From Candidatus Anderseniibacteriota bacterium (GTDB lineage Bacteria; Patescibacteriota; Andersenbacteria; UBA10190), in assembly GCA_021414205.1 (NCBI GenBank), contig JAIOOW010000002.1, positions 215,062 through 279,061 on the forward strand: a DNA stretch of 64,000 bases, in the 5' to 3' direction. Below, in pieces: positions 1 through 64,000 of the stretch; positions within the stretch are counted from its first letter, which is position 1, and each line of letters opens with the position of its first letter. The position numbers were made by a program, and so were the translations under genes. Under the pieces are notes generated by a model. That model ran no database searches. It worked only from the letters and a program-made list of their open reading frames with translations, and had not been told where the DNA came from.

Positions 1-822
1 CAGAATGCTCATGGTTTGTATGGCACTCAGCGCATTTGTGAATGCAATCACGATAGCGTGCGTACTCTACTTCCGACAATTCGCCTCGTAGTTGTACGCG
101 GCAACAAACCAGTTCCTTCCACGACCGCACGGTATATCCTGCGGTCTTTTATTTATTGGATATATCTCGATGCCGTTACAGCACGATGCGAATGGAGATT
201 TTGGAGATGGTAAGAATTGCTTGGGCAAAAGAAAAAAGAGCTTGGTCAGAGCTCTTTATTGTTTTATGACCACAGAAACAGTTCACATTAGTGACTCAGA
301 TGCGAGACAGCATCCATACAAAAGGCGGCGTAGAAGTCTCTTAACAATTCCCTTTTAATATAGATATAAGCCTGCATCTCCACCTGCCCACATATAAGCA
401 TAAGGCTAGCATACCCTCGCTTCATGAAGGGAGTGATTGGTGACTGCTCAAAACAAGTTACCCCGATTGGGATAGGTATCCCTGAAGTTAAGTCTTCAAT
501 CTTTCCACGTACTTTGAGTTGCAACACAAAAGGGGTCACCGTCTCGCCGATAACGATTTCTCCTGAATTCATAGTCGTGGTGATTTCATTTCCCTTCTTC
601 AGGTTTTGAATCCGTACAACAACTTCGCCGCTTACTTGAAACATATCGTTATCCTATCTTGTAAATGTGAAAGAGCTTTTACGCTCCGACTGCAAAAACT
701 TGGTTGTTACACAACAACTGATAAAAATACTATATAAATAATATATTGTCAATGTGATGGACATCGCCCGATGCCATTGAAATACGAACAATACAATCAA
801 TGAGTAGATCAACTACTAATTG

Positions 823-851
823 TTGACACTATGCAATTTTCCCACTACATT
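823..851 (+). promoter_or_regulatory. sigma70-like promoter candidate (TTGACA, 17-nt spacer, TACATT) in an AT-rich intergenic region
   Basis: TTGACA at 823-828, 17-nt spacer, TACATT at 846-851; the downstream GGAGG RBS and ATG at 907 fit. Confidence 0.3.
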
Positions 852-906
852 CACCAAGTTGCTATTTAGGTATGTTATTTTGACCTTTCAAAACTCGGAG
901 GAAGCA

Positions 907-1347
907 ATGAAGGAAAAAGGCAGTCTGCGATCTTGTTTGCTCAAAACAATTCATCACACCGAAATGGCCAACGTTGCTTCAATGATCGAACTAGGAAGCG
1001 GTGTCGATGAATGGCAGTACCGCGCAGATTTGGTACGAACAAACATCGAAGCAGCTCAAAAGCAGGCAGAAGTATTGATGGCGGCTGTAGCTGTAAAAGC
1101 TACTGAAAGAGAAGATATCCAGGAACTCCTGCAAGGTATTCTCAAGAGATTCCAGATTTCTCTGAACTACTTCAGCGACACGTGGAAACGTATCCCAAGA
1201 ATGGTGATCATCCTGTACGTTCGCACTGAAGTTTCCATTGCATCGCTGCAACTCGATCTCTTTACTTCGTGGATAAAACCTGAAGAGAATCCAGAAATTT
1301 ATGCCGCACTCACTGCACAGGTTGTCGAATTTGGACACGACGACTAA
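907..1347 (+). CDS. hypothetical protein
   Basis: ATG preceded by a GGAGGAAGCA RBS; the protein-like ORF lies in the frame of track ORF 820..1347; no family recognised. Confidence 0.45.
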   Translation: MKEKGSLRSCLLKTIHHTEMANVASMIELGSGVDEWQYRADLVRTNIEAAQKQAEVLMAAVAVKATEREDIQELLQGILKRFQISLNYFSDTWKRIPRMVIILYVRTEVSIASLQLDLFTSWIKPEENPEIYAALTAQVVEFGHDD

Positions 1348-1420
1348 AGAGAGTTTCTCCAAATCCTCGGCAGTCTCAATCGTCGCATTTCTCAATGTGA
1401 CGATTTTTATTTATTTAAGA

Positions 1421-1824
1421 TGTGGACATGGGCGGAATTGAACCGCCGTGACAAATGGTATTTCAATGGGAGTTTTTCCGTGTGCAGCTGATTTAAGTTA
1501 CGCATACTGATACAAGAATCAGCAAAGATACCACTATGCGTATCGCATATGTGCATTCTCGTTTTCCCTATGCGAAGCAAAGAAAACGATATCCGCCTAC
1601 ATAACACCGAATAACCTACCCGACGGATGATGGTTACCGATGGCTACCGAATTTAAGCGATAGCTGTCGCAAATGAAGGCGCAAATGCGTTAGCAAAAGC
1701 AACTTTCACGCGAGACATAACGTTTGCACGTAACAGATGTGTTGATTGGAATTTACGTGGATTCAACACGATTCACGACACGCTCTTCATTAAAATGTTC
1801 ACTTGTTCGAGGCCTAGCATGCCC
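1421..1824 (-). ncRNA. ssrA: tmRNA (ssrA), transfer-messenger RNA
   Basis: 3' tRNA-like end on the minus strand with T-arm GGCGG-TTCAATT-CCGCC, acceptor CATGTCC and discriminator A (CCA not encoded). 5' GGGCAUG pairs with it and is followed by a GGCCUCGAAC motif resembling the tmRNA GGAUUCGAC box. About 400 nt, located 10 nt downstream of smpB. Candidate tag frame ...ANAFAPSFATAIA-stop at 1653-1694. Confidence 0.6.
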
Positions 1825-1833
1825 GTAAAAAAA

Positions 1834-2283
1834 TTACTCTTTTCCTCGTAAGAAGATTTCTGCTTCTCGTTTGATATCTTTTTCGCGCTGTTGCTCTTTT
1901 TTATTGTGCAACTTTTTTCCTTTCGCGAGACCGATTTCAACCTTTAAAACAGAACCTTTATTATATACTCGAATTGGCACTATTGTCAACCCCGTATGCG
2001 AGATCTTCCCTGTAAGATATTTCAACTCTTCCGCAGATAATAGCAATCTGCGAGACCGAGTTTGATCATACGATTTTGGCGTATTTGCTATCTGCCATGG
2101 CGGTATAGTTGCGTTGGTTAATTCTGCATTACCGTTGTGCATAGTAACGTATGCCCCCTTGAGGCTCATATGGCCGGCACGAACGGACTTTACCTCAGTA
2201 CCAAGCAATACCAAGCCAGCCTCGAATGTTTCAAGAATTTCGAAGTCAAAATGCGCCCGTTTGTTATATGCTAGATCGGACAT
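1834..2283 (-). CDS. smpB: SsrA-binding protein SmpB
   Basis: NKRAHFDFEILETFEAGLVLLGTEVKSVR... matches the SmpB family N-terminus across its full length. Confidence 0.9.
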   Translation of the reverse strand: MSDLAYNKRAHFDFEILETFEAGLVLLGTEVKSVRAGHMSLKGAYVTMHNGNAELTNATIPPWQIANTPKSYDQTRSRRLLLSAEELKYLTGKISHTGLTIVPIRVYNKGSVLKVEIGLAKGKKLHNKKEQQREKDIKREAEIFLRGKE

Positions 2284-2318
2284 AGCTATACTGTAGCATT
2301 TTTCGGTTATAATTAAAC

Positions 2319-2891
2319 ATGATGATTAATGTACGAAATCCGCGAGACAAAGCACTAACCCCCATATTGCGATTTCTCACGCAATATAAGATAGCGCCAA
2401 ACATGGTGAGCATTGCCGGAATTATCAGCATGGTACTTTTTGGCATAGCCACGTATCTGCATATTTATTACGTTTCGATCATATTTCTTACACTCAGCGT
2501 ACTTGCGGATCTGCTCGACGGTTCGCTCGCGAGATTTCAGCATGCCTCAACGGAAGCTGGGAAAAAATTCGACCTAATCGCAGACGGCATAACGTTTACG
2601 GTATTCATGATTGCAATCGGACTTGCCCATCTACTCAGTCTTGTAGTAGCGATAATCATTATTATATTGCAAATAATTTTAACCGTTAAAAGCACTAATA
2701 AGGCAATTGCCAGTACAGCGCATACCGGCGTGCAGCTTCATGAGGTACAAGGATTTTGGATTGCAATAAGCTTGGTAAAAGCGATTATGTACGTAAGTTT
2801 TATTATTGAAATTTTCTCCTCAACAACAGCAGTGCCGATTATGCGGCTTATTGCAATTTTCATCCTTGCATTCGGAATTATAAAACGATAA
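2319..2891 (+). CDS. CDP-alcohol phosphatidyltransferase family membrane protein
   Basis: D-x2-DG-x2-AR...G-x3-D-x3-D signature (LADLLDGSLARF...GKKFDLIADG); multi-TM. Confidence 0.8.
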   Translation: MMINVRNPRDKALTPILRFLTQYKIAPNMVSIAGIISMVLFGIATYLHIYYVSIIFLTLSVLADLLDGSLARFQHASTEAGKKFDLIADGITFTVFMIAIGLAHLLSLVVAIIIIILQIILTVKSTNKAIASTAHTGVQLHEVQGFWIAISLVKAIMYVSFIIEIFSSTTAVPIMRLIAIFILAFGIIKR

Positions 2892-2943
2892 ATTTAGTAC
2901 CAGTGGAAAAATCCTTATTGCACCTTTTGCAGGAGGCACTATC

Positions 2944-3129
2944 GTGTCGCAAGCTGTAAATCAACAACCTACTACCAAGCCCGCAAATCGAGACAGCAAC
3001 GACCTTGATCGCGACGGCTGGAACAACGGAAACGGAACACAGCACGTAACAAGAGAATCGCAAACCCGCGAACCTACAAAGAGTTTTTCGGGTGGCCTCG
3101 ATTTCACTCCAGGTGGCTGGCTTGAATAA
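2944..3129 (+). CDS. small (61 aa) low-complexity Gly/Asn/Asp/Thr-rich protein, function unknown
   Basis: GTG start 8 nt after an AGGAGG RBS; followed directly by a perfect rho-independent terminator; no TM, disordered-looking. Confidence 0.45.
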   Translation: MSQAVNQQPTTKPANRDSNDLDRDGWNNGNGTQHVTRESQTREPTKSFSGGLDFTPGGWLE

Positions 3130-3145
3130 TCCTTCGCCCCTCAAT

Positions 3146-3177
3146 CCTCGCAAGAATGGACGCTTGCGAGGTTTTTT
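3146..3177 (+). terminator. rho-independent terminator
   Basis: Perfect 9-bp stem CCTCGCAAG/CTTGCGAGG, 8-nt loop, then TTTTTT. Confidence 0.75.
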
Positions 3178-3188
3178 ATTTCACAATC

Positions 3189-3217
3189 TTGCTTTTTGCC
3201 TCGTAAAACGCTATTAT
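3189..3217 (+). promoter_or_regulatory. promoter candidate (TTGCTT, 17 nt, TATTAT) 7 nt upstream of the infC ATG, suggesting a leaderless or very short-leader transcript
   Basis: -35 TTGCTT at 3189-3194, -10 TATTAT at 3212-3217, ATG at 3225. Confidence 0.3.
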
Positions 3218-3224
3218 ACGGGCT

Positions 3225-3776
3225 ATGCCAAGCAGAAGACGGCGGTATCGCCACAGACCAAAACCGGTAGAAAAGAAACCTCCGGCAAACGAAGAAATCA
3301 CCGCACCAGAAGTGCGCGTTGTCGGGCTTGAAGGAGAACAGATGGGCGTATTCCCTATTGCGGAAGCAATTGCAAAGGCGCAAGAAATCGGAACCGACCT
3401 CGTTATGGTTGCGGACAAAGCAAACCCTCCTGTTGTTCGTATTATGGATATGGGGAAGCACTTATACGAGAAACGAAAGAAAGATGCCAAACAGAAGGCT
3501 AAAAGCAAAGGAAAAGACATTAAAGGTATTCGAATTGGCCTAAAAACAGACGATCATGACTGGAATATGCGCCTGAACCAAGCTGCCGGCTTTTTGGCAG
3601 AAGGTCACAAGGTAAAGCTTGAAATTAAGCTTCGAGGACGCGAAAAACAGCGTTTTGACCTTGCAGAAGAACGAATCAAGGAGTTCGTAGCGGGCGTGCC
3701 CGGCGGCGCAAAGCCAGCGGATACGTTTTCTCGAGCAGCAAACGGCCTCACGGTATTATTGACGAAAATCAGCTAA
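3225..3776 (+). CDS. infC: translation initiation factor IF-3
   Basis: EVRVVGLEGEQMGVFPIAEAIAKAQEIGTDLVMVADKANPPVVRIMDMGKHLYEKRKK... matches IF-3 N- and C-domains; basic N-terminal extension. Confidence 0.85.
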   Translation: MPSRRRRYRHRPKPVEKKPPANEEITAPEVRVVGLEGEQMGVFPIAEAIAKAQEIGTDLVMVADKANPPVVRIMDMGKHLYEKRKKDAKQKAKSKGKDIKGIRIGLKTDDHDWNMRLNQAAGFLAEGHKVKLEIKLRGREKQRFDLAEERIKEFVAGVPGGAKPADTFSRAANGLTVLLTKIS

Positions 3777-3796
3777 TCACCTACCATATAAAGATT

Positions 3797-3994
3797 ATGA
3801 AACAAAAGACAAAAAAGTCTGCATCAAAGCGATTCTTTATCTCCTCAACGGGAAAAGTTCAGCGTCGTTCTATCGGCCAAGCGCATTTTAACGGACTTGA
3901 ATCTGGTAATAAGACACGAAAAAAGCATAATGACAAGCAAATTCACAAGGCTGATGCTCGTCGTATTGACAAATTAATGCCGTACGCTAAATAA
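3797..3994 (+). CDS. rpmI: 50S ribosomal protein L35
   Basis: 65 aa, very basic, MKQKTKKSASKRF..; position in the infC-rpmI-rplT operon. Confidence 0.85.
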   Translation: MKQKTKKSASKRFFISSTGKVQRRSIGQAHFNGLESGNKTRKKHNDKQIHKADARRIDKLMPYAK

Positions 3995-4003
3995 TATACT
4001 CCT

Positions 4004-4351
4004 ATGCCACGAGCACCCCGAAGTATTCCTAAGCGAAATCGACACAAGAAATGGCTGAAACGAGCCAAAGGTTTTCGTAATCGACGAAGCACCATCTTTA
4101 AGCTTGCAAAAGAAGCTGTATTAAAGGCAGGCCAATATGCATTCCGAGACCGCCGAAAGAAAAAGGCAGTATTTCGATCCACCTGGCAGGTTACTATCAA
4201 TGCAGCTGTTCGCCCGCTTGGACTCACCTACTCAAAGTTCATTCATGCGCTTCGAACTCATAAAGTAGCGCTCGATCGACAAGTAATGGCCGAACTTGCT
4301 CACAAACAATCCGACATATTCGCACGCATCGTTGAACAAGTAAAGAAATAA
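4004..4351 (+). CDS. rplT: 50S ribosomal protein L20
   Basis: ...KAGQYAFRDRRKKKAVFRSTWQVTINAAVRPLGLTYSKFIHAL... matches the L20 family. Confidence 0.9.
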   Translation: MPRAPRSIPKRNRHKKWLKRAKGFRNRRSTIFKLAKEAVLKAGQYAFRDRRKKKAVFRSTWQVTINAAVRPLGLTYSKFIHALRTHKVALDRQVMAELAHKQSDIFARIVEQVKK

Positions 4352-4358
4352 CATTCAT

Positions 4359-4386
4359 ACACTACCGGCCTACAGGCCGGTAGTGT
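4359..4386 (+). terminator. 12-bp perfect hairpin (ACACTACCGGCC / GGCCGGTAGTGT, 4-nt loop) between rplT and uxs; possible terminator or attenuator without a U-tract
   Basis: Perfect inverted repeat 4359-4370 / 4375-4386. Confidence 0.35.
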
Positions 4387-4399
4387 AGTATTACTGCAT

Positions 4400-5341
4400 A
4401 TGAAAATTATTGTTACAGGCGGAGCAGGATTTATAGGCAGTCATCTTATAAAGCGATTACTCGACAGAGGAGACTCCGTTATTTGCGTTGATAACTTTTT
4501 TACCGGACAACGAAAAAATATAGAACAGTTTTTACATAACCCAAATTTCTCCCTTATAGAACACGACATCGTTCAGCCGTTGGAGGGCGTAGAGGCGGAT
4601 CAAATCTACAACCTTGCATGCCCGGCATCCCCAGTGCACTACCAATTCAATCCAATTAAGACAGTGAAAACTTCGACGATTGGGATGATTAATATGCTGG
4701 GGCTGGCAAAAAGGTGCGGGGCAAGAATTCTACAAGCGTCAACGTCGGAAGTATACGGCGACCCGCACGAGCATCCGCAAAAAGAAACCTATTGGGGTAA
4801 TGTAAATACGATCGGCCCGCGCAGCTGTTACGACGAAGGCAAACGAGTTGCAGAAACGCTCTGCATGGATTACCACCGAGAACATGGCTTGGATATCCGC
4901 ATTATCAGAATTTTCAACACCTACGGGCCGAACATGCATCCCGAAGATGGCCGAGTAGTGAGCAATTTTATCGTTGAAGCGTTGGCTAATAAGCCCATTA
5001 CCATATATGGAGACGGCACCCAGACACGATCCTTTTGCTATGTCGATGACTTAGTAAACGGCATCATGGCAATGATGGATCAAGATGGATTTATCGGACC
5101 GGTGAACTTAGGAAATCCCGTGGAATTTTCGATGAAAGAACTTGCGGAAAAAGTTATCGCACTCACGGGAACATCATCAGAAATCATCTACATGCCGCTC
5201 CCTCAAGACGATCCAAAACAGCGTCAGCCAGATATTTCCGTTGCAAAAGAAAAGCTCCATTGGGAGCCAACAATCAATCTCGAAGAAGGCTTACAGAAAA
5301 CAATCGAATATTTTGAATCACTCTTGACGCAATCGAAATAA
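4400..5341 (+). CDS. uxs: UDP-glucuronate decarboxylase (UDP-xylose synthase), NAD-dependent SDR
   Basis: [10 protein letters not shown] Rossmann motif; [36 protein letters not shown] catalytic region typical of UXS/ArnA-type decarboxylases. Confidence 0.85.
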
Positions 5342-5404
5342 TAAGATAGGGTTGGCATCTCGTTCTTTTACCTATTTCGCGTACTACTCAATGAAAGGTG
5401 AGCT

Positions 5405-5662
5405 ATGCCACTGTGGTCAAGCATCGCTCCCAATGTACTGGCAGCGTGCGAAGAAATTGAAGACTATTGGAAAAAATACGGGTACAGGATAGTGGGATGG
5501 AAGATGGCTAATACTCGTACGATATATTACACAGTCATCAACCCCAAGAATGTCTGCAGGAAATTTCGCGTCAGCAATCACCTCCCCCGAGACGCTACGG
5601 AATGGGAATTAGCTGAATGCTCGAACGGAGTAATCATTCACAGCAAATTCATTGAACGTTGA
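5405..5662 (+). CDS. hypothetical protein (85 aa)
   Basis: AAAGGTGAG RBS, own terminator; no family recognised. Confidence 0.5.
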   Translation: MPLWSSIAPNVLAACEEIEDYWKKYGYRIVGWKMANTRTIYYTVINPKNVCRKFRVSNHLPRDATEWELAECSNGVIIHSKFIER

Positions 5663-5664
5663 CG

Positions 5665-5706
5665 AGCCCCTACCTGGCACATGTCAGATACGGGGCTTCT
5701 TTTTTA
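5665..5706 (+). terminator. rho-independent terminator (stem AGCCCC/GGGGCT with a long loop, then T-run)
   Basis: GC stem 5665-5670 / 5692-5697 followed by TCTTTTTTA; lies between convergent genes. Confidence 0.5.
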
Positions 5707-6132
5707 TCTCACACAATCAGGGCCGGCTGCAGAGACGGTAATGTTTTGCCACGCGATAACACTCTTATCCGCCGCACTTAAGATTTCAATACTTGCCGAA
5801 CCTTCCGGAATAGAACATGGAATTTGAATACTTGCAGTTCCTGCAAAAAATGGGGTCTCTTTTAATACTTGAACACCCTGCTTTGATCGCACCGCTACTT
5901 GCGCTTGCTGAGATGGAACTGAGCTTGGAGTATCCCAGCGAATAACAGTCTGCTCTCCTGCCTGCAATGGGCTCACGATATGCATTCCGATGCGCGTGAT
6001 TGTCGTATCATTTGAGCGAATAGATACGTTACCGATGATATTGATCAATATACCAATAAATAGCAGACAAATAGCCCCTAATCCGAAATATGCCCACCGT
6101 TGCTGTTTCTTATTCTTGTTCATGGGTTGCAC
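5704..6132 (-). CDS. membrane-anchored hypothetical protein
   Basis: N-terminal basic stretch plus TM helix; overlaps the upstream prsW-like gene by 23 nt. Confidence 0.5.
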   Translation of the reverse strand: MQPMNKNKKQQRWAYFGLGAICLLFIGILINIIGNVSIRSNDTTITRIGMHIVSPLQAGEQTVIRWDTPSSVPSQQAQVAVRSKQGVQVLKETPFFAGTASIQIPCSIPEGSASIEILSAADKSVIAWQNITVSAAGPDCVR

Positions 6133-7048
6133 TATATATAGTACGCGCTGATTTATTAGTATTCAACCATGGCGCATTAATGTTCCAAGGAGAATCGGTA
6201 ATCTTCATAGCTCTCTTTAGCATCGCAACATCTGGAGATTCCGGTGCGCGCGGATTCTCCAAAAACGCGCCATCTTGCCGATGAATAATAGAAAACTCCC
6301 GTTTCATAGTCCAGGAGATGAGGACAAAGAGTGCTGCAATTAACACGCAGATTGCATATAATCCGTACCCTATCCCTAACAATAAATCGAATGTCCCATG
6401 CAAGAACCAGGGGATAAGGAAAGCGGGAATGAAAAATTTATTTGGCCGGAATATTTGAAACGTTCCCTGCGCAATGAGGGCGCCCATAAGCCCCGCAAAG
6501 CAGATATGCGCAAGCGTCGAGATAATAAATCGCAAGAAAAAAACGAACACCAAGGTATCGTATTGTTGACTGGTAAGCAAATCATGAAAATACAGCGTAT
6601 TTTCCAATGTTGAAAATCCAAGTCCGACCGCAACTCCGATTAATAATCCATCGAATACCTGATTTATCCTTTTACTTCTCGACATCCAAAATCGCATCGC
6701 TACGTACCGCAGCCCCTCCTCAATCGGAGCAACTATGAAAAATGTAGCAAGCGCAGGCAATAAGACATCGAGTGGGGATAATAGCGGCAAAATTGCACCC
6801 GAATAATAATGCTCCGTTGCAGGAGATATAATCCCCCAAATCTGATCCGCTTTTTTCTCCAGCCAAAATGCGGGCTCAACCAATATAAGTCCGATTCCGA
6901 ACGCCATAGCTACGGTTGTAGGCGGCACGTTCCTGGTGCGATTCCGCAAATACCACATCCACAAGAAAAACCCAGCAGGAAGCAAGCTTAATAAGAATGC
7001 TACGATCGCAATCGAAACGCCCACTGGCAATACAATAGGGTCACCCAT
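6110..7048 (-). CDS. PrsW-family intramembrane metalloprotease
   Basis: Polytopic; APIEEGLRY (EExxK/R-like), FAGLMGA and HGTFD motifs typical of the PrsW/YpdC family. Confidence 0.65.
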   Translation of the reverse strand: MGDPIVLPVGVSIAIVAFLLSLLPAGFFLWMWYLRNRTRNVPPTTVAMAFGIGLILVEPAFWLEKKADQIWGIISPATEHYYSGAILPLLSPLDVLLPALATFFIVAPIEEGLRYVAMRFWMSRSKRINQVFDGLLIGVAVGLGFSTLENTLYFHDLLTSQQYDTLVFVFFLRFIISTLAHICFAGLMGALIAQGTFQIFRPNKFFIPAFLIPWFLHGTFDLLLGIGYGLYAICVLIAALFVLISWTMKREFSIIHRQDGAFLENPRAPESPDVAMLKRAMKITDSPWNINAPWLNTNKSARTIYSATHEQE

Positions 7049-7060
7049 TGATGTAGTATA

Positions 7061-7471
7061 TCACGAGGTGCGAATCAGCGATGACTTGTATTGCTCAGGC
7101 TTATGCGCAGGCAGCCGAACTACTTTGACGTTCGGCTTTCCGATAGTTCCCAAAATCGCCCACACGTCCTCATCGGAGGGTTTTTGATCATACCCCAAGG
7201 CCAATATATCAAAATCAAGATTTTTCAATAATGCGTATGATCTCGGATCTTCATCGCCAAGCACCGCCTCATCAACATCTGGATTTTCTTGAACGGCCTG
7301 CAAGCGTTCCTGTTCTGAAATATGATGTGAACGCTGCTTTTCAATCGAGATAGTTGCATCGCGGGACACCACAACAATCAAATAATCCCCCATCTTTTTC
7401 GCTTCTCGAAATAAAAATTCGTGCCCAGGATGGAGCGGATCAAACGTGCCGAACACGACTATTTTTTTCAT
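7061..7471 (-). CDS. cytidylyltransferase-like nucleotidyltransferase (RibL/TagD-like, HxGH)
   Basis: FGTFDPLHPGHEFL (T/HxGH) motif; overall resemblance to archaeal-type FMN adenylyltransferase / glycerol-3-P cytidylyltransferase. Confidence 0.7.
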   Translation of the reverse strand: MKKIVVFGTFDPLHPGHEFLFREAKKMGDYLIVVVSRDATISIEKQRSHHISEQERLQAVQENPDVDEAVLGDEDPRSYALLKNLDFDILALGYDQKPSDEDVWAILGTIGKPNVKVVRLPAHKPEQYKSSLIRTS

Positions 7472-7473
7472 AT

Positions 7474-7782
7474 CTATTTTGCTGGCGGTATGTAGAATAC
7501 CGAGCTGTTTACTACGGGATTTTTTTTGGCAGACTCTTCCTTAAGAGATGCATACTTCTGGACCTCGGTAAGGGCGGATTTCGCGACAGAGACAGAACTT
7601 TGAACGGTTACTTGTAAATCAGGAGGAATAACGGGCGACTGCAACGCATATACATATACGACAATTGCGGCACACACTCCACCGATAGCAAAGAAGAGTA
7701 TTGATATAATAGACATGCTGTACAATACCACATGCAAAATAGAGTTTTTTATTCGCTGCATGATATTGGAAAAAGAATTCAT
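7474..7782 (-). CDS. small single-TM protein at the 3' end of the pilus operon (PilP-like position)
   Basis: One TM helix; operon context only. Confidence 0.45.
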   Translation of the reverse strand: MNSFSNIMQRIKNSILHVVLYSMSIISILFFAIGGVCAAIVVYVYALQSPVIPPDLQVTVQSSVSVAKSALTEVQKYASLKEESAKKNPVVNSSVFYIPPAK

Positions 7783-7783
7783 A

Positions 7784-8362
7784 TTATTTCAAAATACTAA
7801 TAACAATATCCGCCTCAAGAGAACTCCCCTGAGGAGCATTCGGCAAAGGCGATGTTGCAGGTACGGACGAGAAAAAATTCAGCGCTACAACGTGCGTCGT
7901 ATCGATACTCCACGATGCCACATACAACAAATACGGAAGCTGCTCGATACGATACAAAAATCCCATGAGCGCCGTTGGCGTGCCAGATGCGCTAATGTGA
8001 AAACGAACATCGTCTAACGGGTCGCTTACAGGCGAGCCCTTTGTTGTGTTTTGAGTAACTTGCGGAACTTGGGCAGACACCCCTGCCAATACAGCAGTTC
8101 CCTGGATCGCACGCACCACTTCCGGCAAGCCGTCTCGCCGCACAGTCATTTTTTGCAATGAATCCATTTTACTCTGCGCATCGGATAGCTCCTTCTTCAA
8201 ACGATCTGTTTCCTGCATTTCCTTGGGAGCGGAATCAATACGCTGCTGGCGCATGGCAACATCTGAGCGAATCGAAAGAAGCTTTACGTGCGCAAAACCA
8301 ATAGCAACAAGCGCAACGACGATCAAGATAAGTAAAAAAATATTTGCTTTAGAAAATATCAT
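7784..8362 (-). CDS. pilO: type IV pilus assembly protein PilO-like
   Basis: N-terminal TM plus coiled-coil; immediately downstream of pilN with an ATGA overlap. Confidence 0.6.
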   Translation of the reverse strand: MIFSKANIFLLILIVVALVAIGFAHVKLLSIRSDVAMRQQRIDSAPKEMQETDRLKKELSDAQSKMDSLQKMTVRRDGLPEVVRAIQGTAVLAGVSAQVPQVTQNTTKGSPVSDPLDDVRFHISASGTPTALMGFLYRIEQLPYLLYVASWSIDTTHVVALNFFSSVPATSPLPNAPQGSSLEADIVISILK

Positions 8363-8904
8363 AGAACTCCCCCATTATCTGCTTTTCTCACGATCGTGAA
8401 TACGGCGATTGCATCTGGCGATTGCGCAAAGTTTTGCAGCGGCGCATCAACATGATCTACCCATGGGAGCGATTCAAGCGCATGCTGATACTGCACTACA
8501 ACATCGCCATTAATTGCCTTTCCGGTTACAACTAGCGCTTCAGGATTCTCGGTCAACTCAAGTTTCGTAACTTTAATCCCAGTAGGCACAGCAGCAAATA
8601 GTTCCTGTATATGAATCGCCCAGCGAGGATTAGTAGTAATGCGTCGATCCATTGCCTGAATAACTACATTCAACGAAGAAATACTCTTCTCAACATCCGA
8701 CCGATTCTTCCCCTGCTCTTGCAATCTTGTATCGAGCGAGTTTCGAATAATGATATTTGCCTCTAACGAAGCGCCATATGCTATTAAAACAATCATGCAT
8801 AATGCAAACAACGCAGTTAATAGCGACTGCAACCGATGGCGTGCAACGAGCGCCATTCTTGCTGTTCGAGCTTCGGGAGATAGTAAATTAATTTCTGATT
8901 TCAT
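8359..8904 (-). CDS. pilN: type IV pilus assembly protein PilN
   Basis: N-terminal EINLLSPE (PilN INLLP motif) followed by a TM. Confidence 0.7.
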   Translation of the reverse strand: MKSEINLLSPEARTARMALVARHRLQSLLTALFALCMIVLIAYGASLEANIIIRNSLDTRLQEQGKNRSDVEKSISSLNVVIQAMDRRITTNPRWAIHIQELFAAVPTGIKVTKLELTENPEALVVTGKAINGDVVVQYQHALESLPWVDHVDAPLQNFAQSPDAIAVFTIVRKADNGGVL

Positions 8905-9932
8905 AGAGAAACTACTGTTCGCAGCGCCAGCCCAAGTGCAGTTGCATATCGAACAGATTCTTGAATATTCAATGGGGCATGGGACCGCTCCTTGGCAGAC
9001 AAGATATTAACCCAAGGATTTCCGCGCTCCACATGAATATCTTCAAAATGATGCAAAAATGCCGTATCAAGCCCGGTTAAATTTGAACCTCCGCCTGTCA
9101 TAATAATTTCGCGAACCCTGTGATTCGCATCAATACTGTTATAAAAATCCACAACCCCCTTAATGTCTAGCACCAGCTTGTCGAGCCCTGGCTCAAGCTG
9201 AGGAGTAACCCGCTCAAGCAAGTCAGCTGGAATATTCTGCAAATTCTGCATTAGCTGCTCTCGATCTTGCACGGAAAGTCCTGCTGCTAAATTTTTCACG
9301 CCTTGTTGCAAGCTGGCCGTAAACCTGCTTGCACCTACATCATGCACAATAACATTCGTGGACGTACTTCCGACGTCGACAATAATCACTCCTTGCTTGC
9401 CATATAGCTCCGGCGAGATGAGCGCGCGCACTATTGCTTGGCTCTCCAATTCAAAGGCGGCAACATCTAGCCCAATATCCATTATCACCTCATATAACGG
9501 ATCCACTACTTTTTTCTGGGCAGCGCCCACCTGAACTTCCCTCTTTCCTTCCGCTACCTTATGACCACTGTCCTCGAGAGCCTGCCAATCGATATATACA
9601 CTATCTACGCTAAATGGAATATGCTGAGCAATTTCAAATCGGATCGCCTCCTCAACCTCATCGTCCGACATGTTCGGTAATTCAATAACACGCAAAAACG
9701 ACTGAGTCTCTGGAATAGATACAACAACGGTATCTTTTTTTGAACTATTGATCCTGCAAGAAGATAGCGCCTTCTCAACTGCTTCCTGCATAGCTTTTTT
9801 ATTAATGACAACGCCATTCTCAATAACTCCGGCTGGAATAGTATAAATACATTTTGCAAGCAGGCGACGCACGCTTCCATCGGAAAGCTGCGCGATCTTT
9901 ATCGTTTGATCCGATATGTCTAAACCAATCAT
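8901..9932 (-). CDS. pilM: type IV pilus assembly ATPase-fold protein PilM
   Basis: MIGLDISDQTIKIAQL... actin-like fold matches the PilM family; start taken as the internal ATG at 9932 because the upstream extension overlaps the preceding gene. Confidence 0.85.
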   Translation of the reverse strand: MIGLDISDQTIKIAQLSDGSVRRLLAKCIYTIPAGVIENGVVINKKAMQEAVEKALSSCRINSSKKDTVVVSIPETQSFLRVIELPNMSDDEVEEAIRFEIAQHIPFSVDSVYIDWQALEDSGHKVAEGKREVQVGAAQKKVVDPLYEVIMDIGLDVAAFELESQAIVRALISPELYGKQGVIIVDVGSTSTNVIVHDVGASRFTASLQQGVKNLAAGLSVQDREQLMQNLQNIPADLLERVTPQLEPGLDKLVLDIKGVVDFYNSIDANHRVREIIMTGGGSNLTGLDTAFLHHFEDIHVERGNPWVNILSAKERSHAPLNIQESVRYATALGLALRTVVSL

Positions 9933-9951
9933 AGGATGTATACCTATTGTA

Positions 9952-11322
9952 CTATTTTTGCTGCCAAGACAGAAACTGATATTCCCCTGTTGTCGGAAAA
10001 TACGGAGGGGGACCGTACAGTAAATTCGAATCATACGAAGACGTTCCGCTTTGATATCCTCCTATAACTGCATTGCTCCCATTCACCCATGTAGTAACTG
10101 GTACGAGATTGCTTGCTACCATTCCATACGTAGTAATAGAGTTTCGCAATATATAAGATCCAGTATTGTAATATCGTCGGCCAAACCTGCCATGCTGCGC
10201 TACGAACGCTCCATCCATTTCTAGGTTATTTGCCGCACCGGAATTCGGAATAAGTACATTGCCTTGCGACACCGCGCCGAACTCGCGTGTGCCGTCTTTG
10301 ACGCCGCCATACGTAACACTTCCGTTTATAATAATATCCGTATAGGTACTTGGGTTTTCCGGAAACTTTCCCGATGCAATAGTTACCCTGCTTGCAACAG
10401 TACCCTCAACCCACACAGAATCCTCAAAAAACAATATCCCGCCAGATGGAACAGTTGCCGACGTAACCAGGGACTCCTTCTTAATATCATACGAGGAGCT
10501 CACCCAGCCATCATCAGGGAAATAAGAAGAGATGTTGGATTGCTTACTCGTTACTTTATACAGTGAGTACGTATTATTCGAGTTAAATACAATATGGTAC
10601 CCATATCCTCCAGATGAGCCAAAATACGTATTCGCAGATTGAGCAGCTGCTTTCATGGAAACCAAATCCGCAGTAAGCCCGGCATAATCTACTGAAGAAA
10701 CAGGATATTGCCACAAGGCACTGTTTCCGCCGGACCCCCATACTCCTGGTTTCGTAGGATTCCCGCTGCATCCTTGTGTTGATTTGCACGTATATGTCGC
10801 CTTCGCACTTGTCATCGTGCTATCCGACTGACCATCCATGCGAATTCCGCCATTCGAATGCACTGCCCCCGAAATTGTTTCACCAAACCAAACATCGTCA
10901 TTGAGCAGCATTGCATATTTCGCAAATGACGGCTTTCCGTACGTTGCCTGCAATGTCACATCGCGAACCGGCGCAGTGGCCGTGTGACCAACAGATGTGA
11001 TTTGCACAATAGTGCTCCCATTTTGGGGAGGGACAAATGTAAGCGTATATGTTCCCAACACACCCTTTAGCTGATCGTATACCTGGTTTTGAACAGAGGA
11101 AAAATCGTTTCCGTTATGTGCCAAGCGCCATCGAGCATAATTCAATCCTGATTCCGCAACTTGAAATGCAGTTTCGTCTTGCGCCGTGAGCCCCCCTTGC
11201 TGATACTGCTGATTCGTCACTCCACCCAGCGACACGAACATCACACCGATCATCATGACCAGCACAACCATCATAATTAAAATCGAACCGGATTGTTTTT
11301 GCTTGCTCAGATTTATCTCCAT
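9952..11322 (-). CDS. large PilX-N-domain-like pilus-associated secreted protein (456 aa)
   Basis: N-terminal hydrophobic anchor then AFQVAESGLNYARWRL (PilX N-terminal-like); Ser/Thr/Gly/Asn-rich beta-rich remainder. Confidence 0.55.
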   Translation of the reverse strand: MEINLSKQKQSGSILIMMVVLVMMIGVMFVSLGGVTNQQYQQGGLTAQDETAFQVAESGLNYARWRLAHNGNDFSSVQNQVYDQLKGVLGTYTLTFVPPQNGSTIVQITSVGHTATAPVRDVTLQATYGKPSFAKYAMLLNDDVWFGETISGAVHSNGGIRMDGQSDSTMTSAKATYTCKSTQGCSGNPTKPGVWGSGGNSALWQYPVSSVDYAGLTADLVSMKAAAQSANTYFGSSGGYGYHIVFNSNNTYSLYKVTSKQSNISSYFPDDGWVSSSYDIKKESLVTSATVPSGGILFFEDSVWVEGTVASRVTIASGKFPENPSTYTDIIINGSVTYGGVKDGTREFGAVSQGNVLIPNSGAANNLEMDGAFVAQHGRFGRRYYNTGSYILRNSITTYGMVASNLVPVTTWVNGSNAVIGGYQSGTSSYDSNLLYGPPPYFPTTGEYQFLSWQQK

Positions 11323-12641
11323 GATGGAATGCTAAACAGCATCGTTTGCCAAAATGGCGGAATCGGATAGCCATATGTAAGAGGACTGATATACAAAAAT
11401 CCCAAGAATATAACGATACATGCCGTAATCACAAATTCTTTTTTGCGCACCACATGCTTATCCATCCACCAAATGGCAATAATGATCGAAAACACTAGTG
11501 GCGTAAGATAATGATATAAAAACAGTACGCGAGGAACGCGCATAAGTGGAACATACGCCCAGAGATAACCTACAATCATCAGCCAGACGTATCCCGAATT
11601 CTTGATAGATATTTTTTTCCTTTGAATACCCGATACGATCATAGCAAGCATCGCAATGCAGAAAAATATGAATCCCCCCCACCACACTGCCGGATTACCC
11701 AATAGGTACACAAACTGATTCCCGGAATTTCCTTGCCAATAAAATACCGGACGAATCATAAACGGCCACGTCCACCATTTACTTCCATATGGATGCCCGG
11801 CCGTTAAATTATAGTTTGCAGAAATCATTTCTTGGTGAATAGAGATAATGTCTTGTGCAAAATTTCCTGTTGGAACCCCCCATACATCCCCAGAGCCCGG
11901 AAGAGTAAGTATTGAAAAATGAATTGCCCAAGCACCTAGATACACCACTATTGCACACACTCCCACGATAATCGCCTTTGCTGCCCACGATGCGACTACT
12001 ACCCTTTTTTTCTTCCACGCTTCAACAATCCACAATATAATCACAAGCCCCCCTGCAATAAGGCCGGTAAATTTTATTCCCATAGAAGCGCCTGCCAGGA
12101 TTCCCGTAAGAATTACAAATATCCATGATGCTAGCTTGCTACGGACCTTAATGCTCGCAATTGCCGATGCAATAGTCCCAAACGTTGCAACAAGCAGAAT
12201 GTTATCCATCAAAATAAATCTAGATTCAACGATGAGTGCATTATCGAGCGCAATGGCAACGCCACCTAACAACGCAAACAATCTTGAGACATTCATCAGA
12301 CGCAACAATATAAATATCACTCCTGCTAATACCGTCCCAAATAATGCGGGTACCAACCGAATGCCCGCAATAGGAACGTTCGTGAACGGCTGACCAATAT
12401 ACTCAAATGGAAACAAGCCGTTATACCCAGACAGGTACGCTCCAAATGCTATAACTAATTTTCCAATCGGTGGATGAATATCGAAAAATCGCTCATGCGT
12501 ACAACAGTATGCAGAAACAAATTTTCCAAAATGCACTTCATCAAATACGACTTGCGGGATATACGACAAAAACAACACACGAGCAAGCAGCGCAACTATA
12601 ACAACAACTAGTACTGCCAGAATGTCTTTTTTAGTAATCAT
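11313..12641 (-). CDS. dolichyl/polyprenyl-phosphate-mannose protein O-mannosyltransferase (PMT family, GT39, GT-C fold)
   Basis: DEVHFGKF loop-1 motif after the first TM; polytopic about 440 aa typical of bacterial PMT. Confidence 0.75.
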   Translation of the reverse strand: MITKKDILAVLVVVIVALLARVLFLSYIPQVVFDEVHFGKFVSAYCCTHERFFDIHPPIGKLVIAFGAYLSGYNGLFPFEYIGQPFTNVPIAGIRLVPALFGTVLAGVIFILLRLMNVSRLFALLGGVAIALDNALIVESRFILMDNILLVATFGTIASAIASIKVRSKLASWIFVILTGILAGASMGIKFTGLIAGGLVIILWIVEAWKKKRVVVASWAAKAIIVGVCAIVVYLGAWAIHFSILTLPGSGDVWGVPTGNFAQDIISIHQEMISANYNLTAGHPYGSKWWTWPFMIRPVFYWQGNSGNQFVYLLGNPAVWWGGFIFFCIAMLAMIVSGIQRKKISIKNSGYVWLMIVGYLWAYVPLMRVPRVLFLYHYLTPLVFSIIIAIWWMDKHVVRKKEFVITACIVIFLGFLYISPLTYGYPIPPFWQTMLFSIPSWR

Positions 12642-13228
12642 AGATTTGTTTTAAGATTCCTAAGCTGAACTTGCGATTGAAGGGTAACTGCTGGCGGATC
12701 CTGGGTAGTATCCGCATCAATGGTAAGGGTAAATGAAATATACGTAATACTCGCAATGTTCGTTCCCGATACCTGGGATTGGTTCGTAGGATAGTTACTT
12801 CCATAATAGTAAAATACTGGATTTGCGCCATTTCGAACAGACCGAGCAATGGTGGTTACTTTCTCCTGAGCAGTATTATAGGTAGCCGGGCTTCCACTTG
12901 GCTTTGTAACCCCTCGAACTAAATCGGTTCCGACGAGCTCGTATCTGATTCGCTCAATCGACGCGTCGCTATCTGCATTTGCATAAAAAATAAAACGCGA
13001 CGACGATGCTTCTATAATAGGAAATGCCCCTGTATCTGACGGCTGAGCAGAACGAATTTCGTGGGTCATTCTCTTTAATTGCACACGAGCAGTTTCATCT
13101 GCAAGCTCTTGTTCAAACGTCGACCGATATATCGGCAAGGCGCCTGCCATAAATCGGATAAGCCCCATAATAAGCAAACTTGATATGGCAATTACTACCA
13201 CTACTTCAACTAATGTAAACCCTTTCAT
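12638..13228 (-). CDS. type IV prepilin-like protein (class III signal peptide, 196 aa)
   Basis: MKG|FTLVEVVVVIAISSLL prepilin leader with G at -1 and hydrophobic helix. Confidence 0.8.
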   Translation of the reverse strand: MKGFTLVEVVVVIAISSLLIMGLIRFMAGALPIYRSTFEQELADETARVQLKRMTHEIRSAQPSDTGAFPIIEASSSRFIFYANADSDASIERIRYELVGTDLVRGVTKPSGSPATYNTAQEKVTTIARSVRNGANPVFYYYGSNYPTNQSQVSGTNIASITYISFTLTIDADTTQDPPAVTLQSQVQLRNLKTNL

Positions 13229-13229
13229 A

Positions 13230-14549
13230 TCAAGAACCTGCCAACTGAATAGTACTATTCACATTCCCATCAACCGTAATAGTGCCCGTATACACTTGGT
13301 ATCCGCTCGCAGTAGCAGTTACGGCATAATCGCCAGATTGCGTCATCGTATTCAAGAACACCTGTCCAGTTGCACCTGTTTGCTTGGTTACATCAAACCC
13401 GTTTTTAACCACCTCGACCGCAACACCAGATACTGACTGCCCGCTCGCATTTACAACAGTTATATGCGCAGACAATGCCTGATGCGGCATCAAGGTTACC
13501 GTAAGCGTAGTATCATCGCCAGGCTTCAACACAAGAGGAACAGGCACGCTTGTATCAGAAATATCATATCCTGTTGCAGTACCGTCAACTGAAAGCGCAT
13601 ATGAATCCCACGTCATGTTTTGATACGCAATGGATCCGCCGGAATCAGTGGTGTCATTGTGAGAGAACAGATATACGGGTTGCGCAGTTGCGTCTGTCCC
13701 AATTTTCTTTGTCCCAGTAATACTAAATGGGACAGATCCCAAGGCAGCCCCATTCTGATCCACCGTCTTAATTGTAAGCTTGCTTGAGGCGTCTATCGCA
13801 AATGTTTTATTCGTCACCGATCCGGCAATTGCATTCAGTCGAGAATGGTCGGCATCAGGAGTAAAATTAGCAGAAGATGCATAAGTTTGTTCTGTTGTAT
13901 ACCCCGACTTCGAAACGGTTAACTGATATGTGCCAGAGGAAACTGGTAAACCAGGTATAACGACTTGCCCACTGGAGTTTGTATATGTTGTAAGATTAAC
14001 AGTCGGCGTCACGGAGCTATTCGTAAGCTGCACAGTAGCTGAATCGACTCCTGTTCCCGCAGAATTCAACGCCTGAAACACTAACGTACCAAGCGAATCA
14101 CCACCCTCGATACCGCTCGGAGCGACCTGTGCGATGAGCAATACTGATCTGCTTGGCAAAGAGCTGGCCCACGTAACCTCCACTCGAGCCTGTTTATAAT
14201 CCGTATTGACCGTGTCCGGGGGATTACTCGTTGCAGTTCCATCATATGAATCGTCGATGTATCGTATATCGGTTGCGACTGTAAACGTTTGGCCGTTTCT
14301 GGTAACTTGCTGTGTCTGAGGAATAGAACCTGACGGTATTCCACCAACGGTTCCAACGCTTGCATAGGGCAAATTACGAATCTGCTCCATTTTCTCATTC
14401 GCCAGTCCAGTAGCAATAATGCGCAACTGACCGTCATGCGAAGCTTTTAATGTAAGCGTGATCATGGAAAAGATACCGACAACTACCGTTCCGAGCACAA
14501 ACCCCGCAATAACAACTTCTAGCAATGTAAACCCAGATTTAGATGACAT
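13230..14549 (-). CDS. large prepilin-like protein (439 aa) with Ig-like/carboxypeptidase-regulatory-like repeats
   Basis: MSSKSG|FTLLEVVIAGFVL class III leader; Thr/Ser-rich beta-domains (SGYTTEQTY, SGYQVYTGTITV). Confidence 0.75.
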   Translation of the reverse strand: MSSKSGFTLLEVVIAGFVLGTVVVGIFSMITLTLKASHDGQLRIIATGLANEKMEQIRNLPYASVGTVGGIPSGSIPQTQQVTRNGQTFTVATDIRYIDDSYDGTATSNPPDTVNTDYKQARVEVTWASSLPSRSVLLIAQVAPSGIEGGDSLGTLVFQALNSAGTGVDSATVQLTNSSVTPTVNLTTYTNSSGQVVIPGLPVSSGTYQLTVSKSGYTTEQTYASSANFTPDADHSRLNAIAGSVTNKTFAIDASSKLTIKTVDQNGAALGSVPFSITGTKKIGTDATAQPVYLFSHNDTTDSGGSIAYQNMTWDSYALSVDGTATGYDISDTSVPVPLVLKPGDDTTLTVTLMPHQALSAHITVVNASGQSVSGVAVEVVKNGFDVTKQTGATGQVFLNTMTQSGDYAVTATASGYQVYTGTITVDGNVNSTIQLAGS

Positions 14550-15750
14550 TCACCAAACTATAAATAGGAGAAATAATTGATATTGCCAATGCCCCTACCG
14601 CAAGCCCAATCGCAATCATCAACACCGGCTCCATAATCGATGTGAGGTTTTTCATCGTTTGATCTACTTCACCTTCATAAAACGACGCAACCTCCTTCAG
14701 CACTTCTGCGAGCTCTCCTGTTTGTTCGCCAACACTCATAATACTCACCACAAGAGGAGGAAACAATCTCGCATAATTCAAAAAATAATCGCTCAATAAA
14801 TTGCCTTTCTTTACATGTTCCTCAGCTCCAATAAAAATGCTGGCATACACAGGATTCGCAGTATTTTTTCCCATAATAAGCAACGCTTCCGTAAATGCCA
14901 CTCCGCTCGATAATAATGAACTTAAGTTTCTACTCAAGCGAGCTACGTTTATCTGTTTTATAATCGGACCAACCACCGGAGAGATCAAGAATGCTCTTGC
15001 AATAAGCATACGGCCCGATGTCGTCGTTGACATGAGGCGGAATCCAATACTAAGAAGTACGCACACGCCCAGCGCAATGTACCAATAGGAGGAAATCCAT
15101 GAACTGGTGCCCAACAATATGCGGGTCATTAACGGCAACTGAACGTGAAATCCATTAAAGATATCTACCAGCTTTGGTACAACGAAAATCATCATTGCGG
15201 CCCCCACTGAAAAAAGCGCCGTAATGATGACGGCCGGATACATCATCCCGCCCTGAATCGCTCTGCGCAATTCAAATTCTTTTTGAAGCTGCAACGCTAA
15301 TATCTCCAGCGTTTCTTGCAATTTTCCCGTTGCTTCTCCAACGCCCACAAAACTTACGAATAGGCTTGGAAATGCTTTAGGGTATGGTCGCATACTTTCC
15401 GAAAGCGTCTTTCCCTTTTCAATTCCTTCCACCACGCTTGTAATGGAGTTTTTCAACGTTAGATTTTTCGTCTGGTTTTTCAGCGTTTCCAGCGACTGCT
15501 TCACATCAAGACCCGCTCGCAACATGAGCGCAAAATATCGTGCAAATAATACCCTTTCCAAAACAGGAACATGGGAAATGATGCCGTTTATAGACATCGC
15601 CGAAGATTCTTTATGCTCCTTATATGATGTCAGCAAAATCCCCTCTTTGAGCAAATCTTGCCCAAGTACCGCATGCGATACCGCATCGCGAACCCCTGTT
15701 GCGCGCTCCCCAGTCCTTGCATGCACTCCCTTAAAAATATACTGAGCCAT
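14539..15750 (-). CDS. pilC: type IV pilus platform protein PilC (GspF family)
   Basis: Two GspF repeats, 3-4 TM, 403 aa. Confidence 0.9.
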   Translation of the reverse strand: MAQYIFKGVHARTGERATGVRDAVSHAVLGQDLLKEGILLTSYKEHKESSAMSINGIISHVPVLERVLFARYFALMLRAGLDVKQSLETLKNQTKNLTLKNSITSVVEGIEKGKTLSESMRPYPKAFPSLFVSFVGVGEATGKLQETLEILALQLQKEFELRRAIQGGMMYPAVIITALFSVGAAMMIFVVPKLVDIFNGFHVQLPLMTRILLGTSSWISSYWYIALGVCVLLSIGFRLMSTTTSGRMLIARAFLISPVVGPIIKQINVARLSRNLSSLLSSGVAFTEALLIMGKNTANPVYASIFIGAEEHVKKGNLLSDYFLNYARLFPPLVVSIMSVGEQTGELAEVLKEVASFYEGEVDQTMKNLTSIMEPVLMIAIGLAVGALAISIISPIYSLVNVI

Positions 15751-15754
15751 ATAA

Positions 15755-17497
15755 TTATTCTTTTGCTACTCGAAGAACTTCTTCTAAACTGGTAATTCCG
15801 CGCGCTACCTTGATAATACCATCCTCTAACATGCTTACCATTCCCTGCTCTTCCCGGGCAGCTGTTTCAAGTTCATGAGCCGTGATATTTCCCGTGACCA
15901 TCTTTTGTAAAGATGGAGTCATTTCAAACATTTCATGGATTCCTTTCCTACTCTTGTATCCCTCATGACACCTGTCGCATCCCACAGCTTCGAATAACGA
16001 CACATCTTCCCATGTTCCGCCTCCTTGAACCACTCCCTCTTGTTTTAATAATTCAAGCATATGATCAGCATCGACAATATCCGCAATGCTTGTTTTCATA
16101 GCATCCGTTACGCGCACTTCTTTTTTACAAGAGTCGCATAATTGTCGAACCAATCGCTGCGCAACAACGACGTTGATTGTAGACGCAAGCAAGAATGGTT
16201 CCACTTTCATGTCCATTAATCGCGGAATTGCACCCGTAGCACTATTAGTATGCAATGTAGACAATACCAAATGGCCGGTTAAAGCAGCATTTACTGCCAA
16301 TGATGCAGTTTCTTGGTCTCGAATTTCTCCAACCATAATAATATCCGGATCTTGACGAACAAGCGCTCGCAAACCATTTGAAAACGTCAATCCGATTTTT
16401 GGCTGAACCTGAGTTTGGTTCACGCGCTTCATCCGATATTCAATCGGATCTTCTATGGTACTGATATTCACGTCTTTAGTATTGAGCTCTCGCAGTACTG
16501 CATACAACGTAGTCGTTTTTCCAGATCCCGTTGGACCTGTAACCAAAATCATTCCATTGGGCTTTGCAATATTGTTGCGAAACATGTCTATATTTCTTTT
16601 CGACAGCCCAATTCGATCTATCGTGAGTCCATTTCCCGATTCATCTAGCAGACGCATGACGATTTTTTCTCCATCGAATACCGGGAGCGTAGATACGCGA
16701 AACGCCACATTATAATCATCGCTCTCCATTTTAAAGCGACCATCCTGAGGCAGCCGGTGTTCGTCAATCTTTAAATTGCTTAAAATCTTTATGCGCGCAA
16801 CCACTCCAGCAAGCACCGTTTTTGGCAACACCATCATATCGTGCAATATCCCGTCTATACGATATCTCACAACAACGGCATCTTCAGTAGGCTCTATATG
16901 AATATCTGAAGCATCTTTTCCAATAGCATGCCGCAACACTGCATCAACTATTTTAATAATGGGCAGGTCTTCAGCAACCTTCGATAAATCAGTATCCGTA
17001 TTACTCATTCTTACTCCTCGAGCCTCTTTCATAATCTGATCAAGGTCCGCCTCCAGCGACCCTGCATATTTCGGAAACACGTCCCTAATCGCAGAAGAAC
17101 TTGCGATGCTTACGATAACTGCAACATCTACTTTTTTGTGAATAAACTCAATAATCTGCCGATCTGCCGGATCTTCCATTGCAATAAGTAATCCTGCGTC
17201 CGTTTTATCATACGCAATCACCATGTGCTGGCGCGCAGTAGATTCTGGAATAATTTCCAATACCTCTTTTTTTATTTGGATAGACCTCAAATCTACGTAT
17301 GAAAGGCTCATTGCATTTGCATATGCCTTTGCATAATCCTCTTCACCGACCGCAAATTTGCCAATCAGCGTATTCTTGAGCGTCTCTTTTCCTTCTTTTG
17401 CCTCCACAATTGCGCGCGCAGCATCTTCTGCAGAAATTTTCTGCAGCTCAACAAGGATATGCAATACTTTTTCGTCAACCCCCTCTGCCATACTCAC
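15755..17497 (-). CDS. pilB: type IV pilus assembly ATPase PilB (GspE family)
   Basis: Walker A GPTGSGKTT, GspE N-domain; GTG start, with an in-frame ATG at 17491 preceded by a TGCTATACT -10. Confidence 0.9.
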   Translation of the reverse strand: MSMAEGVDEKVLHILVELQKISAEDAARAIVEAKEGKETLKNTLIGKFAVGEEDYAKAYANAMSLSYVDLRSIQIKKEVLEIIPESTARQHMVIAYDKTDAGLLIAMEDPADRQIIEFIHKKVDVAVIVSIASSSAIRDVFPKYAGSLEADLDQIMKEARGVRMSNTDTDLSKVAEDLPIIKIVDAVLRHAIGKDASDIHIEPTEDAVVVRYRIDGILHDMMVLPKTVLAGVVARIKILSNLKIDEHRLPQDGRFKMESDDYNVAFRVSTLPVFDGEKIVMRLLDESGNGLTIDRIGLSKRNIDMFRNNIAKPNGMILVTGPTGSGKTTTLYAVLRELNTKDVNISTIEDPIEYRMKRVNQTQVQPKIGLTFSNGLRALVRQDPDIIMVGEIRDQETASLAVNAALTGHLVLSTLHTNSATGAIPRLMDMKVEPFLLASTINVVVAQRLVRQLCDSCKKEVRVTDAMKTSIADIVDADHMLELLKQEGVVQGGGTWEDVSLFEAVGCDRCHEGYKSRKGIHEMFEMTPSLQKMVTGNITAHELETAAREEQGMVSMLEDGIIKVARGITSLEEVLRVAKE

Positions 17498-17515
17498 TAG
17501 TATAGCAGATAGTGC

Positions 17516-17986
17516 TTACTGTACGGTAATTGTTGCGTGAAATGCTGCATGCAAATGGTCATGCATGCCGAACGTTCCAACTTTCACAAATGTAAATCGA
17601 TAAAAGTCGCCGGGCGCAAGCGCATGCTTTGAATCGAATCCTGGCAGATCAGTATGGATCGGGTGCGGATCGGACGCTGGCCAGTGAGGCGAAGTGCCCG
17701 TATTTTTAAACGTTATCGTTGTTCCAGATTTTACCGTAATAGCATTTGGGACAATTCCAGCATCAGTCATTTCAACAACCGGATTTTCCGCTGCCATTAC
17801 ATCAGGTGTTATACTTGGCGCTTGTTGCACCAAAACCCCCGACGGAGAAGACGACGGCTCAGACGTAGGATTGGCATGAATATTTATAGCCTCATCATCT
17901 TGCCCTCTATGACTCATAACGTAGGCACCTGCGCCTATAATAATAACGGCGATAATAAGTAACGATATTGTAGTTGATGTTTTCAT
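17516..17986 (-). CDS. secreted/anchored cupredoxin-fold-like protein lacking Cys
   Basis: N-terminal TM, Pro/Ser linker, beta-sandwich-like C-domain with His-rich motifs (HWPASDPHPIH, FGMHDHLH) but no cysteine. Confidence 0.45.
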   Translation of the reverse strand: MKTSTTISLLIIAVIIIGAGAYVMSHRGQDDEAINIHANPTSEPSSSPSGVLVQQAPSITPDVMAAENPVVEMTDAGIVPNAITVKSGTTITFKNTGTSPHWPASDPHPIHTDLPGFDSKHALAPGDFYRFTFVKVGTFGMHDHLHAAFHATITVQ

Positions 17987-18021
17987 ACAATAACTATACC
18001 CCCGTATGCTATACTTTGGCC

Positions 18022-19644
18022 ATGTCCCTTCAAGAAGATTTGCAACGTATCATGCATGGCGAAGTTGCAGTTGACGAAACGGCAAAAAATGCAGCTAGCC
18101 GCGACACGAGCCTATTCCAAGTGCAACCTTCCGCAGTAGTTCACCCGATGAATGTGCACGACGTGTGCGAATTAGTGACATATGCAAACACTCACGAAAA
18201 TGTTTCTCTTACTGCTCGAAGCGCCGGAACGGATATGACCGGCGGTCCGCTTTCCAATGGAATTATCCTAGACATGACAACGCACTTCACTCGCATCGGT
18301 GAGATACACGGCGCTTCTATTACGGTTGAGCCAGGCGTGTATTACCGAGATCTAGAAAAAAAGACTTCAGAAAAAAACTTGGAACTGCCATCCTACCCCG
18401 CATCAAAAGAACTATGCACTGTGGGCGGAATGGTAAATAATAATTCCGGCGGAGAAAAGACTCTTCAGTACGGCAAGACTGATAGATACATTCAAGAGCT
18501 TTCTATTGTATTGTCTGACGGCAATGAATACAAATTAAGTCCTCTTACTACATCAGAATTAGATGTTGCGATGAAGCAGCAGGATTTTTTGGGTCAAGTA
18601 TATAGAGACGTGTACGAATTGCTAGAAAAAAATTACGATGCAATCCAAACGGCAAAACCACATGTATCTAAAAACTCTGCAGGATACGCGCTCTGGAATG
18701 TATGGGACAAAAAAACATTCGACCTCACAAAACTATTCGCGGGCTCCCAAGGAACGCTCGGCATAACAACAGAAATTCAATTCGGACTCGTTCGCCCAAA
18801 GAAGCATGCCGTTATGCTCGTACTCTTTTTACGTTCACTGGAACCGCTCGCAGAACTCACGAACCATATTTTAAAGTATCAGCCAGAAAGCTTTGAATCA
18901 TACGACGACCACACGCTTTCTGTGGCGCTCAGACTCTTCCCCAGCTTTGTAAGAAAATTAAAAACAAATGCATTCGCACTAGGGCTGCAGTTCCTCCCGG
19001 AATTCATGATGATGCTGAGAGGCGGACTTCCAAAATTGATTATTATGGCAGAATTCACGGGCGATGATGAAGACGAAGTAGTGCTCCGCGCGCAAAATGC
19101 GCAAAGTGCCGTTGCGAAATTCAACGTTCAATCAAGAATTGCCGTCAGTCAGCAAGAACAGGATAAATACTGGACCATTCGACGAGAAAGCTTTAACCTC
19201 TTGCGCCACCATGTGCAGGGTAAGCACACGGCACCGTTTATAGATGATTGTATTGTGGAGCCGAAATACTTGCCGGAATTCTTGCCGAAGCTTGCGGCTA
19301 TTTTAAACAAATATAACTTAGACTATACAATCGCTGGCCACGTCGGTGATGGAAATTTTCATATTATTCCGCTCATGGACTTACGCGATGAAAAGCAGAA
19401 AGCAATTATTCCGAAAGCGTCCAAAGAAGTATACGACTTGGTATTTTTATTCCACGGATCTTCAACTGCGGAACATAACGACGGATTAATCAGAAGTCAT
19501 TTATTACCGCAAATGTACGGGGAAGAAATCTACAGTTTATTTGAGGAAACAAAAAAGATATTCGATCCAAAAAATATTTTCAACCCGGGCAAAAAAGTAA
19601 ACTCAGATTGGAAATACGCGCAATCGAAAATAACGGCGTATTAA
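18022..19644 (+). CDS. FAD-binding oxidoreductase (FAD-linked oxidase, GlcD/D-lactate dehydrogenase family)
   Basis: FAD_binding_4-like N-domain (ARSAGTDMTGG, CTVGGMVNNNSGG); ATG at 18022 sits 6 nt after a TGCTATACT -10 (track ORF extends to 17974). Confidence 0.8.
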   Translation: MSLQEDLQRIMHGEVAVDETAKNAASRDTSLFQVQPSAVVHPMNVHDVCELVTYANTHENVSLTARSAGTDMTGGPLSNGIILDMTTHFTRIGEIHGASITVEPGVYYRDLEKKTSEKNLELPSYPASKELCTVGGMVNNNSGGEKTLQYGKTDRYIQELSIVLSDGNEYKLSPLTTSELDVAMKQQDFLGQVYRDVYELLEKNYDAIQTAKPHVSKNSAGYALWNVWDKKTFDLTKLFAGSQGTLGITTEIQFGLVRPKKHAVMLVLFLRSLEPLAELTNHILKYQPESFESYDDHTLSVALRLFPSFVRKLKTNAFALGLQFLPEFMMMLRGGLPKLIIMAEFTGDDEDEVVLRAQNAQSAVAKFNVQSRIAVSQQEQDKYWTIRRESFNLLRHHVQGKHTAPFIDDCIVEPKYLPEFLPKLAAILNKYNLDYTIAGHVGDGNFHIIPLMDLRDEKQKAIIPKASKEVYDLVFLFHGSSTAEHNDGLIRSHLLPQMYGEEIYSLFEETKKIFDPKNIFNPGKKVNSDWKYAQSKITAY

Positions 19645-22600
19645 TTACAATATTCGCAGTCTTTTTTGTGGCAGCCCGTCGCAGGGTCCATGAAGCTCAA
19701 ATTTTGAATTTCTTGCCATACTCGCTGGATAGTTTCTGTAAGATTTTTCGTATCCTCTTCCGTAATTTCAATCTTCTTTTTGACATAGCCTTTTTTCGAT
19801 GGCTCAACAAAGTCAATTTCACCACTCTTCATCGTATATCCGAACTGCTTGGCGTTATCGCATAAGAGCTTATAAAAAATCATTTGGCGCGCATAATTGC
19901 CGTCCTTTTTTACCTTTTGATACCACTTATCCGAATCCCCTGTTTTATAATCCACGACGTTGATCAGTTTATTTTGCTCATCCAGAATTTCAATTTTATC
20001 TAATTTGCCCGTAACTGGAACATCACCGATCATCACATGATATTTCTTGAAATTATGCTCAGTTAAAACATTGGAAAATAAATTATCTTTATAATGGTCA
20101 ACATATCCCATAATCGCCCTGTTCCCGCGAGATAAAATTTCATTAAAATCTGTTTCTGACATTGGCTCATGCCTCAAGTATTTTTCAAATAATTGCTGAA
20201 GCATAGAGCTATCCGGCACCGGCTTTCCTTGATGAAGCATTTCAAATACGTCGCGCAACGTATCGTGCAGGGCGCTTCCAAGCATCAAGCTTCTTGTTTT
20301 CATCGATGGAATTTGCAGAATATTTCTCCAGTAGAATTTCTGGGTGCATTCCAAATAATTATTCAAATGGGTAACAGACATGACATAGTTACCAAGCTGC
20401 GACTTAATGTATGCTTTTGCATCTTCTGAAACCGGCCCCCGCTCTTCAGCAATCAACGTTTCAAGTAGCCTATTTTCCTGCATTTCCGGAGTTTCTTCGT
20501 ACTTGATTTCAGAAATATATTCTTTCGGAATTTCAGAAAGAAAAATACTCGGAACAGTTTCCTTTCCTGTTGCAGAATGGCTCGACCTGGTCAGTGTCAC
20601 CGTCTGCATTGCGCGCGTAAGCGCTACATAAAACAATCTGCGCTCATCCTCGTTCCGATCGTTTTTAAATACAAAATCATACTTCACCAATCCTTCGGGC
20701 AAGCTCACTCCTGCGCGCTTTTTCGGATTTCCCCAATGCTTGTCATTCATCTTCATCACAAACACGTGCAGCCACTCAAGCCCCTTTGCCTTATGAGCAG
20801 ACATTAAATGCACCGCACCGACACCGCCTTCCCACTGCGGAGTAAGTAAGTCGATATCATGATGTTGCAAAAACGAAAGGTGCTGTACAAAGTCCTGGAC
20901 AGAATATCCCACATGAACACTGGCAAGCTCTTTTGCCTCGTTTAAAAATCGCTTCATCGCACGCAACTCAATAACAGCATCTTTTTTCCCCATCACAAGA
21001 CCCATCCATTTCGTTTCTTTAATAACGTGTTCCAAAAATGCCATCACAGACATGTTCGTACATTCTTGCGAAAATTCTGCCAACTGCGTCGAAAAAGCAA
21101 GAAATGCTTCCGGGTTCCCAACTTCTGCGTTTGCAAGATGAGCCTTACTAGAAATGGCGCTATATAAAGATATGTATTGGCGGCCTGAATAATGAATTAT
21201 TTTCAATGTATCCACAACATCCAAATTCCACCACGTATACTGAATAATCCTGGCAAGCAGTTCATCCCGCCCAGAAACTAACCACTCAAGCAATACCGCC
21301 CACTGGCGCACCGCAGGAACATCGAAAATATTTTCTCCCATCTCTATTCTTGCAGGAATATTCATCGTCCGAAGCGTATGCAACAACGAATTTCCGTCCG
21401 CATTATATCGATACAGCACAGCAATATCTTCCGGCTTTGCGCCATTTTCTATAAGCGTTCTGATTTTTTGCCCTATTACAAATTCCTCCTGATCTTGGGA
21501 CTCTGTAGTAATACCGTCAATATTTTTTTCCGGTATTTGCCTTCCTGGAAGCAGCTGCTCAATGATCCCGGGGATATGCGCTTTGAGAGATTCTGCATTA
21601 TGGGAAATAAGCGCTCCGGATGCGTCTATAACTTTTTTCTGACTCCTGTAATTTTCAGTAAGAGAAATAACTGTAATGGCGCGCTTGTATCGCTCATAAA
21701 ACGACAGCATGTTTGCAAGTGATGCTCCTTGAAATCGATAAATAGACTGCTTATCATCGCCCACTACGAACATATTCGGCGCGTCATCGAACGAACCAAG
21801 CAGTTCAACGATTTCATTTTGCCCGCCGTTCGTATCCTGATATTCATCCACTAAAATATATTGAAACTGCTCCTGATAATCGGCGAGAAGATCGGGATTT
21901 TTTTTCAACTCTGCAACGCAGCGAGAAATCATATCTTCATAGTCATACATACCGCTTTCCGCCAATTTTTCTTCATACTTTTTATACACCTCTGCAAGCG
22001 CACGATTTCGATTCAGATTTTTTGATTCGCCTTCAAACCATTTCTTTACTGCATTTTTAAGCTGCGTTCTTGCCTTGCTTTGGTCGCGCACAGAATCACT
22101 TGCGGCATACTGTTCTTCGTATTGTACGAATATTTGATCAACAGCATATGCGACAGATTTTTGAACATTTGCTCGCGCAAACCCATCCTGAAAAGCTACT
22201 CGCAATTGCTCGCACGCCTCATGCGTTCGTAACTTTGGCGTCAATCCAAAAAAAGCCCCTGCATTATCTTGAATATCCTGAAAAAATACTTCTAGAGCAT
22301 CTAGCACTCCCACAAATGCCTCGGGGGAAATATCTTCCTGCTTTAATTCTCCAATCGTTTTCGTGACGTCGCTAAAATATAAATAGGGAGCATAAAACGG
22401 TTTCAAGGGACTGCCTTCCGGCAACATGTCTACTATAGCTTGAAATATCTCTACCTTTTCAGCATCAGATACTAAACGCCACGTATCTCCTTTTGCAAAG
22501 ATTTCAGGATGATCCTGCAAAATTTCATTGCAAAACGAATGGAATGTATGAATGCGAACATAGTATGCAGGCGTTCCGATAATAGAAAGGAGGCGGCTAC

Positions 22601-22793
22601 GCATAGCAGCAACACCAGACTCCGTAAACGTCAGACATAAAATATTCCACGGGTCCATTTGCGTTTGCTGCAAAATATTCGCAATACGCATTGCCAATGT
22701 CTGAGTCTTGCCTGTTCCCGGACCCGCAAGGACCATCACGGGCCCCTCTATGGTACTAACGGCGAGTTGTTGGGCGGGGTTGAGATCGGGCAT
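19641..22793 (-). CDS. UvrD/PcrA-family helicase fused to a C-terminal Cas4/AddB-like PD-(D/E)XK Fe-S nuclease domain
   Basis: AGPGTGKT Walker A, UvrD motifs; C-terminal VVDYKTG and four Cys (C...C-x4-C-x2-C). Confidence 0.85.
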   Translation of the reverse strand: MPDLNPAQQLAVSTIEGPVMVLAGPGTGKTQTLAMRIANILQQTQMDPWNILCLTFTESGVAAMRSRLLSIIGTPAYYVRIHTFHSFCNEILQDHPEIFAKGDTWRLVSDAEKVEIFQAIVDMLPEGSPLKPFYAPYLYFSDVTKTIGELKQEDISPEAFVGVLDALEVFFQDIQDNAGAFFGLTPKLRTHEACEQLRVAFQDGFARANVQKSVAYAVDQIFVQYEEQYAASDSVRDQSKARTQLKNAVKKWFEGESKNLNRNRALAEVYKKYEEKLAESGMYDYEDMISRCVAELKKNPDLLADYQEQFQYILVDEYQDTNGGQNEIVELLGSFDDAPNMFVVGDDKQSIYRFQGASLANMLSFYERYKRAITVISLTENYRSQKKVIDASGALISHNAESLKAHIPGIIEQLLPGRQIPEKNIDGITTESQDQEEFVIGQKIRTLIENGAKPEDIAVLYRYNADGNSLLHTLRTMNIPARIEMGENIFDVPAVRQWAVLLEWLVSGRDELLARIIQYTWWNLDVVDTLKIIHYSGRQYISLYSAISSKAHLANAEVGNPEAFLAFSTQLAEFSQECTNMSVMAFLEHVIKETKWMGLVMGKKDAVIELRAMKRFLNEAKELASVHVGYSVQDFVQHLSFLQHHDIDLLTPQWEGGVGAVHLMSAHKAKGLEWLHVFVMKMNDKHWGNPKKRAGVSLPEGLVKYDFVFKNDRNEDERRLFYVALTRAMQTVTLTRSSHSATGKETVPSIFLSEIPKEYISEIKYEETPEMQENRLLETLIAEERGPVSEDAKAYIKSQLGNYVMSVTHLNNYLECTQKFYWRNILQIPSMKTRSLMLGSALHDTLRDVFEMLHQGKPVPDSSMLQQLFEKYLRHEPMSETDFNEILSRGNRAIMGYVDHYKDNLFSNVLTEHNFKKYHVMIGDVPVTGKLDKIEILDEQNKLINVVDYKTGDSDKWYQKVKKDGNYARQMIFYKLLCDNAKQFGYTMKSGEIDFVEPSKKGYVKKKIEITEEDTKNLTETIQRVWQEIQNLSFMDPATGCHKKDCEYCN

Positions 22794-23481
22794 ACAAAAA
22801 CAGTAGCACGCCGATTGCAAAAACTGGAATAGTTAAAAATTGCCCCCGCGTAAGACCGATCGTATAGGGCCATTCTTGCACACGAAGATATTCTAAGAAA
22901 AATCTTGAGACGCTATAGACGACCAAGAAGGTCGCGATAACGAATCCTTGCTTACTTCCTTTTCGAAGCATTACGTAGCATATAATAGCCGTCACAAGCA
23001 TTGCACCAATATCCCAAAACGCATCATAGCCTCTGTATAATTCCTGATTGATAAAATTTCCAAACCTACCGAGCGCCAACCCAATCGCTACCGGAACAGT
23101 GATAATGTCAGCAATGGCAAAAATATCCACCTTTTCTTTTTTTACCCACAACCATATAGCAACAGCGACTCCAATAAATCCTCCGTGAGAGCTCATCCCC
23201 CCAAGCCATATTGCAAATACATACAACGAATGGGAAATAAAAAAACCTGGCTCGTAGAATACTGCATATCCAAGCCTCCCGCCAATCAGTACACCTAACG
23301 CTCCATAGACTATTAACCAAGTATAACTATCACGAGAAATGTTTAAACCTCGCAATCTCCCTAAATAGGGCAACAGGGCGTACGCAATCCAAAATGCAGC
23401 AGCATACATAATGCCATACCAATGGATAGCAAATTGTCCGAACGAAATAGCTATCGTTCGCGATGGGAAAAACTCGATCAT
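22756..23481 (-). CDS. lgt: prolipoprotein diacylglyceryl transferase
   Basis: GGMSSHGG and GRFGNFINQELYG Lgt signatures. Confidence 0.85.
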   Translation of the reverse strand: MIEFFPSRTIAISFGQFAIHWYGIMYAAAFWIAYALLPYLGRLRGLNISRDSYTWLIVYGALGVLIGGRLGYAVFYEPGFFISHSLYVFAIWLGGMSSHGGFIGVAVAIWLWVKKEKVDIFAIADIITVPVAIGLALGRFGNFINQELYRGYDAFWDIGAMLVTAIICYVMLRKGSKQGFVIATFLVVYSVSRFFLEYLRVQEWPYTIGLTRGQFLTIPVFAIGVLLFLYARSQPRPTTRR

Positions 23482-23487
23482 ATTTCT

Positions 23488-24522
23488 TTATATCCCAAAC
23501 TGAGCTTTTTCCTGAGGAGGAACAAGTTGGATACGATGCTTTGCAAATAAATGGATGATATTTAAAATGATTTCTTGGCGCGCGACGAGATACACATCAA
23601 AATCACGATCATCAATAATATAGACAAGCTCGAACATAATCGCCTTAGTCCCCATCTCTACTAAAAAGGCGCTCTTGCACGCTGCATGATCAACCGCGCT
23701 AACGCTCTCTTCGAGAATGCCAGGAATTTTTGCAAGCGTTTTTGCGTCGGTACCGTATGGCACTGCAATATTCATCACAGAACGACGCTCTTTCATCCTC
23801 CTGAAATTACTAATGCGCGCAGCAGAAATATCCTTGTTCGGGATGCTCACTTCCTCTCCTGAAAGCGCCCTAATCCTAGTCGTTTTAATGCCGATTTTTT
23901 GCACTGTTCCGCTATTCCCACCCACCACAATATAATCCCCAATCACGAATGGCTTATCAAAGAATATTGCAATGGAGCTGAATAAATCTCCTAAAATATT
24001 CTGCGCAGCAAGCGCAATCGCAATTCCCCCGATTCCTAGGCCAGCAATTAAAGATGTGATATTTACTCCAAAATTCGAAAGGACGAATAATAATGCCGTC
24101 AGCCATAACGCAATTTTAATAATTCCCGATAAGATGCCTGAAACCATCGCGCTTCCAGCTTTTGTATTCGTGCGCACCTTTTCTGAAATAATAAAATCTA
24201 TAAAAATCTGAAACGCAATAATTGCCTGAATAATCGCCCAGATGATAAATACCTTATTGATAAGGGCGCTCGCAAAAGCGTCAACCCGTAAATACTGAAG
24301 CGCAAACACGAATGACGCAAACCAATAGAACGGCGCATTCACAGTTCCGATCATTTCTACGATAGCATCGTCAATTAATGTTCCCGATTTTTCTGCGAAT
24401 TTCTTACTGGATGCGAGAAGTCCCCTTTTTATAATCATCACACTGAGGGCAGCAATGGAAAATATCAACAATGCGACAGCATATTGAAACACCGTATTCC
24501 CCCAGTACGTTTCTATAGCCAT
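23488..24522 (-). CDS. mscS: small-conductance mechanosensitive channel (MscS family)
   Basis: TM region plus conserved MscS beta-domain (VQKIGIKTTRIRALSGEEVSIPN). Confidence 0.85.
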   Translation of the reverse strand: MAIETYWGNTVFQYAVALLIFSIAALSVMIIKRGLLASSKKFAEKSGTLIDDAIVEMIGTVNAPFYWFASFVFALQYLRVDAFASALINKVFIIWAIIQAIIAFQIFIDFIISEKVRTNTKAGSAMVSGILSGIIKIALWLTALLFVLSNFGVNITSLIAGLGIGGIAIALAAQNILGDLFSSIAIFFDKPFVIGDYIVVGGNSGTVQKIGIKTTRIRALSGEEVSIPNKDISAARISNFRRMKERRSVMNIAVPYGTDAKTLAKIPGILEESVSAVDHAACKSAFLVEMGTKAIMFELVYIIDDRDFDVYLVARQEIILNIIHLFAKHRIQLVPPQEKAQFGI

Positions 24523-24549
24523 ATATTGAGTATATGATACGATCGATAT

Positions 24550-25971
24550 ATGAACAACGTGCCATTATGCGTGGACTTAGACGGAACGCTCGTCCGAACA
24601 AACACATTACTCGAGACGACACTTATTACATTAAAAAAGAACCCGTTCTTTCTAATTTCCCTTGTAAAGGGGTTGCCCCGCGGCAAAGCATTCGTCAAAC
24701 GGCTCATTGGAAAACAATTTTCTACAGACCCGGCAACTTTGCCATACAATACCGAATTTCTCGACTGGATTAGGCAAGAGCGTGCAAATGGGCGAACGCT
24801 CATTCTCGCAACTGCAAGCGACGAATTAATCGCAAAAAAAATTGCTGACTATCTCGGAATATTTAGCGCCATCATTGCCAGCACGCCAGAAAAAAGCGTG
24901 ACAGCAGATGGAAAGGCACTGGTACTATGTGCGATGTACGGTTCTAGCAATTTTTCTTATGCCGGCAACTCCCATTCCGATTTATCCGTATGGAATTGCA
25001 GTAACAATGCCATACTAGTAGACGCACCAAACAATATAACTTCACAAATAAAAAAAGAAGTTCATATTGAAAAAGAATTCACAACACACACCGCGCCAAA
25101 ATTAAAAGTCATCGCAAAGACAATGCGCATTCATCAGTGGGTAAAAAATACGCTGTTATTCATACCAGCACTTGCTGCCCATGAATTATTTCAAACGCAC
25201 ACTGCAATTCAAGCGATCGTCGGCTTTTTATCATTCAGCTTACTTGCATCTGCCGTATATATTTTTAACGATATCACTGACATCCCTTCCGATAGAGCGC
25301 ATGCCACAAAGAAGTTCCGCCCTATTGCATCTGGCGCAATAGCAATCAAGCAAGCACTAGCACTCGGCGTAATCTGTTCCGTAGCAAGTATTGCCTTATC
25401 CCTACTGGCCCTCCCGATATCATTCCTCTTGATTCTTGCGATCTATCTTGGTATCAATATTTGCTATTCGCTATTCGCAAAGAAAATCGCATATCTCGAT
25501 ATTATTATCTTAGCCAGCTTATACGTACTTCGTGTGTTTGCGGGAAGCTTCGCCACAGGAATTGCAACATCAAAGTGGCTGTTCGTATGGACGCTTTTCT
25601 TCTTCTTAAGCCTGGCAATCATGAAGCGTGTTATTGAGTTGCTCAAGCACACAAAAGAAGAAAAACTGCATGGCAGAGGCTACCATAAAGCAGACAGATT
25701 AATCCTGGAGTATGCTGGCATTGCCTCGGCAAGCATTTCGGTCATCATTCTAGCTTTATATATTCATAGCCCATCGATATTCGTTCTCTATACATCCCCC
25801 GCATTACTGTGGGGCATGGTAGGCGTTGTCATGCTTTGGCTTGGGAGAATATGGACACTAGCCCTTCAAGGAGAACTTCCTGACGACCCGGTGTTATTTG
25901 CCGCTACGGACCCAATAAGCTATGGCGCTATATGCGTCATCATTGCAACCATGTTGCTTGCGTCCCACTAA
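24550..25971 (+). CDS. HAD-phosphatase / UbiA-prenyltransferase fusion (decaprenyl-phosphate phosphoribosyltransferase-like)
   Basis: N-terminal DLDGTL HAD motif I; C-terminal polytopic UbiA domain with NDITDIPSDRAHATKKFRPIASG (NDxxDxxxD). Confidence 0.8.
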   Translation: MNNVPLCVDLDGTLVRTNTLLETTLITLKKNPFFLISLVKGLPRGKAFVKRLIGKQFSTDPATLPYNTEFLDWIRQERANGRTLILATASDELIAKKIADYLGIFSAIIASTPEKSVTADGKALVLCAMYGSSNFSYAGNSHSDLSVWNCSNNAILVDAPNNITSQIKKEVHIEKEFTTHTAPKLKVIAKTMRIHQWVKNTLLFIPALAAHELFQTHTAIQAIVGFLSFSLLASAVYIFNDITDIPSDRAHATKKFRPIASGAIAIKQALALGVICSVASIALSLLALPISFLLILAIYLGINICYSLFAKKIAYLDIIILASLYVLRVFAGSFATGIATSKWLFVWTLFFFLSLAIMKRVIELLKHTKEEKLHGRGYHKADRLILEYAGIASASISVIILALYIHSPSIFVLYTSPALLWGMVGVVMLWLGRIWTLALQGELPDDPVLFAATDPISYGAICVIIATMLLASH

Positions 25972-26592
25972 TTGCCCCATACTAGCTATATGATATCGTT
26001 CACATTAGATAGCATCATCACCCTTATTCGAACGTACGGCTATGAGATTATTTTCCCGCTATCTATTATAGAAGGTCCTATTGTTGCGGTACTATCTGGC
26101 TTCATCGCATCACTGGGAAAATTAAATATATTCTTTGTATTCCTCGTACTACTGGCAGGAGATATTGTGGGGGATACTATACACTATGCGATTGGCAGAT
26201 GGGGACGCCACAACTTTATTAAAAAATGGGGAAAGTATATTGGCGTCACGGAAGAAAAAATACAGGCGCTGGAAAAATATTTCGAAAAACATAATTGGAA
26301 AATTCTTGCATTTGGAAAAACCCAGCCAATCGGATCCGCAATTCTTATTTCTGCCGGGCTTGCTGGCATGCCCTACTGGTCATACATCTGGTACAACATC
26401 TTAAGCACTATTCCCAAAATATTCATCTTAGAAATGATTGGGTACTACTTTGGCGACGCATACTACAAAATAAGCAGCCTATTAAGCTATGCAGGAGTCG
26501 CTTCTCTTATTATTGCAATCCTCTTTATCGGACTCTATCTGTGGTTCCAATCCTATCTCAAAAAAAGAGGTCCGAATATTGATAAGATATGA
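25972..26592 (+). CDS. DedA-family membrane protein
   Basis: SNARE-associated/DedA topology and motifs (EGPIVAV..GF, GKTQPIG). Confidence 0.8.
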   Translation: MPHTSYMISFTLDSIITLIRTYGYEIIFPLSIIEGPIVAVLSGFIASLGKLNIFFVFLVLLAGDIVGDTIHYAIGRWGRHNFIKKWGKYIGVTEEKIQALEKYFEKHNWKILAFGKTQPIGSAILISAGLAGMPYWSYIWYNILSTIPKIFILEMIGYYFGDAYYKISSLLSYAGVASLIIAILFIGLYLWFQSYLKKRGPNIDKI

Positions 26593-27632
26593 AAAAGCTG
26601 GTCATCGTCACAGACACATGGCATCCGCAGGTAAATGGGGTAGTAACATGCATTGAAAACATTCTGCCGTCCCTCGAAAAAAATAATTTCGAAGTTACTA
26701 TTATCCACCCAGGACTGTTTTGGACGGTGCCGCTGTTTTTCTATCCAGAAATCAGATTATCACCCATTCCATATAGAAAAATGAAAAAAATGCTCGCAGA
26801 ACTTGCGCCCGATTACATTCACATCATAACGGAAGGACCCCTTGGTCTTTCTGCCAGAATTTTATGCCAGCAAAAAGAATGGAAATTCACCACTTCGTAT
26901 CACACAAATTTTTCTCAATACATTCAAATGAGAATTGGGCCGTTATTTGGAACAGTGAACGCATACATCACCTGGTTCCATAATGCAGGAAGTACGACAA
27001 TGGTGGGAACAGACAGTCTTAAAAAGGAGCTTTCAGAGTATGGAGTAAAGAATATTTCAATTTGGCCGTTAGGCGTTGATACAAAACGCTTTACGAAAAA
27101 CGAGGATACGGCTCACATGCCAGACGAAATACAACATCTCGCAAAACCGATTTTTGCATATTTTGGCAGAGTTGCAGTTGAAAAGAACATTGAAGAATTC
27201 CTACAATTGACCCTACCAGGAACAAAGCTGGTCATTGGCGAAGGGCCCCAACAAGAATCTCTGCAAGAAAAATACCCAGACACCATCTTTACAGGATACA
27301 AACAAGGAAAAGATCTCATTGATTGGCTGTCACACTGCAATGTATTAGTATTCCCCTCTCTTACCGATACCTTCGGATTAGTTATCATCGAAGCGCTCGC
27401 AATGGGAATTCCAGTTGCGGCTCATGATGTTACCGGACCAAAAGACATCATCTCACAAGGCGTAGACGGCTACTTAGGCGACAATCTCGCACAAGCAGCC
27501 ATACAGTGCCTCAAGCTTAACCCGAGCGCTTGCAGACAAAAAGCAATGCAATACTCATGGGAACACTCTACTGAACAATTTATGAGCCATGTAGTACCCG
27601 CCCACGAACCGGAGACCGACGAGTTAACATAA
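26589..27632 (+). CDS. glycosyltransferase family 4 (GT-B)
   Basis: C-terminal FPSLTDTFGLVIIEALAMGIPV (EX7E-type motif). Confidence 0.8.
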   Translation: MKKLVIVTDTWHPQVNGVVTCIENILPSLEKNNFEVTIIHPGLFWTVPLFFYPEIRLSPIPYRKMKKMLAELAPDYIHIITEGPLGLSARILCQQKEWKFTTSYHTNFSQYIQMRIGPLFGTVNAYITWFHNAGSTTMVGTDSLKKELSEYGVKNISIWPLGVDTKRFTKNEDTAHMPDEIQHLAKPIFAYFGRVAVEKNIEEFLQLTLPGTKLVIGEGPQQESLQEKYPDTIFTGYKQGKDLIDWLSHCNVLVFPSLTDTFGLVIIEALAMGIPVAAHDVTGPKDIISQGVDGYLGDNLAQAAIQCLKLNPSACRQKAMQYSWEHSTEQFMSHVVPAHEPETDELT

Positions 27633-28293
27633 ACAATCGCAGATTTTGAGAGACGACTTCTCGCAATGGAATAACGGACAATACGTGCCGCATTGTTTCC
27701 ATATCTCCTTTTAATCCTGCAAAAAATCCCAATTTTGCAATTTTACGAGGGCTCGTAACGCGCGACCAAGAAACAATGTTCAGTGATGCGCGCTTACTAA
27801 TAACAACCCTATTCATAAATACTTCGAGGCCATAACTCGGCAACGCTTTCATTGCGTCCATATATTCTGCAAATAATCTTTTATAAAAAACTCGCTCGCC
27901 AGTAATAAAATCCAAGCCGAGCAATCGATAAAATAAAATACTATGCCCGCGCAAACTCATAGTCACATCAAATTGTCCGGAAATTACTGGGGCAAGCAAC
28001 CGATGAATACTCTCAGAAGTGACTCCTAATAAATCCGCATCAAGCATCACAATAATATCTCCACTAGCACGTTCCAACCCCGTTGCAACAGCAAAGCTTT
28101 TACCCTTATTTTCAGGTAAAGCTATGAGCTGAATGTTTGGATATTGTTTTACTGCGCTTCCTGTCCCATCAGTAGACCCGTCGTCGACTACGATTATCTC
28201 TGCAATATCCTTGCATGCAAGCGCTGCCTGAAGAACGTTATGGATCCGCCCCTCCTCGTTATATGCTGCGATAATACACGTAACGTTTGCCAC
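27580..28293 (-). CDS. glycosyltransferase family 2 (polyprenyl-phosphate sugar synthase-like)
   Basis: N-terminal IIAAYNEE...VVDDGSTDGT...MLDADL GT2 signature. Confidence 0.8.
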   Translation of the reverse strand: MANVTCIIAAYNEEGRIHNVLQAALACKDIAEIIVVDDGSTDGTGSAVKQYPNIQLIALPENKGKSFAVATGLERASGDIIVMLDADLLGVTSESIHRLLAPVISGQFDVTMSLRGHSILFYRLLGLDFITGERVFYKRLFAEYMDAMKALPSYGLEVFMNRVVISKRASLNIVSWSRVTSPRKIAKLGFFAGLKGDMETMRHVLSVIPLREVVSQNLRLFMLTRRSPVRGRVLHGS

Positions 28294-28309
28294 ATTGGGA
28301 TAGTTACCA

Positions 28310-29032
28310 CTAATTGAGTGCGGAATCTATTGCTTGCTGGAACGTTGCGTATGGCTGGGCACCAATAATCGGCGTTTGCTTGCCATCTTTGCCAATGAGA
28401 ATGAAGAACGGCGTACCAACTTGTTGACCTGCGGCACTCATAACCTTTTCAACTGCCACAAGCTCGTCCTCATCCGCCTGTACAACATTCCCGTACGGCG
28501 CATCCTTAATGCATGATTGAAATGCTGAGATATCAGCAACTCCGGCTTCTTGCGCATACTTCGGCAAATCGGCAAGATTTAACCCGTCATTCGAGGGCGT
28601 ATTAGAGAAAATAGTATCTGTAAATTCCCAAAACTTCCCTTGTGCACTCGCACATTCTGCAGCAATCGCTTCTTGCGTTGTTTGTTGATGCACAGAAAGG
28701 CCGTGTCGATATACAAGACGAACCTTACCCGCATTATTTGCCATTAACTGCTTAAGAGTATTATGGGCTATTTTACAAAACGGGCATTCTAAATCCGAAT
28801 ATTCGATAAGGGTTACCGGTGCGTTTTTATCGCCCATAATATGATCCGCATCGGAAATTGCTCGAATATCAAAATGATCCGGCAACGGTCCGGGAGTAGC
28901 TTGCTGTGCGACTTGAGCGGCAGGAGCAACGGGAGCAGGCCCTACTTTTGAAAAATAGATACCTCCCGCAATTAACGCTCCTGCAATAACAATGGCTGCG
29001 GGAATTGAGAAAGCCTGTTTTATTTCTGGCAT
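28310..29032 (-). CDS. DsbA-like thioredoxin-fold oxidoreductase (membrane-anchored)
   Basis: CPFC active site, N-terminal TM, thioredoxin fold. Confidence 0.75.
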   Translation of the reverse strand: MPEIKQAFSIPAAIVIAGALIAGGIYFSKVGPAPVAPAAQVAQQATPGPLPDHFDIRAISDADHIMGDKNAPVTLIEYSDLECPFCKIAHNTLKQLMANNAGKVRLVYRHGLSVHQQTTQEAIAAECASAQGKFWEFTDTIFSNTPSNDGLNLADLPKYAQEAGVADISAFQSCIKDAPYGNVVQADEDELVAVEKVMSAAGQQVGTPFFILIGKDGKQTPIIGAQPYATFQQAIDSALN

Positions 29033-29042
29033 AGCGCTAACG

Positions 29043-29279
29043 CTACGCGATTTCTAGAAGCTGTGCAAGACGTGGCTGATTAAACCCAATCGTAATTTCA
29101 CCATCAATATCAATAACAGGCACCCCCATTTGCTTTGACTTTTCAAGCATTTCAGCGCGAGCAACAGGGTCAGATGCTACGTCTTTTTCCGTATATCCGA
29201 TTTGGTTTTGGGCAAAATAGTCTTTTGTAGCCCTGCACCATCCGCAGGAAGGAGTTGAGTAGATTGTAACGTTTTTCAT
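29043..29279 (-). CDS. glutaredoxin/NrdH-like small redoxin
   Basis: 78 aa, CGWC active-site motif near the N-terminus, glutaredoxin-like length. Confidence 0.7.
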   Translation of the reverse strand: MKNVTIYSTPSCGWCRATKDYFAQNQIGYTEKDVASDPVARAEMLEKSKQMGVPVIDIDGEITIGFNQPRLAQLLEIA

Positions 29280-29345
29280 AATTGTTCACTTAATAGTAAC
29301 TTTGGCATTGTACCAAATATATCCATTTCCCGCTATACTTTTTAC

Positions 29346-30206
29346 ATGTATATCGCATTTGATATCGGCGGAACAAACACGAGAATAGCCATTTCAAAAG
29401 ACGGCAAAACTCTCAACAAGCCCTCTATATACCCTACACCACAAGATTTTGATACCGGGATACAGAAATTCATCGAAACAGTAAAAAACATTTCCGGCAA
29501 TGAGCCTATCACGGCAATTGCCGGAGGAATTCCTGGTCCAATGGATCCTCAAAAAACAATGTTACTTAAAGCGCCAAATTTGAAGGGCTGGAACAACAAG
29601 CCACTAAAAGCTTTGCTTGAAAAAGAATTGCAAACTCAGGTCTTCCTAGAGAACGATACTGCCATGTGGGGTATCGGTGAAGCAACGCGTGGCGCAGGCC
29701 AAGGGTTCGCTATTATGGCTTACGTAACAGTCAGTACCGGTGTTGGCGGAACAAGAATCGTTCATGAAAAAATAGATGCGAGTGCACAAGGATTCGAACC
29801 TGGACACCAAATTATCGACCTCGCAGGCCCTGAGTGCGGATGCGGCGGAAACGGTCATCTGGAAGCATTTATATCTGGTACAGCATTGCAAAAAAAATAC
29901 GGAAAAGCTCCTAAAGAGATTAAAGATGCTCAGGTATGGGACGAAACAGCGAAATACTTGGCAATAGGCCTGCTTAATACAGCGGTATTTTGGTCACCTC
30001 ATTGCATTGTACTAGGAGGGTCAATAATGAAAGATATCGATATAGACCTCGTGCAAACGTATATGCGAGAATACAACCATATCCTACCGACCTTGCCTGC
30101 TATAAAAAAATCAACGCTCGGTGATGAAGGAGGCTTAATTGGGGCCCTGCAGCTTGCGTGCTACACTACTACACATGGATCTGTCGATCGTAGTACCAGC
30201 ATATAA
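29346..30206 (+). CDS. ROK-family sugar kinase (glucokinase-like)
   Basis: DIGGTNTR N-terminus; CGCGGNGHLE zinc motif of the ROK family. Confidence 0.8.
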   Translation: MYIAFDIGGTNTRIAISKDGKTLNKPSIYPTPQDFDTGIQKFIETVKNISGNEPITAIAGGIPGPMDPQKTMLLKAPNLKGWNNKPLKALLEKELQTQVFLENDTAMWGIGEATRGAGQGFAIMAYVTVSTGVGGTRIVHEKIDASAQGFEPGHQIIDLAGPECGCGGNGHLEAFISGTALQKKYGKAPKEIKDAQVWDETAKYLAIGLLNTAVFWSPHCIVLGGSIMKDIDIDLVQTYMREYNHILPTLPAIKKSTLGDEGGLIGALQLACYTTTHGSVDRSTSI

Positions 30207-30963
30207 ACAAGCTCCGACCATCCAACAGGATTTGCGGAGTTTGTCTGCATTTCTAGATTCCCTACACACTTCATACGAACTCATTCTCGTCATTGATGGC
30301 GACATAGACGACACAGCTCTCATTGTAAAACAAGACGACACGCTAGCACACGTACGCATCATACCGATCAAAAAAAATCACGGGAAAGGCTACGCCTTAA
30401 AGCAAGGATTCTTGGCATCCAGCGGCAATATTGTGGGATTCATCGACGCGGGCGGCGATATCGAATTTAATTGCCTTCGCCTCATGTTCGAACTTATGCA
30501 ATTCACCCATGCGGATATTGTCATCGGATCAAAACGGCATCCGTTATCCCAAGTACAATACCCGCTTGTCAGGCACATCTACAGCTTCTCATATCAATTG
30601 CTCAATCGCATGCTCTTTCGCCTCAATATTCGTGATACCCAAGTTGGAGTAAAGTTGTTTCGCAAAGACGCCCTCACGCAAATTCTTCCGCATGTTCAAA
30701 TAAACAAATTTGCATTCGACCTCGAATTGCTCGTGCATGCTCACGCGCTCGGATTCACACACATCATTGAATCCCCCGTTCGCATTACACACAAATTTAA
30801 CAGCACGATCGGTTTCGGCGTAATTATCGAGACCCTCTATGATACGATACGGCTGTATTTTCGAAATGAACCAAGACAGCTCAACGTCAAACCTTCTTCA
30901 GGAATTTCTGTTTCATATTCGCCCAGCTCTTCCCAAACCACAATCAAAGAACACGTACGATAG
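30175..30963 (+). CDS. glycosyltransferase family 2
   Basis: MDLSIVVPAYKQ...VIDGDIDDT...IDAGGD GT2 motifs; the track ORF begins at TTG 30139 but the conserved N-terminus starts at ATG 30175. Confidence 0.75.
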   Translation: MDLSIVVPAYKQAPTIQQDLRSLSAFLDSLHTSYELILVIDGDIDDTALIVKQDDTLAHVRIIPIKKNHGKGYALKQGFLASSGNIVGFIDAGGDIEFNCLRLMFELMQFTHADIVIGSKRHPLSQVQYPLVRHIYSFSYQLLNRMLFRLNIRDTQVGVKLFRKDALTQILPHVQINKFAFDLELLVHAHALGFTHIIESPVRITHKFNSTIGFGVIIETLYDTIRLYFRNEPRQLNVKPSSGISVSYSPSSSQTTIKEHVR

Positions 30964-30974
30964 TATGCGCATAT

Positions 30975-32507
30975 ATGAAACAATTCTTTCCATTCTTGAT
31001 AGTCGCAGTGCTTATTACCCTGCCTTGGTTCCTTCATCCAGGATACCTACTCCTTCTTGACTGGACAGGCATACCCCACCCCCACATCAGCCTCGACCCC
31101 ACAGGCGGAATAGCGGGTACTCCTATTCAAATTGCCTGGACGATGCTTAGCACCGTTATCGAATCATCGTTCGCACAAAAAATACTTGTATTAGCCATGC
31201 TCATGCTTGCAGGAGGTGCAACATATCGCCTCACATATTTTTTACTATCAAATAAGCTCGCCTCGATTATTGCCGGGATATTTATGGTGACAAATGCATT
31301 CGTATTTAATCGATTGCAAATGGGGCATATATACCTTTTATACGCCTATGCACTTACGCCATACGCAATCTATCTTGTGCTTTGTTTTTTGCAGCAGCCG
31401 TCTAGTAAAAAAGCATTGCAAGCAGGGATCGGATGCAGCGCAGTTATCCTACTCAGTATTCATCATACTATATTGCTCCCCATACTTATCATTCTATTTG
31501 CTTGGCATACACAAAAAATACAACACTACTCTCGTACTCAATACATAGCGTTACTTGGTCCGTATATTGCAACGCTGCTCGCAATACTAGCAGTCGCATA
31601 CATAAACCCGGCGTCGCAACTTGCAACTATTTCCCTCAAAGACATTGCAGTATTCGCGCCGCGCGCGCAGTGCACGCCGCAACTTGCCACGGATACCGTA
31701 TTTTTATCATCTCAATGGAGAAACCCTCACGCAGTATCTTTGCCGTGCTCAAATAAAATAATCTTTTATGCATCTAACATATTTTTATTAGGCGTTATGT
31801 TAATAGGTGCATGGAACAATAAAAAACTGTTCATTGGCGCAATAATACTTGTCCTACTTACTGACATTCCGTTTATTCCTGCAATGCGCGATAGCGCAAA
31901 ATACTTGGCAGACCTTGCGCTCATCGAAGCAGCCTTACTTGCATACGGCATAGTGCATCTCCAGAAAAAATATGGCTCAGTGTCATCCATTTTAATTCTC
32001 CTATGTACACTACTTGCAGGATCTTCAATCTATTGGGGGCTATCAAACACCATCACTCCAAAAATTTATCCGCAAAGCTGGTATGCGTTCAATCAAACGT
32101 TAGCGAAACTTCCTGAAAAACCTCGCGTTCTTTTTTTGCCATGGCATTTATATATGCCGTTCGATTTTACAAATCAGGCGACTATTGCCGATCCGGCGAA
32201 GCTCTTTTTTACTAATGGAAGCATTATTCAAGGAGATAACTTGGAAATGCGGCAAGGAGACGCCTTTATTGTAACCGAATCGACGTCTCCAGAATCTCAA
32301 GAAATCAATCACGCACTTGCACAAATTAGTACGCCAGATTTTTCGAGCTCATTCTTAAAAATGTTAAAAGAACAGCATATTAGCTATATTGCCTTAGCCC
32401 ATGGTTCGCCCGAGGAAGCATTATATAAAAATACATTTAAAAAACTCCCATATGTATCATTATTAGTTGATTCTCCCGGGCTTACTATTTGGCAATTTGG
32501 AGAATAA
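30975..32507 (+). CDS. polytopic membrane protein, putative GT-C-fold glycosyltransferase
   Basis: About 12 TM helices, early extracytoplasmic LLLDWTG motif, C-terminal soluble domain. Confidence 0.5.
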   Translation: MKQFFPFLIVAVLITLPWFLHPGYLLLLDWTGIPHPHISLDPTGGIAGTPIQIAWTMLSTVIESSFAQKILVLAMLMLAGGATYRLTYFLLSNKLASIIAGIFMVTNAFVFNRLQMGHIYLLYAYALTPYAIYLVLCFLQQPSSKKALQAGIGCSAVILLSIHHTILLPILIILFAWHTQKIQHYSRTQYIALLGPYIATLLAILAVAYINPASQLATISLKDIAVFAPRAQCTPQLATDTVFLSSQWRNPHAVSLPCSNKIIFYASNIFLLGVMLIGAWNNKKLFIGAIILVLLTDIPFIPAMRDSAKYLADLALIEAALLAYGIVHLQKKYGSVSSILILLCTLLAGSSIYWGLSNTITPKIYPQSWYAFNQTLAKLPEKPRVLFLPWHLYMPFDFTNQATIADPAKLFFTNGSIIQGDNLEMRQGDAFIVTESTSPESQEINHALAQISTPDFSSSFLKMLKEQHISYIALAHGSPEEALYKNTFKKLPYVSLLVDSPGLTIWQFGE

Positions 32508-32531
32508 GCTATTTTAGGACAATCTTAAAGA

Positions 32532-33653
32532 ATGCATAGCATTTCCGGAAAACGAATACTATTCTTGAATTGGAAGGATGTTCTCAACCCCGAATCCGGA
32601 GGTGCGGAAGTATTAACAGATGCTCTTGCAAGCCATCTTGCAGAAACAAACGAGGTTTTTTTTATCACCTCATCATTTCCGAACGCAAAACAGAAACAAG
32701 TACATAATAATTACACGATATTGCGCAAAGGCACCACGCTCACGTGCATACTGTATGCATTTTTTACATATAAAAAATTATCTACAGAAAAAAAATTCGA
32801 TCTTATTATTGACCAAGCCCATGGCATCCCATTTTTTTCGATACTATACCCTCATCGCCCAAAAATCCTCATACTTATTCATGAAGTTGCCGGGGAATTA
32901 TGGTCAAGCGTTCTTCCACACACTATCGGCAAAATAGTAGATACAATATGGCTGCGGCTCTACAAAAATCAGCAATTCATTACAGTCTCTAATTCCACAA
33001 AACAAGAACTGACAAAACACCATATTATTGAAAAAAATATTTCTATTGTTCCGAATTTTACAGCCATTTCATTACCAGAAATTCCTCAAAAAGCAGAGCA
33101 TCCGACTCTCCTCGTCCTTGGCAGGATAGCTCCGGTCAAACGTATCGAGCACGCAATACGAGCATTTCAAATTGTAAAAGAAACTGTTCCGAATATTCAT
33201 CTTGTTATTATTGGAAAAAGGGAAAAGAAATACGATTCATATTATCAGGATATCAATACATCCATTCAAAACGATAATAAAATCACGATTATTACAAATG
33301 CAGACGAGGAGGAAAAACTGCATTGGCTTAAAGAGTCGCACATCCTCCTCATGCCTTCTAAAAAAGAAGGGTATGGCATCGCAATACTTGAAGCTGCTGC
33401 ATGCGGAACGCCTGCGATCGGATACAATGTTCCAGGAACGCGCGATGCTATCATTGATAATAAAACCGGATTAATTGCGGACCAAGAAAACCCGAAATCA
33501 CTAGCTGCTTGCATTGAAAAAATACTGACTAATCTGGGGACGTTCAATCAACTGCAAAAAGAAGGATTTACCAATGCCCGCCAAAAGCAGAAAAGGCATA
33601 CAATTTCAACATGGGACGCAATACTGAAACAAATAATCCAGATTACGCCATGA
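32532..33653 (+). CDS. glycosyltransferase family 4
   Basis: EGYGIAILEAAACGTPAIGYNVPG GT4 C-domain. Confidence 0.8.
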   Translation: MHSISGKRILFLNWKDVLNPESGGAEVLTDALASHLAETNEVFFITSSFPNAKQKQVHNNYTILRKGTTLTCILYAFFTYKKLSTEKKFDLIIDQAHGIPFFSILYPHRPKILILIHEVAGELWSSVLPHTIGKIVDTIWLRLYKNQQFITVSNSTKQELTKHHIIEKNISIVPNFTAISLPEIPQKAEHPTLLVLGRIAPVKRIEHAIRAFQIVKETVPNIHLVIIGKREKKYDSYYQDINTSIQNDNKITIITNADEEEKLHWLKESHILLMPSKKEGYGIAILEAAACGTPAIGYNVPGTRDAIIDNKTGLIADQENPKSLAACIEKILTNLGTFNQLQKEGFTNARQKQKRHTISTWDAILKQIIQITP

Positions 33654-34489
33654 GCATAGCGCATTTTTTCCTAAGAATTTTCCGCTCTCTCAAGCTTGAT
33701 ATGCAGTGGATCACAACACAAAACATTCCAGAAAAGTGGAAATTTCTGAAAACAAAATATATGTTGATAGCCATGCCAAGCTTGTTTTGGAATAACAAGA
33801 TTAATGCATTCGGAATACCGGGCTGGGGACGCACGACATACATTGCAAAACCCGACAGAATTGAAAATATCCAAAGCATCTTCATCGACCACGCCCATCT
33901 GCAAAAAATAGCCCCGAAGAATGGAATAGTAGTAGACGTAGGAGCTAATATAGGAGAGTTCGCGCTTTTTGCACATACAGTATTATCTCCAAAAAAAATA
34001 TATTCATTTGAGCCAGTCCCAAGATCTTTCGAATTACTAGAGGAAAATAATAATGATTTTCATTTCAATGGAGCAATTTGCAATGAAAAAAAGATGCTAA
34101 TTCACATTAATGAACAGTCTGGAATGTCTTCAAAATTCAAACTGCCCTCAACAATCGGAACAACAGTGGCAATGTGCAAATCCCTTGACGATATCCCAGA
34201 ACTTCAAGCATTACCAACAATCGACCTTTTAAAAATAGATGTTGAGGGGATGGAGCACGATGTTATTGCATCGAGCCCAACCACAGTAAAAAAATCCAAA
34301 TACCTTGCCGTAGAAACAGCCCTAAAGAGAGACGCTTCTCAAGATGGGTTAGCAACGCTATCCCTCTTAAAGCAGCTACAACCGGAACTACGCCTTATAT
34401 ATATTGGGCATATTATTACATACGCCGATACTGGCGAACAAGCGGCTGTAGATATGGTGTTTAAAAATATTTCTATAAAAAAAATATGA
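33650..34489 (+). CDS. FkbM-family SAM-dependent methyltransferase
   Basis: VVDVGANIGEF...FEPVP motifs (Methyltransf_21); ATGA overlap with the upstream GT4. Confidence 0.7.
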   Translation: MSIAHFFLRIFRSLKLDMQWITTQNIPEKWKFLKTKYMLIAMPSLFWNNKINAFGIPGWGRTTYIAKPDRIENIQSIFIDHAHLQKIAPKNGIVVDVGANIGEFALFAHTVLSPKKIYSFEPVPRSFELLEENNNDFHFNGAICNEKKMLIHINEQSGMSSKFKLPSTIGTTVAMCKSLDDIPELQALPTIDLLKIDVEGMEHDVIASSPTTVKKSKYLAVETALKRDASQDGLATLSLLKQLQPELRLIYIGHIITYADTGEQAAVDMVFKNISIKKI

Positions 34490-35319
34490 AGACCACTCCT
34501 CTCGTCTCAATTATCATTCCTACAAAAAATTCTGCGAAAACACTTCTTGCGTGCATTACATCTATTAAAAGACAAACATATTCGAATATTGAATACATCG
34601 TCGTAGACAATTATTCCTTAGATGCGACGCAAGATATTGCAAAAAATAACAAAGCACGCCTGATGATAACCGGCAACGAGCGCTCAGCTCAAAGAAATGC
34701 CGGTGCAAATCATGCTCATGGAGAATTTCTATTGTTCATAGACTCGGATATGGAATTATTACCCGAGGTTGTAGATGAATGTGTAAACATAATGCAGGAA
34801 CATAAAAATATACAAGCAATTGTTATTCCAGAGGATTCCTTTGGAACAACCCTTTGGGCAGCATGCAAGAATTTCGAACGGTCAACCTACGCAAACAGCT
34901 CATGGCTTCATGGAGCCCGTTTTTTTCGCTCATCGGCGTTTACAAGCATCTCAGGCTTCCAAGAAGATATCATTGGCGCTGAAGATTTTGACATTCACAC
35001 AAGGACAGTGAACGCATTCGGATTATCCGGGATCGGATATTCATCAATTGCCATACGGCATAACGAAGGAGCACTAACACTCACACACTTATTGAAGAAA
35101 AAATATTATTACGGATCCACGCTCAAAGCATATGCAAATAATCAGCGAAATAAGCATATGCTGTACAAGCAGGCGAATCCAATCACCCGCATACAGCTAT
35201 TTTTCCAGAATCCAACGTTCCTATTTCAACATCCAATCATATTCACTGCGACATGCATCATGAAAACGCTTGAATTCTGTGCACTTGGATTAGGATATCT
35301 CATGAAATCTGCAGTATAA
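34486..35319 (+). CDS. glycosyltransferase family 2
   Basis: VSIIIPTKNSAKTL...VVDNYS.D.T...DSDM GT2 motifs. Confidence 0.8.
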   Translation: MKTTPLVSIIIPTKNSAKTLLACITSIKRQTYSNIEYIVVDNYSLDATQDIAKNNKARLMITGNERSAQRNAGANHAHGEFLLFIDSDMELLPEVVDECVNIMQEHKNIQAIVIPEDSFGTTLWAACKNFERSTYANSSWLHGARFFRSSAFTSISGFQEDIIGAEDFDIHTRTVNAFGLSGIGYSSIAIRHNEGALTLTHLLKKKYYYGSTLKAYANNQRNKHMLYKQANPITRIQLFFQNPTFLFQHPIIFTATCIMKTLEFCALGLGYLMKSAV

Positions 35320-35337
35320 TAGAGAGCATACTGTCGT

Positions 35338-38300
35338 ATGTTCTCTATCGCGTTCATGAAAAAATTTGGGGGTCTTTTTTTACTGATTGCACTATCCGTA
35401 ATTGCGCATTGGCAATGGCTTGTTTTGCCGGGTATTTTCACGTCTGGCGACTATTGGTACGTACCTAACCAAGTATTTTCCGAATCATTAACTCTTCCCA
35501 AAATTCTCGATGCAAGCGGCTCTCTGACCACGGGCATATCTCAGCCTACGTTTGTACTGCTCTATGTTATTGGCGGCCTGCTTACAAAAATCCACCTCGG
35601 ATTTGCAGCATGGGAAAGAATTGTTTTCCTTTGGCCAATTGCAATTTTAGCGCCTATTCCGATATACCTGTTTTTACTTAAAACATTGCGATACCCACCT
35701 GGCGCATTTGCAGGTTCGCTAATCTACCTATTCAACACCTATATTCTTGCACGAGAAATGATGCATTTGCACATTGCAATCGTATATTTCCTAGCGCCCC
35801 TACTGTTTATTGCTGTACGAGATCTACTTCATAGGCAGAACATAAAATCTATCTTATCGTTTATTGCCATAACTGGAGTCTGTTCAATTTTCGAAATACG
35901 CATTTTATACATACTGACGTTCATGCTTATTGCATATAGTCTATACCTGCTCCTTACTCGGAAAATTATACTCTCATGGAAAATGCTTCGCGTCATATTG
36001 TGTGCGATTATTCCCGTAGCATTACTCCAATCATACTGGCTCATACCTTTTATATTTGCGAACTCTTCATTAGGATACGGATCGATAGTGAGCAGAGGAC
36101 TCTTTAGAAGCTATGACCACATAGGCGAAGCAATGACTTTGTATGATCCATTCTGGTCAGGTAATCAACTTACTGACTTTATTCCGCAACAAATCCCGCG
36201 ATGGGAATATATCATTCCAATCATCGCATTTTTATGGCTCATCGTAAGGTTACGGGCGAAAAAAAATTCATTTTTCTGGTTCTGGAGCCTCATCGCTATT
36301 ATCGGAATTTTTCTCGTAAAACAAGAAAATAATCCGTTCCCCCAAGCATACTCTTGGCTCTATTACCATTTTCCTGGGTTTAATTTTTTTCGAGAATCAT
36401 CAAAGTTAAAAATTATTGTCGCCCTCGCACTCTCAGCTTTAAGTGCCGGCTCGTTATTAGTCATACAAAGTAAATTTAAAAAAGTTGCCAATGCTCTCAT
36501 ACTGGGCTTAAGCGCAGTCATGCTTATTAATATTATCCCGCTTTCAACTGGGGCCATTGAAGCAATGACAGTATCAAATAGCATAGACAATCAATTCCTA
36601 GCAACCAATAAAATACTGGAATCAGATGCGGAATTTGGAAGAGTGTTGTGGGTACCATCAACTGAACGGTTTACCACTGCTTCGCAAACTCATCCGCGCC
36701 TATCGCTTGCCGCACTCACCGGAGCAGACTGGCTTCCTTTCGTACAAGACCAAGCAGATCCGTTTTCCATAACAGCACAGCCCGTCTTTAAAGCGCTGCT
36801 AAATTTTTCAAGCATTCGCTACATCGGCGAACCGGCAGACCAGATTGATCATGTATACCAACTATACAATGCTTCAAAAACTGATCTTGGAAAGAACATA
36901 GCAGGCATAAACAATCTTAAGCCAGTACAAGAATCACCTCTCGATATGCCACTTTGGAAAAATCCAGACGCAAAGCCTCACGCATATGTAGCAGACAATC
37001 TCGTAGCTGTGCACGGAGCTCCTCGAGACTTTTCCGGCCTTGACCCCAGTATCGCTACTGGATTTGTATTTCAATCGAATGTCCAAGATCAAACATTCCA
37101 GCATATCGATAGCACAATAGCTACGAATTCGGAATATATACCATTTTCTCCGGACTCCATCTCTATCGAACAAGGCCAGGTGCATAGCAACGTAAAAATC
37201 CCAGACTCTGGAACGTTTCAAACCGTAACGCGTGATGATAAAAAAGATTCTATAGCACCTATTCTTCTTGCAATAACGGATCAAACCCTTTCCATTATCG
37301 CAAGAATGCCTACAGGCGACATACCCCTTGCAACAACTCCGAATACGCATCAAGACTACGCAATTACAATCAACGGGGTACATTATTTCTATACATTCAC
37401 TGATCAGTCACAAACAATACAGCTTGGGATTACTCGCCTTCATCAATCAAAAAATTCGATCTCATTTCTAGCAAAAATCAATTCCGACCCTCTTGTTAAA
37501 GATGCGTCTTTTGAAGCAGGAACATGGGGCAGCGCAGGAGATTGCAATAATTCGGACAACACAACAAAAGAAGCGAACGGGATCTCCGCATCGCAATCGC
37601 CTGTCGCAACGGACGGAGCAAGCTCACTAAACCTAACAGCGAAAAACCATATCGCATGCACAGGGATCACTATTTCATCAGCAGCCAAACCTGCTACATA
37701 TTTTGGATCCATCGACTACCAGCAAAAAGCAGGGTCTGCTGGATACGTAAAGATTTTTCAATCAGACACAATGAAGAACCTCTCCTTTGTACAATTCAAC
37801 CAAAAGCAGAATTGGCAACACGCGGATTTCTCCTTTGATAGTGACGGCACCCACAATTCCACTCTATACCTCTACCAGCCTGCTGGGGATGGATTGTTTG
37901 ATAACATACACCTGGACGCGTATCAACTCATGTCCACAGCATCAGCAGATATCCCTGACAGCACCGAACGCATGACAACTCGACCGTATCAAACGTCGGA
38001 CACAACAATAAGTGATTCTGCAATCACCGGCTCAAACGTATTGGCGCAAACTACTTTTTCGCCAGACATGTCCGTAAGCGCGAGTGATTGCAATAATGCG
38101 GATAGCACCTCCGTTGAAAAGAACGGGATCAAAGCATCTATCGCAGAAACTGCCGACCACATCCAAGCGCTCTCAATTCAGGCAGCAAAACATATTGCAT
38201 GCGTAACACTGCCACTCCACGACTTTAATCCCACGTACGACCATCTCGTATCAATACGCTATCGAACAATTCTAGGAACCGATGCCCATGCTACGTTCTA

Positions 38301-38943
38301 CCCGAATGACAACCCGTCGCAAGCGACAATCCAGCTTCCGGAAACAAATAGTCAATGGCAAACAAAGAATATAATAATCAATGGGAGCAATATCCACCCC
38401 GATGCAAGTCTTATCCTCTATGTACCAGCTGACAGCGGCGAATCCCAAACCCAATTTGCATCCATTGCCGTCACAAGAATACCCATCCTTCCGTCAAGAT
38501 TCATCCAAACGGCAAACCCTCCATTATCATCCCTAGACGCCAAAACGGAAGAAATTGACCCGACTACTACCGTACTGCACGTGAGCGATATTGGATCATC
38601 TCCAAGAATGCTCATACTATCAAATCGCTTCGACCCCGGGTGGAAGGTATTCGTTAGGCCGCAAGGATCTAAAAAGCTACCAATATGGGAACGAATACTC
38701 TTTAAGACGCCAGGCCAAGAAATTTCAAAAGATTCTCACATACAGGCAAATGCATTAATGAATGGCTGGATTCTCGACCCCCAAGAAGTTCAATCAAAAC
38801 TCGGAACAACTCAAAATATTGATATTGTTATGGAATATTGGCCTCAGCGATATATGAACATCGGAGTATTATTGTCATTAGCTACTCTTGTGTTGTATAC
38901 AATAGGGATGATTATTGCATTCCTGCGCCATGGCAAAATATAA
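35338..38943 (+). CDS. giant (1201 aa) membrane protein: N-terminal polytopic domain, large extracytoplasmic region with an internal tandem repeat, C-terminal TM
   Basis: About 12 N-terminal TM helices with an early SGDYWY motif; two homologous modules (GDCNNSDNTTKEANGIS...KNHIAC and SDCNNADSTSVEKNGIK...KHIAC); final TM helix. Confidence 0.6.
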   Translation: MFSIAFMKKFGGLFLLIALSVIAHWQWLVLPGIFTSGDYWYVPNQVFSESLTLPKILDASGSLTTGISQPTFVLLYVIGGLLTKIHLGFAAWERIVFLWPIAILAPIPIYLFLLKTLRYPPGAFAGSLIYLFNTYILAREMMHLHIAIVYFLAPLLFIAVRDLLHRQNIKSILSFIAITGVCSIFEIRILYILTFMLIAYSLYLLLTRKIILSWKMLRVILCAIIPVALLQSYWLIPFIFANSSLGYGSIVSRGLFRSYDHIGEAMTLYDPFWSGNQLTDFIPQQIPRWEYIIPIIAFLWLIVRLRAKKNSFFWFWSLIAIIGIFLVKQENNPFPQAYSWLYYHFPGFNFFRESSKLKIIVALALSALSAGSLLVIQSKFKKVANALILGLSAVMLINIIPLSTGAIEAMTVSNSIDNQFLATNKILESDAEFGRVLWVPSTERFTTASQTHPRLSLAALTGADWLPFVQDQADPFSITAQPVFKALLNFSSIRYIGEPADQIDHVYQLYNASKTDLGKNIAGINNLKPVQESPLDMPLWKNPDAKPHAYVADNLVAVHGAPRDFSGLDPSIATGFVFQSNVQDQTFQHIDSTIATNSEYIPFSPDSISIEQGQVHSNVKIPDSGTFQTVTRDDKKDSIAPILLAITDQTLSIIARMPTGDIPLATTPNTHQDYAITINGVHYFYTFTDQSQTIQLGITRLHQSKNSISFLAKINSDPLVKDASFEAGTWGSAGDCNNSDNTTKEANGISASQSPVATDGASSLNLTAKNHIACTGITISSAAKPATYFGSIDYQQKAGSAGYVKIFQSDTMKNLSFVQFNQKQNWQHADFSFDSDGTHNSTLYLYQPAGDGLFDNIHLDAYQLMSTASADIPDSTERMTTRPYQTSDTTISDSAITGSNVLAQTTFSPDMSVSASDCNNADSTSVEKNGIKASIAETADHIQALSIQAAKHIACVTLPLHDFNPTYDHLVSIRYRTILGTDAHATFYPNDNPSQATIQLPETNSQWQTKNIIINGSNIHPDASLILYVPADSGESQTQFASIAVTRIPILPSRFIQTANPPLSSLDAKTEEIDPTTTVLHVSDIGSSPRMLILSNRFDPGWKVFVRPQGSKKLPIWERILFKTPGQEISKDSHIQANALMNGWILDPQEVQSKLGTTQNIDIVMEYWPQRYMNIGVLLSLATLVLYTIGMIIAFLRHGKI

Positions 38944-40042
38944 CAGCATTTATTTTGTAACCCCGGAACCGATAAAAAACATGGGGAATTTAAGGAAGTA
39001 CCTGATAGAAAACACACAACACTTTACCACGTTTCACTTTCCCAATGGCTATTCGAATGCTCAGAGCCACCTAGAGCAGTATGTTAATGGGGAAAATACT
39101 ATTGTAACGAGCCTCCCTAAAATACCTGTCAATAATAAGCTTATAAAGTTACTTTCACACTATATCTATTTCCTAACCATACTCTTGTTCACCGTTAAAA
39201 GCGGCAGCATTGTAATTGTAGACAATCCAATATTCTGCATATTTTATAGCGTATTTTCTTACATCAAAAATCTGCATTTTATCCTTATTATTGGAGACCA
39301 CTATATCGAGAAGAACGGCTTTATGAAGATCTATCACATGTTACTGAATTTTTATAATAGGCACCTTCCATACGTCATATACTTAAGCCCTCCTATTCAG
39401 GCAATATATAGTCCGCTGCGCACAAGCAGTTTTCATCGCAGCCAATTGTCGCTAGGAATCGCAGACTTATGCATCGCAAATCGTCAAGACGTACTGGAAG
39501 AAAAGCTCCATATAGGTTTTATGGGGAGCATTCGACACGGACAAGGACTTCAAACATTACTTAGATATGTCCATCAAACAACAACCCCACTTCATCTAGA
39601 TATTATAGGAGATGGGTATGAATTAAATTTCTATAAGGATCTAGTACAGGATCTTAATATCGAGGATAAAGTAACATTTTATGGGTTTGCGCCCAATCGC
39701 GAAGAAATTGCTTCCAAGTGGCATATTGCATTTGCACTGTATGATTATGATCCGAGCAACGTATCATTGTATTGCGAGCCAACAAAAATTAAGGACTATT
39801 TGTCATATGGCCTGCCAGTCATTACTACAAAAACAACCTATTTTCATAAAGAAATTGCCTCATTCAGGGCAGGAGAAATCGTAGAAGAAAATTCTCAGGA
39901 TATTGATCGCGCAGTCGCTTCAATCGTAAACGCGTATTCGTCCTATAAACAAGGAGTACAAAATATAATTAACGCATACGAGTACCGTTCACATTACGAC
40001 AAGCAATTAGCATTTTTACAAATATATGAGCATACGGCATAG
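38930..40042 (+). CDS. GT-B glycosyltransferase (GT4-like), in a locally AT-rich region
   Basis: C-terminal GFMGSIRHGQG...IIGDG...FYGF...EPTKIKDYLSYGLPVITT; local GC visibly lower than the flanks. Confidence 0.65.
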   Translation: MAKYNSIYFVTPEPIKNMGNLRKYLIENTQHFTTFHFPNGYSNAQSHLEQYVNGENTIVTSLPKIPVNNKLIKLLSHYIYFLTILLFTVKSGSIVIVDNPIFCIFYSVFSYIKNLHFILIIGDHYIEKNGFMKIYHMLLNFYNRHLPYVIYLSPPIQAIYSPLRTSSFHRSQLSLGIADLCIANRQDVLEEKLHIGFMGSIRHGQGLQTLLRYVHQTTTPLHLDIIGDGYELNFYKDLVQDLNIEDKVTFYGFAPNREEIASKWHIAFALYDYDPSNVSLYCEPTKIKDYLSYGLPVITTKTTYFHKEIASFRAGEIVEENSQDIDRAVASIVNAYSSYKQGVQNIINAYEYRSHYDKQLAFLQIYEHTA

Positions 40043-40760
40043 TTGGGCAGTTACGGTTCCAATGGCAAACGAAGAGAAAGATTTTCAGCACTTTGCCGAG
40101 GAAGTTACAAAGGTTCTTGACGATATTGGTTCTGGAACAGTCTACCATGTTATCAATAATTTTTCGCATGACCGAACATATGAACTTTCACAAGAATTAT
40201 CTTTAAAGGATTCGCGCTTCATAACAATATTCGCTCCGGAAAATCGCCACTTACCGGATGCGTACATAAGCGGTCTTCGTGCCGCATTCGATGCAGGAAA
40301 TAAATACATTATCGAAATGGATGCCGGACTATCGCACGATCCTCATCAGCTTCCCGACTTCCTTAGGGCGCTCGAAGCCGGGCACCAGTGCGTGTTTGGC
40401 AGCAGAATGGTTCCAGGAGGATCAATTACGCATTCACCAATCAATCGCAGACTTCTTTCTCGTGCAGGCACGCTGCTTTCTAATACAATGCTAGGAACAA
40501 AGTTGGCAGACATGACAAGCGGATATCAAGGATTTCATCGAGACGTGGTGGAGAATATCATCAACTATCCGCTACAATCAACAGCTCATTTTTATCAAAC
40601 CGAATTGCGATACCTTCTGCGCAATTATAATACATGCGAAATACCTATTTCGTATCAATCCCCTTCCCCCCGCGTTTCAAAACGAGCAATTCAAAATGCG
40701 TACCAAACATTGCTGCACTATTTCTTTCTGCGGCTATCTGGTCGAGCAAAGGAGCTGTAA
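40026..40760 (+). CDS. glycosyltransferase family 2, polyprenyl-monophosphomannose (Ppm/DPM) synthase-like
   Basis: WAVTVPMANEE (PAYNE-like), EMDAGLSHDP (DAD-SHDP-like) motifs. Confidence 0.75.
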   Translation: MSIRHSWAVTVPMANEEKDFQHFAEEVTKVLDDIGSGTVYHVINNFSHDRTYELSQELSLKDSRFITIFAPENRHLPDAYISGLRAAFDAGNKYIIEMDAGLSHDPHQLPDFLRALEAGHQCVFGSRMVPGGSITHSPINRRLLSRAGTLLSNTMLGTKLADMTSGYQGFHRDVVENIINYPLQSTAHFYQTELRYLLRNYNTCEIPISYQSPSPRVSKRAIQNAYQTLLHYFFLRLSGRAKEL

Positions 40761-43045
40761 CATGCAATCGAGATTATCAGTATTGTTATAAAAAGACCGA
40801 TAAAAAACCCGGGCGCCTTATACTGAAATACGATATCGTAACTACCCTCCGATATATCTATCGCAGGTCGATTCGATTCGATGATTGCAGGCTTGCCATT
40901 TGCCATCCAGCCTTTCGCATAATTTTCATTTAGCACAACGCGCGTAGCAATCGGCGTATCAACATGAACCTTTACCGTATTGTAACTCCAGAAAACTATG
41001 GTTACTTTTGCTCGAGAATCTAGAGCCGAAACGGCGCCCGTATCCCCTTCATCATAAATAGTCCGCACTGCAGACTGCGGGCCGAGCACTGAGCAATACG
41101 CCTCCGTTCCATAGCCTGCAAAATACGCATCTGTCGTTCTTGTCGTTCGAGACCCTTGCCCAGCATCATCATATCGCTCAGGGGTATAGGCAATAGGATA
41201 TGGAGCTGGAGATATTAATGGAATAACATGAGGCAACACGAATGCCTGCTCAGAAATTTGATACGTCAAACTAATCAAGTCTATGGCAATAAAACCGATT
41301 ACGCACACTTGAATAACGTTGCCGTATTTTGGCATAAAATTGCGCAATCGATCCATTCCATAGCTCGCTAAAAGTGCAATCGGAATTACTGCAAACACAA
41401 TCACGCGAGATAAATTAGACCTCGGCAAAAACTTAATATGATCCAGGATCGGCGCCAAAAACGGTCCAAGTGTAGAGAGCGCAATTGCCAATATCGTCGC
41501 AATACTAAGAGCTCGGATAATGCGATTCTGGAAAAAGCGCGCACTGCCAATTAACGCCAATACCAATGCGCCATATCCTATATACGCGCCATACTCGTGC
41601 CACCCACTGCTTTGATTCAAAATTACATACGTATCATGTAAATATCGACCAAAAAATATATCCCCCAGCCATGGGAGCGTGTACGAGGACGGCACATACA
41701 CCCTATCCGTAAATTGCTTCAACCAATATATAACAGGAATTAATTTAAACGACACGAGGCCGAGCCCCCATAATCCCGACTTCAAGGCAGTTAAAAATGC
41801 ATCTTTTTTTCGAGAAGCAAGCAAGGTCAAAACAATAAACGCGATCGTGGTATATATAAGCAAATACACTCCTCCGCCCAAAAATGTAAGTGCTAAAAAT
41901 ATTCCAAGTATTATTGGGCGCATTTTTTTCTGATACACGCAAAGCCAAGCCCAAAATATCCACGGAATCCACATGACGGTAAGAATATTCACATGCCCCT
42001 CGACGTTTTCAATTAAATTAACTCCACCGAATGAAACAATAAGAGCTGCAAGCAGTCCTGCCTCAACAGATCGCCCAAGCTTGCGCGCCAACACGAGCAT
42101 ACCAATCGCACCGACTATAACGGATAGCACCACATCAAGCCGTAACCCCCACGAAGAACCAAATAGTAATACCAATAAAAACGTTGGTGTAAATACTGGA
42201 AATTCCGGATCCCCTAATCCTGCTGTACCCCCGCAAGGATACGGATCCCAGAACGGAAAGGTATGCAATTGCAAAATTGCTTTGCGATACGAATCGTGAA
42301 GAGGTACATACAAATCCCAATCAGCTATTCCCAAGTCTCCGGTTGGAAATAAATACCCCAAATTTCCAAGTGGTGCAAGAAAAACGATACCTACTATAGC
42401 CCCTATCATTTTCTGCTTACTTGTTTTTAAAAGTGAAATTAAGGCAATACCGATCATTGCAATTGCGCCAACAATAACTCCTTGTCGAGCACCAAAGTCT
42501 GTAGGAACACGCCTCATAAACGTCAAAGAAATAATTGCAGACTGTGGCTGTCCATTTATTGACAACTTTTGAGCAGCGGATAGATTTTTATCTCGCTCCA
42601 TCATAAGAAGCGACAATGGATCCCCGTGCAGGAACGAAATGTCGAGCAAATACGCCCCCTCATGACTAACCCTCCACCAACTCGTATCCATCTGAATACG
42701 AGAAACGTTCGCACTTGAAAGATAAGAAACAGTATCGGCATCGCCCCGAGCAACGATACTGCCTTTGGGGTCCGTAATAACTACCCGCACTACCCTCCCT
42801 GATAACGTTGAGGTATTAGAAAATACAGCAACTCCTGAGTACACACCTTCCGTCAAATGAACTTTTTGCTGTAAATGATCACCCGCATGAAGAGAAATTT
42901 CTACTGGCGTATCAAAATATTTCACAATACGAATACGCTCCGTAGACAATGGAACAATATATACAATCAGCACCGCAACAAGAGCAATAGACGTAACTAA
43001 AATAAGTCGTCCAATTCCGGAACCAATAACTTGACGAATACCCAT
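40718..43045 (-). CDS. large (775 aa) polytopic membrane protein, putative GT-C-fold glycosyltransferase
   Basis: N-terminal anchor plus extracytoplasmic domain, then more than 10 TM helices with IADWDLYVPLHDSYR and FPFWDPYPCGG motifs, C-terminal beta-domain and final TM. Confidence 0.6.
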   Translation of the reverse strand: MGIRQVIGSGIGRLILVTSIALVAVLIVYIVPLSTERIRIVKYFDTPVEISLHAGDHLQQKVHLTEGVYSGVAVFSNTSTLSGRVVRVVITDPKGSIVARGDADTVSYLSSANVSRIQMDTSWWRVSHEGAYLLDISFLHGDPLSLLMMERDKNLSAAQKLSINGQPQSAIISLTFMRRVPTDFGARQGVIVGAIAMIGIALISLLKTSKQKMIGAIVGIVFLAPLGNLGYLFPTGDLGIADWDLYVPLHDSYRKAILQLHTFPFWDPYPCGGTAGLGDPEFPVFTPTFLLVLLFGSSWGLRLDVVLSVIVGAIGMLVLARKLGRSVEAGLLAALIVSFGGVNLIENVEGHVNILTVMWIPWIFWAWLCVYQKKMRPIILGIFLALTFLGGGVYLLIYTTIAFIVLTLLASRKKDAFLTALKSGLWGLGLVSFKLIPVIYWLKQFTDRVYVPSSYTLPWLGDIFFGRYLHDTYVILNQSSGWHEYGAYIGYGALVLALIGSARFFQNRIIRALSIATILAIALSTLGPFLAPILDHIKFLPRSNLSRVIVFAVIPIALLASYGMDRLRNFMPKYGNVIQVCVIGFIAIDLISLTYQISEQAFVLPHVIPLISPAPYPIAYTPERYDDAGQGSRTTRTTDAYFAGYGTEAYCSVLGPQSAVRTIYDEGDTGAVSALDSRAKVTIVFWSYNTVKVHVDTPIATRVVLNENYAKGWMANGKPAIIESNRPAIDISEGSYDIVFQYKAPGFFIGLFITILIISIACYSSFARPDSRRKK

Positions 43046-43055
43046 ATAGCTTTCT

Positions 43056-44336
43056 TTATACCTCGTTTTCTTTTAAAAACGCTAGCGCATCAGGAATCAT
43101 ATACAACGAACCTGCAATAAGTATACTCCCGTCTGTGCCGACATACTCTAAGCCCAGCTTCACAGCATCAGAAACACTTTCACGCACCTCAACACCATGT
43201 CCTACATCTCGTACTATGCGCGCAATAACATCCGGATCCTCTGGCATGTATGACCCCTTTGTAATAATAACTCGTTTGCATCTCGGCAATATCAAACTCA
43301 ACACATCTGCAATATTTTTCCCCTTTTTCGCGGCATACACGAGAACATCAAACACCGGCATTGTTTCTAGAAAGCTCACAAGTGCCTGCGCACCGTCTCC
43401 GTTATGTGCCCCATCAACTAAAATAAGTGGCTTCTGAGAAACTACCTGTAAGCGCCCCTCCCATACCGTTAAACTAACACCCCTAGAAATGTCTTCTTGA
43501 GACATGCGCAGTCCCGCGCCCATGAGCTCCCCGCACGCAGCAAGCACAACTTCCAAATTCTTAATTTGATGCGCGCCTAAAAGAGGTAGATGAATTCGCA
43601 TTGCAATCTTCTCTCCTGCGACATCTATATCCTGTCCGCTCAAATCTGAGCGCACGACATTCGTTTTCACAATACCTTGCGCTCGAATAACCTGCGTATT
43701 TTTTCGCCCAGCTTCGTCTTCTAATATTTTTACAACACTCGCACCCTCTTCTCGCGTAATAACTGGCACGCTATCTTTTATAATTCCAGCTTTTTCTCGA
43801 GCAATTTCCTCAACCGTATTTCCTAAAAATTCCATGTGATCCAATCCCACGTTCGTAATAATAGATAGCAAAGGGGTGATTACATTTGTTGCATCCAGTC
43901 TTCCACCCATACCGACTTCTATAACAGCAATATCTATATTGCTTCGAGCGAAATACAAAAACGCTAATGCTGTAGTAAATTCAAAAAACGTAGGTTGAAG
44001 ATTATTATGTTCAACTGCAACGCGAATTTCTTGAATCAGACTTATTAAATCACTGTCAGAAATCGCAACGCCAGAAACCTTTATCCTCTCATTAAATGCA
44101 TATAGATGAGGACTGGTATACAGCGCTGTCTTAAAGCCAGATTCTCGTAATATAGATTCCAGCATCGCACACGTACTTCCTTTACCATTCGTTCCAGTAA
44201 TATGGATGCTTTTGAAGGATTTTTCAGGATGCCCCAGAACGTCCATTAGCTCCTTCATAACAGCAAGCCCCGGCTTAATGCCAAATCGCTCCAAATGATA
44301 CAAATACTCCAACTCCTTCTGCATACGTGCTAGCAT
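43056..44336 (-). CDS. folC: folylpolyglutamate synthase / dihydrofolate synthase (Mur ligase family)
   Basis: HITGTNGKGST P-loop and Mur ligase middle/C-domains; start chosen at an internal ATG, with the first 43 codons of the track ORF being Cys-rich and atypical. Confidence 0.8.
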   Translation of the reverse strand: MLARMQKELEYLYHLERFGIKPGLAVMKELMDVLGHPEKSFKSIHITGTNGKGSTCAMLESILRESGFKTALYTSPHLYAFNERIKVSGVAISDSDLISLIQEIRVAVEHNNLQPTFFEFTTALAFLYFARSNIDIAVIEVGMGGRLDATNVITPLLSIITNVGLDHMEFLGNTVEEIAREKAGIIKDSVPVITREEGASVVKILEDEAGRKNTQVIRAQGIVKTNVVRSDLSGQDIDVAGEKIAMRIHLPLLGAHQIKNLEVVLAACGELMGAGLRMSQEDISRGVSLTVWEGRLQVVSQKPLILVDGAHNGDGAQALVSFLETMPVFDVLVYAAKKGKNIADVLSLILPRCKRVIITKGSYMPEDPDVIARIVRDVGHGVEVRESVSDAVKLGLEYVGTDGSILIAGSLYMIPDALAFLKENEV

Positions 44337-44354
44337 ACGAAATGAATACGAAAT

Positions 44355-45476
44355 ATGCCAATACCCCCTACATCCCTCAAAGCATGCTTTATAAATCTCA
44401 GAGCGTATCATATATTCGAAGAATCCTCTCAAATTGCAACAGGAGGCGCAGAAATAGCACTTCACGAGCTTGCCCCGCTACTAGGAAAGCATGTCAACAC
44501 GACTATTATTACGGGCGATTTTGGACAAGGCCACCAGATAAAAACTCAGCATATTACCCTGTTATCGTCTTTAAAACTCCGGCGCCAAAACCCATTCACG
44601 CAACTATGGAAATTTTGGAACGCCCTCAAAGAAGCTCGTTCAGATGTCTACATTGAATCAGTGTTTGGAAAAACAGTATTTTTCACGTGGCTTTTTTGCA
44701 GACTATATAGAAAAAAATTTATTTACATAACCGCCTCAGACAGCGAATGCGACGGGAGCGCAATCAAAAGATATCCTATTACCGGCAATTTATTCAAAAT
44801 AGCTCTCGAGCATGCAGATGTTATTGATGTATCCGTAGCTCATCACGAAGACCAGCTGCGGACACACCATCCAAATATTACGTGCCCTATTGCGTACATC
44901 CCCCTCGGAATGCACGCCTATACACCAAGCGCGACAGCTAAAAGAACAACAATTCTATGGGTAGCACGTTGCGAACCATGGAAAAATCCATTTCTTTTCT
45001 TGGAATTGGCAAAGCGCTTTCCGAAAGAACAATTCATTATGATCGCAGCACCATTAGAAAATCAGTTAAGATTATTTAAAGAGGTAAAACAGCAAGCAAA
45101 ACACATAAAAAACATGCGCTTTATCGAGGGCTTGCCCCATAGAAAATTAGATGAGTATTTTTTACATGCAAAAATCACAGTAAATACGTCCGATTTCGAA
45201 GGATATTCCATGGCATTTATGCAAAGCGGCCTTGCGGGTACCCCAATCGCAACCCTCAACTTAAATCCGGATTCAGTTATTACAACGCACGATCTCGGTA
45301 CATGCGCACATGGCGATTTTGAACTTCTCGTACAACAAGTACGAACACTTTTAGAACATCCAGAGGAATTGCGAAAAAAATCAAACAATATAGCTTCTTA
45401 TATGAGGGCTCATTATGATGTTGAGCGAGTGGCCGAGCAGTGGCTGCGCCTATTTGCAGAAATGTTCGCCTCATGA
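44355..45476 (+). CDS. glycosyltransferase family 4
   Basis: N-terminal IATGGAEIALHELA (GGAE motif), C-terminal GT-B domain. Confidence 0.7.
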   Translation: MPIPPTSLKACFINLRAYHIFEESSQIATGGAEIALHELAPLLGKHVNTTIITGDFGQGHQIKTQHITLLSSLKLRRQNPFTQLWKFWNALKEARSDVYIESVFGKTVFFTWLFCRLYRKKFIYITASDSECDGSAIKRYPITGNLFKIALEHADVIDVSVAHHEDQLRTHHPNITCPIAYIPLGMHAYTPSATAKRTTILWVARCEPWKNPFLFLELAKRFPKEQFIMIAAPLENQLRLFKEVKQQAKHIKNMRFIEGLPHRKLDEYFLHAKITVNTSDFEGYSMAFMQSGLAGTPIATLNLNPDSVITTHDLGTCAHGDFELLVQQVRTLLEHPEELRKKSNNIASYMRAHYDVERVAEQWLRLFAEMFAS

Positions 45477-45488
45477 AACAATAATTTC

Positions 45489-47183
45489 ATGAACCCAATC
45501 CTTCCCCTTGAAGCGTTTACCCCTCCGTACGACGCCGACTCCTATAATGAAGAACAAAAATGGAACTTATCCCCATTTTTCACAAACCTCACATCGTCCG
45601 TATACGTCCCCCTCATATCCTCTCCTGAAGTTATCGGCGCCTTGTGCTCCAGAACAAGCAGGGCAGCAGACGATTTGCGCTTAATTTTCTTAAAAGAATA
45701 TGTTGAGCCGTTTTTGCAAGACAACCCATCAGATACAGAACAAGCAAAGTATGGCAAAACGTTAAAAGAGTTTATCGATTTTTTACATACCCATCCCACA
45801 GAATCTATTTTCTCGAATCCAAAAGCTCGATCGTTTTATGCAAAATGGCTCGCACAATACGGAGACGATTCTATCGCTCAAATGGCCGGCATGCACGTGG
45901 TGTTTTCCAGCTTGTCGCAGATTGCAATCAAGCAATTCGAAGATCAGCGAATTGGCTTAGCCCCGATTGAAAAGTCTACGCGCTACGTAGATTATTCACA
46001 AAAAGTACATGGCGGATATCGCTACTACACCGACCCAACCTTAAAACAGCTCGGATTAGAAGAAGAGTATACATCAGCAATGAATACGCTATTTGATACG
46101 TATATTGATTTGATTCCGAAATTATCAGCCTATTTAGCGCAACAATTTCCAGATGAAACAAAAAGTGTTGTAGAGAAAAAAGCATTCGACACTGTTCGAG
46201 GATTGCTGCCGATGGCAACATTGTCTCAAGTGGCCTTTTTCGGAAATGGCCAAGCATTTGAATATTTAGTAAGCAGGTCCGCCCGACACAGTTTGGGCGA
46301 AATTCGATGGGCTACAGAGCAAACGTATCAAGAATTATACAAAGTAACACCATCATTTTTGCGTAGAGTAAAAGACCCTGCAAGCCAAGATAAAGTAGAG
46401 GCATATCAAGATTACCTCTCTCAAAAAACTGCACGCATTGCGAAATTTGTTCCAGAAACTCTCACAAAGAACCATGATCACGATACTGCTGTATCGCTTG
46501 TAGAATACGACGTTGATGGCGAAGCGAAAATCATTGCCGGCATGTTATACAATGCAGACAGTAACACTGCCTCTTGGGAAGATACCCTTGCTGCCGTACA
46601 AGCAATGTCAGAGCAAGAGAAGCGGGAAATTCTTGCTGCGTATTTAGGCAATAGAACTCAGCGCTGGCAAAAAGTTGGCCGCGCATTCGAAAACACATAC
46701 CTGCGATATGACATCACGATCGACATTGGCGCATGGAGAGATTTGCATCGCCATCGTATGCTCACTCAGCAGCGCCAGCTCTTTACGGTAGCCCACGGCC
46801 ACGAAACGCCCCAGGAGCTCATCGACGCGGGACTAGATCAACCCTATCGAGATGCGCTACACAAAGCAGCAGCTATCTATAGAAAAATTGCGGAACATGA
46901 CCCGATATTAGCCCAATACGCAGTCCCTATGGCATACAAAGTCCGTTTCATGCAATGGACTAACGTGCGCGAATGCTTTTGGGAAATGGAACTTCGAACT
47001 ATTCCAGAAGGCCACCCTGGATACCGCCATATCGAGCAAGAAAAATTTAGACTATTCGAAAAAGTATATCCGCTTATCGCGCAATACATGCGAGTAAACA
47101 TGGGAGAATACGACTTTGCCCGCCGCGGCCAGGAAGAAAAAATTCAAGAAAAATTAAAAGCGTTAGAAAAACTTTCTGCGTGA
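45489..47183 (+). CDS. thyX: flavin-dependent thymidylate synthase ThyX, long (564 aa) two-domain form
   Basis: C-terminal half has WRDLHRHRMLTQQRQ (ThyX RHR motif); N-terminal half is ThyX-like with a degenerate motif. Confidence 0.85.
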   Translation: MNPILPLEAFTPPYDADSYNEEQKWNLSPFFTNLTSSVYVPLISSPEVIGALCSRTSRAADDLRLIFLKEYVEPFLQDNPSDTEQAKYGKTLKEFIDFLHTHPTESIFSNPKARSFYAKWLAQYGDDSIAQMAGMHVVFSSLSQIAIKQFEDQRIGLAPIEKSTRYVDYSQKVHGGYRYYTDPTLKQLGLEEEYTSAMNTLFDTYIDLIPKLSAYLAQQFPDETKSVVEKKAFDTVRGLLPMATLSQVAFFGNGQAFEYLVSRSARHSLGEIRWATEQTYQELYKVTPSFLRRVKDPASQDKVEAYQDYLSQKTARIAKFVPETLTKNHDHDTAVSLVEYDVDGEAKIIAGMLYNADSNTASWEDTLAAVQAMSEQEKREILAAYLGNRTQRWQKVGRAFENTYLRYDITIDIGAWRDLHRHRMLTQQRQLFTVAHGHETPQELIDAGLDQPYRDALHKAAAIYRKIAEHDPILAQYAVPMAYKVRFMQWTNVRECFWEMELRTIPEGHPGYRHIEQEKFRLFEKVYPLIAQYMRVNMGEYDFARRGQEEKIQEKLKALEKLSA

Positions 47184-47662
47184 TCACTCTTGTCGCCGCA
47201 ATCGATCCGAACAACGTTATTGGCAAAGCCGGCTCCACGCCGTGGCACATTCCGGATGAACTAAAATTATTCAAAGCAATCACGTACGGGCATGCGCTGA
47301 TTGCTGGGCACGTCACGTACAAATCTATCGGTCATGGGCTACCAGGCAGAACGTTATATGTGCTATCTCATAGTAAGCCTACCAAGAATCAAGAAGGTGT
47401 CGTATTTTGTTCGTCTACTACTGACGCATTAGAAAAGACAAAAAACGAACGAACAGTATTTGTTATAGGGGGTGGGTCAGTGTACGATGAATTCATGCCT
47501 CTCGCCCAAGAGATGCGCATCTCGCACCTTCGAACGGAATATTCAGGAGATGTATACTTCCCCGAGATCGATCACACCATCTGGCGAATTCATACAAAAA
47601 CCGAATATCCGCTTTTTACCCATATTCATTATGTACGCAATGAACAACCTTCAAAAAACTGA
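47180..47662 (+). CDS. folA: dihydrofolate reductase
   Basis: ITLVAAIDPNNVIGKAGSTPWHIPDELKLFKAITYGHALIAGHVTY matches DHFR; ATGA overlap with thyX. Confidence 0.85.
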   Translation: MITLVAAIDPNNVIGKAGSTPWHIPDELKLFKAITYGHALIAGHVTYKSIGHGLPGRTLYVLSHSKPTKNQEGVVFCSSTTDALEKTKNERTVFVIGGGSVYDEFMPLAQEMRISHLRTEYSGDVYFPEIDHTIWRIHTKTEYPLFTHIHYVRNEQPSKN

Positions 47663-49001
47663 TAAGCAAGTATTTCGAATTATTACAAATGAGGAAGCAC
47701 GCCAGCAGGAAACGCTTTCGATGATTCCTTCCGAGAATTGGTTTTCATCGTCCGTTCGCGAAGCTGTCGGGTCCGTCATGTCACACAAATACGCAGAAGG
47801 AAATATTGGGTCAAGATACTATGAAGGCAATCAATATATCGACGAACTAGAACAACTTGCAATAGATCGGGCAAAAAAAGCATTTAATTTGCCAAAAACA
47901 TGGGATGTAAACGTCCAGGCTCTATCCGGAAGCAGCGCAAATTTGGCAGTATACCTAGCGCTCCTCCAACCAGGCGACACTATGCTTGCCATGTACCTGC
48001 CTGACGGCGGGCATTTATCTCACGGATGGTCATTTGAACCGGATGCGAAGAAGCGCGAAAAAGATGTAAAATCCGGCTTGCTCGTATACACAGGTGGAAG
48101 CCGCAAAGTAAACATTACGTCTATTTTATATAATCCCGTTCAATATAAAACAGATCCGAAAACATCCCAATTTGACTACAAAGAAATTGAAAAGATTGCG
48201 CTCAAATATAAGCCGAAGCTCATTATTACTGGAGGCACTGCATATCCAAGAATTATTAATTATAGAAAGATGAAAGCAATCGCCAAGAAAGTTGGCGCAT
48301 TCTATATGGCAGATATTGCGCATGAGGCAGGGTTAGTAGCCGGCGGCGCATTCCCATCCCCAGTCGGCATTGCAGACGTTGTTACTATGACGACCCATAA
48401 AACATTGCGATCTGGCCGCGGCGCAATTATTCTTGCAAAAAAAGAACTCATAGAAAAAATAAACCGAGCAATCTTGCCAGGTTTACAGGGTGGTCCGCAC
48501 AATCACAATATTGCCGGCATTGCAGTTGGGTTGGGCGAGGCTATCAAGCCGACATTTAAAAAATACGCAAAACAAGTAGTTCTAAATGCGCAGGCACTTG
48601 GCAAAGCACTGCAGGCACAAGACTTCAAACTAGTCACAGACGGAACAGACAAGCATTTGCTACTGATCGATTTATCGCACGAACCATTGCTTGGCCGACC
48701 ATTTGCGCGCGTACTCGCACTCGCAGGCATTACCGCAAACTACTCCACGATGCCATGGGATTCCCGCCCGCCTCGCAACCCATCCGCACTTCGACTCGGA
48801 ACGCCAGTTCTAACGACCCGTGGCATGAAAGAAAAAGAAATGGTTAAAATTGCTGAGTGGATCCGCGAAGCAATGCGTACCGCAGAACCGTGGAAGGAGC
48901 TGTCGTTTGAGCAATTAGAGAAAGAAGCTACTAAATCTAAAGACATCAAGCAGATCGCCAAAGAAGTAAAAGAACTTTGCAAAACGTTCCCGTTGGCCTA
49001 A
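47631..49001 (+). CDS. glyA: serine hydroxymethyltransferase
   Basis: LSMIPSENWFS, THKTLRSGRGA PLP-lysine motif; start overlaps the folA 3' end. Confidence 0.9.
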   Translation: MYAMNNLQKTDKQVFRIITNEEARQQETLSMIPSENWFSSSVREAVGSVMSHKYAEGNIGSRYYEGNQYIDELEQLAIDRAKKAFNLPKTWDVNVQALSGSSANLAVYLALLQPGDTMLAMYLPDGGHLSHGWSFEPDAKKREKDVKSGLLVYTGGSRKVNITSILYNPVQYKTDPKTSQFDYKEIEKIALKYKPKLIITGGTAYPRIINYRKMKAIAKKVGAFYMADIAHEAGLVAGGAFPSPVGIADVVTMTTHKTLRSGRGAIILAKKELIEKINRAILPGLQGGPHNHNIAGIAVGLGEAIKPTFKKYAKQVVLNAQALGKALQAQDFKLVTDGTDKHLLLIDLSHEPLLGRPFARVLALAGITANYSTMPWDSRPPRNPSALRLGTPVLTTRGMKEKEMVKIAEWIREAMRTAEPWKELSFEQLEKEATKSKDIKQIAKEVKELCKTFPLA

Positions 49002-49011
49002 TATAGGCGTC

Positions 49012-49872
49012 ATGACGTATTTCATGACGCAATGGTATATATTCCAAGACTTAACCGATCAGGAGGTTTTGGATATCCAAAAAGATCTTCGTGAAATTGG
49101 ATCTACCCACGACATGAACGGTTTAATTTTGCTCGCCAACGAAGGCTGCAATGGGACGGTGGCCGGCTCTCCAGAAGCAATTGAGACCATTCGCGCATAC
49201 CTTACTGAAGCATTCCCAAAGATTTCATTTCAAGATTGGACCAGCGACATAAAGCCATTTAAGCGATTTAAAGTAGATATCCGAAAAGAAATCGTTGCAT
49301 TAAAACATGAGGGCATTCTTCCGGCGGGAAATGCTAAGCATCTTTCTCCGAAAGAATTTCATGAAATGATGCAAAAAGGCGATGTAACTGTGCTAGATAC
49401 TAGAAATACCTACGAAACAAAAATCGGAACGTTTGAGAATGCAATTGATCCGAAATTAGAATCATTTTATCAATTCCCGAAATTCGTAGAAGAGAGCAAT
49501 ATTCCGAAAGATAAACCCGTCCTCATGTTCTGCACGAGCGGAATTCGGTGTGAAAAAGCAGGAGAGGAAATGGCGCATCAAGGATATAAAGAGGTGTATC
49601 AACTCGATGGCGGCATCACGAATTATTTAAAAGAGTATCCGAACGGCAAATGGAATGGCGAATGCTTTATGTTCGACCATCGCGTTGCTGTGGATTCGCA
49701 TTTGCAACCAAGTAAGCGCTACGCCCTCTGCCCTATCTGCGGCAACCCGGGCGACGTGCAAGCCGCATGTTCCGTATGCGGTAGTGAGTCCAAATACTGC
49801 GCAGACTGCCTCGCAGTAAATCCTGCCACCTGTTCTCGGGCATGCAGACACGAGGTGCAAAAGTCAGCCTAA
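49012..49872 (+). CDS. trhO: rhodanese-domain tRNA U34 hydroxylase TrhO (YceA/UPF0176 family) with a C-terminal Cys cluster
   Basis: Rhodanese active-site loop CTSGIRCEKAG, N-terminal YceA-like domain, C-terminal CPICG...CSVCG...CADC. Confidence 0.7.
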   Translation: MTYFMTQWYIFQDLTDQEVLDIQKDLREIGSTHDMNGLILLANEGCNGTVAGSPEAIETIRAYLTEAFPKISFQDWTSDIKPFKRFKVDIRKEIVALKHEGILPAGNAKHLSPKEFHEMMQKGDVTVLDTRNTYETKIGTFENAIDPKLESFYQFPKFVEESNIPKDKPVLMFCTSGIRCEKAGEEMAHQGYKEVYQLDGGITNYLKEYPNGKWNGECFMFDHRVAVDSHLQPSKRYALCPICGNPGDVQAACSVCGSESKYCADCLAVNPATCSRACRHEVQKSA

Positions 49873-49942
49873 AATAGGAGTACAATAAAGAAACGGTGGT
49901 TCTTTGGAAAATTGGATTTTTCAATGAAAGGGCGGGTCAATC

Positions 49943-50122
49943 ATGACTATTCAGATTCGTGATGAAGTAGCGTATGCGTTACGACTGAAAAAGACCGAAC
50001 AGGAGAAACGAAACGAAGCGCCGCGAAAACAGCCTCGTACCAATCAAGGCTCGTACCCCGCTACAGTTACGTACTCATGGATGCCAAGAGGTGCGCACTT
50101 CGCACTAGCGAATCAAGACTAA
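49943..50122 (+). CDS. candidate small ORF (59 aa), below the track cut-off
   Basis: AAAGGGCGGG RBS-like 7 nt upstream of ATG; basic/Lys-Arg-rich middle; no family recognised. Confidence 0.25.
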   Translation: MTIQIRDEVAYALRLKKTEQEKRNEAPRKQPRTNQGSYPATVTYSWMPRGAHFALANQD

Positions 50123-50207
50123 GAAGGAGATACTTTGGAATCAACGACAGCGCACAAACAACCCCGGTAGCACATCTGCTCGCCGGGGTTCATTCTTGCG
50201 TATTGAC

Positions 50208-50387
50208 TTATTTCCAAGCTTTTTCGATTTCAGCCTTTACCAAAGAAGGAGACACTTTGATCGCCTTTTCAATAATGCCGTGCTTTGCACTTTCCGTCTT
50301 TGCGGCAGCAAATTTCGCTTTTAACTGAGCAAGCTTCGCTTTTCGGCGCTGACGTACTTTTCGTTCCATTGTTCGAGGTTTTGACAT
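50208..50387 (-). CDS. candidate small basic protein (59 aa) immediately downstream of gpsA, below the track cut-off
   Basis: ATG 5 nt after the gpsA stop (co-transcribed position); MSKPRTMERKVRQRRKAKLAQLKAKFAAAK... strongly basic, ribosomal-protein-like composition; hairpin downstream. Confidence 0.4.
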   Translation of the reverse strand: MSKPRTMERKVRQRRKAKLAQLKAKFAAAKTESAKHGIIEKAIKVSPSLVKAEIEKAWK

Positions 50388-50391
50388 TTCC

Positions 50392-51291
50392 CTATGATAC
50401 GCAGGAAGCTACTATCTTGTCAATATCGCGCGCAGGAGCATTTCCGCTCACTATTGCGCCTATTCCTCGACACAACGGTGCTACAACCCCTTTTGCATCC
50501 AGCAATGCCATCATCTGCGGAAGAGACTCAGCCCCCTCGCTCACCGTTATGCATTCCCCTGATTGTACAATCTCGTGGCCCACTTGGCAGTTTCTGGAAT
50601 GAGGGGAAAATCCAGTAGCAATCAAATCCGCTATGCCTGCACCCGTCAGTGCTGTGTCGCGCTTTCCATCGAATGCAGCAATAATATTCCCCATTTCTTG
50701 AATAGCAACTCGCACAAACCAGCCTCGGAAATTACTTCCCAAAAGCATCGCATCTGCCATACCCAACCCTATAGAGTAAATATTCTTCAATACACCTGCC
50801 AAGGCGACGCCGTGAATATCTGAAGAATATTCCACCTGCAGCAATGTTCCTGCAAACAATTCAGATACCAGATCATACGAGGCCTTGCTTGCTGTGGCCA
50901 ACACCGTATACGCAGGGAGCTTTTGAGCAATCTCTGCAGCAAGCATTGGCCCATGCATCAAGGCGATATTCGCAGAATCTCCAAACACGTCTCGCAATAT
51001 TTCATCGGAAGTTTTAAGCGTATCTTTTTCAATTCCCTTTGTAGGCGAAATAATAACTGCCCCAGATGAAACATACGGCAAAATTGATTCCGCGGCCTTG
51101 CGCAGCACCCACGATGACACGCATAAAAAGACCACTTCAGCATCGCGCAGCACGCTTTCAAGCGACTGCATATCAGAAACTTTCGCAGAATCGGTATCCC
51201 ACATCGCAATTTCAACACTTTGTTTGGATGACACAATTCCCGAAATCGCCTGACCAAAATTTCCGGCCCCGATAATAGCTATCTTGTGCAT
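50392..51291 (-). CDS. gpsA: NAD(P)H-dependent glycerol-3-phosphate dehydrogenase
   Basis: KIAIIGAGNFGQA Rossmann N-terminus, GLGMADA...GSNFRG GpsA C-domain motifs. Confidence 0.8.
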   Translation of the reverse strand: MHKIAIIGAGNFGQAISGIVSSKQSVEIAMWDTDSAKVSDMQSLESVLRDAEVVFLCVSSWVLRKAAESILPYVSSGAVIISPTKGIEKDTLKTSDEILRDVFGDSANIALMHGPMLAAEIAQKLPAYTVLATASKASYDLVSELFAGTLLQVEYSSDIHGVALAGVLKNIYSIGLGMADAMLLGSNFRGWFVRVAIQEMGNIIAAFDGKRDTALTGAGIADLIATGFSPHSRNCQVGHEIVQSGECITVSEGAESLPQMMALLDAKGVVAPLCRGIGAIVSGNAPARDIDKIVASCVS

Positions 51292-51319
51292 ATAATGCAT
51301 ACTACTATAAACTTACGGA

Positions 51320-51733
51320 ATGCATAAAGGTTTTGTACTAGTAGCATTTTTGGGCCTCGTAGTTGCGGGATACCTGTTTATTACCTACACATCCCCCATC
51401 CCTATTACCTGCGTTGCAGGAGAAGGCTGCAAAACAGTCCAAGCAAGCCATTTCTCTTCATTCTTCGGCATTCCAACGCCAGCCTATGGCATTATCTACT
51501 ATCTTGCTCTTGGCATTTTTGGCGCACTATGGCAAAAAAATTCCTCGAAGCTGTTTAATCTCGCCCTGACAATACTTACCTCTAGCGGACTTGCGATATC
51601 TATATTTTTATCCTATCTCGAGGCGTTTGTGGTGCATGCATGGTGCTCCTGGTGCGTTACCAGCGCAATCCTTACTGTAGTTGCATTCATTATAAATTGG
51701 CGTGTAGTATCAAACCATGACACTCACATCTGA
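51320..51733 (+). CDS. vitamin K epoxide reductase (VKOR)-family membrane protein
   Basis: Loop cysteines CVAGEGC and CSWC active site in the last TM; 4-5 TM. Confidence 0.75.
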   Translation: MHKGFVLVAFLGLVVAGYLFITYTSPIPITCVAGEGCKTVQASHFSSFFGIPTPAYGIIYYLALGIFGALWQKNSSKLFNLALTILTSSGLAISIFLSYLEAFVVHAWCSWCVTSAILTVVAFIINWRVVSNHDTHI

Positions 51734-52367
51734 TGCAAAATTCGTAATAGGTATCTTAGTTGCCACATGCCTCGTTATCGGCGTTGGGGCATGGGTTACC
51801 CAGATTAAATCAAAACCGGCAGCAGCAAATGTTGTTCCTGCAAACTTAGTAGATCGCCTCGCTCGATCGGACTCAGCATTTCAAGGACCTGCAGACGCTA
51901 AGGTTACCGTGGTTGAATTCGGCGACTTCCAGTGCCCTGCATGCGGATCACTCTACCCGGCGTTCAAACAAGCAATGCAGGACAATAAAGATAAATCAGT
52001 TCGATTTGTATTTAGAAACTATCCGCTCCCTCAACACCAATTTGCACCACTAGCAGCAGAAGCGTCATTATACGCACTTGCTCAAAATAAATTCTGGGAA
52101 TTTCATGATATTTTATTCGAGCATCAAGATAACTTGACCCAAGCTGATTTAGAAAACTATGCAAAACAAATAGGGTTCAATGCGGATGATTTTAAAAATG
52201 CACTAGATAATCACACGTATAAAGGGATCGTTGATCGCGATAAGGCGGATGGCGTAGCACTTGGACTGGATCACACCCCTACGGTATACATCAACGACAC
52301 TGAATACACAGGCAATTATTCAGCAACCGAACTTGAATCCGCCATAGACGCCGCGCTTACAAAATAA
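51717..52367 (+). CDS. DsbA-family thioredoxin-like oxidoreductase (membrane-anchored)
   Basis: FGDFQCPACG (CPAC) thioredoxin active site; overlaps the VKOR gene by 17 nt. Confidence 0.75.
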   Translation: MTLTSDAKFVIGILVATCLVIGVGAWVTQIKSKPAAANVVPANLVDRLARSDSAFQGPADAKVTVVEFGDFQCPACGSLYPAFKQAMQDNKDKSVRFVFRNYPLPQHQFAPLAAEASLYALAQNKFWEFHDILFEHQDNLTQADLENYAKQIGFNADDFKNALDNHTYKGIVDRDKADGVALGLDHTPTVYINDTEYTGNYSATELESAIDAALTK

Positions 52368-52370
52368 GCC

Positions 52371-54494
52371 CTAGTGTATCTCAACTACGTAGGCTTTACC
52401 ATCGGTGAAGAATGTATCTCCGGTGAAATTTTTCCCGAGCGTCGGCTGAACGAATTGCACGCTTGTATACGATAGATTACTTCCCCCACTTACTAAATCG
52501 TGCAGCAATACTCCTCGCTCGTTATCCACATTCGGATCAATCGCGTGAGTAGCAAATATCCATTTTAAATGAGTATCTAAGCTCGCAACCCCCACATACA
52601 CTCTATCTCCTGAATCAGTAACATACGCGGTACGCCAGAATCGGGCATGATTACGGGATTTAATATTATCAGCAGACGTAGGCTTCTCGAAGGCAAAATC
52701 ATTCACCTCCTGATTCCAAAACGACGGCGTTATGGGGGCCGTAGGATATGGTTTTCCCGTTACGCCGGCAACGAGCAAATCTATCATTGTTCGAGCACTT
52801 AACTGCTGTGCCGGATACCATCCTGCCTTCGTAAACGCTGATACAAACGCTGATTCGCTCGGAGCAGTAACAATAAATGCAATCGGCTCCTGACGATTTC
52901 CTCGCAGCGTTTCCGTATACTGCGGAGACCCGTCAGAAAATATATCCAGAGCATTCTTAGTGGTAGTAGAAGCTGTCTCGAATACCGGCGGCGCGAGCAA
53001 GAGATCATCAATTGCGTCATGGCCAACTGCAATAAAATATACTGCAAAGGCGATAATGCACACTCCTGTGCCGGCTAACGCGAACGGATGCGACTGAACG
53101 CGAGCAGCAACTGCATGATTCGGTTTTTTATGAGACATCCACTCAGATAGGCTAATACCAATAATAAGCCATAATAGGCCCATCAAGTATCCGCCCCATA
53201 CGTCTGAGAAATAATGCACGCCCACATACAAACGAGACAATCCGATAAGAAAAATAACGGCAAGCCCGAAAAAGGTTATATATATCTTGTTTCTCCATCT
53301 GCGGGCATACCGCACTGCTATGTAGGTAAGAAATCCATACAGTGCTACCGCAAAGATCGAATGCCCGCTTGGGAATGAAAATGACTGCTCGGTATATACC
53401 GCAACCCCTACCGGACGAGGGCGATGCAACTCAAATTTGCCGATAAGCCCTACGATTTGGCTCCCGGCAACTGCAATCCATAAAGGAATAATAAAACGTT
53501 CTTTTCGCCACAAAAATAACACAGCAGATGCGCACACAAGCGTGCCTGCAGCAATTACCCAGTTCCCGAGCATGGTGACCCATAAGAAAAACGTGGTAGC
53601 TGGGCCGGAGCGGAATGCATACAATAAATTCTCAACCCGAACATCTGCTCCTGACAGCACTGTCGACGTAGCAAGACTCTGCACAATTCCAAAAAATTCA
53701 AGCAATGCACCCAAAAATGCGATAACAAGCAACGTAAACGGCATTCCCCAGAAGGAATCCGTCCTGCTTCTATCTCTCAAAAATCGAGATGTGCGCGGAT
53801 GGTGCTGAGCCCATAGCACAACATCGTGATTTGTAATAATAGCGTGGAGCACAGACAACCATATCGATTGTGCGAATCGATATATGCGCTTAGCGCGTCG
53901 AGCTGTAAATCTTGCCAAGTACCATAAACCAATAATAAATAGCCCAGCAACCAAAATGAACAACCCCGCACGCGTCGACCATTTTTCTGCAACACGCCAT
54001 GCCGCACCAAAAAAGTACCCGGTATACACGTGAGCTGCCGACCACCCGATTGCGCTTATAATATTCCAAATAAAGAATTGCCTTGTGTCCATTTTGAACA
54101 TTCCGGCAATATACGGAATAAACGACCGAATTCCGCTAATAAACCTTCCTAAAAACACGCTATAGTATCCATGCTTCTTGAAAAATTGTTCGCCTCGAGC
54201 CAAATGCTTCGTATGAAAAATACGATTCGTATCGGAAAATATTGACGTTCCGTATCGCCCCCAAAAAAAGCTCACTGCATCGCCGATAATCGCACCTACA
54301 ATACAAATGCTAGTTAACACCAGCGGATTCATCTCCCCTTTTGAGGCAATAAATCCAAGCAGCGTTACCACGATAGACCCAGGAACAAGAAAACCTACAA
54401 ATGCCACCGCTTCTAATATCGATGCCAAAAATCCTACAAGATACCCCCAGTATCCTATATGTTCGATGTATGCGAAAAGTTGATCAACCCACAT
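52371..54494 (-). CDS. tripartite DedA / PAP2 phosphatase / LssY-C-domain membrane protein
   Basis: N-terminal DedA domain, central PAP2 motifs (KxxxxxxRP, PSGHS, SRLYVGVHYFSD), C-terminal soluble LssY-like domain. Confidence 0.75.
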   Translation of the reverse strand: MWVDQLFAYIEHIGYWGYLVGFLASILEAVAFVGFLVPGSIVVTLLGFIASKGEMNPLVLTSICIVGAIIGDAVSFFWGRYGTSIFSDTNRIFHTKHLARGEQFFKKHGYYSVFLGRFISGIRSFIPYIAGMFKMDTRQFFIWNIISAIGWSAAHVYTGYFFGAAWRVAEKWSTRAGLFILVAGLFIIGLWYLARFTARRAKRIYRFAQSIWLSVLHAIITNHDVVLWAQHHPRTSRFLRDRSRTDSFWGMPFTLLVIAFLGALLEFFGIVQSLATSTVLSGADVRVENLLYAFRSGPATTFFLWVTMLGNWVIAAGTLVCASAVLFLWRKERFIIPLWIAVAGSQIVGLIGKFELHRPRPVGVAVYTEQSFSFPSGHSIFAVALYGFLTYIAVRYARRWRNKIYITFFGLAVIFLIGLSRLYVGVHYFSDVWGGYLMGLLWLIIGISLSEWMSHKKPNHAVAARVQSHPFALAGTGVCIIAFAVYFIAVGHDAIDDLLLAPPVFETASTTTKNALDIFSDGSPQYTETLRGNRQEPIAFIVTAPSESAFVSAFTKAGWYPAQQLSARTMIDLLVAGVTGKPYPTAPITPSFWNQEVNDFAFEKPTSADNIKSRNHARFWRTAYVTDSGDRVYVGVASLDTHLKWIFATHAIDPNVDNERGVLLHDLVSGGSNLSYTSVQFVQPTLGKNFTGDTFFTDGKAYVVEIH

Positions 54495-54508
54495 AGGGTG
54501 CAGGTTAT

Positions 54509-55084
54509 CTATTTTACTTGAATCGTCGGACTAATCACTGCGGATGCGGCCGCGCATTCCTGATCTCCGCTCGCACACGATCTGGTAAATACTAACCAAT
54601 TGTCGTTCATCGCAGCAGAAACGAGTGTGCCTGTCGAATCAGGACAAGAGAAAAAGTCTTCTTGTATTGCGGGGAAGTTTTTATACCCCAATAAATTTGG
54701 TATCAGCACTATTTGAAACGATCCAAAGGAGTACGCAGTCTCCGGCAGCTTCTTCATCGTGCTCGCCATTTCAGGAAAATACGATGCAGGGCGATACTTC
54801 GGACCGCACGCTTTATAATGGGCAAGAATATAGTCCGCATCTTTTGCAGGGCTTATCGCATGCTGAGTAATAGTTCCAGTTAAATTCCCCGTGGAAAACT
54901 GAAACGGCACAGACGCATCTTTTGAAAACAAAGCCCCCGCGTCTTGCGCAGCGTTAATCACCGGATGGTTTGCAGTATTTTTCACCGAAGCAGTCCCATT
55001 GCCAGATCGTAAAGACGCAAATAACATCCCGGCCCCGATAAGCACAAGCAGGAGAATAAATATCTTAAAGATGGGCTTTTTCAT
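54509..55084 (-). CDS. secreted hypothetical protein (signal peptide)
   Basis: N-terminal signal/anchor MKKPIFKIFILLLVLIGAG; no family recognised. Confidence 0.5.
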   Translation of the reverse strand: MKKPIFKIFILLLVLIGAGMLFASLRSGNGTASVKNTANHPVINAAQDAGALFSKDASVPFQFSTGNLTGTITQHAISPAKDADYILAHYKACGPKYRPASYFPEMASTMKKLPETAYSFGSFQIVLIPNLLGYKNFPAIQEDFFSCPDSTGTLVSAAMNDNWLVFTRSCASGDQECAAASAVISPTIQVK

Positions 55085-55096
55085 ACCGTAAGCACC

Positions 55097-55540
55097 TTAC
55101 TGTGACTGCCCCGATTCGTCAAGGCGACGCAAGATTTCGAGTATCAAATTATTTTGTTTCTTCATATTTGAAAGCAATTCCTTAATCTCTCGCTCGGCCT
55201 GAACATTCAATTCAAAATCCGCCTCTGCTCGCGCTTCTGCGTGCCTGCTCTGCAGATTCTGACCGACCATAATGAGCGGTAGCAATATTAATTGTAATAC
55301 ATTGGATATAAACAGCCACAATATGAATCCAGGAAACGGGTCGAATCGAAATTCTTTTGGCGCATAGGTATTCCATAGTATCCAGCAAATAGTCCACAAT
55401 GCGACCAAGAAGAAAAACCCCATGCTGCCAACTTTGTCTGTCGTATGCAAAGCCAAGCGCTCTAGTGGCGATAAGTTTTCGTGATGCTCAACATTTACAT
55501 TGCGCACCCGAGAGATATATTGAAGACCATTTTCTTCCAT
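55097..55540 (-). CDS. DUF1003-family membrane protein
   Basis: FDPFPGFILWLFISNVLQLILLPLIMVGQNLQ matches the DUF1003 core. Confidence 0.6.
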   Translation of the reverse strand: MEENGLQYISRVRNVNVEHHENLSPLERLALHTTDKVGSMGFFFLVALWTICWILWNTYAPKEFRFDPFPGFILWLFISNVLQLILLPLIMVGQNLQSRHAEARAEADFELNVQAEREIKELLSNMKKQNNLILEILRRLDESGQSQ

Positions 55541-55554
55541 AGAATGTATGTGAG

Positions 55555-58062
55555 TTAGTATACACCAATTCGCCTATACAGTACTTTCTTCGCAACCTCT
55601 ACAATACAAGCATATCCGACCATAAGAGCTATAAGCCACACGATAAATTGGGTCGGCACAGGAACAAACCCAAACCATGCCGCAATCGGCGTATACGGTA
55701 TTACTGCCCCAAATAATGCGATACCAATAGATGTTACTGCCAGCAATTTACTAGGGATACTTCTGAAGAATGGCACAACACGCGTGCGGATACTGAAAAT
55801 GATAAGCGATTGAGTGACAAGGGATTCAACAAACCATCCTGTTTGGAACAACCCTGCTCCTGCGTGAAATATGGCGAGCAAAATAACGAATGTCGCAATA
55901 TCAATGAGCGAACTTATCGGCCCAAATATGATCATGAATTTTTTAATAAACACGATATCCCACTTTTTTGGAGTTCTCATATACTCTTCATCAACGCTAT
56001 CGGACGGCACTGCAAGTTCCGAAAAATCATACAACAAATTATTTAATAAAATCTGCACCGGCAGCATAGGCAAAAACGGCAGAAATAGTGACGCACCAGC
56101 CATGGAAACCATATTTCCGAAATTCGAACTGGTACCCATCATTAGATACTTCATAATATTTCCGTATGTCTTGCGGCCTTCTCGCACCCCGTCTAATAAC
56201 ACGCGCAAATCTTTTTTCAATAAAATGACATCCGCAGATTCTTTTGCAATATCCACAGCATTGTTTACAGAAATTCCAATATCAGCAGTTTTGAGCGATG
56301 GTGCGTCGTTGATACCATCCCCCATATATCCCACTACATTTCCGCGCTGCTTGAGCAACAAAATAATTCTATTTTTTTGAATCGGATTCAATCGAGCGAA
56401 TATCGTCGTCCTCTCTATGAGCGCCCCGAGCGCCCTGTCATTCATACGATCGATGCCACTCCCGTTCGAAATTCCGGAAATTGGCAACCCTAGCTCTTCG
56501 CACACATGGCGCGTCACCAAGTCGCCATCCCCCGTAAGAATTTTAACTTCTACCCCATGCTCTGCAAGTTCTTGCAACACGCGTTTTGCGGACTTTTTAG
56601 GAGGATCATAAAACGCCATCAAGCCCAGGTATGTCATCTTCATTTCGTCTTTTTCAGAATATTCTTTCTTGTGCACGACCGTACGGTGTGCAACCGCCAA
56701 CACCCGAAACCCTTGCGAGCTTAGCGCATGAAATCGATCCAATGCTTTTAATTTTTCTTTATGAGAAATATCGCACACCAACAATACTTCCTCAGGTGCG
56801 CCTTTTGAAATGATGCCGTTCTTCCCCTTATACTCAACTACCACAGATAAGCGCTTGCGGAAAAAATCGAATGGAATTTCTTGAATTTTTTTATATCCAA
56901 TATGAGAAACTTCTCCATGATGCAGTACCGCTTCCTCGAGAGGGCTCTTTAGCCCAGATTGAAATAATGCATTGATATATCCATATAGCAATACTTTCTC
57001 ACTTTCTTTTCCGGAAGCATCTTCATACCTTTCCAAGATAATTCTGTTTTCCGTAAGAGTTCCCGTTTTATCCATACAGCATACGTTCATGCTTCCAAAA
57101 TTTTGAATAGCGGGCAGATACTTCACCACCACATTCTTCTTCGACATGCGGAGCGCTCCTCGAGCCAAATTAACAGTCATAATGAGCGGCAATAATTCGG
57201 GCGTCAGGCCTACCGCAAGCGCCAATGCGAACAAGAACGAATCTAGAATACTATGCTTTAATAACGCATTCACAAAAAATACGAATATAACAAGTACGAG
57301 TGTCGTTTTCATCAGGAGATACCCGAAGGACTTAATCCCTCGCTCAAAATCCGTCTCAGGGCGTTTCTTCGCAACCTGATCGATAATTTTTCCTAACTCC
57401 GTACCTACTCCAGTTTTTACAACTACTGCCCTCCCACTCCCCGACTGCACATGCGTTCCCATAAAGAGCGTATTAACTCTCGCAGCATAATCCACTTGCG
57501 TGCCGCGAATAGCGCCAACTCGTTTTTCTTGAGGATACGATTCGCCCGTTAATACAGACTGATCGACCATAAGCTCCTGTGTTTCCAGAACACGAACATC
57601 AGCAGGAATAATATCTCCTGCTGAAAGTAAAATGACATCACCTATGACCACATCTGCAAGCGGAACTTCTTGTTTCTTATGGCTACGCAATACCGTTGCA
57701 GTAACAGAAACTTTTTTCTGCAGCAAGTCTACTGCATGCTCTGCATGACGCTCTTGAATTACGTCAATGATGACGCTTACCGAAATGATGACGGCGATAA
57801 TAATAAAATTAGAAAGCTCTCCTAATGATGCGGATATCAAACTTGCACATAGTAAAATAAGCACGAGAGGATTGAGCAGCTTTTTCAAAAATTGAACAAT
57901 CAGCAGGTCCTTCTTTTTATGCGCAAACACATTCTTCCCATATGCTCGTAATCGCTTTTGCGCTTCGTCTTCCGATAGTCCTTTTAGGGAAGATGCGAGC
58001 ATCCGCAATAATTCCTGTTCCGTTTCCTGCCAATACGCTTCAACTATTCGAATGTCTTTCAT
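55555..58062 (-). CDS. mgtA: magnesium-transporting P-type ATPase
   Basis: DKTGTLT phosphorylation site, MGDGINDAPSLK hinge, 10 TM, MgtA-like N-terminus. Confidence 0.85.
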   Translation of the reverse strand: MKDIRIVEAYWQETEQELLRMLASSLKGLSEDEAQKRLRAYGKNVFAHKKKDLLIVQFLKKLLNPLVLILLCASLISASLGELSNFIIIAVIISVSVIIDVIQERHAEHAVDLLQKKVSVTATVLRSHKKQEVPLADVVIGDVILLSAGDIIPADVRVLETQELMVDQSVLTGESYPQEKRVGAIRGTQVDYAARVNTLFMGTHVQSGSGRAVVVKTGVGTELGKIIDQVAKKRPETDFERGIKSFGYLLMKTTLVLVIFVFFVNALLKHSILDSFLFALALAVGLTPELLPLIMTVNLARGALRMSKKNVVVKYLPAIQNFGSMNVCCMDKTGTLTENRIILERYEDASGKESEKVLLYGYINALFQSGLKSPLEEAVLHHGEVSHIGYKKIQEIPFDFFRKRLSVVVEYKGKNGIISKGAPEEVLLVCDISHKEKLKALDRFHALSSQGFRVLAVAHRTVVHKKEYSEKDEMKMTYLGLMAFYDPPKKSAKRVLQELAEHGVEVKILTGDGDLVTRHVCEELGLPISGISNGSGIDRMNDRALGALIERTTIFARLNPIQKNRIILLLKQRGNVVGYMGDGINDAPSLKTADIGISVNNAVDIAKESADVILLKKDLRVLLDGVREGRKTYGNIMKYLMMGTSSNFGNMVSMAGASLFLPFLPMLPVQILLNNLLYDFSELAVPSDSVDEEYMRTPKKWDIVFIKKFMIIFGPISSLIDIATFVILLAIFHAGAGLFQTGWFVESLVTQSLIIFSIRTRVVPFFRSIPSKLLAVTSIGIALFGAVIPYTPIAAWFGFVPVPTQFIVWLIALMVGYACIVEVAKKVLYRRIGVY

Positions 58063-58065
58063 ATA

Positions 58066-58983
58066 CTAGAACCCGTCAGCGGATGCAGCAGTGTCGGCTT
58101 GTTGCCCTTCCCCAATTCCGGTATTCACGTCTATATTTAATTTCGTGGTTTTCCCCGCCGTAATAGTAACAGTAGCAGGTACGCCCGTAATCGATCCTAA
58201 TATCTGCGGTAGCATGGAAATATAATACTTTCCGGCAGGGAGCTCTTGTGCAAATACTCCATTCGGACCCGGGACAATAGTTGCAATCAATAGCGATTGG
58301 TCCGAAGACGAAACCGTAATTGGACGATCAGCAAACATTTTCACAGATGGAGCGCATGCGGCACCAGTCTGTCCAGATGCGCAGATCGGACCGATAGTCA
58401 TCGTGCCTTGCAATATTCCTGTTGTAACCGGAGTCGCACTCACGCTCGGTAAGGGAGTTGGCGTACTGATAGGAAGCGGAGTTGGCGTAGCATTAATATA
58501 ATTTGGAAACGAAAGCGGTAATGCAACGGTCGACGGAAAATCAGGTAATCCGGAACCTAAATTCTTTTCAACAATAAGTGTTCCTTGGGACGTAGTCGGG
58601 AAAAACGCAATCGTTGCCGTAAATGGAATAAAACCATTCACTGCCGTTGTGACCGTAGGCTTCGCTTGTGTATATGCAAGGCCATGCCCGGCCGCATCCA
58701 AAAGCCGCACGGTAAATGCACCTCCAATGTACCAATCAGGAATCGCCTTCCCCGTTATCGTAAGCGGGCTTACTACCTGGGACCCTTGCTTTAATCCATC
58801 TATATGAATTTCACTTGTTCCAAATCCGCCTTCCGGAGTTATAGATGGAATAGGCGTGGCTTTTACGGGAGCAGAAAACGTGCATCCATTATTGTTTCCG
58901 CACTGTACCCACAACACTATAACCACGCCAATTGCCGCAACTACAATAAGTAATCCAAATAATCGCGACGCGATGGAGGTCAT
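58066..58983 (-). CDS. membrane-anchored Gmad2/Ig-like-domain protein with a Pro/Thr-rich linker
   Basis: Signal anchor MTSIASRLFGLLIVVAA; Gmad2-like module (DGLKQGSQVVSPLTITGKA...FTVRLLDAAG); start chosen at the ATG 6 nt after a TGCTATACT -10 (track ORF extends to 59073). Confidence 0.55.
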   Translation of the reverse strand: MTSIASRLFGLLIVVAAIGVVIVLWVQCGNNNGCTFSAPVKATPIPSITPEGGFGTSEIHIDGLKQGSQVVSPLTITGKAIPDWYIGGAFTVRLLDAAGHGLAYTQAKPTVTTAVNGFIPFTATIAFFPTTSQGTLIVEKNLGSGLPDFPSTVALPLSFPNYINATPTPLPISTPTPLPSVSATPVTTGILQGTMTIGPICASGQTGAACAPSVKMFADRPITVSSSDQSLLIATIVPGPNGVFAQELPAGKYYISMLPQILGSITGVPATVTITAGKTTKLNIDVNTGIGEGQQADTAASADGF

Positions 58984-59057
58984 ACGCAAAGTATAGCATA
59001 GTCCACATGTCAAGTTGCGTTCGTATCTTGCGAGTATACGCTTAGATATAGAAAGAG

Positions 59058-59720
59058 GTGATATATATGACATTTATAAACACTTGTATAAAAACTACTG
59101 GATTCGCTCTCGTGCTTGTAAGCTCTTTTTTACTTGCCCCAGCAACGCATGCATCTACCGGATTACTTGATCGCGTACATGAAGCGCTTGTTGACACGAA
59201 CCTTCCTACTGACATGAAAACTCAGCAAGCATATGACGTCTGCGTAATCAGCGGACACTATACAACATTTGATCAATTAGTGAACGCAATGAAATGGCAA
59301 AAACAGCACGGACACACTACTCCAAACATCATCGATTGCATGAATACTAATAAAGTATGGAAATTCACCGGCGAAGTCACGGAAGTAAACAAATGGAAAT
59401 TGGAAACGGTTGGCGTTACCAAGAGCGGGCTAGAAACTCGACCGAAATTCGATATTACGAATCATACGATTGTAAAACATGGCGTACTGCTATTCGATGT
59501 AAGCTACCAGATGCACTACGATGTAAAAGATGAAATTCGAAGAGGTTCTGCTGTTACTGTATGGGCGACACATACTAACGAAGCACTGATTATTCAAAAC
59601 AATGCGCCGCACGGACAAGGAGACTATTATGGACACGTTGATTGCCCATCATGCCAAGTAGACAACACATTTGCCGCAACACCAGATCCGATTACCGACG
59701 ATCATCACAGCGAGGATTAA
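59058..59720 (+). CDS. secreted hypothetical protein
   Basis: N-terminal signal peptide ...LLAPATHAS; no family recognised. Confidence 0.5.
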   Translation: MIYMTFINTCIKTTGFALVLVSSFLLAPATHASTGLLDRVHEALVDTNLPTDMKTQQAYDVCVISGHYTTFDQLVNAMKWQKQHGHTTPNIIDCMNTNKVWKFTGEVTEVNKWKLETVGVTKSGLETRPKFDITNHTIVKHGVLLFDVSYQMHYDVKDEIRRGSAVTVWATHTNEALIIQNNAPHGQGDYYGHVDCPSCQVDNTFAATPDPITDDHHSED

Positions 59721-59741
59721 CAAAAAAGAACGCACGAAGAA

Positions 59742-59770
59742 TACTACCCCCGCCATTAGCGGGGGTAGTA
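59742..59770. terminator. bidirectional terminator hairpin (12-bp perfect stem TACTACCCCCGC / GCGGGGGTAGTA, 5-nt loop) between convergent genes
   Basis: Perfect inverted repeat; A-rich upstream, T-rich downstream. Confidence 0.55.
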
Positions 59771-59794
59771 TGTTTACCGTTCACCTTGCGGCAG

Positions 59795-60280
59795 CTACAG
59801 CTCTTGATTAATAAGCTTGTCGATATCCAGGTACTTTGTGACCATCGTAATCTCGCCAGTTTCATCCTTAAGCCATTGTTCTTGCGGACGATCGCAATAT
59901 AGCTCAATTCCATTCCCATCCGGGTCATCGAGATACACAGCTTCAGAAACACCGTGATCAGAAGATCCGGTAATCGGATATTTGGCATCCAAAATCCGCT
60001 TCACCGTTTCGGCAAGCGCTTTCCTCGATGGCAATAAAATCGCAACATGATACAATCCCGTATGCCCAAGCGGCGCAGGTCCCCCATCTTTGCTTTCCCA
60101 AGTGTTAAGTCCGATATGATGATGGTACCCACCCGCAGACAAAAAGACTGCCTGGTCGCCGATGCGCGACTGCACTTCAAACCCTAAAATGTCGCGATAA
60201 AACTTCAGCGAATTATCAATATTCGACACTTTAAGGTGCACATGCCCGATTGTTGTTTGTGGATCAATACTCATATACAT
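59795..60280 (-). CDS. VOC-family (glyoxalase/bleomycin-resistance/dioxygenase fold) protein
   Basis: GHVHLKVSNIDNSLKFYRDILGFEV...HHHIGL VOC motifs, two beta-alpha-beta-beta-beta modules. Confidence 0.75.
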   Translation of the reverse strand: MYMSIDPQTTIGHVHLKVSNIDNSLKFYRDILGFEVQSRIGDQAVFLSAGGYHHHIGLNTWESKDGGPAPLGHTGLYHVAILLPSRKALAETVKRILDAKYPITGSSDHGVSEAVYLDDPDGNGIELYCDRPQEQWLKDETGEITMVTKYLDIDKLINQEL

Positions 60281-60294
60281 GAGTATACAGCAGC

Positions 60295-62106
60295 TTAGCT
60301 TTTCTTGTTTCCGCGCTTACGCATGTTCTTCTTCAAGTGCATTTTGCGCAATCGCAAGTTTTTCGGAGTAACTTCTAGAAGGTCGTCATCACCCAAGTAT
60401 TCAATACATTCTTCAAGACTCATTGATACTGGGGTATGGTATGCCTCGGAAACTCCTTCACCAGCAGATCGCATATTGGTTAATTGCTTTTCTTTACAAA
60501 TATTTACATCCAAGTCTTCAGCGCGGATATGCTCTCCCACGATCATACCCTCATACACCTTTACCTGCGGACCGATGAACAATTTTCCGCGACCCTGTGC
60601 ACCAACTAATCCATACGTTGTACTCACGCCATCTTCATGGGCAATAAGTGATCCATGATGGCTGGTTGCAATCTCTCCGATGTACGGCAAGTATCCATGG
60701 AAGATGGAATTGATAATTCCTTCTCCACGAGTGTCCGTTAAGTACTCTGCTCGGTATCCGATCAATCCTCGCGTAGAAACTAAGAAGTGCATGTGCGCCG
60801 TTTTTCCTTCAACGCGCATATCTTTCATTTCTCCTTTGCGCTTTCCCATTTTCTCAATCACGGTACCAGCAGCTTCTTCAGGACATTCAAAATACACATC
60901 TTCGAATGGCTCTTCTTTCTTTCCATCTTTTTCATGGAAAATAACTTGCGGTCGGCCAACTTGGAATTCGTATCCTTCTCGAAGCATTTTTTCAATTAAG
61001 ATTGCCAAGTGCAATTCACCTCGTCCGAATACGGTAAACATTCCGTCAGTTCCTTCGCTGATTTCAACCTTCAACGCAACGTCAGATAATGTTTCTCGTT
61101 CGAGTCGCGCTTTTAAGTGTCGAGCAGTTGAAAACTCTCCTTCTTGCCCAGCAAATGGGGAAGTATTTACGGAAAAGCTCATCTTTACTGTTGGTTCGTC
61201 GATATGAATCAAAGGAAGCGCTACCGGATTCGCAAAGTCTGCAATCGTTTCCCCAATCTTCACCGGCTCAATACCAGCAATAGCAACAATGTCGCCTGGG
61301 AATACTTCATCAACTTCTACGCGACCCAATCCGTCGAACGTCATCACCGTAGAAACTTCCGCTGGCACATGCTCGCCATCACGCGTAATGCGCATTACTT
61401 TTTGTAATTTCTTAATCGATCCGCCCATAAGGGGTCCGATCACAATCTGGCCTTTATATGTGTCGTACACAGCATTTACAACAAGAAGTTGCATTGGCTT
61501 ATCTGAAACTGCTGGCGCAGGTACGAATTCAATAATTGCATCAAAAATTGGCGTAATATCTTTCATTGCAGATAAATCCGCCTCTTTGCCCGCTTTTCCA
61601 TTAATCGCAGAGGCATACAATACCTGGAAGTCGCACTGCTCATCCGTAGCGCCTAAATCGACGAATAGCCCGAATGTTTGATCAAGCACCCACTGTACAC
61701 GAGCTTCTGGAACGTCGATTTTATTAATAACAACAATCACGCGATGCCCTGCTTCAAGCGCTTTCTTAAGCACGAACTTCGTTTGTGGCATCGGACCGTC
61801 TTTTGCATCTACGAGCAGCAGCACACCATTTGCCATGCTCATAATACGCTCTACTTCTCCGCCGAAGTCAGCATGCCCGGGAGTATCGATAATATTAATT
61901 TTGTACCCCTTATATTGAACAGCTGCGTTCTTTGAGAAAATAGTAATCCCTCGTTCGCGTTCCAATTCATTGCTATCCATGATCAAGTTGCTCGTGTCTT
62001 CTTTTGCACGAAATTCTTCAGACTGTCGTAAAAGCGCATCTACTAATGTAGTTTTGCCATGATCTACGTGAGCGATAATTGCAACGTTTCGAATTTGGAT
62101 AGCCAT
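60295..62106 (-). CDS. typA: translational GTPase TypA/BipA
   Basis: IRNVAIIAHVDHGKTTLVDALL G1 motif, EF-G-like domains, 603 aa. Confidence 0.9.
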   Translation of the reverse strand: MAIQIRNVAIIAHVDHGKTTLVDALLRQSEEFRAKEDTSNLIMDSNELERERGITIFSKNAAVQYKGYKINIIDTPGHADFGGEVERIMSMANGVLLLVDAKDGPMPQTKFVLKKALEAGHRVIVVINKIDVPEARVQWVLDQTFGLFVDLGATDEQCDFQVLYASAINGKAGKEADLSAMKDITPIFDAIIEFVPAPAVSDKPMQLLVVNAVYDTYKGQIVIGPLMGGSIKKLQKVMRITRDGEHVPAEVSTVMTFDGLGRVEVDEVFPGDIVAIAGIEPVKIGETIADFANPVALPLIHIDEPTVKMSFSVNTSPFAGQEGEFSTARHLKARLERETLSDVALKVEISEGTDGMFTVFGRGELHLAILIEKMLREGYEFQVGRPQVIFHEKDGKKEEPFEDVYFECPEEAAGTVIEKMGKRKGEMKDMRVEGKTAHMHFLVSTRGLIGYRAEYLTDTRGEGIINSIFHGYLPYIGEIATSHHGSLIAHEDGVSTTYGLVGAQGRGKLFIGPQVKVYEGMIVGEHIRAEDLDVNICKEKQLTNMRSAGEGVSEAYHTPVSMSLEECIEYLGDDDLLEVTPKNLRLRKMHLKKNMRKRGNKKS

Positions 62107-62130
62107 AATAATTGGATGTGAATAAAAATC

Positions 62131-63474
62131 TTATAAATGAACTCTCGGCTTGCGAGATGAGGAAGTATGACTTCCATGAGGTTTGCGAGAAAATCCGCTC
62201 GCATTTCGTGTTCCGCTTGGACGGTTGCTTCGAGGACCTCGTGAATGGGATTGCGGACGAGCATACTTAAATGTCGCTCTGCGATGTCCTTGCCCTACAC
62301 GACGATCATCTTCAATAAACATATTGTGCGATGTAACTGCTCGCGCCTTCGGAAGTTCCGGCAATGCGGAGATAGAAAGCTGCGTGCGCACTAATCGCTC
62401 GATCGCGCGAAGCTTGTAGCGCTGATCAGGAGTAATAAACGTTACAGCCTTTCCTTTTAATCCTGCTCGGCCAGTTCGACCAACTCGATGCACGTAATCA
62501 TCTGGGCTTTCCGGTAAATCATAGTTAACAACGAGCTCAATATTCGTAACGTCAATTCCTCGCGCAGCAATGTCCGTTGCAACCAATACTCGAAAATCTC
62601 CAGACTTAAACCCTGCGAGAGAGCGTCGTCGTTGAGATAACGACAAATTGGAATGAATTTCCGCAGTTGTATGCCCCATGTGCTTAATTGCTCGGCAAAT
62701 TTTCTTTGCTCCGTACTTTGTTCGAGAAAACACAAGAACAGTACCTTTAAACTCATCGAGAAGCTTATCAAGCATTCGATCTTTCTGATCTCGAGATACC
62801 AAGTAAAAATCCTGATCAACCTGCTCAGATACCGATCCTGCTCGCGCAACTTCAATGCGTACAGGAGTCTTCATGTACTTTGTTGCGATTGCAACAATTT
62901 CTTGCGGCATTGTTGCGGAGAACAATAATGTTTGTCGTTCTTTTGGAACATGGCGCAAAATCTCATTAATTTGTGGCGCAAATCCCATATCCAACATTCG
63001 GTCTGCTTCGTCTAATACTAATACGCCAATATTATTAAGCTGTAATTTCTTCTGCTCTAAATGATCGTTAATACGGCCAGGTGTTCCGATAATCACGTGA
63101 GGGCCGCGCTTTAATGACATAATCTGGTGATACATAGAAGCTCCCCCGATAAGCACTGCTGTTCGAATTCCAAATGTTTGACCGATTGTTCGAATAGCTT
63201 CTTCTACCTGGATAGCAAGTTCTCGAGTAGGTAAAATTACCAACCCTTGCTTCTTACTTGCGGCAAGCTGCTGAATCATCGGGAGCGAGAATGCAAACGT
63301 CTTTCCAGTACCCGTTTGAGCGATACCAATCACGTCCTTGCCTTCCACAGCAACAGGAATTGCCTGCGCCTGAATTGGCGTAGGAGTAGTGAACTTTAAT
63401 TTATCTAATACAGCAATAATGCTGGGTTTTAAGCCTAATTCGGCAAATGTTGACATAGTTATATAGTGTGACAT
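62131..63474 (-). CDS. DEAD-box ATP-dependent RNA helicase with a basic C-terminal tail
   Basis: Q-motif (TPTPIQAQAIP), AQTGTGKT, VLDEADRMLDMGF, SAT, HRVGRTGRAG motifs; likely true start is the internal MSTFAELGL at 63456. Confidence 0.9.
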   Translation of the reverse strand: MSHYITMSTFAELGLKPSIIAVLDKLKFTTPTPIQAQAIPVAVEGKDVIGIAQTGTGKTFAFSLPMIQQLAASKKQGLVILPTRELAIQVEEAIRTIGQTFGIRTAVLIGGASMYHQIMSLKRGPHVIIGTPGRINDHLEQKKLQLNNIGVLVLDEADRMLDMGFAPQINEILRHVPKERQTLLFSATMPQEIVAIATKYMKTPVRIEVARAGSVSEQVDQDFYLVSRDQKDRMLDKLLDEFKGTVLVFSRTKYGAKKICRAIKHMGHTTAEIHSNLSLSQRRRSLAGFKSGDFRVLVATDIAARGIDVTNIELVVNYDLPESPDDYVHRVGRTGRAGLKGKAVTFITPDQRYKLRAIERLVRTQLSISALPELPKARAVTSHNMFIEDDRRVGQGHRRATFKYARPQSHSRGPRSNRPSGTRNASGFSRKPHGSHTSSSRKPRVHL

Positions 63475-63490
63475 GCTCCCGTAATGTCAC
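63468..63490. promoter_or_regulatory. inverted repeat GTGACAT-N9-ATGTCAC overlapping the DEAD-box helicase 5' end
   Basis: Perfect 7-bp arms at 63468-63474 / 63484-63490. Confidence 0.3.
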
Positions 63491-63681
63491 AAAATATGCC
63501 ATGTGGGCTCAGGTCCGATTAAGTTGTTAGTGCATGCATCATAGAACATACCCCAAAACATGTCAAATCTCCTGCACTAGACAAGCTGCCCATTTCGTAC
63601 TATTATAGTCCTCGTCCTAAATACCTATGGTTGGTATGCCACGGACGGCTCGTTAAAAATCGTATACAGGAAAAAGCTATT

Positions 63682-64000
63682 GTGCTGACAGCGACAATGC
63701 AAAAACAACGATTCGGTGTATGGGACATCTATCCCGTAACCAACAACAAGGGGGAGGAAGTCTCTCTCTGGATCGCAAGAAATGAAGTCCACGTAAAAAG
63801 GAATTGCCAAGCAATCAGCTTCGCCGAAAAAGGGCGCATCAAGACATGGAGCCTCGCTTTCTTTCTTGAAAAACTCGGCCTCCTCGAAGATCAGTGGCTT
63901 ATCACGGCGGGCACGAGCACAATCCCCGAGCTGCCCGATGGCCTCATTCGCTCAGAATTTGGCCATCGATCTATCGTGGCGCATCGCACCGAAGAAACCA
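63682..64000 (+). CDS. partial hypothetical CDS running off the window end, GC-richer than the rest of the window
   Basis: AGGAAAAAG RBS 5 nt before GTG 63682 (ATG 63697 in frame); the open frame continues to the window edge; the last ~170 nt are visibly GC-richer. Confidence 0.4.
   Translation, partial: MLTATMQKQRFGVWDIYPVTNNKGEEVSLWIARNEVHVKRNCQAISFAEKGRIKTWSLAFFLEKLGLLEDQWLITAGTSTIPELPDGLIRSEFGHRSIVAHRTEET

Follow-up and report, generated by a model that had tools for sequence, protein, structure and literature searches.

A predicted eukaryote-like protein O-mannosyltransferase encoded within a type IV pilus operon of an Andersenbacteria clade

Analysis of the window, a 64-kb stretch of DNA from Candidatus Andersenbacteria, an uncultured ultrasmall bacterium, revealed ten minus-strand ORFs at positions 7474-17497 that form a tightly packed type IV pilus (T4P) operon (Table 1). 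The operon encodes PilB, PilC, two canonical prepilins, a third, non-canonical pilin, a protein O-mannosyltransferase (PMT), PilM and PilN/PilO-like proteins; the ORFs and their family matches agree with the contiguous pil operon given in a preliminary description of this DNA. No major pilin, PilD or PilT is encoded within the 64-kb window. The PMT gene is embedded in the operon and translationally coupled to it. An ATGA overlap joins the stop of the 196-aa prepilin gene to the PMT start, whereas downstream the PMT and 456-aa genes share 10 nt (ATGGAGATAA); of the ATGA overlaps first described on both sides, only the upstream one stands. The 439-aa gene overlaps the PilC stop by 11 nt. Although the PilM ORF reaches 10034, translation most likely starts at M35 (position 9932), since the resulting 343 aa accord with the length of orthologs (341-344 aa).

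Table 1. Genes of the pilus operon and other features discussed in the text.
Feature	Position	Strand	Evidence and remarks
Membrane-anchored plastocyanin-like cupredoxin	17516..17986	-	PF13473 33 bits; plastocyanin matches in PDB
PilB-type assembly ATPase	15755..17497	-	PF00437 (T2SSE) 437.5 bits; PF05157 MshEN; TIGR02538 548 bits
PilC platform protein	14539..15750	-	PF00482 (T2SSF) 180.8 bits, two stretches
439-aa minor pilin	13230..14549	-	Class III signal SG↓FTLLE; PilV/GspI-like N-terminus; 25% Ser+Thr
196-aa prepilin, GspJ/PilW-like minor pilin	12638..13228	-	KG↓FTLVE; PF07963 25.2 bits; TIGR02532 above cutoff
Predicted GT39 protein O-mannosyltransferase, 442 aa	11313..12641	-	PF02366 146.9 bits (cutoff 22.7); PF16192 116.1 bits (cutoff 32.4); PDB sequence match; fold
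456-aa predicted ComZ-like tip minor pilin	9952..11322	-	AF2 model; ComZ fold match
PilM, 343 aa	8901..9932	-	PF11104 (PilM_2) 128.9 bits from residue 37; TIGR01175 151 bits, above the cutoff of 133
PilN-like bitopic protein	8359..8904	-	PF05137 22.2 bits (cutoff 22.8); place after PilM conserved in relatives
PilO/GspM-like bitopic protein	7784..8362	-	NF040576 GspM 31 bits, E 1.5e-7, under cutoff; position conserved
102-aa protein, one TM region	7474..7782	-	Orthologs in relatives L007 and L009
Co-oriented trailing genes	6110..7471	-	Cytidylyltransferase-like, 7061-7471 (TIGR00125 57 bits); PrsW protease, 6110-7048
HAD phosphatase + UbiA fusion, polyprenyl-phosphoribofuranose-synthase-like	24550..25971	+	NF006088 536 bits (cutoff 351); DPPR-synthase models 127-159 bits
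Soluble GT2, best candidate polyprenyl-phosphate-mannose (hexose) synthase	40026..40760	+	P. furiosus DPMS 5mlz, E 2.1e-16, residues 8-231, full catalytic domain; NF041391 dolichyl-phosphate hexose transferase 47.5 bits, under cutoff

The co-oriented gene string is probably wider than the operon itself, extending from the cupredoxin gene to at least the PrsW gene. The cupredoxin gene ends 18 nt before PilB and probably opens the transcription unit; the sole promoter-like site upstream of the cluster on the minus strand lies at 18022-17993. The PrsW assignment is based on tblastn identity of 83-84% to an ORF of the related genome L001, the product of which contains PF13367 (PrsW-protease).

The 439-aa and 196-aa proteins carry canonical G↓FTL(L/V)E prepilin signals, and in the former the N-terminus is followed by beta-sandwich domains (CarboxypepD_reg, SpaA-like, PEGA). 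The 456-aa protein has 831 homologs, with no Pfam match and no canonical prepilin motif. Its AF2 model (pLDDT 88.2) consists of a 66-residue N-terminal helix and a large all-beta domain, and the only significant fold matches in the PDB are three chains of 6qvi, the ComZ protein of T. thermophilus (best chain E 1.3e-10, prob 1.0, TM 0.29). Because of this structural match we regard the protein as a predicted ComZ-like tip pilin. Thus, two of the three proteins previously called prepilin-like are so by their signals, whereas the pilin nature of the third follows from its modelled structure.

The identification of the gene at 11313-12641 as a PMT, proposed earlier on the basis of the motif DEVHFGKF, agrees with Pfam, motif alignment and fold. 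Whereas both PMT families match, no PMT_2/ArnT family was found on the protein at E<=0.1 in the profile search, an ArnT-like enzyme being the alternative named in the preliminary description. Phmmer matches in the PDB include 9i5k (E 7e-48) and 6p25 (E 2e-39), and the motif (residues 34-41) is identical in the aligned solved fungal PMTs. The AF2 model (pLDDT 90.8) gives TM-scores of 0.87-0.91 to solved Pmt1/2/4, as compared to 0.54 to ArnT and only 0.45-0.49 to the pentofuranosyl GT-C enzymes AftA and Emb. The protein has about 11 TM helices and no MIR domain. From hydropathy and the positively charged N-terminus, loop 1 is predicted to lie outside, with D34-E35 at the start of this first extracytoplasmic loop. 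D34, E35, H37 and other residues are invariant across 42 PMT homologs. By sequence and model, the gene product is a bona fide, eukaryote-like PMT of family GT39 rather than an ArnT-like enzyme, and mannosyl transfer is its predicted activity.

The distribution of the arrangement was examined in 80 species-level genomes sampled via the PMT (80 best matches), 30 of which fall in the pil clade. The PMT occupies the pil position in 28 of 29 informative species genomes of this single Andersenbacteria clade, to which all 28 pil-embedded PMTs belong; synteny with pil genes, raised earlier as a point to check, is thus present across the whole clade. In the tree, the 27 genomes with a near-full-length PMT are monophyletic; two with partial PMT sequences (L015 and L062) were not among its taxa and were assigned by identity and synteny. 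The PMT gene is directly upstream of a close ComZ-like gene in 14/14 informative metagenome loci. Outside the clade, no PMT homolog shares an operon with pil genes. In all 41 informative operons from sister lineages, the genes run PilB-PilC-439-196-456-PilM and the PMT is absent. As gene order is otherwise the same, the PMT was inserted between two minor-pilin genes, and its presence in the pil operon is a lineage-specific insertion.

Two independent lineages nested in the clade (L001/L002, which are two independent assemblies, and L003; GCA_964507875.1, GCA_035480115.1 and GCA_040384205.1) have lost the pil genes on either side of the PMT. There, the cytidylyltransferase-like and PrsW genes directly follow the PMT gene. 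In these lineages the enzyme is full-length, retains every invariant catalytic residue and shows no acceleration in branch length. Since it was kept after loss of the pil genes, the PMT evidently has a pilus-independent role and, although co-expressed with the pilus tip module, is not pilus-dedicated. Moreover, the 41 PMT-free sister operons of identical architecture indicate that this pilus type does not need the enzyme. The word 'dedicated' in the preliminary description can therefore not be maintained.

Placement of the PMT gene suggests sugar-coated pili. The Ser/Thr richness claimed for the pilin-like proteins is confirmed: their Ser+Thr contents of 25.1%, 20.2% and 19.9% rank 1st, 2nd and 4th of the 56 ORFs of the window (mean 13.1%, sd 3.4). 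As a sign of pilin mannosylation this is weak, the enrichment being modest (13-17%) in distant clade members. Non-pilin candidates are at hand. The cupredoxin (S+T 19%, P 8%) possesses a Ser/Thr/Pro-rich linker (…NPTSEPSSSPSG…APSITPD…) and its gene still adjoins the PMT gene in pil-less L001 and L003, which makes it a candidate substrate; the 335-aa protein at 58066-59073 likewise has a classic S/T/P linker. Of the two GT2 genes put forward earlier as Ppm-like, the one at 40026-40760 remains a plausible donor synthase in view of its full-domain DPMS match, whereas 27580-28293 encodes a generic GT2 with a match confined to the N-terminal half. Two further GT2 genes are located at 30139-30963 and 34486-35319.

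The explanation that we favour, at a probability of about 0.5, is that the PMT gene entered the pil operon in the clade ancestor, and that the enzyme likely glycosylates minor pilins and also serves other surface proteins. In this ancestor, the gene would have come to lie between the GspJ-like and ComZ/GspK-like minor-pilin genes of a monoderm T4P operon, and would have been co-transcribed with them from then on. A cytoplasmic GT2, for which 40026-40760 is the best candidate, would transfer mannose from GDP-mannose to polyprenyl phosphate, and the lipid-linked sugar would be flipped outward. As is established for pilins, prepilins are inserted N-in/C-out, which exposes their Ser/Thr-rich globular domains on the outer side of the membrane. 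Here the 11-TM PMT, with its loop-1 Asp-Glu motif, is expected to mannosylate exported, membrane-anchored proteins on Ser/Thr; this activity is deduced from the family, whereas the present analysis provides the fold, motif and topology. Because synthesis of the PMT is coupled to that of the tip module, the 439-aa, 196-aa and ComZ-like 456-aa minor pilins are likely glycosylated before assembly by PilBCMNO. Most likely the enzyme also serves other anchored proteins with S/T/P linkers, such as the adjacent cupredoxin and the 58066-59073 protein, which would explain its preservation in relatives without a pilus.

Less likely is a general housekeeping O-mannosyltransferase that is a mere passenger of the operon, with the pilins not being meaningful substrates and the site resulting from a neutral rearrangement, frozen by strong synteny and the gene compaction of reduced genomes. 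It would fit the intact PMT of the two lineages in which flanking pil genes were deleted, the PMT-free sister operons, the presence of only one PMT locus per genome among the 80 best matches, and the textbook linkers of the two non-pilin proteins. Furthermore, the whole neighbourhood is highly syntenic in the clade, including unrelated genes (CTP-transferase, PrsW, L20/L35/IF3), so the conserved position by itself is weak evidence for functional coupling. Adjacency of FAD-oxidase and PMT genes also occurs in the outgroup Paceibacteria and is older than the clade, so that history may account for part of the arrangement. However, the insertion lies exactly within the minor-pilin module, and its junctions are kept as start/stop overlaps or gaps of mostly <100 nt at PMT identities down to ~35%, with a variable number of pilin genes upstream. 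The two PMT-flanking genes are also about 2 percentage points higher in S+T than orthologs of PMT-free operons, which cytoplasmic controls are not, a difference confounded by GC (48% vs 39%) and phylogeny and effectively a single phylogenetic contrast. Finally, a PMT that is co-translated at the membrane with S/T-rich pilins destined for export could hardly avoid glycosylating them at least incidentally.

It is improbable that the PMT-fold enzyme uses another donor or acceptor, such as ribofuranose, glucose or a non-protein envelope polymer. Polyprenyl-P-ribose could be provided by the HAD-UbiA fusion, a possible source of an alternative lipid-linked donor, which exceeds the cutoff of its family, is located at a distance of 7 kb from the operon and nearby in relatives as well, and has no assigned GT-C partner; its architecture is the same as that of C. 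youngae ORF15 (PMC11127046). Sequence does not reveal which sugar the GT2 candidates use, and the PMT scores only 32.5 bits on the NCBIfam Pmt equivalog model (cutoff 800). Against this, all characterised GT39 enzymes use polyprenyl- or dolichyl-P-mannose and protein Ser/Thr (PMC11727336), and the sequence and structural matches to Pmt1/2/4, including the DE motif and surrounding loop, are far closer than those to AftA and Emb. Three polytopic proteins (510, 775 and 1201 aa) in the glycan cluster are better candidates for a pentofuranose GT-C. Least probable is the earlier view of an enzyme acting strictly on this operon's pilins or adhesins, to which coupling between pilin genes and clade-wide synteny would point, since a dedicated accessory gene should decay along with the pilus system, whereas in the two pil-less lineages the PMT is conserved and has stayed at its chromosomal site.

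Compared to known GT39 enzymes (yeast Pmt1/Pmt2/Pmt4, M. tuberculosis Rv1002c and C. glutamicum Cg1014), the window PMT has the PMT and PMT_4TMC Pfam domains, the GT-C fold and the loop-1 DE motif in common, and is likewise predicted to act at the outer face on Ser/Thr of exported proteins with polyprenyl-P-mannose. It differs in its length of only 442 aa and its Patescibacterial host, and lacks the MIR domain like other bacterial PMTs. It is not an equivalog of NCBIfam Pmt, and by sequence it scores much better on fungal PMTs (167 bits) than on this bacterial model (32.5 bits). To our knowledge, location in a type IV pilus operon has not been reported for any characterised GT39 enzyme.

The 456-aa protein is the only one in the window with a ComZ-like predicted fold. 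Similar to ComZ, a proposed DNA receptor (PMC6561018) in the ComZ/PilA2 competence-pilus tip complex of Thermus thermophilus, it combines a pilin stem with a large beta-rich insertion for which the fibre body has no room, and it is encoded beside a small minor pilin; sequence identity is ~13% and the global TM-score is low. For the Thermus ComZ locus, no associated glycosyltransferase is described in PMC6561018, the text of which does not contain 'glycos'. The T4P-1 and T4P-2 systems of Saccharibacteria (TM7x) are also Patescibacterial monoderm pili with several minor pilins carrying large accessory domains. Pilin O-glycosylation in TM7x is a GlycoPP software prediction only (PMC11623550) and its pil loci have no linked glycosyltransferase, whereas a specific enzyme is genetically embedded in the window operon.

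Pilus-linked glycosylation is already known from P. aeruginosa TfpW and TfpO/PilO and Neisseria PglL, which like the window PMT are membrane glycosyltransferases encoded in pilin gene clusters. These enzymes use polyprenyl-linked donors on the outer side of the cytoplasmic membrane and O-glycosylate pilin Ser/Thr before assembly (bioRxiv 10.1101/2020.04.19.049825); pilin glycosylation gives protection from pilus-specific phages (bioRxiv 10.1101/150227). The families differ, TfpW being an arabinofuranosyl GT-C acting on group IV pilin and TfpO/PglL Wzy_C-type OTases. Whereas those enzymes adjoin and modify the major pilin, in the Andersenbacteria operon a GT39 enzyme, evidently with a pilus-independent function, is encoded among the minor (tip) pilins.

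The polytopic gene embedded among the pilin genes encodes a genuine GT39 protein O-mannosyltransferase (PMT), co-oriented with and overlapping its neighbours in the minor-pilin module of the type IV pilus operon. In Pfam searches the protein matched PF02366 with 146.9 bits (cutoff 22.7; profile positions 3-244 of 245) and the C-terminal four-TM domain PF16192 (PMT_4TMC) with 116.1 bits (cutoff 32.4). These were the only Pfam matches; Wzy_C was absent and PF13231 (PMT_2, ArnT family) gave no match at E≤0.1. The top sequence matches in the PDB are fungal, led by Pmt4 of C. thermophilum (E 7e-48) and yeast Pmt1 (E 2e-39) and followed by Pmt4 and Pmt2. The segment vvFDEVHFGKF pairs with fungal PMTs at every residue, with D34-E35 corresponding to the DE of 9i5k and 6p25. 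An AlphaFold2 model built from an input of 42 homologs (pLDDT 90.8, pTM 0.92) gave query-normalised Foldseek TM-scores of 0.87-0.91 to Pmt1, Pmt2 and Pmt4 (E 1e-16 to 2e-22), as compared to 0.54 to ArnT, ~0.5 to AglB/STT3 and 0.48 to AftA; the modelled GT-C fold is nearer to solved PMTs than to ArnT/GT83, OST or Aft/Emb enzymes. The PMT/GT39 assignment of the preliminary description is thus borne out by profiles, fungal alignment and fold. The comparison of PMT and ArnT/GT83 profiles gave the PMT family as best match, and an ArnT/GT83 identity is ruled out by the missing PMT_2 match and the TM-score of 0.54 against 0.9 for PMTs.

TM1 of the PMT spans approximately residues 4-22 and is followed by a loop of 53-70 residues which bears D34-E35 and two short helices. 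The positive charge of the N-terminus (MITKKD) puts it inside; loop 1 is predicted to follow the GT-C 'EL1' arrangement with the catalytic loop outside the membrane, in agreement with the earlier placement of the DE motif in the first extracytoplasmic loop. Among 42 homologs of 41-77% identity, 13 residues are invariant (D34, E35, H37, D54, H56, R95, R141, D146, K190, H241, H283, R371 and H377). The MIR domain, located in luminal loop 5 of eukaryotic PMT1/2/4, had no Pfam match in the protein, and the PDB alignments jump chain residues ~323-548. Since bacterial GT39 proteins as a rule have no MIR domain, its absence rules out only the eukaryotic PMT1/2/4 subfamilies. The NCBIfam equivalog for bacterial Pmt (NF058602) fell far short with 32.5 bits against a cutoff of 800, as compared to 167 bits with fungal PMTs. 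Judged from these scores, the enzyme represents a distinct, divergent and minimal bacterial GT39 branch; because its 442 amino acids fit fungal PMTs better than the bacterial model, it is a possible minimal model of PMT mechanism and evolution.

Features of the window and gene junctions of the pilus operon
Feature	Coordinates	Strand	Remarks
tmRNA gene	1420-1824	−	Rfam 84.6 bits
149-aa ORF	1834-2283	−	adjoins tmRNA gene
CTP-transferase and PrsW	6110-7471		trailing the operon
Type IV pilus operon	7474-17497	−	
ComZ-like protein	9952-11322	−	456 aa; NCBI protein K8Q97_01190, 100% identity
PMT	11313-12641	−	442 aa; DEVHFGKF at residues 34-41
196-aa pilin-like protein	12638-13228	−	class III signal peptide KG↓FTLVE, motif site 13222
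439-aa pilin-like protein	13230-14549	−	class III signal peptide SG↓FTLLE, motif site 14534
PilC/439-aa junction			11-nt overlap
439-aa/196-aa junction			1-nt gap
196-aa/PMT junction			ATGA overlap
PMT/456-aa junction			10-nt overlap, ATGGAGATAA
Cupredoxin	17516-17986	−	18 nt upstream of PilB
FAD-linked oxidase	17974-19644		
HAD phosphatase-UbiA fusion	24550-25971	+	NF006088 536 bits, over cutoff
GT2 gene, generic	27580-28293		
Glycan-biosynthesis cluster	29346-45476		
GT2 gene, Ppm candidate	40026-40760		
707-aa fusion protein	52371-54494	−	VTT/DedA-like, PAP2 phosphatase and LssY_C domains
335-aa membrane-anchored protein	58066-59073	−	Gmad2-like Ig domains (weak match); S+T 20%, P 8.7%

All ORFs of the operon described earlier are present at their coordinates on the minus strand. 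Profile searches identified PilB (T2SSE, 437 bits), PilC (T2SSF, 181 bits) and PilM (129 bits; TIGR01175 over cutoff), while PilN (22.2 bits, cutoff 22.8) and PilO (GspM-like, 31 bits) are conserved in position despite weak scores. By these matches the operon appears to encode a monoderm type IVa-like core of PilB, PilC and PilM-PilN-PilO. The start of PilM is probably at 9932 instead of 10034, because the PilM_2 match starts at residue 37 and orthologs have 341-344 amino acids. The 439- and 196-aa proteins carry the only G↓F-T-L-x-E prepilin motifs of the 64-kb window, and the latter also matches PF07963 and TIGR02532. Against the PDB, the 439-aa sequence gave no matches and the best match of the 196-aa sequence, a geopilin at E 0.085, was of no use. 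A major pilin, the prepilin peptidase PilD and the retraction ATPase PilT were not found in the 64-kb window and may be located on other parts of the 470,730-bp source contig. The PMT gene overlaps the pilin genes on both sides; of the two ATGA overlaps reported before, the upstream one was found, and the downstream junction has the longer overlap listed in the table. The sequence belongs to an uncultured Candidatus Andersenbacteria (Patescibacteria/CPR), and its GC content is ~44% along the whole window, with no compositional island. A promoter and terminator scan for the operon limits yielded counts not above those of shuffles and gave no more than a weak indication of a promoter ahead of the cupredoxin gene; the PMT would be co-transcribed with the pilus operon. 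Elsewhere, the ORF beside the tmRNA gene has SmpB (PF01668) as its ortholog in relatives, and the whole 64-kb window contains no tRNA genes.

The 456-aa protein has 831 homologs and gave no match in Pfam or NCBIfam. In its AF2 model (pLDDT 88.2), an N-terminal helix of 66 residues (4-69) precedes a large domain that is all beta. Significant fold matches in the PDB were confined to a single entry with three matching chains, ComZ of Thermus thermophilus (6qvi; best E 1.3e-10, probability 1.0, global TM-score only 0.29). ComZ is a tip pilin of the competence pilus with a beta-solenoid within the pseudopilin fold, and is a proposed DNA receptor (PMC6561018). The model supports a putative tip pilin of the GspK/ComZ type, so that the label 'prepilin-like' used before is retained through the fold match in a non-canonical sense only. 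Since the N-termini of the 439- and 196-aa proteins show weak PilV/GspI-like and GspJ-like family likeness, respectively, the PMT looks as if it lies within a tip-complex module of the I-J-K type.

A PMT scan with one genome per GTDB species listed 80 loci of 32-90% identity; these were analyzed by tblastn of the window proteins, a prepilin-motif scan and an NJ tree of 84 PMTs. The closest homologs carry Andersenbacteria names. Among the 80 loci listed, all PMTs with same-strand pil neighbours fall in a single monophyletic clade of the NJ tree, composed of Andersenbacteria genomes and MAGs under the generic label 'Saccharibacteria'; the partial PMT sequences of loci L015 and L062, outside the tree, were assigned to this clade by identity and synteny. 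The expected synteny with pil genes was found in 28 of the 29 informative species genomes of the clade, with the order PilB-PilC-439-196-(0-4 extra pilin-like genes)-PMT-(ComZ-like)-PilM-N-O…CTP-transferase-PrsW, and the PMT mostly overlaps its neighbours or lies ≤100 nt away. The number of extra pilin-like genes between the 196-aa homolog and the PMT (0-4) varies, as seen at loci L008, L018, L022, L041 and L050; their products reach 859-1199 amino acids, some with LTD or CarboxypepD_reg domains. Next to the fixed PMT/ComZ-like/PilM core, these variable genes look like a hypervariable adhesin cassette beside a constant module.

Operonic pil genes adjoining the PMT were found neither at the loci examined in the sister clade (Pseudomonadota, Bdellovibrionota, Nitrospirales) nor at those in the outgroup (Yanofsky-, Pacei-, Moranii- and Giovannonibacteria); the outgroup rules out an ancient PMT-pil linkage across the Patescibacteria. 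Pilin clusters near the PMT at loci L054, L071 and L077 lie on the strand opposite to it, with five unrelated genes in between in the case of L054. The minimal MIR-less PMT clade (including L024-L049) comprises Patescibacteria together with MAGs of Pseudomonadota, Bdellovibrionota and Nitrospirales, and is of possible relevance to how eukaryotic PMTs arose. In the NJ tree the Andersenbacteria PMTs are sister to proteobacterial sequences and not to other Patescibacteria, which together with the fungal-like scores hints at horizontal transfer. Additionally, outgroup Paceibacteria/Yanofskybacteria (L070, L075, L076, L079) encode an FAD-linked oxidase (FAD_binding_4 and FAD-oxidase_C) in a divergent operon at a distance of 1.5-3.5 kb from the PMT, and the window likewise has this oxidase near its PMT; this adjacency seems older than the embedding among pil genes.

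Reciprocal sampling by the ComZ-like gene covered 80 metagenome loci. The PMT is directly upstream of this gene at all 14 informative loci with at least 50% identity, whereas at 36-41% identity the same operon order occurs without a PMT at the locus (41 of 41 informative); there the 196-aa homolog abuts the ComZ-like gene, ~600 nt upstream. These PMT-free sister operons of the same order show that the PMT was inserted exactly between two minor-pilin genes in a single lineage, and a pilus of this type appears not to need the PMT intrinsically. The arrangement with the PMT in the operon is fixed over a class-level clade.

The pilins may well be acceptors of the PMT. The Ser+Thr contents of the three pilin-like proteins are 25.1%, 20.2% and 19.9%, against a window mean of 13.1%. 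Between PMT-containing operons (GC 48%) and PMT-free operons (GC 39%), in a comparison which amounts to a single phylogenetic contrast, the Ser+Thr content differs in orthologs of the 196-aa protein (14.5% vs 12.4%, p = 0.004) and the ComZ-like protein (16.4% vs 14.2%, p = 9e-5). It does not differ in the 439-aa orthologs and PilB, and PilC and PilM show a slightly opposite trend. Because of the GC difference and the single contrast, we consider this small effect in two flanking genes a weak signature of PMT-coupled pilins.

Further surface proteins may be additional acceptors. The plastocyanin-like cupredoxin is membrane-anchored with a Ser/Thr/Pro-rich linker, and its gene still adjoins the PMT gene at loci of relatives without flanking pil genes (L001, 9460-9954; L003, 7371-7883), which makes it a candidate substrate. 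In relatives its Ser+Thr content is up to 26%. It is unusual for a pilus operon to begin with a cupredoxin gene, and a blue-copper protein is odd in a fermentative CPR genome. In the 335-aa protein, the Ig domains are joined by a Thr/Pro-rich linker (TPTPLPISTPTPLPSVSATP / NATPTPLPISTPTPLPSVSATPVTTG). In actinobacterial GH6 mannoproteins, O-mannose is carried on linker regions (PMC11727336); by this resemblance the 335-aa protein is also a candidate acceptor.

Polyprenyl-phosphate-mannose would be the sugar donor. Two Ppm-like GT2 genes had been proposed; one of them aligns over the whole catalytic domain with the dolichol-phosphate-mannose synthase of Pyrococcus (E 2e-16) and scores 47.5 bits, under cutoff, with a dolichyl-phosphate hexose transferase model, and is a reasonable Ppm candidate, whereas the similarity of the other is generic for GT2 and does not support a Ppm assignment. 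The product of a further gene joins a HAD phosphatase at the N-terminus with a prenyl-phosphate phosphoribosyltransferase of the UbiA family and resembles decaprenyl-phosphate phosphoribosyltransferase (DPPR synthase). The same architecture is found in ORF15 of Citrobacter youngae, the polyprenyl-phosphoribofuranose synthase of a 'three-component' pentofuranose glycosylation pathway (PMC11127046). By its domains the fusion would imply that a CPR bacterium transfers ribofuranose or arabinofuranose outside the cytoplasm; a second lipid-linked donor thus probably exists in the cell, with a low probability of serving the PMT. The glycan-biosynthesis cluster contains a ROK kinase, three GT2s, three GT4s, an FkbM methyltransferase and a Mur-ligase-like gene, as well as three polytopic proteins whose family matches are weak or absent (510 aa with 9 TM, weakly MmpA-like; 1201 aa and 775 aa, each with 11 TM); these may represent new GT-C enzymes, polymerases or flippases. 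The 707-aa fusion possibly recycles or flips polyprenyl-(pyro)phosphate, a role of relevance to the supply of lipid-linked sugars.

Some relatives have the pilus without a PMT, and in others the PMT persists without pilus genes at the locus, as read from 10-kb flanks of contigs. In L001/L002, two independent assemblies whose PMT is 72% identical and sister to that of the window in the NJ tree, the order is FAD-oxidase, cupredoxin, PMT, CTP-transferase, PrsW, and both flanking pil blocks are missing. The PMT of L003 (56% identity) has a full-operon genome as tree sister, and a truncated PilB alone is left beside it. This PilB remnant (8569-9885, 438 aa, 64% identical), without the N-terminal MshEN region, represents either a pseudogene in decay or an ATPase with a new role. 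The PMTs of all these loci are full length, keep all invariant residues and have no long branches, which points to selection on the enzyme without flanking pil genes and argues against a 'dedicated' role.

We regard the anatomy and evolutionary history of the PMT locus as solid, and its function as a candidate, unproven assignment. The reading we prefer, with a probability of about 0.5, is a PMT for surface proteins in general, with the co-expressed tip pilins among its substrates. That the PMT is a housekeeping enzyme and a mere passenger in the operon is rather unlikely. An enzyme with a different donor or acceptor is improbable. Strict dedication to the pilus, as proposed in the preliminary description, agrees with the embedded position and is very unlikely in view of the PMTs kept in L001/L002 and L003. 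Beyond the preferred reading of a general PMT, we tentatively propose that a eukaryote-like GT39 PMT was captured by a patescibacterial tip module and O-mannosylates tip pilins, among them the ComZ-like protein, a putative receptor for DNA or the host. If this holds, it would be the first case of pilin glycosylation by a GT39 enzyme and of a glycosylation system whose genes are linked to minor instead of major pilins. The PMT would also be the first protein-glycosylation enzyme identified for the pilus, the key organelle of CPR bacteria in host interaction.

Type IV pili are near-universal on Patescibacteria (CPR), which depend on other cells, and have roles in host attachment, motility and probably DNA uptake. 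Full-text literature searches gave no prior description of a GT39/PMT in a pilus operon, or in Patescibacteria or Andersenbacteria. In work on type IV pili of Patescibacteria, pilin glycosylation is a software prediction and the enzymes are not known (PMC11623550), and bacterial GT39 proteins beyond the Actinobacteria are essentially unstudied (PMC11727336). The PMT in the tip module provides a concrete candidate enzyme with candidate substrates, for which sister operons without a PMT and relatives with a PMT but without pilus genes at the locus are natural matched controls. Glycosylated pili protect other bacteria from pilus-specific phages (bioRxiv 10.1101/150227), and the same may hold for CPR-phage interactions. 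Similar to the PMT described here, TfpO/PilO and TfpW of P. aeruginosa are membrane glycosyltransferases encoded in a pilin cluster, and these enzymes use polyprenyl-linked donors (bioRxiv 10.1101/2020.04.19.049825); the analogy is one of organisation, not of family membership. Unlike TfpO/PglL-type O-OTases, the PMT has no Wzy_C domain, and it differs from both TfpO/PglL and TfpW (the latter compared by description only) in belonging to another enzyme family, in having minor- instead of major-pilin neighbours, and in not being restricted to the pilus.

Follow-up and report, generated by a model that had tools for sequence, protein, structure and literature searches.

A probable GspI-GspJ-GspK-like minor pilin trio, with a proposed role at the pilus tip, in a predicted type IV pilus operon of Candidatus Andersenbacteria

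CPR bacteria account for a large share of bacterial diversity and live in attachment to other microbes; their best-supported organelle for attachment and DNA uptake is the type IV pilus (T4P). The closest described relatives of the proteins considered here are the core minor pilins GspI-GspJ-GspK/PilV-PilW-PilX (PDB 3CI0; PMC9934059), in which the K subunit is distinguished by its lack of Glu5 (PMC9934059), and the PilABC tip complex of Streptococcus sanguinis, a three-gene minor pilin set with one member that likewise lacks this residue (PMC9934059). Thermus thermophilus ComZ carries a solenoid inserted before its last pilin strand and contacts DNA through two lysines (PDB 6QVI; PMC6561018). 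Modular pilins, as defined by Raynaud et al. 2021, join a pilin module through a short loop to a domain that is not specific to pili; they are represented in many CPR lineages and have been argued to be exposed at the tip (PMC8179133). Cultivated CPR bacteria split their T4P genes over several loci, with some machinery loci lacking pilT, pilD and a major pilin. In TM7x there are four such loci, of which locus two has a single pilin and no retraction ATPase, the major pilin PilA2 lies apart in locus three and locus one alone has PilD listed (PMC11623550). PilD and PilT are nevertheless widespread in CPR genomes (PMC6744442).

We analysed a 64-kb stretch of DNA (hereafter the window) containing 13 co-directional, tightly packed genes on the minus strand with intergenic gaps of -23 to +19 nt. 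This locus is most likely the assembly operon of a monoderm-type T4P of Candidatus Andersenbacteria (CPR/Patescibacteria). In order of transcription its genes and the domains of the two larger pilin-like proteins are:

15755..17497, minus strand: pilB, assembly ATPase, 580 aa, first gene of the operon (T2SSE PF00437, E 3.9e-131, plus MshEN)
14539..15750, minus strand: pilC, platform protein, 403 aa (T2SSF PF00482, E 1.2e-53, two stretches)
13230..14549, minus strand: 439-aa modular prepilin, I/PilV-type, leader MSSKSG/FTLLEVV
14115..14549, minus strand: its pilin module, aa 1-145 (leader, alpha1 helix 9-58, four-stranded sheet 79-142)
13233..14090, minus strand: its three tandem transthyretin/CarboxypepD_reg/CnaB-like beta-sandwiches, aa 154-252, 253-356 and 357-439
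12638..13228, minus strand: 196-aa prepilin, leader MKG/FTLVEVV, GspJ/PilW by position and size
11313..12641, minus strand: GT39-family PMT membrane glycosyltransferase, 442 aa (PMT PF02366, E 9.6e-43; PMT_4TMC PF16192, E 1.9e-33)
9952..11322, minus strand: 456-aa pilin-like protein of the ComZ/GspK type, class III leader degenerate
10933..11322, minus strand: its pilin domain, aa 1-130 (helix 3-69, sheet 77-129)
9988..10932, minus strand: its ice-binding-protein-like beta-solenoid, aa 131-445, with invariant Cys179 and Cys185
8901..10034, minus strand: pilM, longest ORF 377 aa (PilM_2 PF11104, E 2.8e-37)
8359..8904, minus strand: pilN, 181 aa (PilN PF05137, E 1.4e-4, slightly below the cut-off), syntenic in all related loci
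7784..8362, minus strand: pilO/GspM-like bitopic protein, 192 aa (weak, sub-cut-off GspM NF040576 match, E 1.5e-7)
5704..7782, minus strand: tail of the co-directional block, four genes (102-aa TM protein, cytidylyltransferase-like protein, PrsW intramembrane protease, 142-aa TM protein), gaps -23 to +12 nt

The coordinates and sizes given for the three pilin-like ORFs by a first-pass annotation of this DNA were reproduced. The trio is encoded in one operon with the PilB/PilC/PilM machinery, in frames that overlap or nearly abut: pilC starts 4 nt past the end of pilB and overlaps the start of the 439-aa gene by 11 nt, while the true start of pilM is likely at 9932, 19 nt past the stop of the 456-aa gene, giving the 343-aa protein found in the gene calls on two related loci (L001 and L002). 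The pilO-like gene keeps its place after pilN in related loci, and the four tail genes are syntenic in Andersenbacteria loci; the cytidylyltransferase-like gene matches NCBIfam cyt_tran_rel (E 1.2e-15), with L001 and L002 orthologues matching Pfam CTP_transf_like, and the PrsW gene is recognised by both Pfam and NCBIfam.

A six-frame regular expression scan of the whole 64-kb window for class III leaders returned six raw matches, of which two are N-terminal in an ORF with a hydrophobic stretch behind them, as such a leader requires. These two textbook leaders belong to the 439-aa and 196-aa proteins, each having the complete arrangement of a short charged leader ending in Gly, some 20 hydrophobic residues and Glu at +5, and both genes sit directly downstream of pilC. 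With both of the window's N-terminal leaders at this spot, their placement is not attributable to chance, and the scan revealed no fourth prepilin in the window. The 456-aa protein shows the pattern in degenerate form only, with an invariant Gly and no Glu5; the PilX-N-like anchor previously ascribed to it has no match to the PilX_N family, although the N-terminus does resemble a degenerate class III leader.

Predicted structures of the 439-aa and 456-aa proteins both display the lollipop fold of pilins, a 50-67-residue N-terminal alpha1 helix on an antiparallel pilin-type beta-sheet (pLDDT ~89-90), and their fold matches are the T2SS pseudopilins GspI and GspK. Modelling of 13230-14549 and 9952-11322, which the first-pass annotation had proposed as a check, thus recovers a pilin helix in both and rules out for both the scenario of proteins without one. 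That they are unrelated surface or cell-wall proteins adjoining pilus genes has next to no probability: NCBI names them only 'carboxypeptidase regulatory-like domain-containing protein' and 'hypothetical protein', and the 456-aa protein has no Pfam match, but the modelled helices, the class III leaders, the frame overlaps with pilC and pilM and the synteny across CPR classes all argue otherwise.

The 439-aa protein is a modular pilin in the sense of Raynaud et al., consisting in the predicted structure of a GspI/PilV-like pilin module with an I-type fold, a floppy low-pLDDT linker (aa 143-153) and three beta-sandwiches. Pfam searches match CarboxypepD_reg PF13620 (E 1.1e-15, two stretches), SpaA prealbumin-like PF17802 (E 2.4e-6) and, weakly, N_methyl, bearing out the carboxypeptidase-regulatory-like repeats noted earlier. 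An alignment of 58 sequences contains no invariant or near-invariant Lys in aa 154-439, so by sequence the isopeptide arrangement of CnaB domains (Lys-Asn/Asp plus a catalytic acid) is lacking and the resemblance to CnaB is one of fold only. In Gram-positive surface proteins the transthyretin/CnaB-like fold chiefly serves as a stalk. An adhesin role, as in the pilin-adhesin fusion suggested earlier, is plausible, but the added domains are all stalk-type and a distinct terminal binding domain is absent. The architecture is not new, since PF13620-pilin fusions are already catalogued, are common and rank among the 15 commonest modular pilin architectures (PMC8179133). S. sanguinis PilB (vWA) and PilC (lectin) share the plan of a short pilin module, a flexible linker and non-pilus-specific domains, whereas the modules added here are three transthyretin/CnaB-like stalk domains with no recognisable terminal binding domain (PMC8179133). 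The protein belongs to a CPR family with 197 matches that carries the first of the two NCBI names above.

The 456-aa protein has no Pfam or NCBIfam matches. Its Gly12 is invariant in all 42 homologues covering that residue and is followed by G/S-I-L-I-M-T and a hydrophobic helix in which +5 is never Glu, a pattern matching that reported for ComZ (PMC6561018). The missing Glu5 and the bulky extra domain are those of a K-type subunit, and the combination of a GspK-like pilin domain with an ice-binding-protein-like triangular beta-solenoid is that of ComZ, though the two share only 13% sequence identity and the host here is a CPR monoderm. A strong match of the pilin domain is S. sanguinis PilA, which has been described as I-like rather than K-like (PMC9934059), and for this reason the K-type call relies on the absence of Glu5 and on the bulky insert. 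The family comprises 831 matches, with more than 50% identity among the best 120 of the 831, and the solenoid and the alpha1 helix are equally conserved (mean pairwise identity 0.57-0.64).

The 196-aa prepilin matches N_methyl PF07963 above the cut-off, and Pfam, NCBIfam and PDB profile searches match its alpha1 region only. Its orthologues in 21 loci have an invariant C-terminal RN inside the consensus QVQLRNLKTNL. We regard it, on position and size, as a candidate J-type subunit. As 196 aa is normal for a GspJ-type minor pilin and PF13620 pilins are common, the label 'unusually large' given to these proteins holds in a relative sense at most.

Across several CPR classes the order I-type pilin, ~200-aa pilin and K-type protein after pilB-pilC is conserved, in loci labelled Andersenbacteria, Pacebacteria, Moranbacteria, Jacksonbacteria, Paceibacterota and Saccharimonadia. 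Two Saccharimonadia-labelled loci (L033 and L034) encode, directly upstream of the trio, one or two classic GspG-like pilins whose mature length is 135-150 aa; these pilins carry GGFTLLELLIVIVIIGILALLIIPN, contain the sequence ...IIGILALLIIPN..ARDTQRKTDL... and belong to a family of 960 matches. None of the trio resembles a major pilin of this kind (~120-180 aa mature, GspG/PulG-type N-terminus). Additional giant prepilins, the largest of 891 aa, occur in some relatives, and one locus alone (L030) encodes a 294-aa prepilin judged from its sequence to be a GspH-like candidate.

Motif and Pfam scans upheld the reported absence of pilD, pilT and a short major pilin from the window. The 64 kb contain no GxGDxK motif of pilD and a single T2SSE Walker A, that of pilB; the long ORFs of the window yielded neither Peptidase_A24 nor a second T2SSE ATPase by Pfam, and no Peptidase_A24 gene was present in the window or the flanks examined. 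A further 6 kb beyond the left edge of the window (L039) are also devoid of a pilin. Neither the window nor the regions up to 10 kb from the trio in any Andersenbacteria locus examined encode a major pilin, PilD, PilT or an H-type (GspH/FimU) minor pilin, and these partners are accordingly assumed rather than seen; we infer a distant major pilin, PilD and PilT in this genome. The TM7x arrangement, with its machinery locus two devoid of a retraction ATPase and PilA2 encoded separately, is similar (PMC11623550).

The conserved order and the classic major pilins that directly precede the trio in L033 and L034 lead us to read the three proteins as an I-J-K-type complex and not, as the first-pass annotation had it, as occupying the place of a compact major pilin, and this is consistent with the I- and K-type folds. 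They are probably the core minor pilins, the counterpart of GspI-GspJ-GspK (PilV-PilW-PilX), forming what would be a tip and priming complex that displays its domains at the tip. Like that set they are three consecutive pilin genes in I-J-K order with a middle subunit of about 200 aa; here however there is no H-type gene, the I-type subunit has three extra beta-sandwiches, the K-type insert is a beta-solenoid where that of GspK is an alpha-helical domain, the envelope is monoderm with no secretin and the J subunit is a candidate. TM7x PilX1 and PilX2 are comparable in being large minor pilins of a CPR host that bear accessory domains at the C-terminus and lack a predicted PilD signal, and are proposed tip proteins, but their domains are a beta-jelly-roll and a seven-bladed propeller in place of the solenoid and transthyretin-like repeats (PMC11623550).

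Such a complex would nucleate filament assembly on the PilC/PilMNO platform and remain at the pilus tip. The 456-aa K-type subunit may be the first to enter, its beta-solenoid capping the fibre as has been suggested for ComZ; the proposed consequence of its missing Glu5 is that nothing can dock above it. The 196-aa J-position and 439-aa I-type subunits would pack their alpha1 helices beneath it, and PilB would then polymerise under the complex a small major pilin presumably encoded elsewhere in the genome. The flexible arm of three beta-sandwiches and the solenoid would be shown at the distal end, in a position to touch a host surface, a glycan or DNA.

Construction of the shaft from the 196-aa and/or 439-aa prepilin, giving a thick domain-decorated pilus with no compact major pilin, appears improbable to us. 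It would account for the absence of a short prepilin from the window, the 6 kb to its left and the 10 kb around the trio in the Andersenbacteria loci examined, and the 439-aa gene does occupy the slot directly after pilC that holds the major pilin in Com operons, with giant prepilins added in some relatives. Yet the pilin module of this protein is I-type, L033 and L034 encode both the trio and classic major pilins, each of the three proteins is well conserved (mean pairwise identity 38-64% by region), pilin genes are usually scattered in CPR genomes (PMC11623550, PMC6744442) and the absence relates to ~70 kb of inspected genome. Because no short pilin, PilD or PilT lies within 10 kb of the locus in the Andersenbacteria genomes examined, there is a slim chance that Andersenbacteria pili dispense with a small major pilin and build their shaft from the large prepilins of the operon, O-glycosylated by its own GT39 PMT, which if true would make a domain-decorated type IV filament with no counterpart among those solved to date. 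Still less probable is that the machine makes only a short pseudopilus piston of the type II secretion/Com kind: the fold matches to GspI and GspK, the weak GspM match of the pilO-like protein and the lack of pilT would fit, but the locus has PilM/PilN alignment proteins and an MshEN domain in its PilB, features typical of T4aP, ordinary major pilins adjoin the trio in relatives, CPR bacteria lack an outer membrane and a secretin for secretion (PMC6744442) and long pili are visible on CPR cells (PMC11623550).

A separate matter is whether the tip complex serves chiefly as a DNA receptor for natural competence and nucleotide scavenging, in which the ComZ-like 456-aa protein would bind DNA, or as a host adhesin, and the former seems to us possible but rather unlikely. 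CPR genomes widely encode competence systems (PMC6744442), but TM7x second-pilus (T4P-2) mutants retained wild-type competence (PMC11623550). The high conservation of the solenoid suits an invariant ligand and L003 has a ComEC gene ~7 kb downstream of its trio, but the window contains no ComEC or ComEA gene. As the solenoid is mildly acidic (computed pI 5.6) DNA binding is without positive support, and we know of no general link between ice-binding-protein-like solenoids and DNA.

Read as a tip complex the trio is a known design that leaves current models of type IV filaments standing, with the solenoid design of ComZ extending beyond Thermus. It would give I-type and K-type tip roles to two widespread but poorly annotated CPR families, and makes its subunits concrete candidates for the molecules touching host or DNA.

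The freshest lead is the PMT gene, which overlaps its neighbours by 4 and 10 nt and, among the loci compared, stands between pilin genes in Andersenbacteria only. Its product is a GT39 PMT protein, with the PF02366 match spanning 3-244 of 245 profile positions and the loop-1 Asp-Glu motif in FDEVHFGKF (aa 33-41), and its score of 32 bits against an NCBIfam equivalog cut-off of 800 marks it as a distant family member. Glycosyltransferases are known beside pilin genes, namely TfpW (a GT-C arabinosyltransferase) and TfpO/PilO in P. aeruginosa and PglL in Neisseria, and the Pgf system reportedly glycosylates S. mutans adhesins. As with TfpW, TfpO and PglL a polytopic membrane glycosyltransferase is encoded within a pilin cluster, which by analogy suggests subunits modified outside the cytoplasm, though the enzyme here differs in being of the GT39 PMT family with PMT and PMT_4TMC domains and a DE motif, a family for which we found no literature report as a pilin modifier. 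Judging by gene position the enzyme probably O-glycosylates at least one of the Ser/Thr-rich subunits of the trio from a polyprenyl-phosphate sugar donor, which points to a possibly new and testable route of pilin glycosylation.

The two large pilin-like proteins of the window, of 439 and 456 aa, are encoded together with a 196-aa prepilin on the minus strand in a run of 13 co-directional genes spaced by -23 to +19 nt. These three proteins (the trio) are most likely core minor pilins, equivalent to I-J-K subunits, of a type IV pilus in a monoderm CPR bacterium. The genes of the run are:

15755-17497, minus strand: pilB (T2SSE, E 3.9e-131)
14539-15750, minus strand: pilC (T2SSF, E 1.2e-53)
13230-14549, minus strand: 439-aa I-type prepilin (class III leader, PF13620)
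12638-13228, minus strand: 196-aa J-position prepilin (class III leader, N_methyl)
11313-12641, minus strand: PMT-family glycosyltransferase (PF02366, E 9.6e-43; PF16192, E 1.9e-33)
9952-11322, minus strand: 456-aa K-type protein (no Pfam or NCBIfam match)
8901-9932, minus strand: pilM (PilM_2, E 2.8e-37)
8359-8904, minus strand: pilN (PilN, slightly below cut-off)
7784-8362, minus strand: pilO/GspM-like (weak GspM match)
7474-7782, minus strand: 102-aa membrane (TM) protein (no family evidence)
7061-7471, minus strand: cytidylyltransferase-like (NCBIfam cyt_tran_rel; CTP_transf_like recorded for orthologues)
6110-7048, minus strand: PrsW intramembrane protease (PrsW)
5704-6132, minus strand: 142-aa membrane (TM) protein (no family evidence)

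NCBI entries of a Candidatus Andersenbacteria MAG (locus tag K8Q97_01190) are identical to the 439-aa and 456-aa proteins, which places the window in a CPR/Patescibacteria bacterium. The four-gene block at 5704-7782 (minus strand) abuts pilMNO with almost no gaps. Most of its genes keep their synteny with the pilus operon in Andersenbacteria loci, although the one for the 102-aa protein was detected in only six. Directly upstream of pilB lies a gene for a 156-aa cupredoxin-like, membrane-anchored protein (17516-17986, minus strand), an arrangement shared with the related locus L002, and as the roughly 18 nt between the two genes leave little room for a promoter the operon may begin further upstream.

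Searching the full 64 kb in six frames with a regular expression for class III leaders yielded six raw matches, of which only two stand at the N-terminus of an ORF with a hydrophobic stretch behind them: MSSKSG/FTLLEVV of the 439-aa protein and MKG/FTLVEVV of the 196-aa protein, both encoded directly after pilC. The proteins and leaders had been accurately described in the first-pass annotation. The absence of pilD, pilT and a short major pilin from the window was likewise borne out, with no PilD-type GxGDxK motif in the window, a single T2SSE Walker A motif (that of pilB) and, in those window ORFs that were scanned, neither a Peptidase_A24 nor a second ATPase; no pilin was found in six extra kb to the left of the window on a second contig. 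The leader of the 196-aa prepilin comprises three residues only, shorter than the 5-7 residues usual for T4a leaders, and an MKG or MRG start is kept in several of its orthologues.

AlphaFold2 models of the two large proteins, each built from a deep alignment, are confident (pLDDT 89.3 and 89.9), and both show an N-terminal pilin helix followed by a pilin-type sheet, which contradicts the possibility that they are unrelated surface proteins lacking such a helix. In the 439-aa model, an alpha1 helix (aa 9-58) and four beta-strands (aa 79-142) are connected through a linker of low confidence (about aa 143-153) to three beta-sandwich domains (154-252, 253-356 and 357-439), in agreement with the earlier description of a pilin fused to beta-domains; an adhesin role is plausible. 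Pfam matches comprise two stretches of CarboxypepD_reg (PF13620, E 1.1e-15) and a SpaA prealbumin-like domain. We rejected a reading of the sandwiches as isopeptide-bonded CnaB domains because the family alignment contains no conserved Lys within them. Mean pairwise identity falls from 0.49-0.55 in the pilin module to 0.38-0.39 in the distal domains. The protein is acidic, with Ser/Thr making up 25% of residues overall and 31% in the first sandwich.

The model of the 456-aa protein consists of a helix (aa 3-69), a pilin-type sheet (aa 77-129) and a beta-solenoid that continues to the C-terminus, reproducing the architecture published for ComZ, in which a GspK-like pilin domain carries an ice-binding-protein-like solenoid and which has been argued to fit only at the pilus tip (PMC6561018). 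The PilX-N-like anchor proposed for this protein does not hold as a family match, since neither PilX_N nor DUF3494 was matched in Pfam or NCBIfam at E 0.1 or below. In 47 homologues the protein starts with a charged leader whose last residue, Gly, is invariant; G/S-I-L-I-M-T and a hydrophobic helix come next, and Glu never occurs at +5. The family is strongly conserved, with >50% identity among the 120 best matches, and has 64 invariant positions, which include Cys179 and Cys185. Elsewhere, the window encodes a VKOR and DsbA-like pair (51320-52367, plus strand) and a second DsbA-like thioredoxin (28310-29032, minus strand); CPR-enriched disulfide machinery has been connected with the folding of pilins (PMC6744442).

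The 196-aa protein is a canonical prepilin whose globular part was not matched by Pfam, NCBIfam or PDB profile searches. When a profile built from 22 orthologues was compared with PDB sequences and each member was scanned with Pfam, the alpha1 helix alone was matched. Near the C-terminus the orthologues have the consensus QVQLRNLKTNL, in which RN is invariant. The protein is assigned to the J (GspJ/PilW) slot from position and size only.

In total, 37 related loci were collected by looking up three distant homologues and by scanning species-representative genomes, the closest locus in the latter being L005 (96% identity). By blastp these loci, labelled Andersenbacteria, Pacebacteria, Moranbacteria, Jacksonbacteria, Paceibacterota and Saccharimonadia, preserve the order pilB, pilC, then orthologues of the 439-aa, 196-aa and 456-aa proteins, followed in most by pilM(NO). 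No prepilin of <180 aa, PilD or second ATPase was found within 10 kb in the Andersenbacteria loci examined, except for two apparently truncated orthologues of the 196-aa prepilin; a PilD pattern match in L024 (17397-18323) was discarded as a false positive, its sequence resembling a ROK-type sugar kinase. Directly upstream of the trio, L033 and L034 encode one or two classic pilins of 135-150 aa (mature), which begin GGFTLLELLIVIVIIGILALLIIPN and carry the motif ARDTQRKTDLRAIQ. They belong to a family of ~143-aa proteins with 960 matches, many annotated GspG-like. The named matches listed for the L034 major pilin were Saccharibacteria/Saccharimonadia or plain 'bacterium' and none carried an Andersenbacteria label, which is uninformative on that lineage. 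Where a major pilin is encoded nearby the trio thus accompanies it and does not replace it, and the earlier proposal that the large proteins stand instead of a compact major pilin is not supported.

Several Andersenbacteria loci contain one to three further giant prepilin-like genes of 300-890 aa. Extra ORFs of 774-891 aa lie between the 196-type and PMT genes in L010 (5949-8528), L024 (360-3035), L020 (331-2655) and L021 (3653-5980); those of L024 and L020 were positive in the scan for class III leaders and those of L010 and L021 resemble the window pilins by blastp only. The minor-pilin repertoire therefore seems to grow and shrink from one species to another. The Jacksonbacteria locus L030 has a second pilin set upstream of the trio (4714-7950), with a 294-aa pilin of GspH-like appearance, two further pilins (164 and 177 aa) and a 428-aa protein that, judging from its repetitive sequence, may be another solenoid-type cap; this operon may encode two tip complexes.

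I-J-K subunits nucleate assembly and end at the pilus tip (PMC9934059). We infer that the trio forms such a tip complex, in which the 456-aa protein, without Glu5, would cap the fibre with its solenoid and the J-position and I-type subunits would stack below it, while PilB, acting on the PilC/PilMNO platform, would polymerise a small major pilin presumed to be encoded elsewhere. Both the three-domain arm and the solenoid would thereby be displayed distally and could bind a host surface, glycan or DNA. Distant partners have precedents: cultivated Saccharibacteria distribute T4P genes across four loci, one machinery locus having a single pilin and no retraction ATPase and the major pilin of a second pilus being encoded separately, and their large PilX1 and PilX2 lack a predicted PilD signal (PMC11623550). 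PilD and PilT occur widely in CPR, which lack PilQ (PMC6744442).

That the large prepilins themselves build the shaft with no compact major pilin is very improbable; a nearby short pilin is absent across the whole class, and about 70 kb of this genome were examined, but the I- and K-type folds, the high conservation of all three proteins and the co-occurrence of real major pilins with the trio in relatives argue against it. Those major pilins, together with PilM/PilN and a monoderm envelope, also make a short secretion-type pseudopilus unlikely. A tip serving chiefly as a DNA receptor, as proposed for ComZ, is compatible with the I-J-K model and would explain why the solenoid is as highly conserved as alpha1 in its family, but the solenoid is mildly acidic (pI 5.6) and we regard this role as rather doubtful. 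CPR 'Pam' pili are assembled from Ig-like pilins by donor-strand exchange (bioRxiv 10.64898/2026.03.03.709456), a reading rejected here because of the class III leaders, alpha1 helices and PilB/C/M operon.

Solenoid pilins of the ComZ type and tip complexes of the I-J-K type are both established. Pilins with extra domains have been defined as 'modular pilins'; PF13620 fusions count among their 15 commonest architectures, and the examples listed include many from CPR (PMC8179133). New here are the placement of two large, poorly annotated CPR families, as I and K subunits, in a single conserved operon, with a triple beta-sandwich arm on the I subunit, and, among the pilin genes of Andersenbacteria loci, a PMT gene encoding a GT39 membrane glycosyltransferase with an intact FDEVHFGKF Asp-Glu motif.

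The reading frame of this PMT gene overlaps both neighbours. The gene immediately precedes the 456-type gene in the Andersenbacteria loci examined, whereas the trio of other CPR classes lacks it. The enzyme may O-glycosylate pilins, and would then be the first of its family described in that role, our literature search having found no PMT-family enzyme acting on them; the closest known analogue is the GT-C enzyme TfpW, encoded beside pilA in some Pseudomonas strains. Small GT2 enzymes in the window weakly resemble polyprenyl-phosphate-hexose synthases and, with the Ser/Thr-rich 439-aa protein, are no more than suggestive of glycosylation.

A dense envelope-glycan cluster occupies 25972-45476, with at least nine GT2/GT4 glycosyltransferases, an FkbM methyltransferase, a ROK kinase, a weakly MmpA-like 510-aa protein and two very large ORFs without Pfam or NCBIfam match (35338-38943, 1201 aa; 40718-43045, 775 aa). 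At 45489-47183 (plus strand) is a ThyX-like ORF of 564 aa, longer than usual for ThyX, whose two Thy1 stretches may reflect a tandem duplication or fusion.

Follow-up and report, generated by a model that had tools for sequence, protein, structure and literature searches.

About 45% of the genes in the 64-kb window, by which we mean the whole stretch of 64,000 nucleotides analysed (a small sample for such a share), have a -10-like box shortly before their start codon, and in our judgement these boxes are probably promoters of the -10-only or extended -10 type, with transcription starting at the A of the ATG, and so yield leaderless mRNAs. They would be housekeeping promoters of the sigma70/RpoD type reduced to a -10 hexamer with the consensus TAtA(a/c/g)T, often with TGn in full, or just the G at -14, ahead of it, and with a -35 element that is weak or absent. 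RNA polymerase would bind at the hexamer, 6-7 nt upstream of the ATG, and since its normal start is the seventh or eighth base past the hexamer, the transcript would run from the A of the ATG or one base earlier. With the box at this distance and no ribosome-binding site, the mRNAs probably begin at AUG, and this 5'-terminal AUG would be translated without Shine-Dalgarno pairing. Polymerase binding of the boxes, the start at the A and leaderless translation are what we infer from this arrangement, which is a property of the genome and not of the seven genes for which a preliminary description of this DNA had proposed frequent leaderless transcription. That proposal is supported, but its scale was understated. 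A transcription start at the A of the ATG or immediately beside it, also proposed there, is favoured by every sequence-based test run. The candidate sites, with two counter-examples and one isolated motif, are as follows.

897-909, plus strand: counter-example, Shine-Dalgarno-led gene; GGAGGA, 4 nt, ATG 907
2281-2298, minus: smpB; TGCTACAGT, 6-nt spacer, ATG 2283 (third-party start agrees)
2285-2292, plus: fifth GCTATACT in the window, away from any start codon; overlaps the opposite-strand smpB -10 box
2308-2324, plus: CDP-alcohol phosphatidyltransferase; TATAAT, 5 nt to ATG 2319 or 8 nt to ATG 2322 (the third-party call)
3209-3227, plus: infC (IF3); CGCTATTAT, 7-nt spacer, ATG 3225
4386-4402, plus: NAD-dependent epimerase; TAGTAT, 8-nt spacer, ATG 4400
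7046-7063, minus: PrsW protease; TGATATACT, 6-nt spacer, ATG 7048; box begins directly 3' of the upstream gene's stop codon
17489-17507, minus: pilB (T2SSE ATPase; Pfam T2SSE, E 3.8e-131); TGCTATACT at 17499-17507, 7-nt spacer, ATG 17491; box 9 nt past the cupredoxin stop codon
17984-17998, minus: cupredoxin-like gene; TATAGT, 6-nt spacer, ATG 17986; divergent from the FAD oxidase gene, ATGs 35 nt apart
18007-18024, plus: FAD-linked oxidase (Pfam FAD_binding_4 and FAD-oxidase_C); TGCTATACT (extended -10) at 18007-18015, 6-nt spacer, ATG 18022; third-party product of 540 aa from this ATG
22791-22808, minus: UvrD/PD-(D/E)XK helicase-nuclease; TGCTACTGT, 6-nt spacer, ATG 22793 (third-party start agrees); predicted promoter within the lgt 3' end; Pfam UvrD alignment from residue 4
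24520-24534, minus: mscS; TATACT, 6-nt spacer, ATG 24522 (third-party start agrees)
24535-24552, plus: HAD-UbiA prenyltransferase; TGATACGAT, 6-nt spacer, ATG 24550; divergent from mscS, ATGs 27 nt apart
29030-29045, minus: DsbA-like gene, weaker candidate; TAGCGT, 7-nt spacer, ATG 29032
29331-29348, plus: ROK kinase; CGCTATACT at 29331-29339, 6-nt spacer, ATG 29346 (third-party start agrees); Pfam ROK alignment from residue 2
30159-30177, plus: glycosyltransferase family 2 (GT2); TGCTACACT, 7-nt spacer, ATG 30175 (third-party start agrees); predicted promoter within the ROK gene 3' end; Pfam alignment from residue 4
33599-33613, plus: FkbM methyltransferase; TACAAT, 6-nt spacer, ATG 33611
48976-49014, plus: trhO; TTTGCA (-35-like), 17 nt, TAATAT, 7-nt spacer, ATG 49012; -10 box overlaps the glyA stop codon
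within 51289-51322, minus: gpsA, divergent from VKOR; TAGTAT, 7-nt spacer, ATG 51291 (third-party caller uses ATG 51300 instead)
within 51289-51322, plus: VKOR, divergent from gpsA; TAAACT, 6-nt spacer, ATG 51320
51705-51719, plus: DsbA-like gene; TAGTAT, 6-nt spacer, ATG 51717
58981-58998, minus: hypothetical gene (weak Gmad2 match); TGCTATACT at 58990-58998, 6-nt spacer, ATG 58983; the third-party call (305 aa) takes this ATG and not the upstream ATG 59073
59055-59069, plus: counter-example, Shine-Dalgarno-led gene; GAGGTG, 6 nt, ATG 59067
60272-60287, minus: glyoxalase; TATACT, 7 nt before ATG 60274 (third-party caller chose ATG 60280, 1 nt from TATACT)

Position of the box and the choice of start codons

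Under an unbiased start rule, which takes the first ATG of each of the 59 ORFs in the window, TANNNT ends 6 nt upstream of 13 genes and 7 nt upstream of 8, where about 1 is expected per offset. Over 5-8 nt together, the motif precedes 26 of these 59 starts; of 2462 other ATGs, 7.0% have it (Fisher p=1.8e-14). For the rarer motif described earlier, GCTATACT-N6-7-ATG occurs 4 times in the 64-kb window with 0.05 expected, none of 100 shuffles reaches 4, and all 4 sites are gene starts; GCTATACT alone occurs 5 times with 1.43 expected, and the fifth copy, at 2285-2292, is probably not a separate promoter. Chance is excluded as the source of the association between motif and ATG. The nonamers reported before 18022, 17491, 58983 and 29346 are present in the sequence, as are the infC box 7 nt from its ATG and the complete trhO arrangement; the TATACT of mscS is likewise real (24529-24534, minus strand), but it lies 6 nt and not 8 nt from the ATG. 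The “Gmad2-like” label given to the gene at 58983 rests on a Pfam match below threshold (E 4e-4, 21.1 bits; cut-off 25.7).

Because start calling is error-prone in CPR MAGs, and several genes here have alternative starts a few codons apart, one could suppose that the start codons are mis-assigned, that the real ones lie down- or upstream behind ordinary leaders, and that in A/T-rich DNA the proximity of boxes to ATGs is accidental. We give this hardly any credence. Independent gene calls made by others on public contigs 100% identical to the window supply 46 starts, and their enrichment equals that under the first-ATG rule: 21 of 46 have TANNNT 5-8 nt upstream, 18 of them at 6-7 nt (binomial p=7.5e-13; background 7%). 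These calls agree with the preliminary description at 18022, 29346, 58983, 24522, 49012 and 3225; for pilB, an exact-sequence gene call is on record for neither the ATG 17491 nor the GTG 17497 version. Moreover, there is no TANNNT excess among the 59 first-ATG starts at offsets outside 5-8 nt, and E. coli K-12, under the same analysis, has the box at only 2 of 42 starts. Orthologue alignments begin at residue 1 and Pfam alignments at residues 1-5 (ROK, UvrD, GT2, gpsA, bL20, SmpB, epimerase), so the true starts of the latter cannot be downstream. Two start codons stand within 3-12 nt in pilB, gpsA, the Mur ligase, the glyoxalase and the CDP-OH transferase, and for these the start choice or spacer length was partly guided by the box; some assigned boxes (TAGCGT, TAACCT, TAGGAT) are weak and could be chance at a background of ~7%.

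Probable promoter character of the hexamer

TGn precedes 29 of 71 start-proximal hexamers (41%) and 500 of 9514 other TANNNT (5.3%), an 8-fold enrichment (odds ratio 12.4, p=1.2e-18), and G at -14 rises from 23% at the others to 51%. The commonest start-proximal hexamers are TATACT, TATAAT and TATAGT. TGnTAnnnT-N6/7-ATG has 11 matches in the window, 8 of them curated gene starts, although the full TGn is found in only ~27% of the window's boxes (8/30). When starts are aligned on the ATG, T is favoured at positions -12 and -7 (0.36 and 0.39) and A at -11 (0.48), but pyrimidine at -1 is only marginally enriched (76% vs 65%, p=0.05); there is no rise of G from -6 to -13 and thus no aggregate G-rich Shine-Dalgarno signal. 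Shine-Dalgarno-like motifs precede only 5 of 46 window starts, as against 25 of 42 in the E. coli K-12 control, and are absent, as had been reported, from every spacer quoted earlier. Sigma70 promoters with both hexamers show no enrichment (30 vs 36.7 expected), so the predicted promoters would have to act with little help from a -35 element, as is plausible for the extended -10 type. No Rfam leader or riboswitch was found.

A different reading of the same hexamer is that it is a translation signal of leadered mRNAs, of the non-Shine-Dalgarno (S1-binding or “group B”) type, rather than a promoter. The distance from hexamer to start resembles that of a ribosome-binding site; Shine-Dalgarno-like motifs are scarce (5 of 46); and in the curated table the box also precedes 8 of 22 overlapping or internal window genes. 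We nevertheless regard this as very unlikely. The enriched TGn extension is a sigma factor contact, and what recurs is the exact T-A-n-n-n-T of the sigma70 -10 with variable N, not a general A/U-rich tract. A ribosome site would also be expected at operon-internal genes; yet among close relatives, by third-party gene calls, the box precedes 24 of 50 uncoupled genes (12 of 20 divergent ones included) and only 2 of 19 coupled genes (gap <=4 nt), with 0 of 19 at 6-7 nt (p=0.005). UvrD at 22793 and GT2 at 30175, which are the strongest “internal” cases, have functionally unrelated neighbours and TGC extensions, as fits separate transcription units. In the window, 13 of 16 divergently transcribed genes have a box; genes internal to operons have overlapping stop and start codons instead (ATGA, GTGA), and classic Shine-Dalgarno sites serve a minority.

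The 15-mer TATGCTATACTTTG(G/C) is indeed common to 18005-18019 (FAD oxidase) and 58986-59000 (weak Gmad2 match), as first described. Fourteen identical bases (18005-18018, 58987-59000) at equal spacing to the ATG, five matches beyond the nonamer with a chance of roughly 1-2% by hand estimate, could suggest that TATGCTATACTTTG is a specific operator, an alternative-sigma promoter or a short repeat of a small regulon and not a generic promoter. To this we assign a very slim chance indeed, since the likeness ends at the 14-mer with unrelated flanks, no break separates the nonamer from the general TGnTAnnnT population, and the four nonamer genes have no obvious functional link. In the related loci L002 and L031, the FAD-oxidase promoter retains TGtTATACT and its 6-nt spacing with both flanks changed. 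All that the shared 15-mer indicates is a pair of strong promoters.

Conservation and the predicted transcription start

Across 289 genes of 30 related loci TANNNT occurs 36 times at spacer 6 and 17 times at spacer 7, while other offsets have about 7. Orthologues keep the T-A---T positions and the spacing; the flanks and N positions drift. FAD-oxidase orthologues of 42-90% identity, whose alignments run from residue 1, have TGnTAnnnT 6-9 nt ahead of the start. L002 keeps both divergent boxes (FAD oxidase/cupredoxin) and both 6-nt spacers with altered flanks, and the cupredoxin-like gene of L002 and L031 has TATACT at the same 6-nt spacing within different flanks. For smpB, TGcTACAGT is found in L031 and L036 and TGaTACAGT in L034, each at 6 nt; infC orthologues have cgcTAGTAT, cgcTACTAT and cgcTACTAT, every one at 7 nt; PrsW orthologues have TGaTATACT at 6 or 7 nt; and the epimerase has TAGTAT at 8 nt in L034, TATACT at 6 nt in L031 and TGcTAGACT at 6 nt in L033. 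More distant, higher-GC relatives have a lower box share and use Shine-Dalgarno sites more.

It is also conceivable that the boxes are real -10 elements but that transcription begins nearer to them or at dispersed sites, which would give the mRNAs short leaders (1-5 nt or longer), or that the boxes are secondary to main promoters farther upstream. For CPR bacteria, TSSs have been inferred (from RNA-seq coverage) in N. lyticus alone, and the distance between -10 box and TSS was reported there to vary unusually (PMC12641261); here, pilB is also reachable by read-through of the cupredoxin gene, and in a few genes (35338, 55540) boxes lie 17-19 nt upstream. We think this improbable. The modal 6-nt spacer is the canonical discriminator length, the 6-7 nt peak matches the canonical -10-to-TSS distance, and a variable TSS would leave so sharp a peak unexplained. 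The preferred start position holds a purine, the A of the ATG, and with divergent ATGs 27-35 nt apart, any promoter farther upstream would have to lie within the neighbouring coding sequence. In any case, an mRNA with a leader of 1-3 nt behaves like a leaderless one.

Comparison with known systems

Extended -10 promoters (TGnTATAAT) of E. coli and Gram-positives rely on sigma region 3.0 contacts, with TGn adjoining the hexamer and the -35 weak or absent. The present boxes resemble them in both respects; their promoters normally give leadered mRNAs, whereas here the box is placed so that the predicted +1 is the start codon. Archaeal “group D” leaderless genes, which make up a large genome fraction, likewise have the start codon at the mRNA 5' end, as predicted here, but there a TATA box lies ~26 nt upstream; the element here is the -10 box of bacteria, spanning -12 to -7.

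Leaderless expression, well known in mycobacteria and Deinococcus, is predicted here for an ultrasmall CPR lineage for which we found no earlier report: none of the papers searched connects leaderless mRNAs with Saccharibacteria, Parcubacteria, Patescibacteria, CPR or TM7. The architecture is the known “group C” one of Actinobacteria and Deinococcus-Thermus, here in a lineage of the CPR that carries the label Andersenbacteria or Saccharibacteria. In leaderless genomes of that group, as defined by GeneMarkS-2, the Pribnow box and the start are separated by 6-8 nt (PMC6028130; PMC12340547). Mycobacterium tuberculosis and Streptomyces have a TANNNT box 6-8 nt from first-in-operon starts with no Shine-Dalgarno there, the remaining genes are served by Shine-Dalgarno sites or coupling, and roughly 25-50% of transcripts are predicted leaderless, all as here (PMC6028130; PMC3898074; PMC3160421). 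The present host differs in being a CPR/Patescibacteria bacterium of ~44% GC, not a high-GC actinobacterium, and in the prominence of TGn and of G at -14. The “-10 region adjacent to ORF” mode of Deinococcus-Thermus, for which D. deserti dRNA-seq is cited in PMC6028130, likewise has TANNNT just a few bp ahead of the ORF; there it is a sufficient promoter, the -35 being dispensable and only boosting expression, and promoter function with so little -35 contribution has its experimental demonstration in Deinococcus only (PMC12340547). The motif precedes ~30% of ORFs in that phylum, reported as the highest share among those surveyed (PMC12340547), compared with ~45% of genes in the small sample of 64 kb here; and the Deinococcus mode is proven by reporters and RNA-seq, its counterpart in this CPR genome being predicted from sequence.

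Start-proximal -10-like hexamers in the window

When the upstream regions of all long ORFs were listed, -10-like hexamers stood directly before many ATGs and Shine-Dalgarno (SD) motifs were few. When every one of 59 ORFs is taken to start at its first ATG, an unbiased rule, a TANNNT hexamer ends 6 nt upstream in 13/59 and 7 nt upstream in 8/59, where about 1 would be expected at each offset from 0 to 30; such a hexamer lies at 5-8 nt (hereafter, a box) before 26 of the 59 starts; among 2462 other ATGs the figure is 7.0% (p=1.8e-14). The peak is localised at 6-7 nt, far above background, as in the leaderless group C of GeneMarkS-2. A curated gene map, built on Pfam annotation of the window and with several gene models revised (rpmI, folA and glyA among them), gives 61 genes, 30 of which have a box at 5-8 nt and 26 at 6-7 nt, with TGn preceding 8 of the 30. 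To take our own bias in start choice out of the count, third-party gene calls on 100%-identical public contigs, which derive from run SRR15633504, were also used. These place a box before 21 of 46 starts, in 18 cases with a spacing of 6-7 nt (binomial p=7.5e-13), and an SD-like motif at 5/46; the same measures applied to 42 annotated genes of E. coli K-12 as a control returned 2/42 and 25/42, respectively. The frequency is high: about 45% of the genes in these 64 kb show the leaderless-type box arrangement.

Eight of the 11 matches to TGnTAnnnT-N6/7-ATG in the window are gene starts. Of the 47 start candidates after TGnTANNNT-N6/7, 45 are ATG; this looks significant, but false start candidates confound it and no weight is placed on it. 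With ATG at about 93% of the curated starts in any case, start-codon type does not discriminate. Exact-sequence database look-ups returned no match for PilB (578 and 580 aa) or for the glycosyltransferase gene GT1a read from ATG 32532, for which the third-party call starts at TTG 32565.

The preliminary description had proposed frequent leaderless transcription on the strength of a handful of sites, and every one of the motifs it quoted before a start codon is present in the window sequence.

Candidate -10 sites quoted in the preliminary description
18007-18024, plus strand: FAD oxidase, TGCTATACT-ttggcc-ATG
17489-17507, minus strand: PilB/T2SSE gene, TGCTATACT-agtgagt-ATG
58981-58998, minus strand: gene with a weak Gmad2 match, TGCTATACT-ttgcgt-ATG
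29331-29348, plus strand: ROK gene, CGCTATACT-ttttac-ATG
ATG 3225, plus strand: infC, TATTAT and a 7-nt spacer
trhO: TTTGCA, 17 nt, TAATAT, 7 nt, ATG
ATG 24522: mscS, TATACT and a 6-nt spacer

The spacer before mscS had been put at 8 nt and is 6 nt. The Gmad2 label corresponds to a sub-threshold Pfam match, and the remaining identities (FAD oxidase, ROK, PilB/T2SSE, MscS, TrhO-like and IF3) are backed by Pfam. The quoted starts at 18022, 29346, 58983, 24522, 49012 and 3225 are those picked by third-party gene calls. Enrichment of the motif over shuffled controls, suggested at that stage as a check, holds in the window: GCTATACT-N6-7-ATG has 4 occurrences where 0.05 would be expected, and none of the shuffles gives as many. 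The GCTATACT motif itself occurs 5 times against 1.43 expected; the fifth copy, at 2285 (+), has no start codon next to it and shares bases with the smpB box of the other strand.

Two of these sites were also correctly reported to share TATGCTATACTTTG(G/C). The identical 14-mer TATGCTATACTTTG (18005-18018, plus strand; 58987-59000, minus strand) exceeds the functional nonamer by about 5 bases and lies at unrelated promoters. We give low weight to a repeat or an operator here, and a shared regulatory feature is likewise improbable. The flanks are unrelated between the two sites and are not conserved in L002 or L031, two of the related loci compared with the window. For these reasons the simplest reading is two near-consensus promoters, the longer identity probably being coincidence.

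Promoter element or ribosome site

Four results, one of them the 8 of 11 TGnTAnnnT-N6/7-ATG matches that are gene starts, favour reading the start-proximal hexamers as sigma70 -10 elements rather than ribosome sites. In a pool of the window and 28 related loci, from which L030 (Actinomycetes) and L021 (labelled Gammaproteobacteria) had been excluded, TGn precedes 41% of the hexamers lying 6-7 nt from the first ATG, against 5.3% of 9514 other TANNNT (odds ratio 12.4, p=1.2e-18). It stands directly upstream of the hexamer, at -15 to -13, as in an extended -10 element; G at -14 is found in 51% versus 23% in the pooled loci and in 52% of the window boxes, and the commonest start-proximal hexamers are TATACT, TATAAT and TATAGT. 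The ATG-aligned composition has T at -12, A at -11 and T at -7 and shows no G enrichment in the SD zone; no SD motif was found in the spacers of box-bearing genes, and a pyrimidine at -1 is only marginally enriched.

Gene context bears on the same choice. A non-SD ribosome-binding motif, as in GeneMarkS-2 group B, would precede all genes, coupled ones (start overlapping the upstream gene or within 4 nt of it) included. Third-party gene calls for three close relatives, whose SmpB is 86-90% identical, put a box before 24/50 uncoupled genes, 12/20 divergent genes among them, and before only 2/19 coupled genes (p=0.005), with none of the 19 having it at 6-7 nt, a distribution that does not fit a group B motif. 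The boxes thus mark first-in-operon and not operon-internal genes, as promoters should, and 13 of the 16 divergent genes in the window have one. Overlapping genes in the window itself give a less clear picture (8/22 with a box), in part because some promoters are embedded in upstream genes. For these comparisons, operon classes based on gaps between our own ORFs of at least 60 aa were set aside as noisy because of spurious ORFs, in favour of Pfam-curated genes and third-party calls.

Promoters dependent on a -35 element were also considered as a model and rejected. A classical two-hexamer sigma70 scan was not enriched (30 found, 36.7 expected) and missed the quoted sites, and the best -35 match is only in slight excess (2.69 versus 2.41 of 6), i.e., weak. 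This leaves a -10-only or extended -10 architecture.

Conservation follows the same lines. Among FAD-oxidase orthologues of 42-90% identity, those of ten loci (L001, L002, L004, L008, L009, L010, L014, L016, L025 and L029) retain TGnTA(t/c)A(a/c)T at a distance of 6-9 nt from the start; the L005 orthologue keeps TACAAT without TGn, and two others have GGTG or GAGG in place of the box. At the L002 divergent pair, both boxes and both 6-nt spacers are kept, the minus-strand box reading TATACT where the window has TATAGT, and the remainder of the 35-nt intergenic region is altered. At infC the sequence is cgcTATTAT in the window and cgcTAGTAT, cgcTACTAT and cgcTACTAT in orthologues, in every case with a 7-nt spacer; smpB has TG(c/a)TACAGT with 6 nt, and PrsW has TGaTATACT with 6 or 7 nt. 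The N positions vary and T-A---T and its spacing are fixed, as predicted by selection on a -10 element.

In a sigma70 promoter the -10 hexamer occupies positions -12 to -7. With a 6-nt spacer +1 would therefore fall on the A of the ATG, and with a 7-nt spacer on that A or one base earlier; transcripts would begin with AUG and be translated without SD pairing. The proposed leaderless transcription is supported by position, TGn, gene context and conservation, and it is solely from the 6-7 nt spacer that the first base of the start codon is predicted to be the transcription start; RNA polymerase binding, the transcription start position and leaderless translation are what we infer from the DNA. 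Pfam alignments begin at residues 1-5 of many of the proteins, and the starts are therefore not further downstream. No Rfam leader or riboswitch was found in the window. Operon-internal genes have 4-nt overlaps (ATGA, GTGA), consistent with translational coupling, and a minority of genes have clear SD sites.

Shine-Dalgarno-led starts in the window
907: GGAGGA
5405: AGGTGA
8362: GGGGGAG
55084: AAGGTG
59067: GAGGTG

Promoter arrangements and gene content

Five divergent pairs have only 27-35 nt between start codons (2283/2319, 17986/18022, 24522/24550, 44324/44355 and 51291/51320), and at four of the five each side has its own -10 box, GT1c (ATG 44355) being the gene without one. For each promoter the -35 region is part of the adjacent gene, and polymerases on the two sides must have overlapping footprints; the related loci L031 and L036 keep this layout. 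Other boxes lie at the 3' end of the preceding gene's coding sequence, on the same strand, at 22791-22808 (-), 30159-30177 (+), 33599-33613 (+) and 51705-51719 (+), those at 22791 and 30159 with a TGC extension, where ORFs overlap by 17-43 nt (lgt/UvrD, ROK/GT2, GT1/FkbM and VKOR/DsbA). Such boxes imply promoters that lie inside coding sequence. Between the convergent FAD-oxidase and UvrD-like genes there is a 4-nt overlap at the stop codons (19641-19644), which leaves no room for terminators, and terminator-like hairpins across 15-31 kb are no more common than expected (15 versus 15.3).

On the minus strand, smpB (1834-2283) is followed after 9 nt by a tmRNA gene (1420-1824; Rfam RF00023, 84.6 bits), and the leaderless-type promoter of smpB may thus serve ssrA as well. 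ARAGORN missed this gene, reporting no tRNA or tmRNA in the window. Near smpB, relatives have a serine recombinase (resolvase) gene (L031, 10828-12381; L034, 10904-12445; L035, 19243-20450) where the window has the tmRNA gene only, which hints at an integration hotspot at ssrA. In model bacteria, autoregulation by IF3 and L20 uses an unusual AUU start and leader structures; infC here (region 3209-3776, plus strand) has an ATG start with TATTAT 7 nt before it, looks leaderless, and has neither the AUU start nor the IF3/L20 autoregulatory leader structures. The rplT gene follows rpmI by 9 nt, and its TAATAT, 6 nt from the start, overlaps the rpmI stop codon.

Elsewhere, 45489-49001 (+) holds a 564-aa thyX with two Thy1 stretches, a tandem fusion, then folA (GTG 47180, GTGA overlap) and glyA (ATG 47631 or 47640); to our knowledge, thyX and folA in one operon are unusual. 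A PMT-family protein O-mannosyltransferase gene (11313-13228, minus strand) lies within the type IV pilus cluster, directly downstream of a pilin gene with an N-methyl motif, which suggests pilin glycosylation. The glycosyltransferase island (26589-45476) has at least 9 glycosyltransferase genes and an FkbM methyltransferase gene, and its large ORFs at 35338-38943 (1201 aa), 40718-43045 (775 aa) and 30975-32507 (510 aa) have no Pfam match.

Spread among relatives and known leaderless systems

For near-identical genomes the public labels conflict: TPA assemblies are titled 'Candidatus Saccharibacteria', and the protein names of NCBI MAGs give 'Candidatus Andersenbacteria'; a 100%-identical SmpB and an 88%-identical founding genome both bear the latter name. 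The host, here taken as a CPR/Patescibacteria bacterium, has a GC content of about 44%. By third-party gene calls, the share of box-bearing genes drops with distance from the window, measured by SmpB identity, so that the trait is at its strongest in the clade to which the window belongs.

Genes with a box in related loci
L031, L034 and L036, close relatives: about 37%
L035, SmpB 73% identical: 32%
L032, SmpB 69% identical: 18%
L033, SmpB 64% identical: 14%

L032 and L033 are GC-richer (52-53%) and have many GGAGG-type sites; pooled with L035, their uncoupled genes have a box in 12/58 and an SD motif in 19/58. This gradient, with SD use rising with GC, suggests that the leaderless share can change over short evolutionary distances. 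It is possible, though we think it rather unlikely, that in this low-GC CPR clade -10-only or extended -10 leaderless initiation is the dominant mode of expression, at least as frequent as in Deinococcus-Thermus, with promoters routinely in the 3' ends of neighbours, back-to-back pairs within 27-35 nt, and a recent, clade-specific abandonment of SD, the last because relatives at 64-73% SmpB identity use SD more. Were this so, genome streamlining and the reduced CPR ribosome would be tied to a changed mode of translation initiation.

The more utilitarian consequence, if the reading is confirmed, is that start calling in these CPR genomes needs a leaderless (group C) model, as callers that assume SD would misplace starts; pilB (17491 or 17497), gpsA (51291 or 51300), the glyoxalase (60274 or 60280) and the Mur ligase are ambiguous here. 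Promoters of these uncultured organisms would be readable straight from sequence, an aid to expression-cassette design for the few tractable Patescibacteria.

Full-text searches of the literature found no leaderless-mRNA report for Saccharibacteria, Patescibacteria, CPR, Parcubacteria or TM7. Transcription starts in TM7x were inferred from RNA-seq coverage only (PMC12641261), a TM7x transcriptome preprint does not discuss promoters and UTRs, and a study of CPR ribosomes places anti-SD loss only in some Parcubacteria (PMC9297842). Leaderless genes in the host's CPR/Patescibacteria lineage thus appear undescribed so far. Mechanistically there is nothing new here: leaderless genes served by a -10 promoter close to the start, often an extended one, are a known kind in bacteria. 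What defines group C is a Pribnow box that lies 6-8 nt before the starts of genes leading an operon, and 90% of Actinobacteria and 97% of Deinococcus-Thermus fall into it (PMC6028130); in Deinococcus the same arrangement has been shown experimentally, the -10 motif alone being sufficient and about 30% of ORFs carrying it (PMC12340547). The window resembles group C in having the box 6-7 nt before the start of first-in-operon genes, no SD there, and SD at some others. A deep-branching, ribosome-reduced lineage would thereby join the leaderless-rich Actinobacteria and Deinococcus-Thermus, which is relevant to the question of whether leaderless initiation is an ancestral trait or arose repeatedly.
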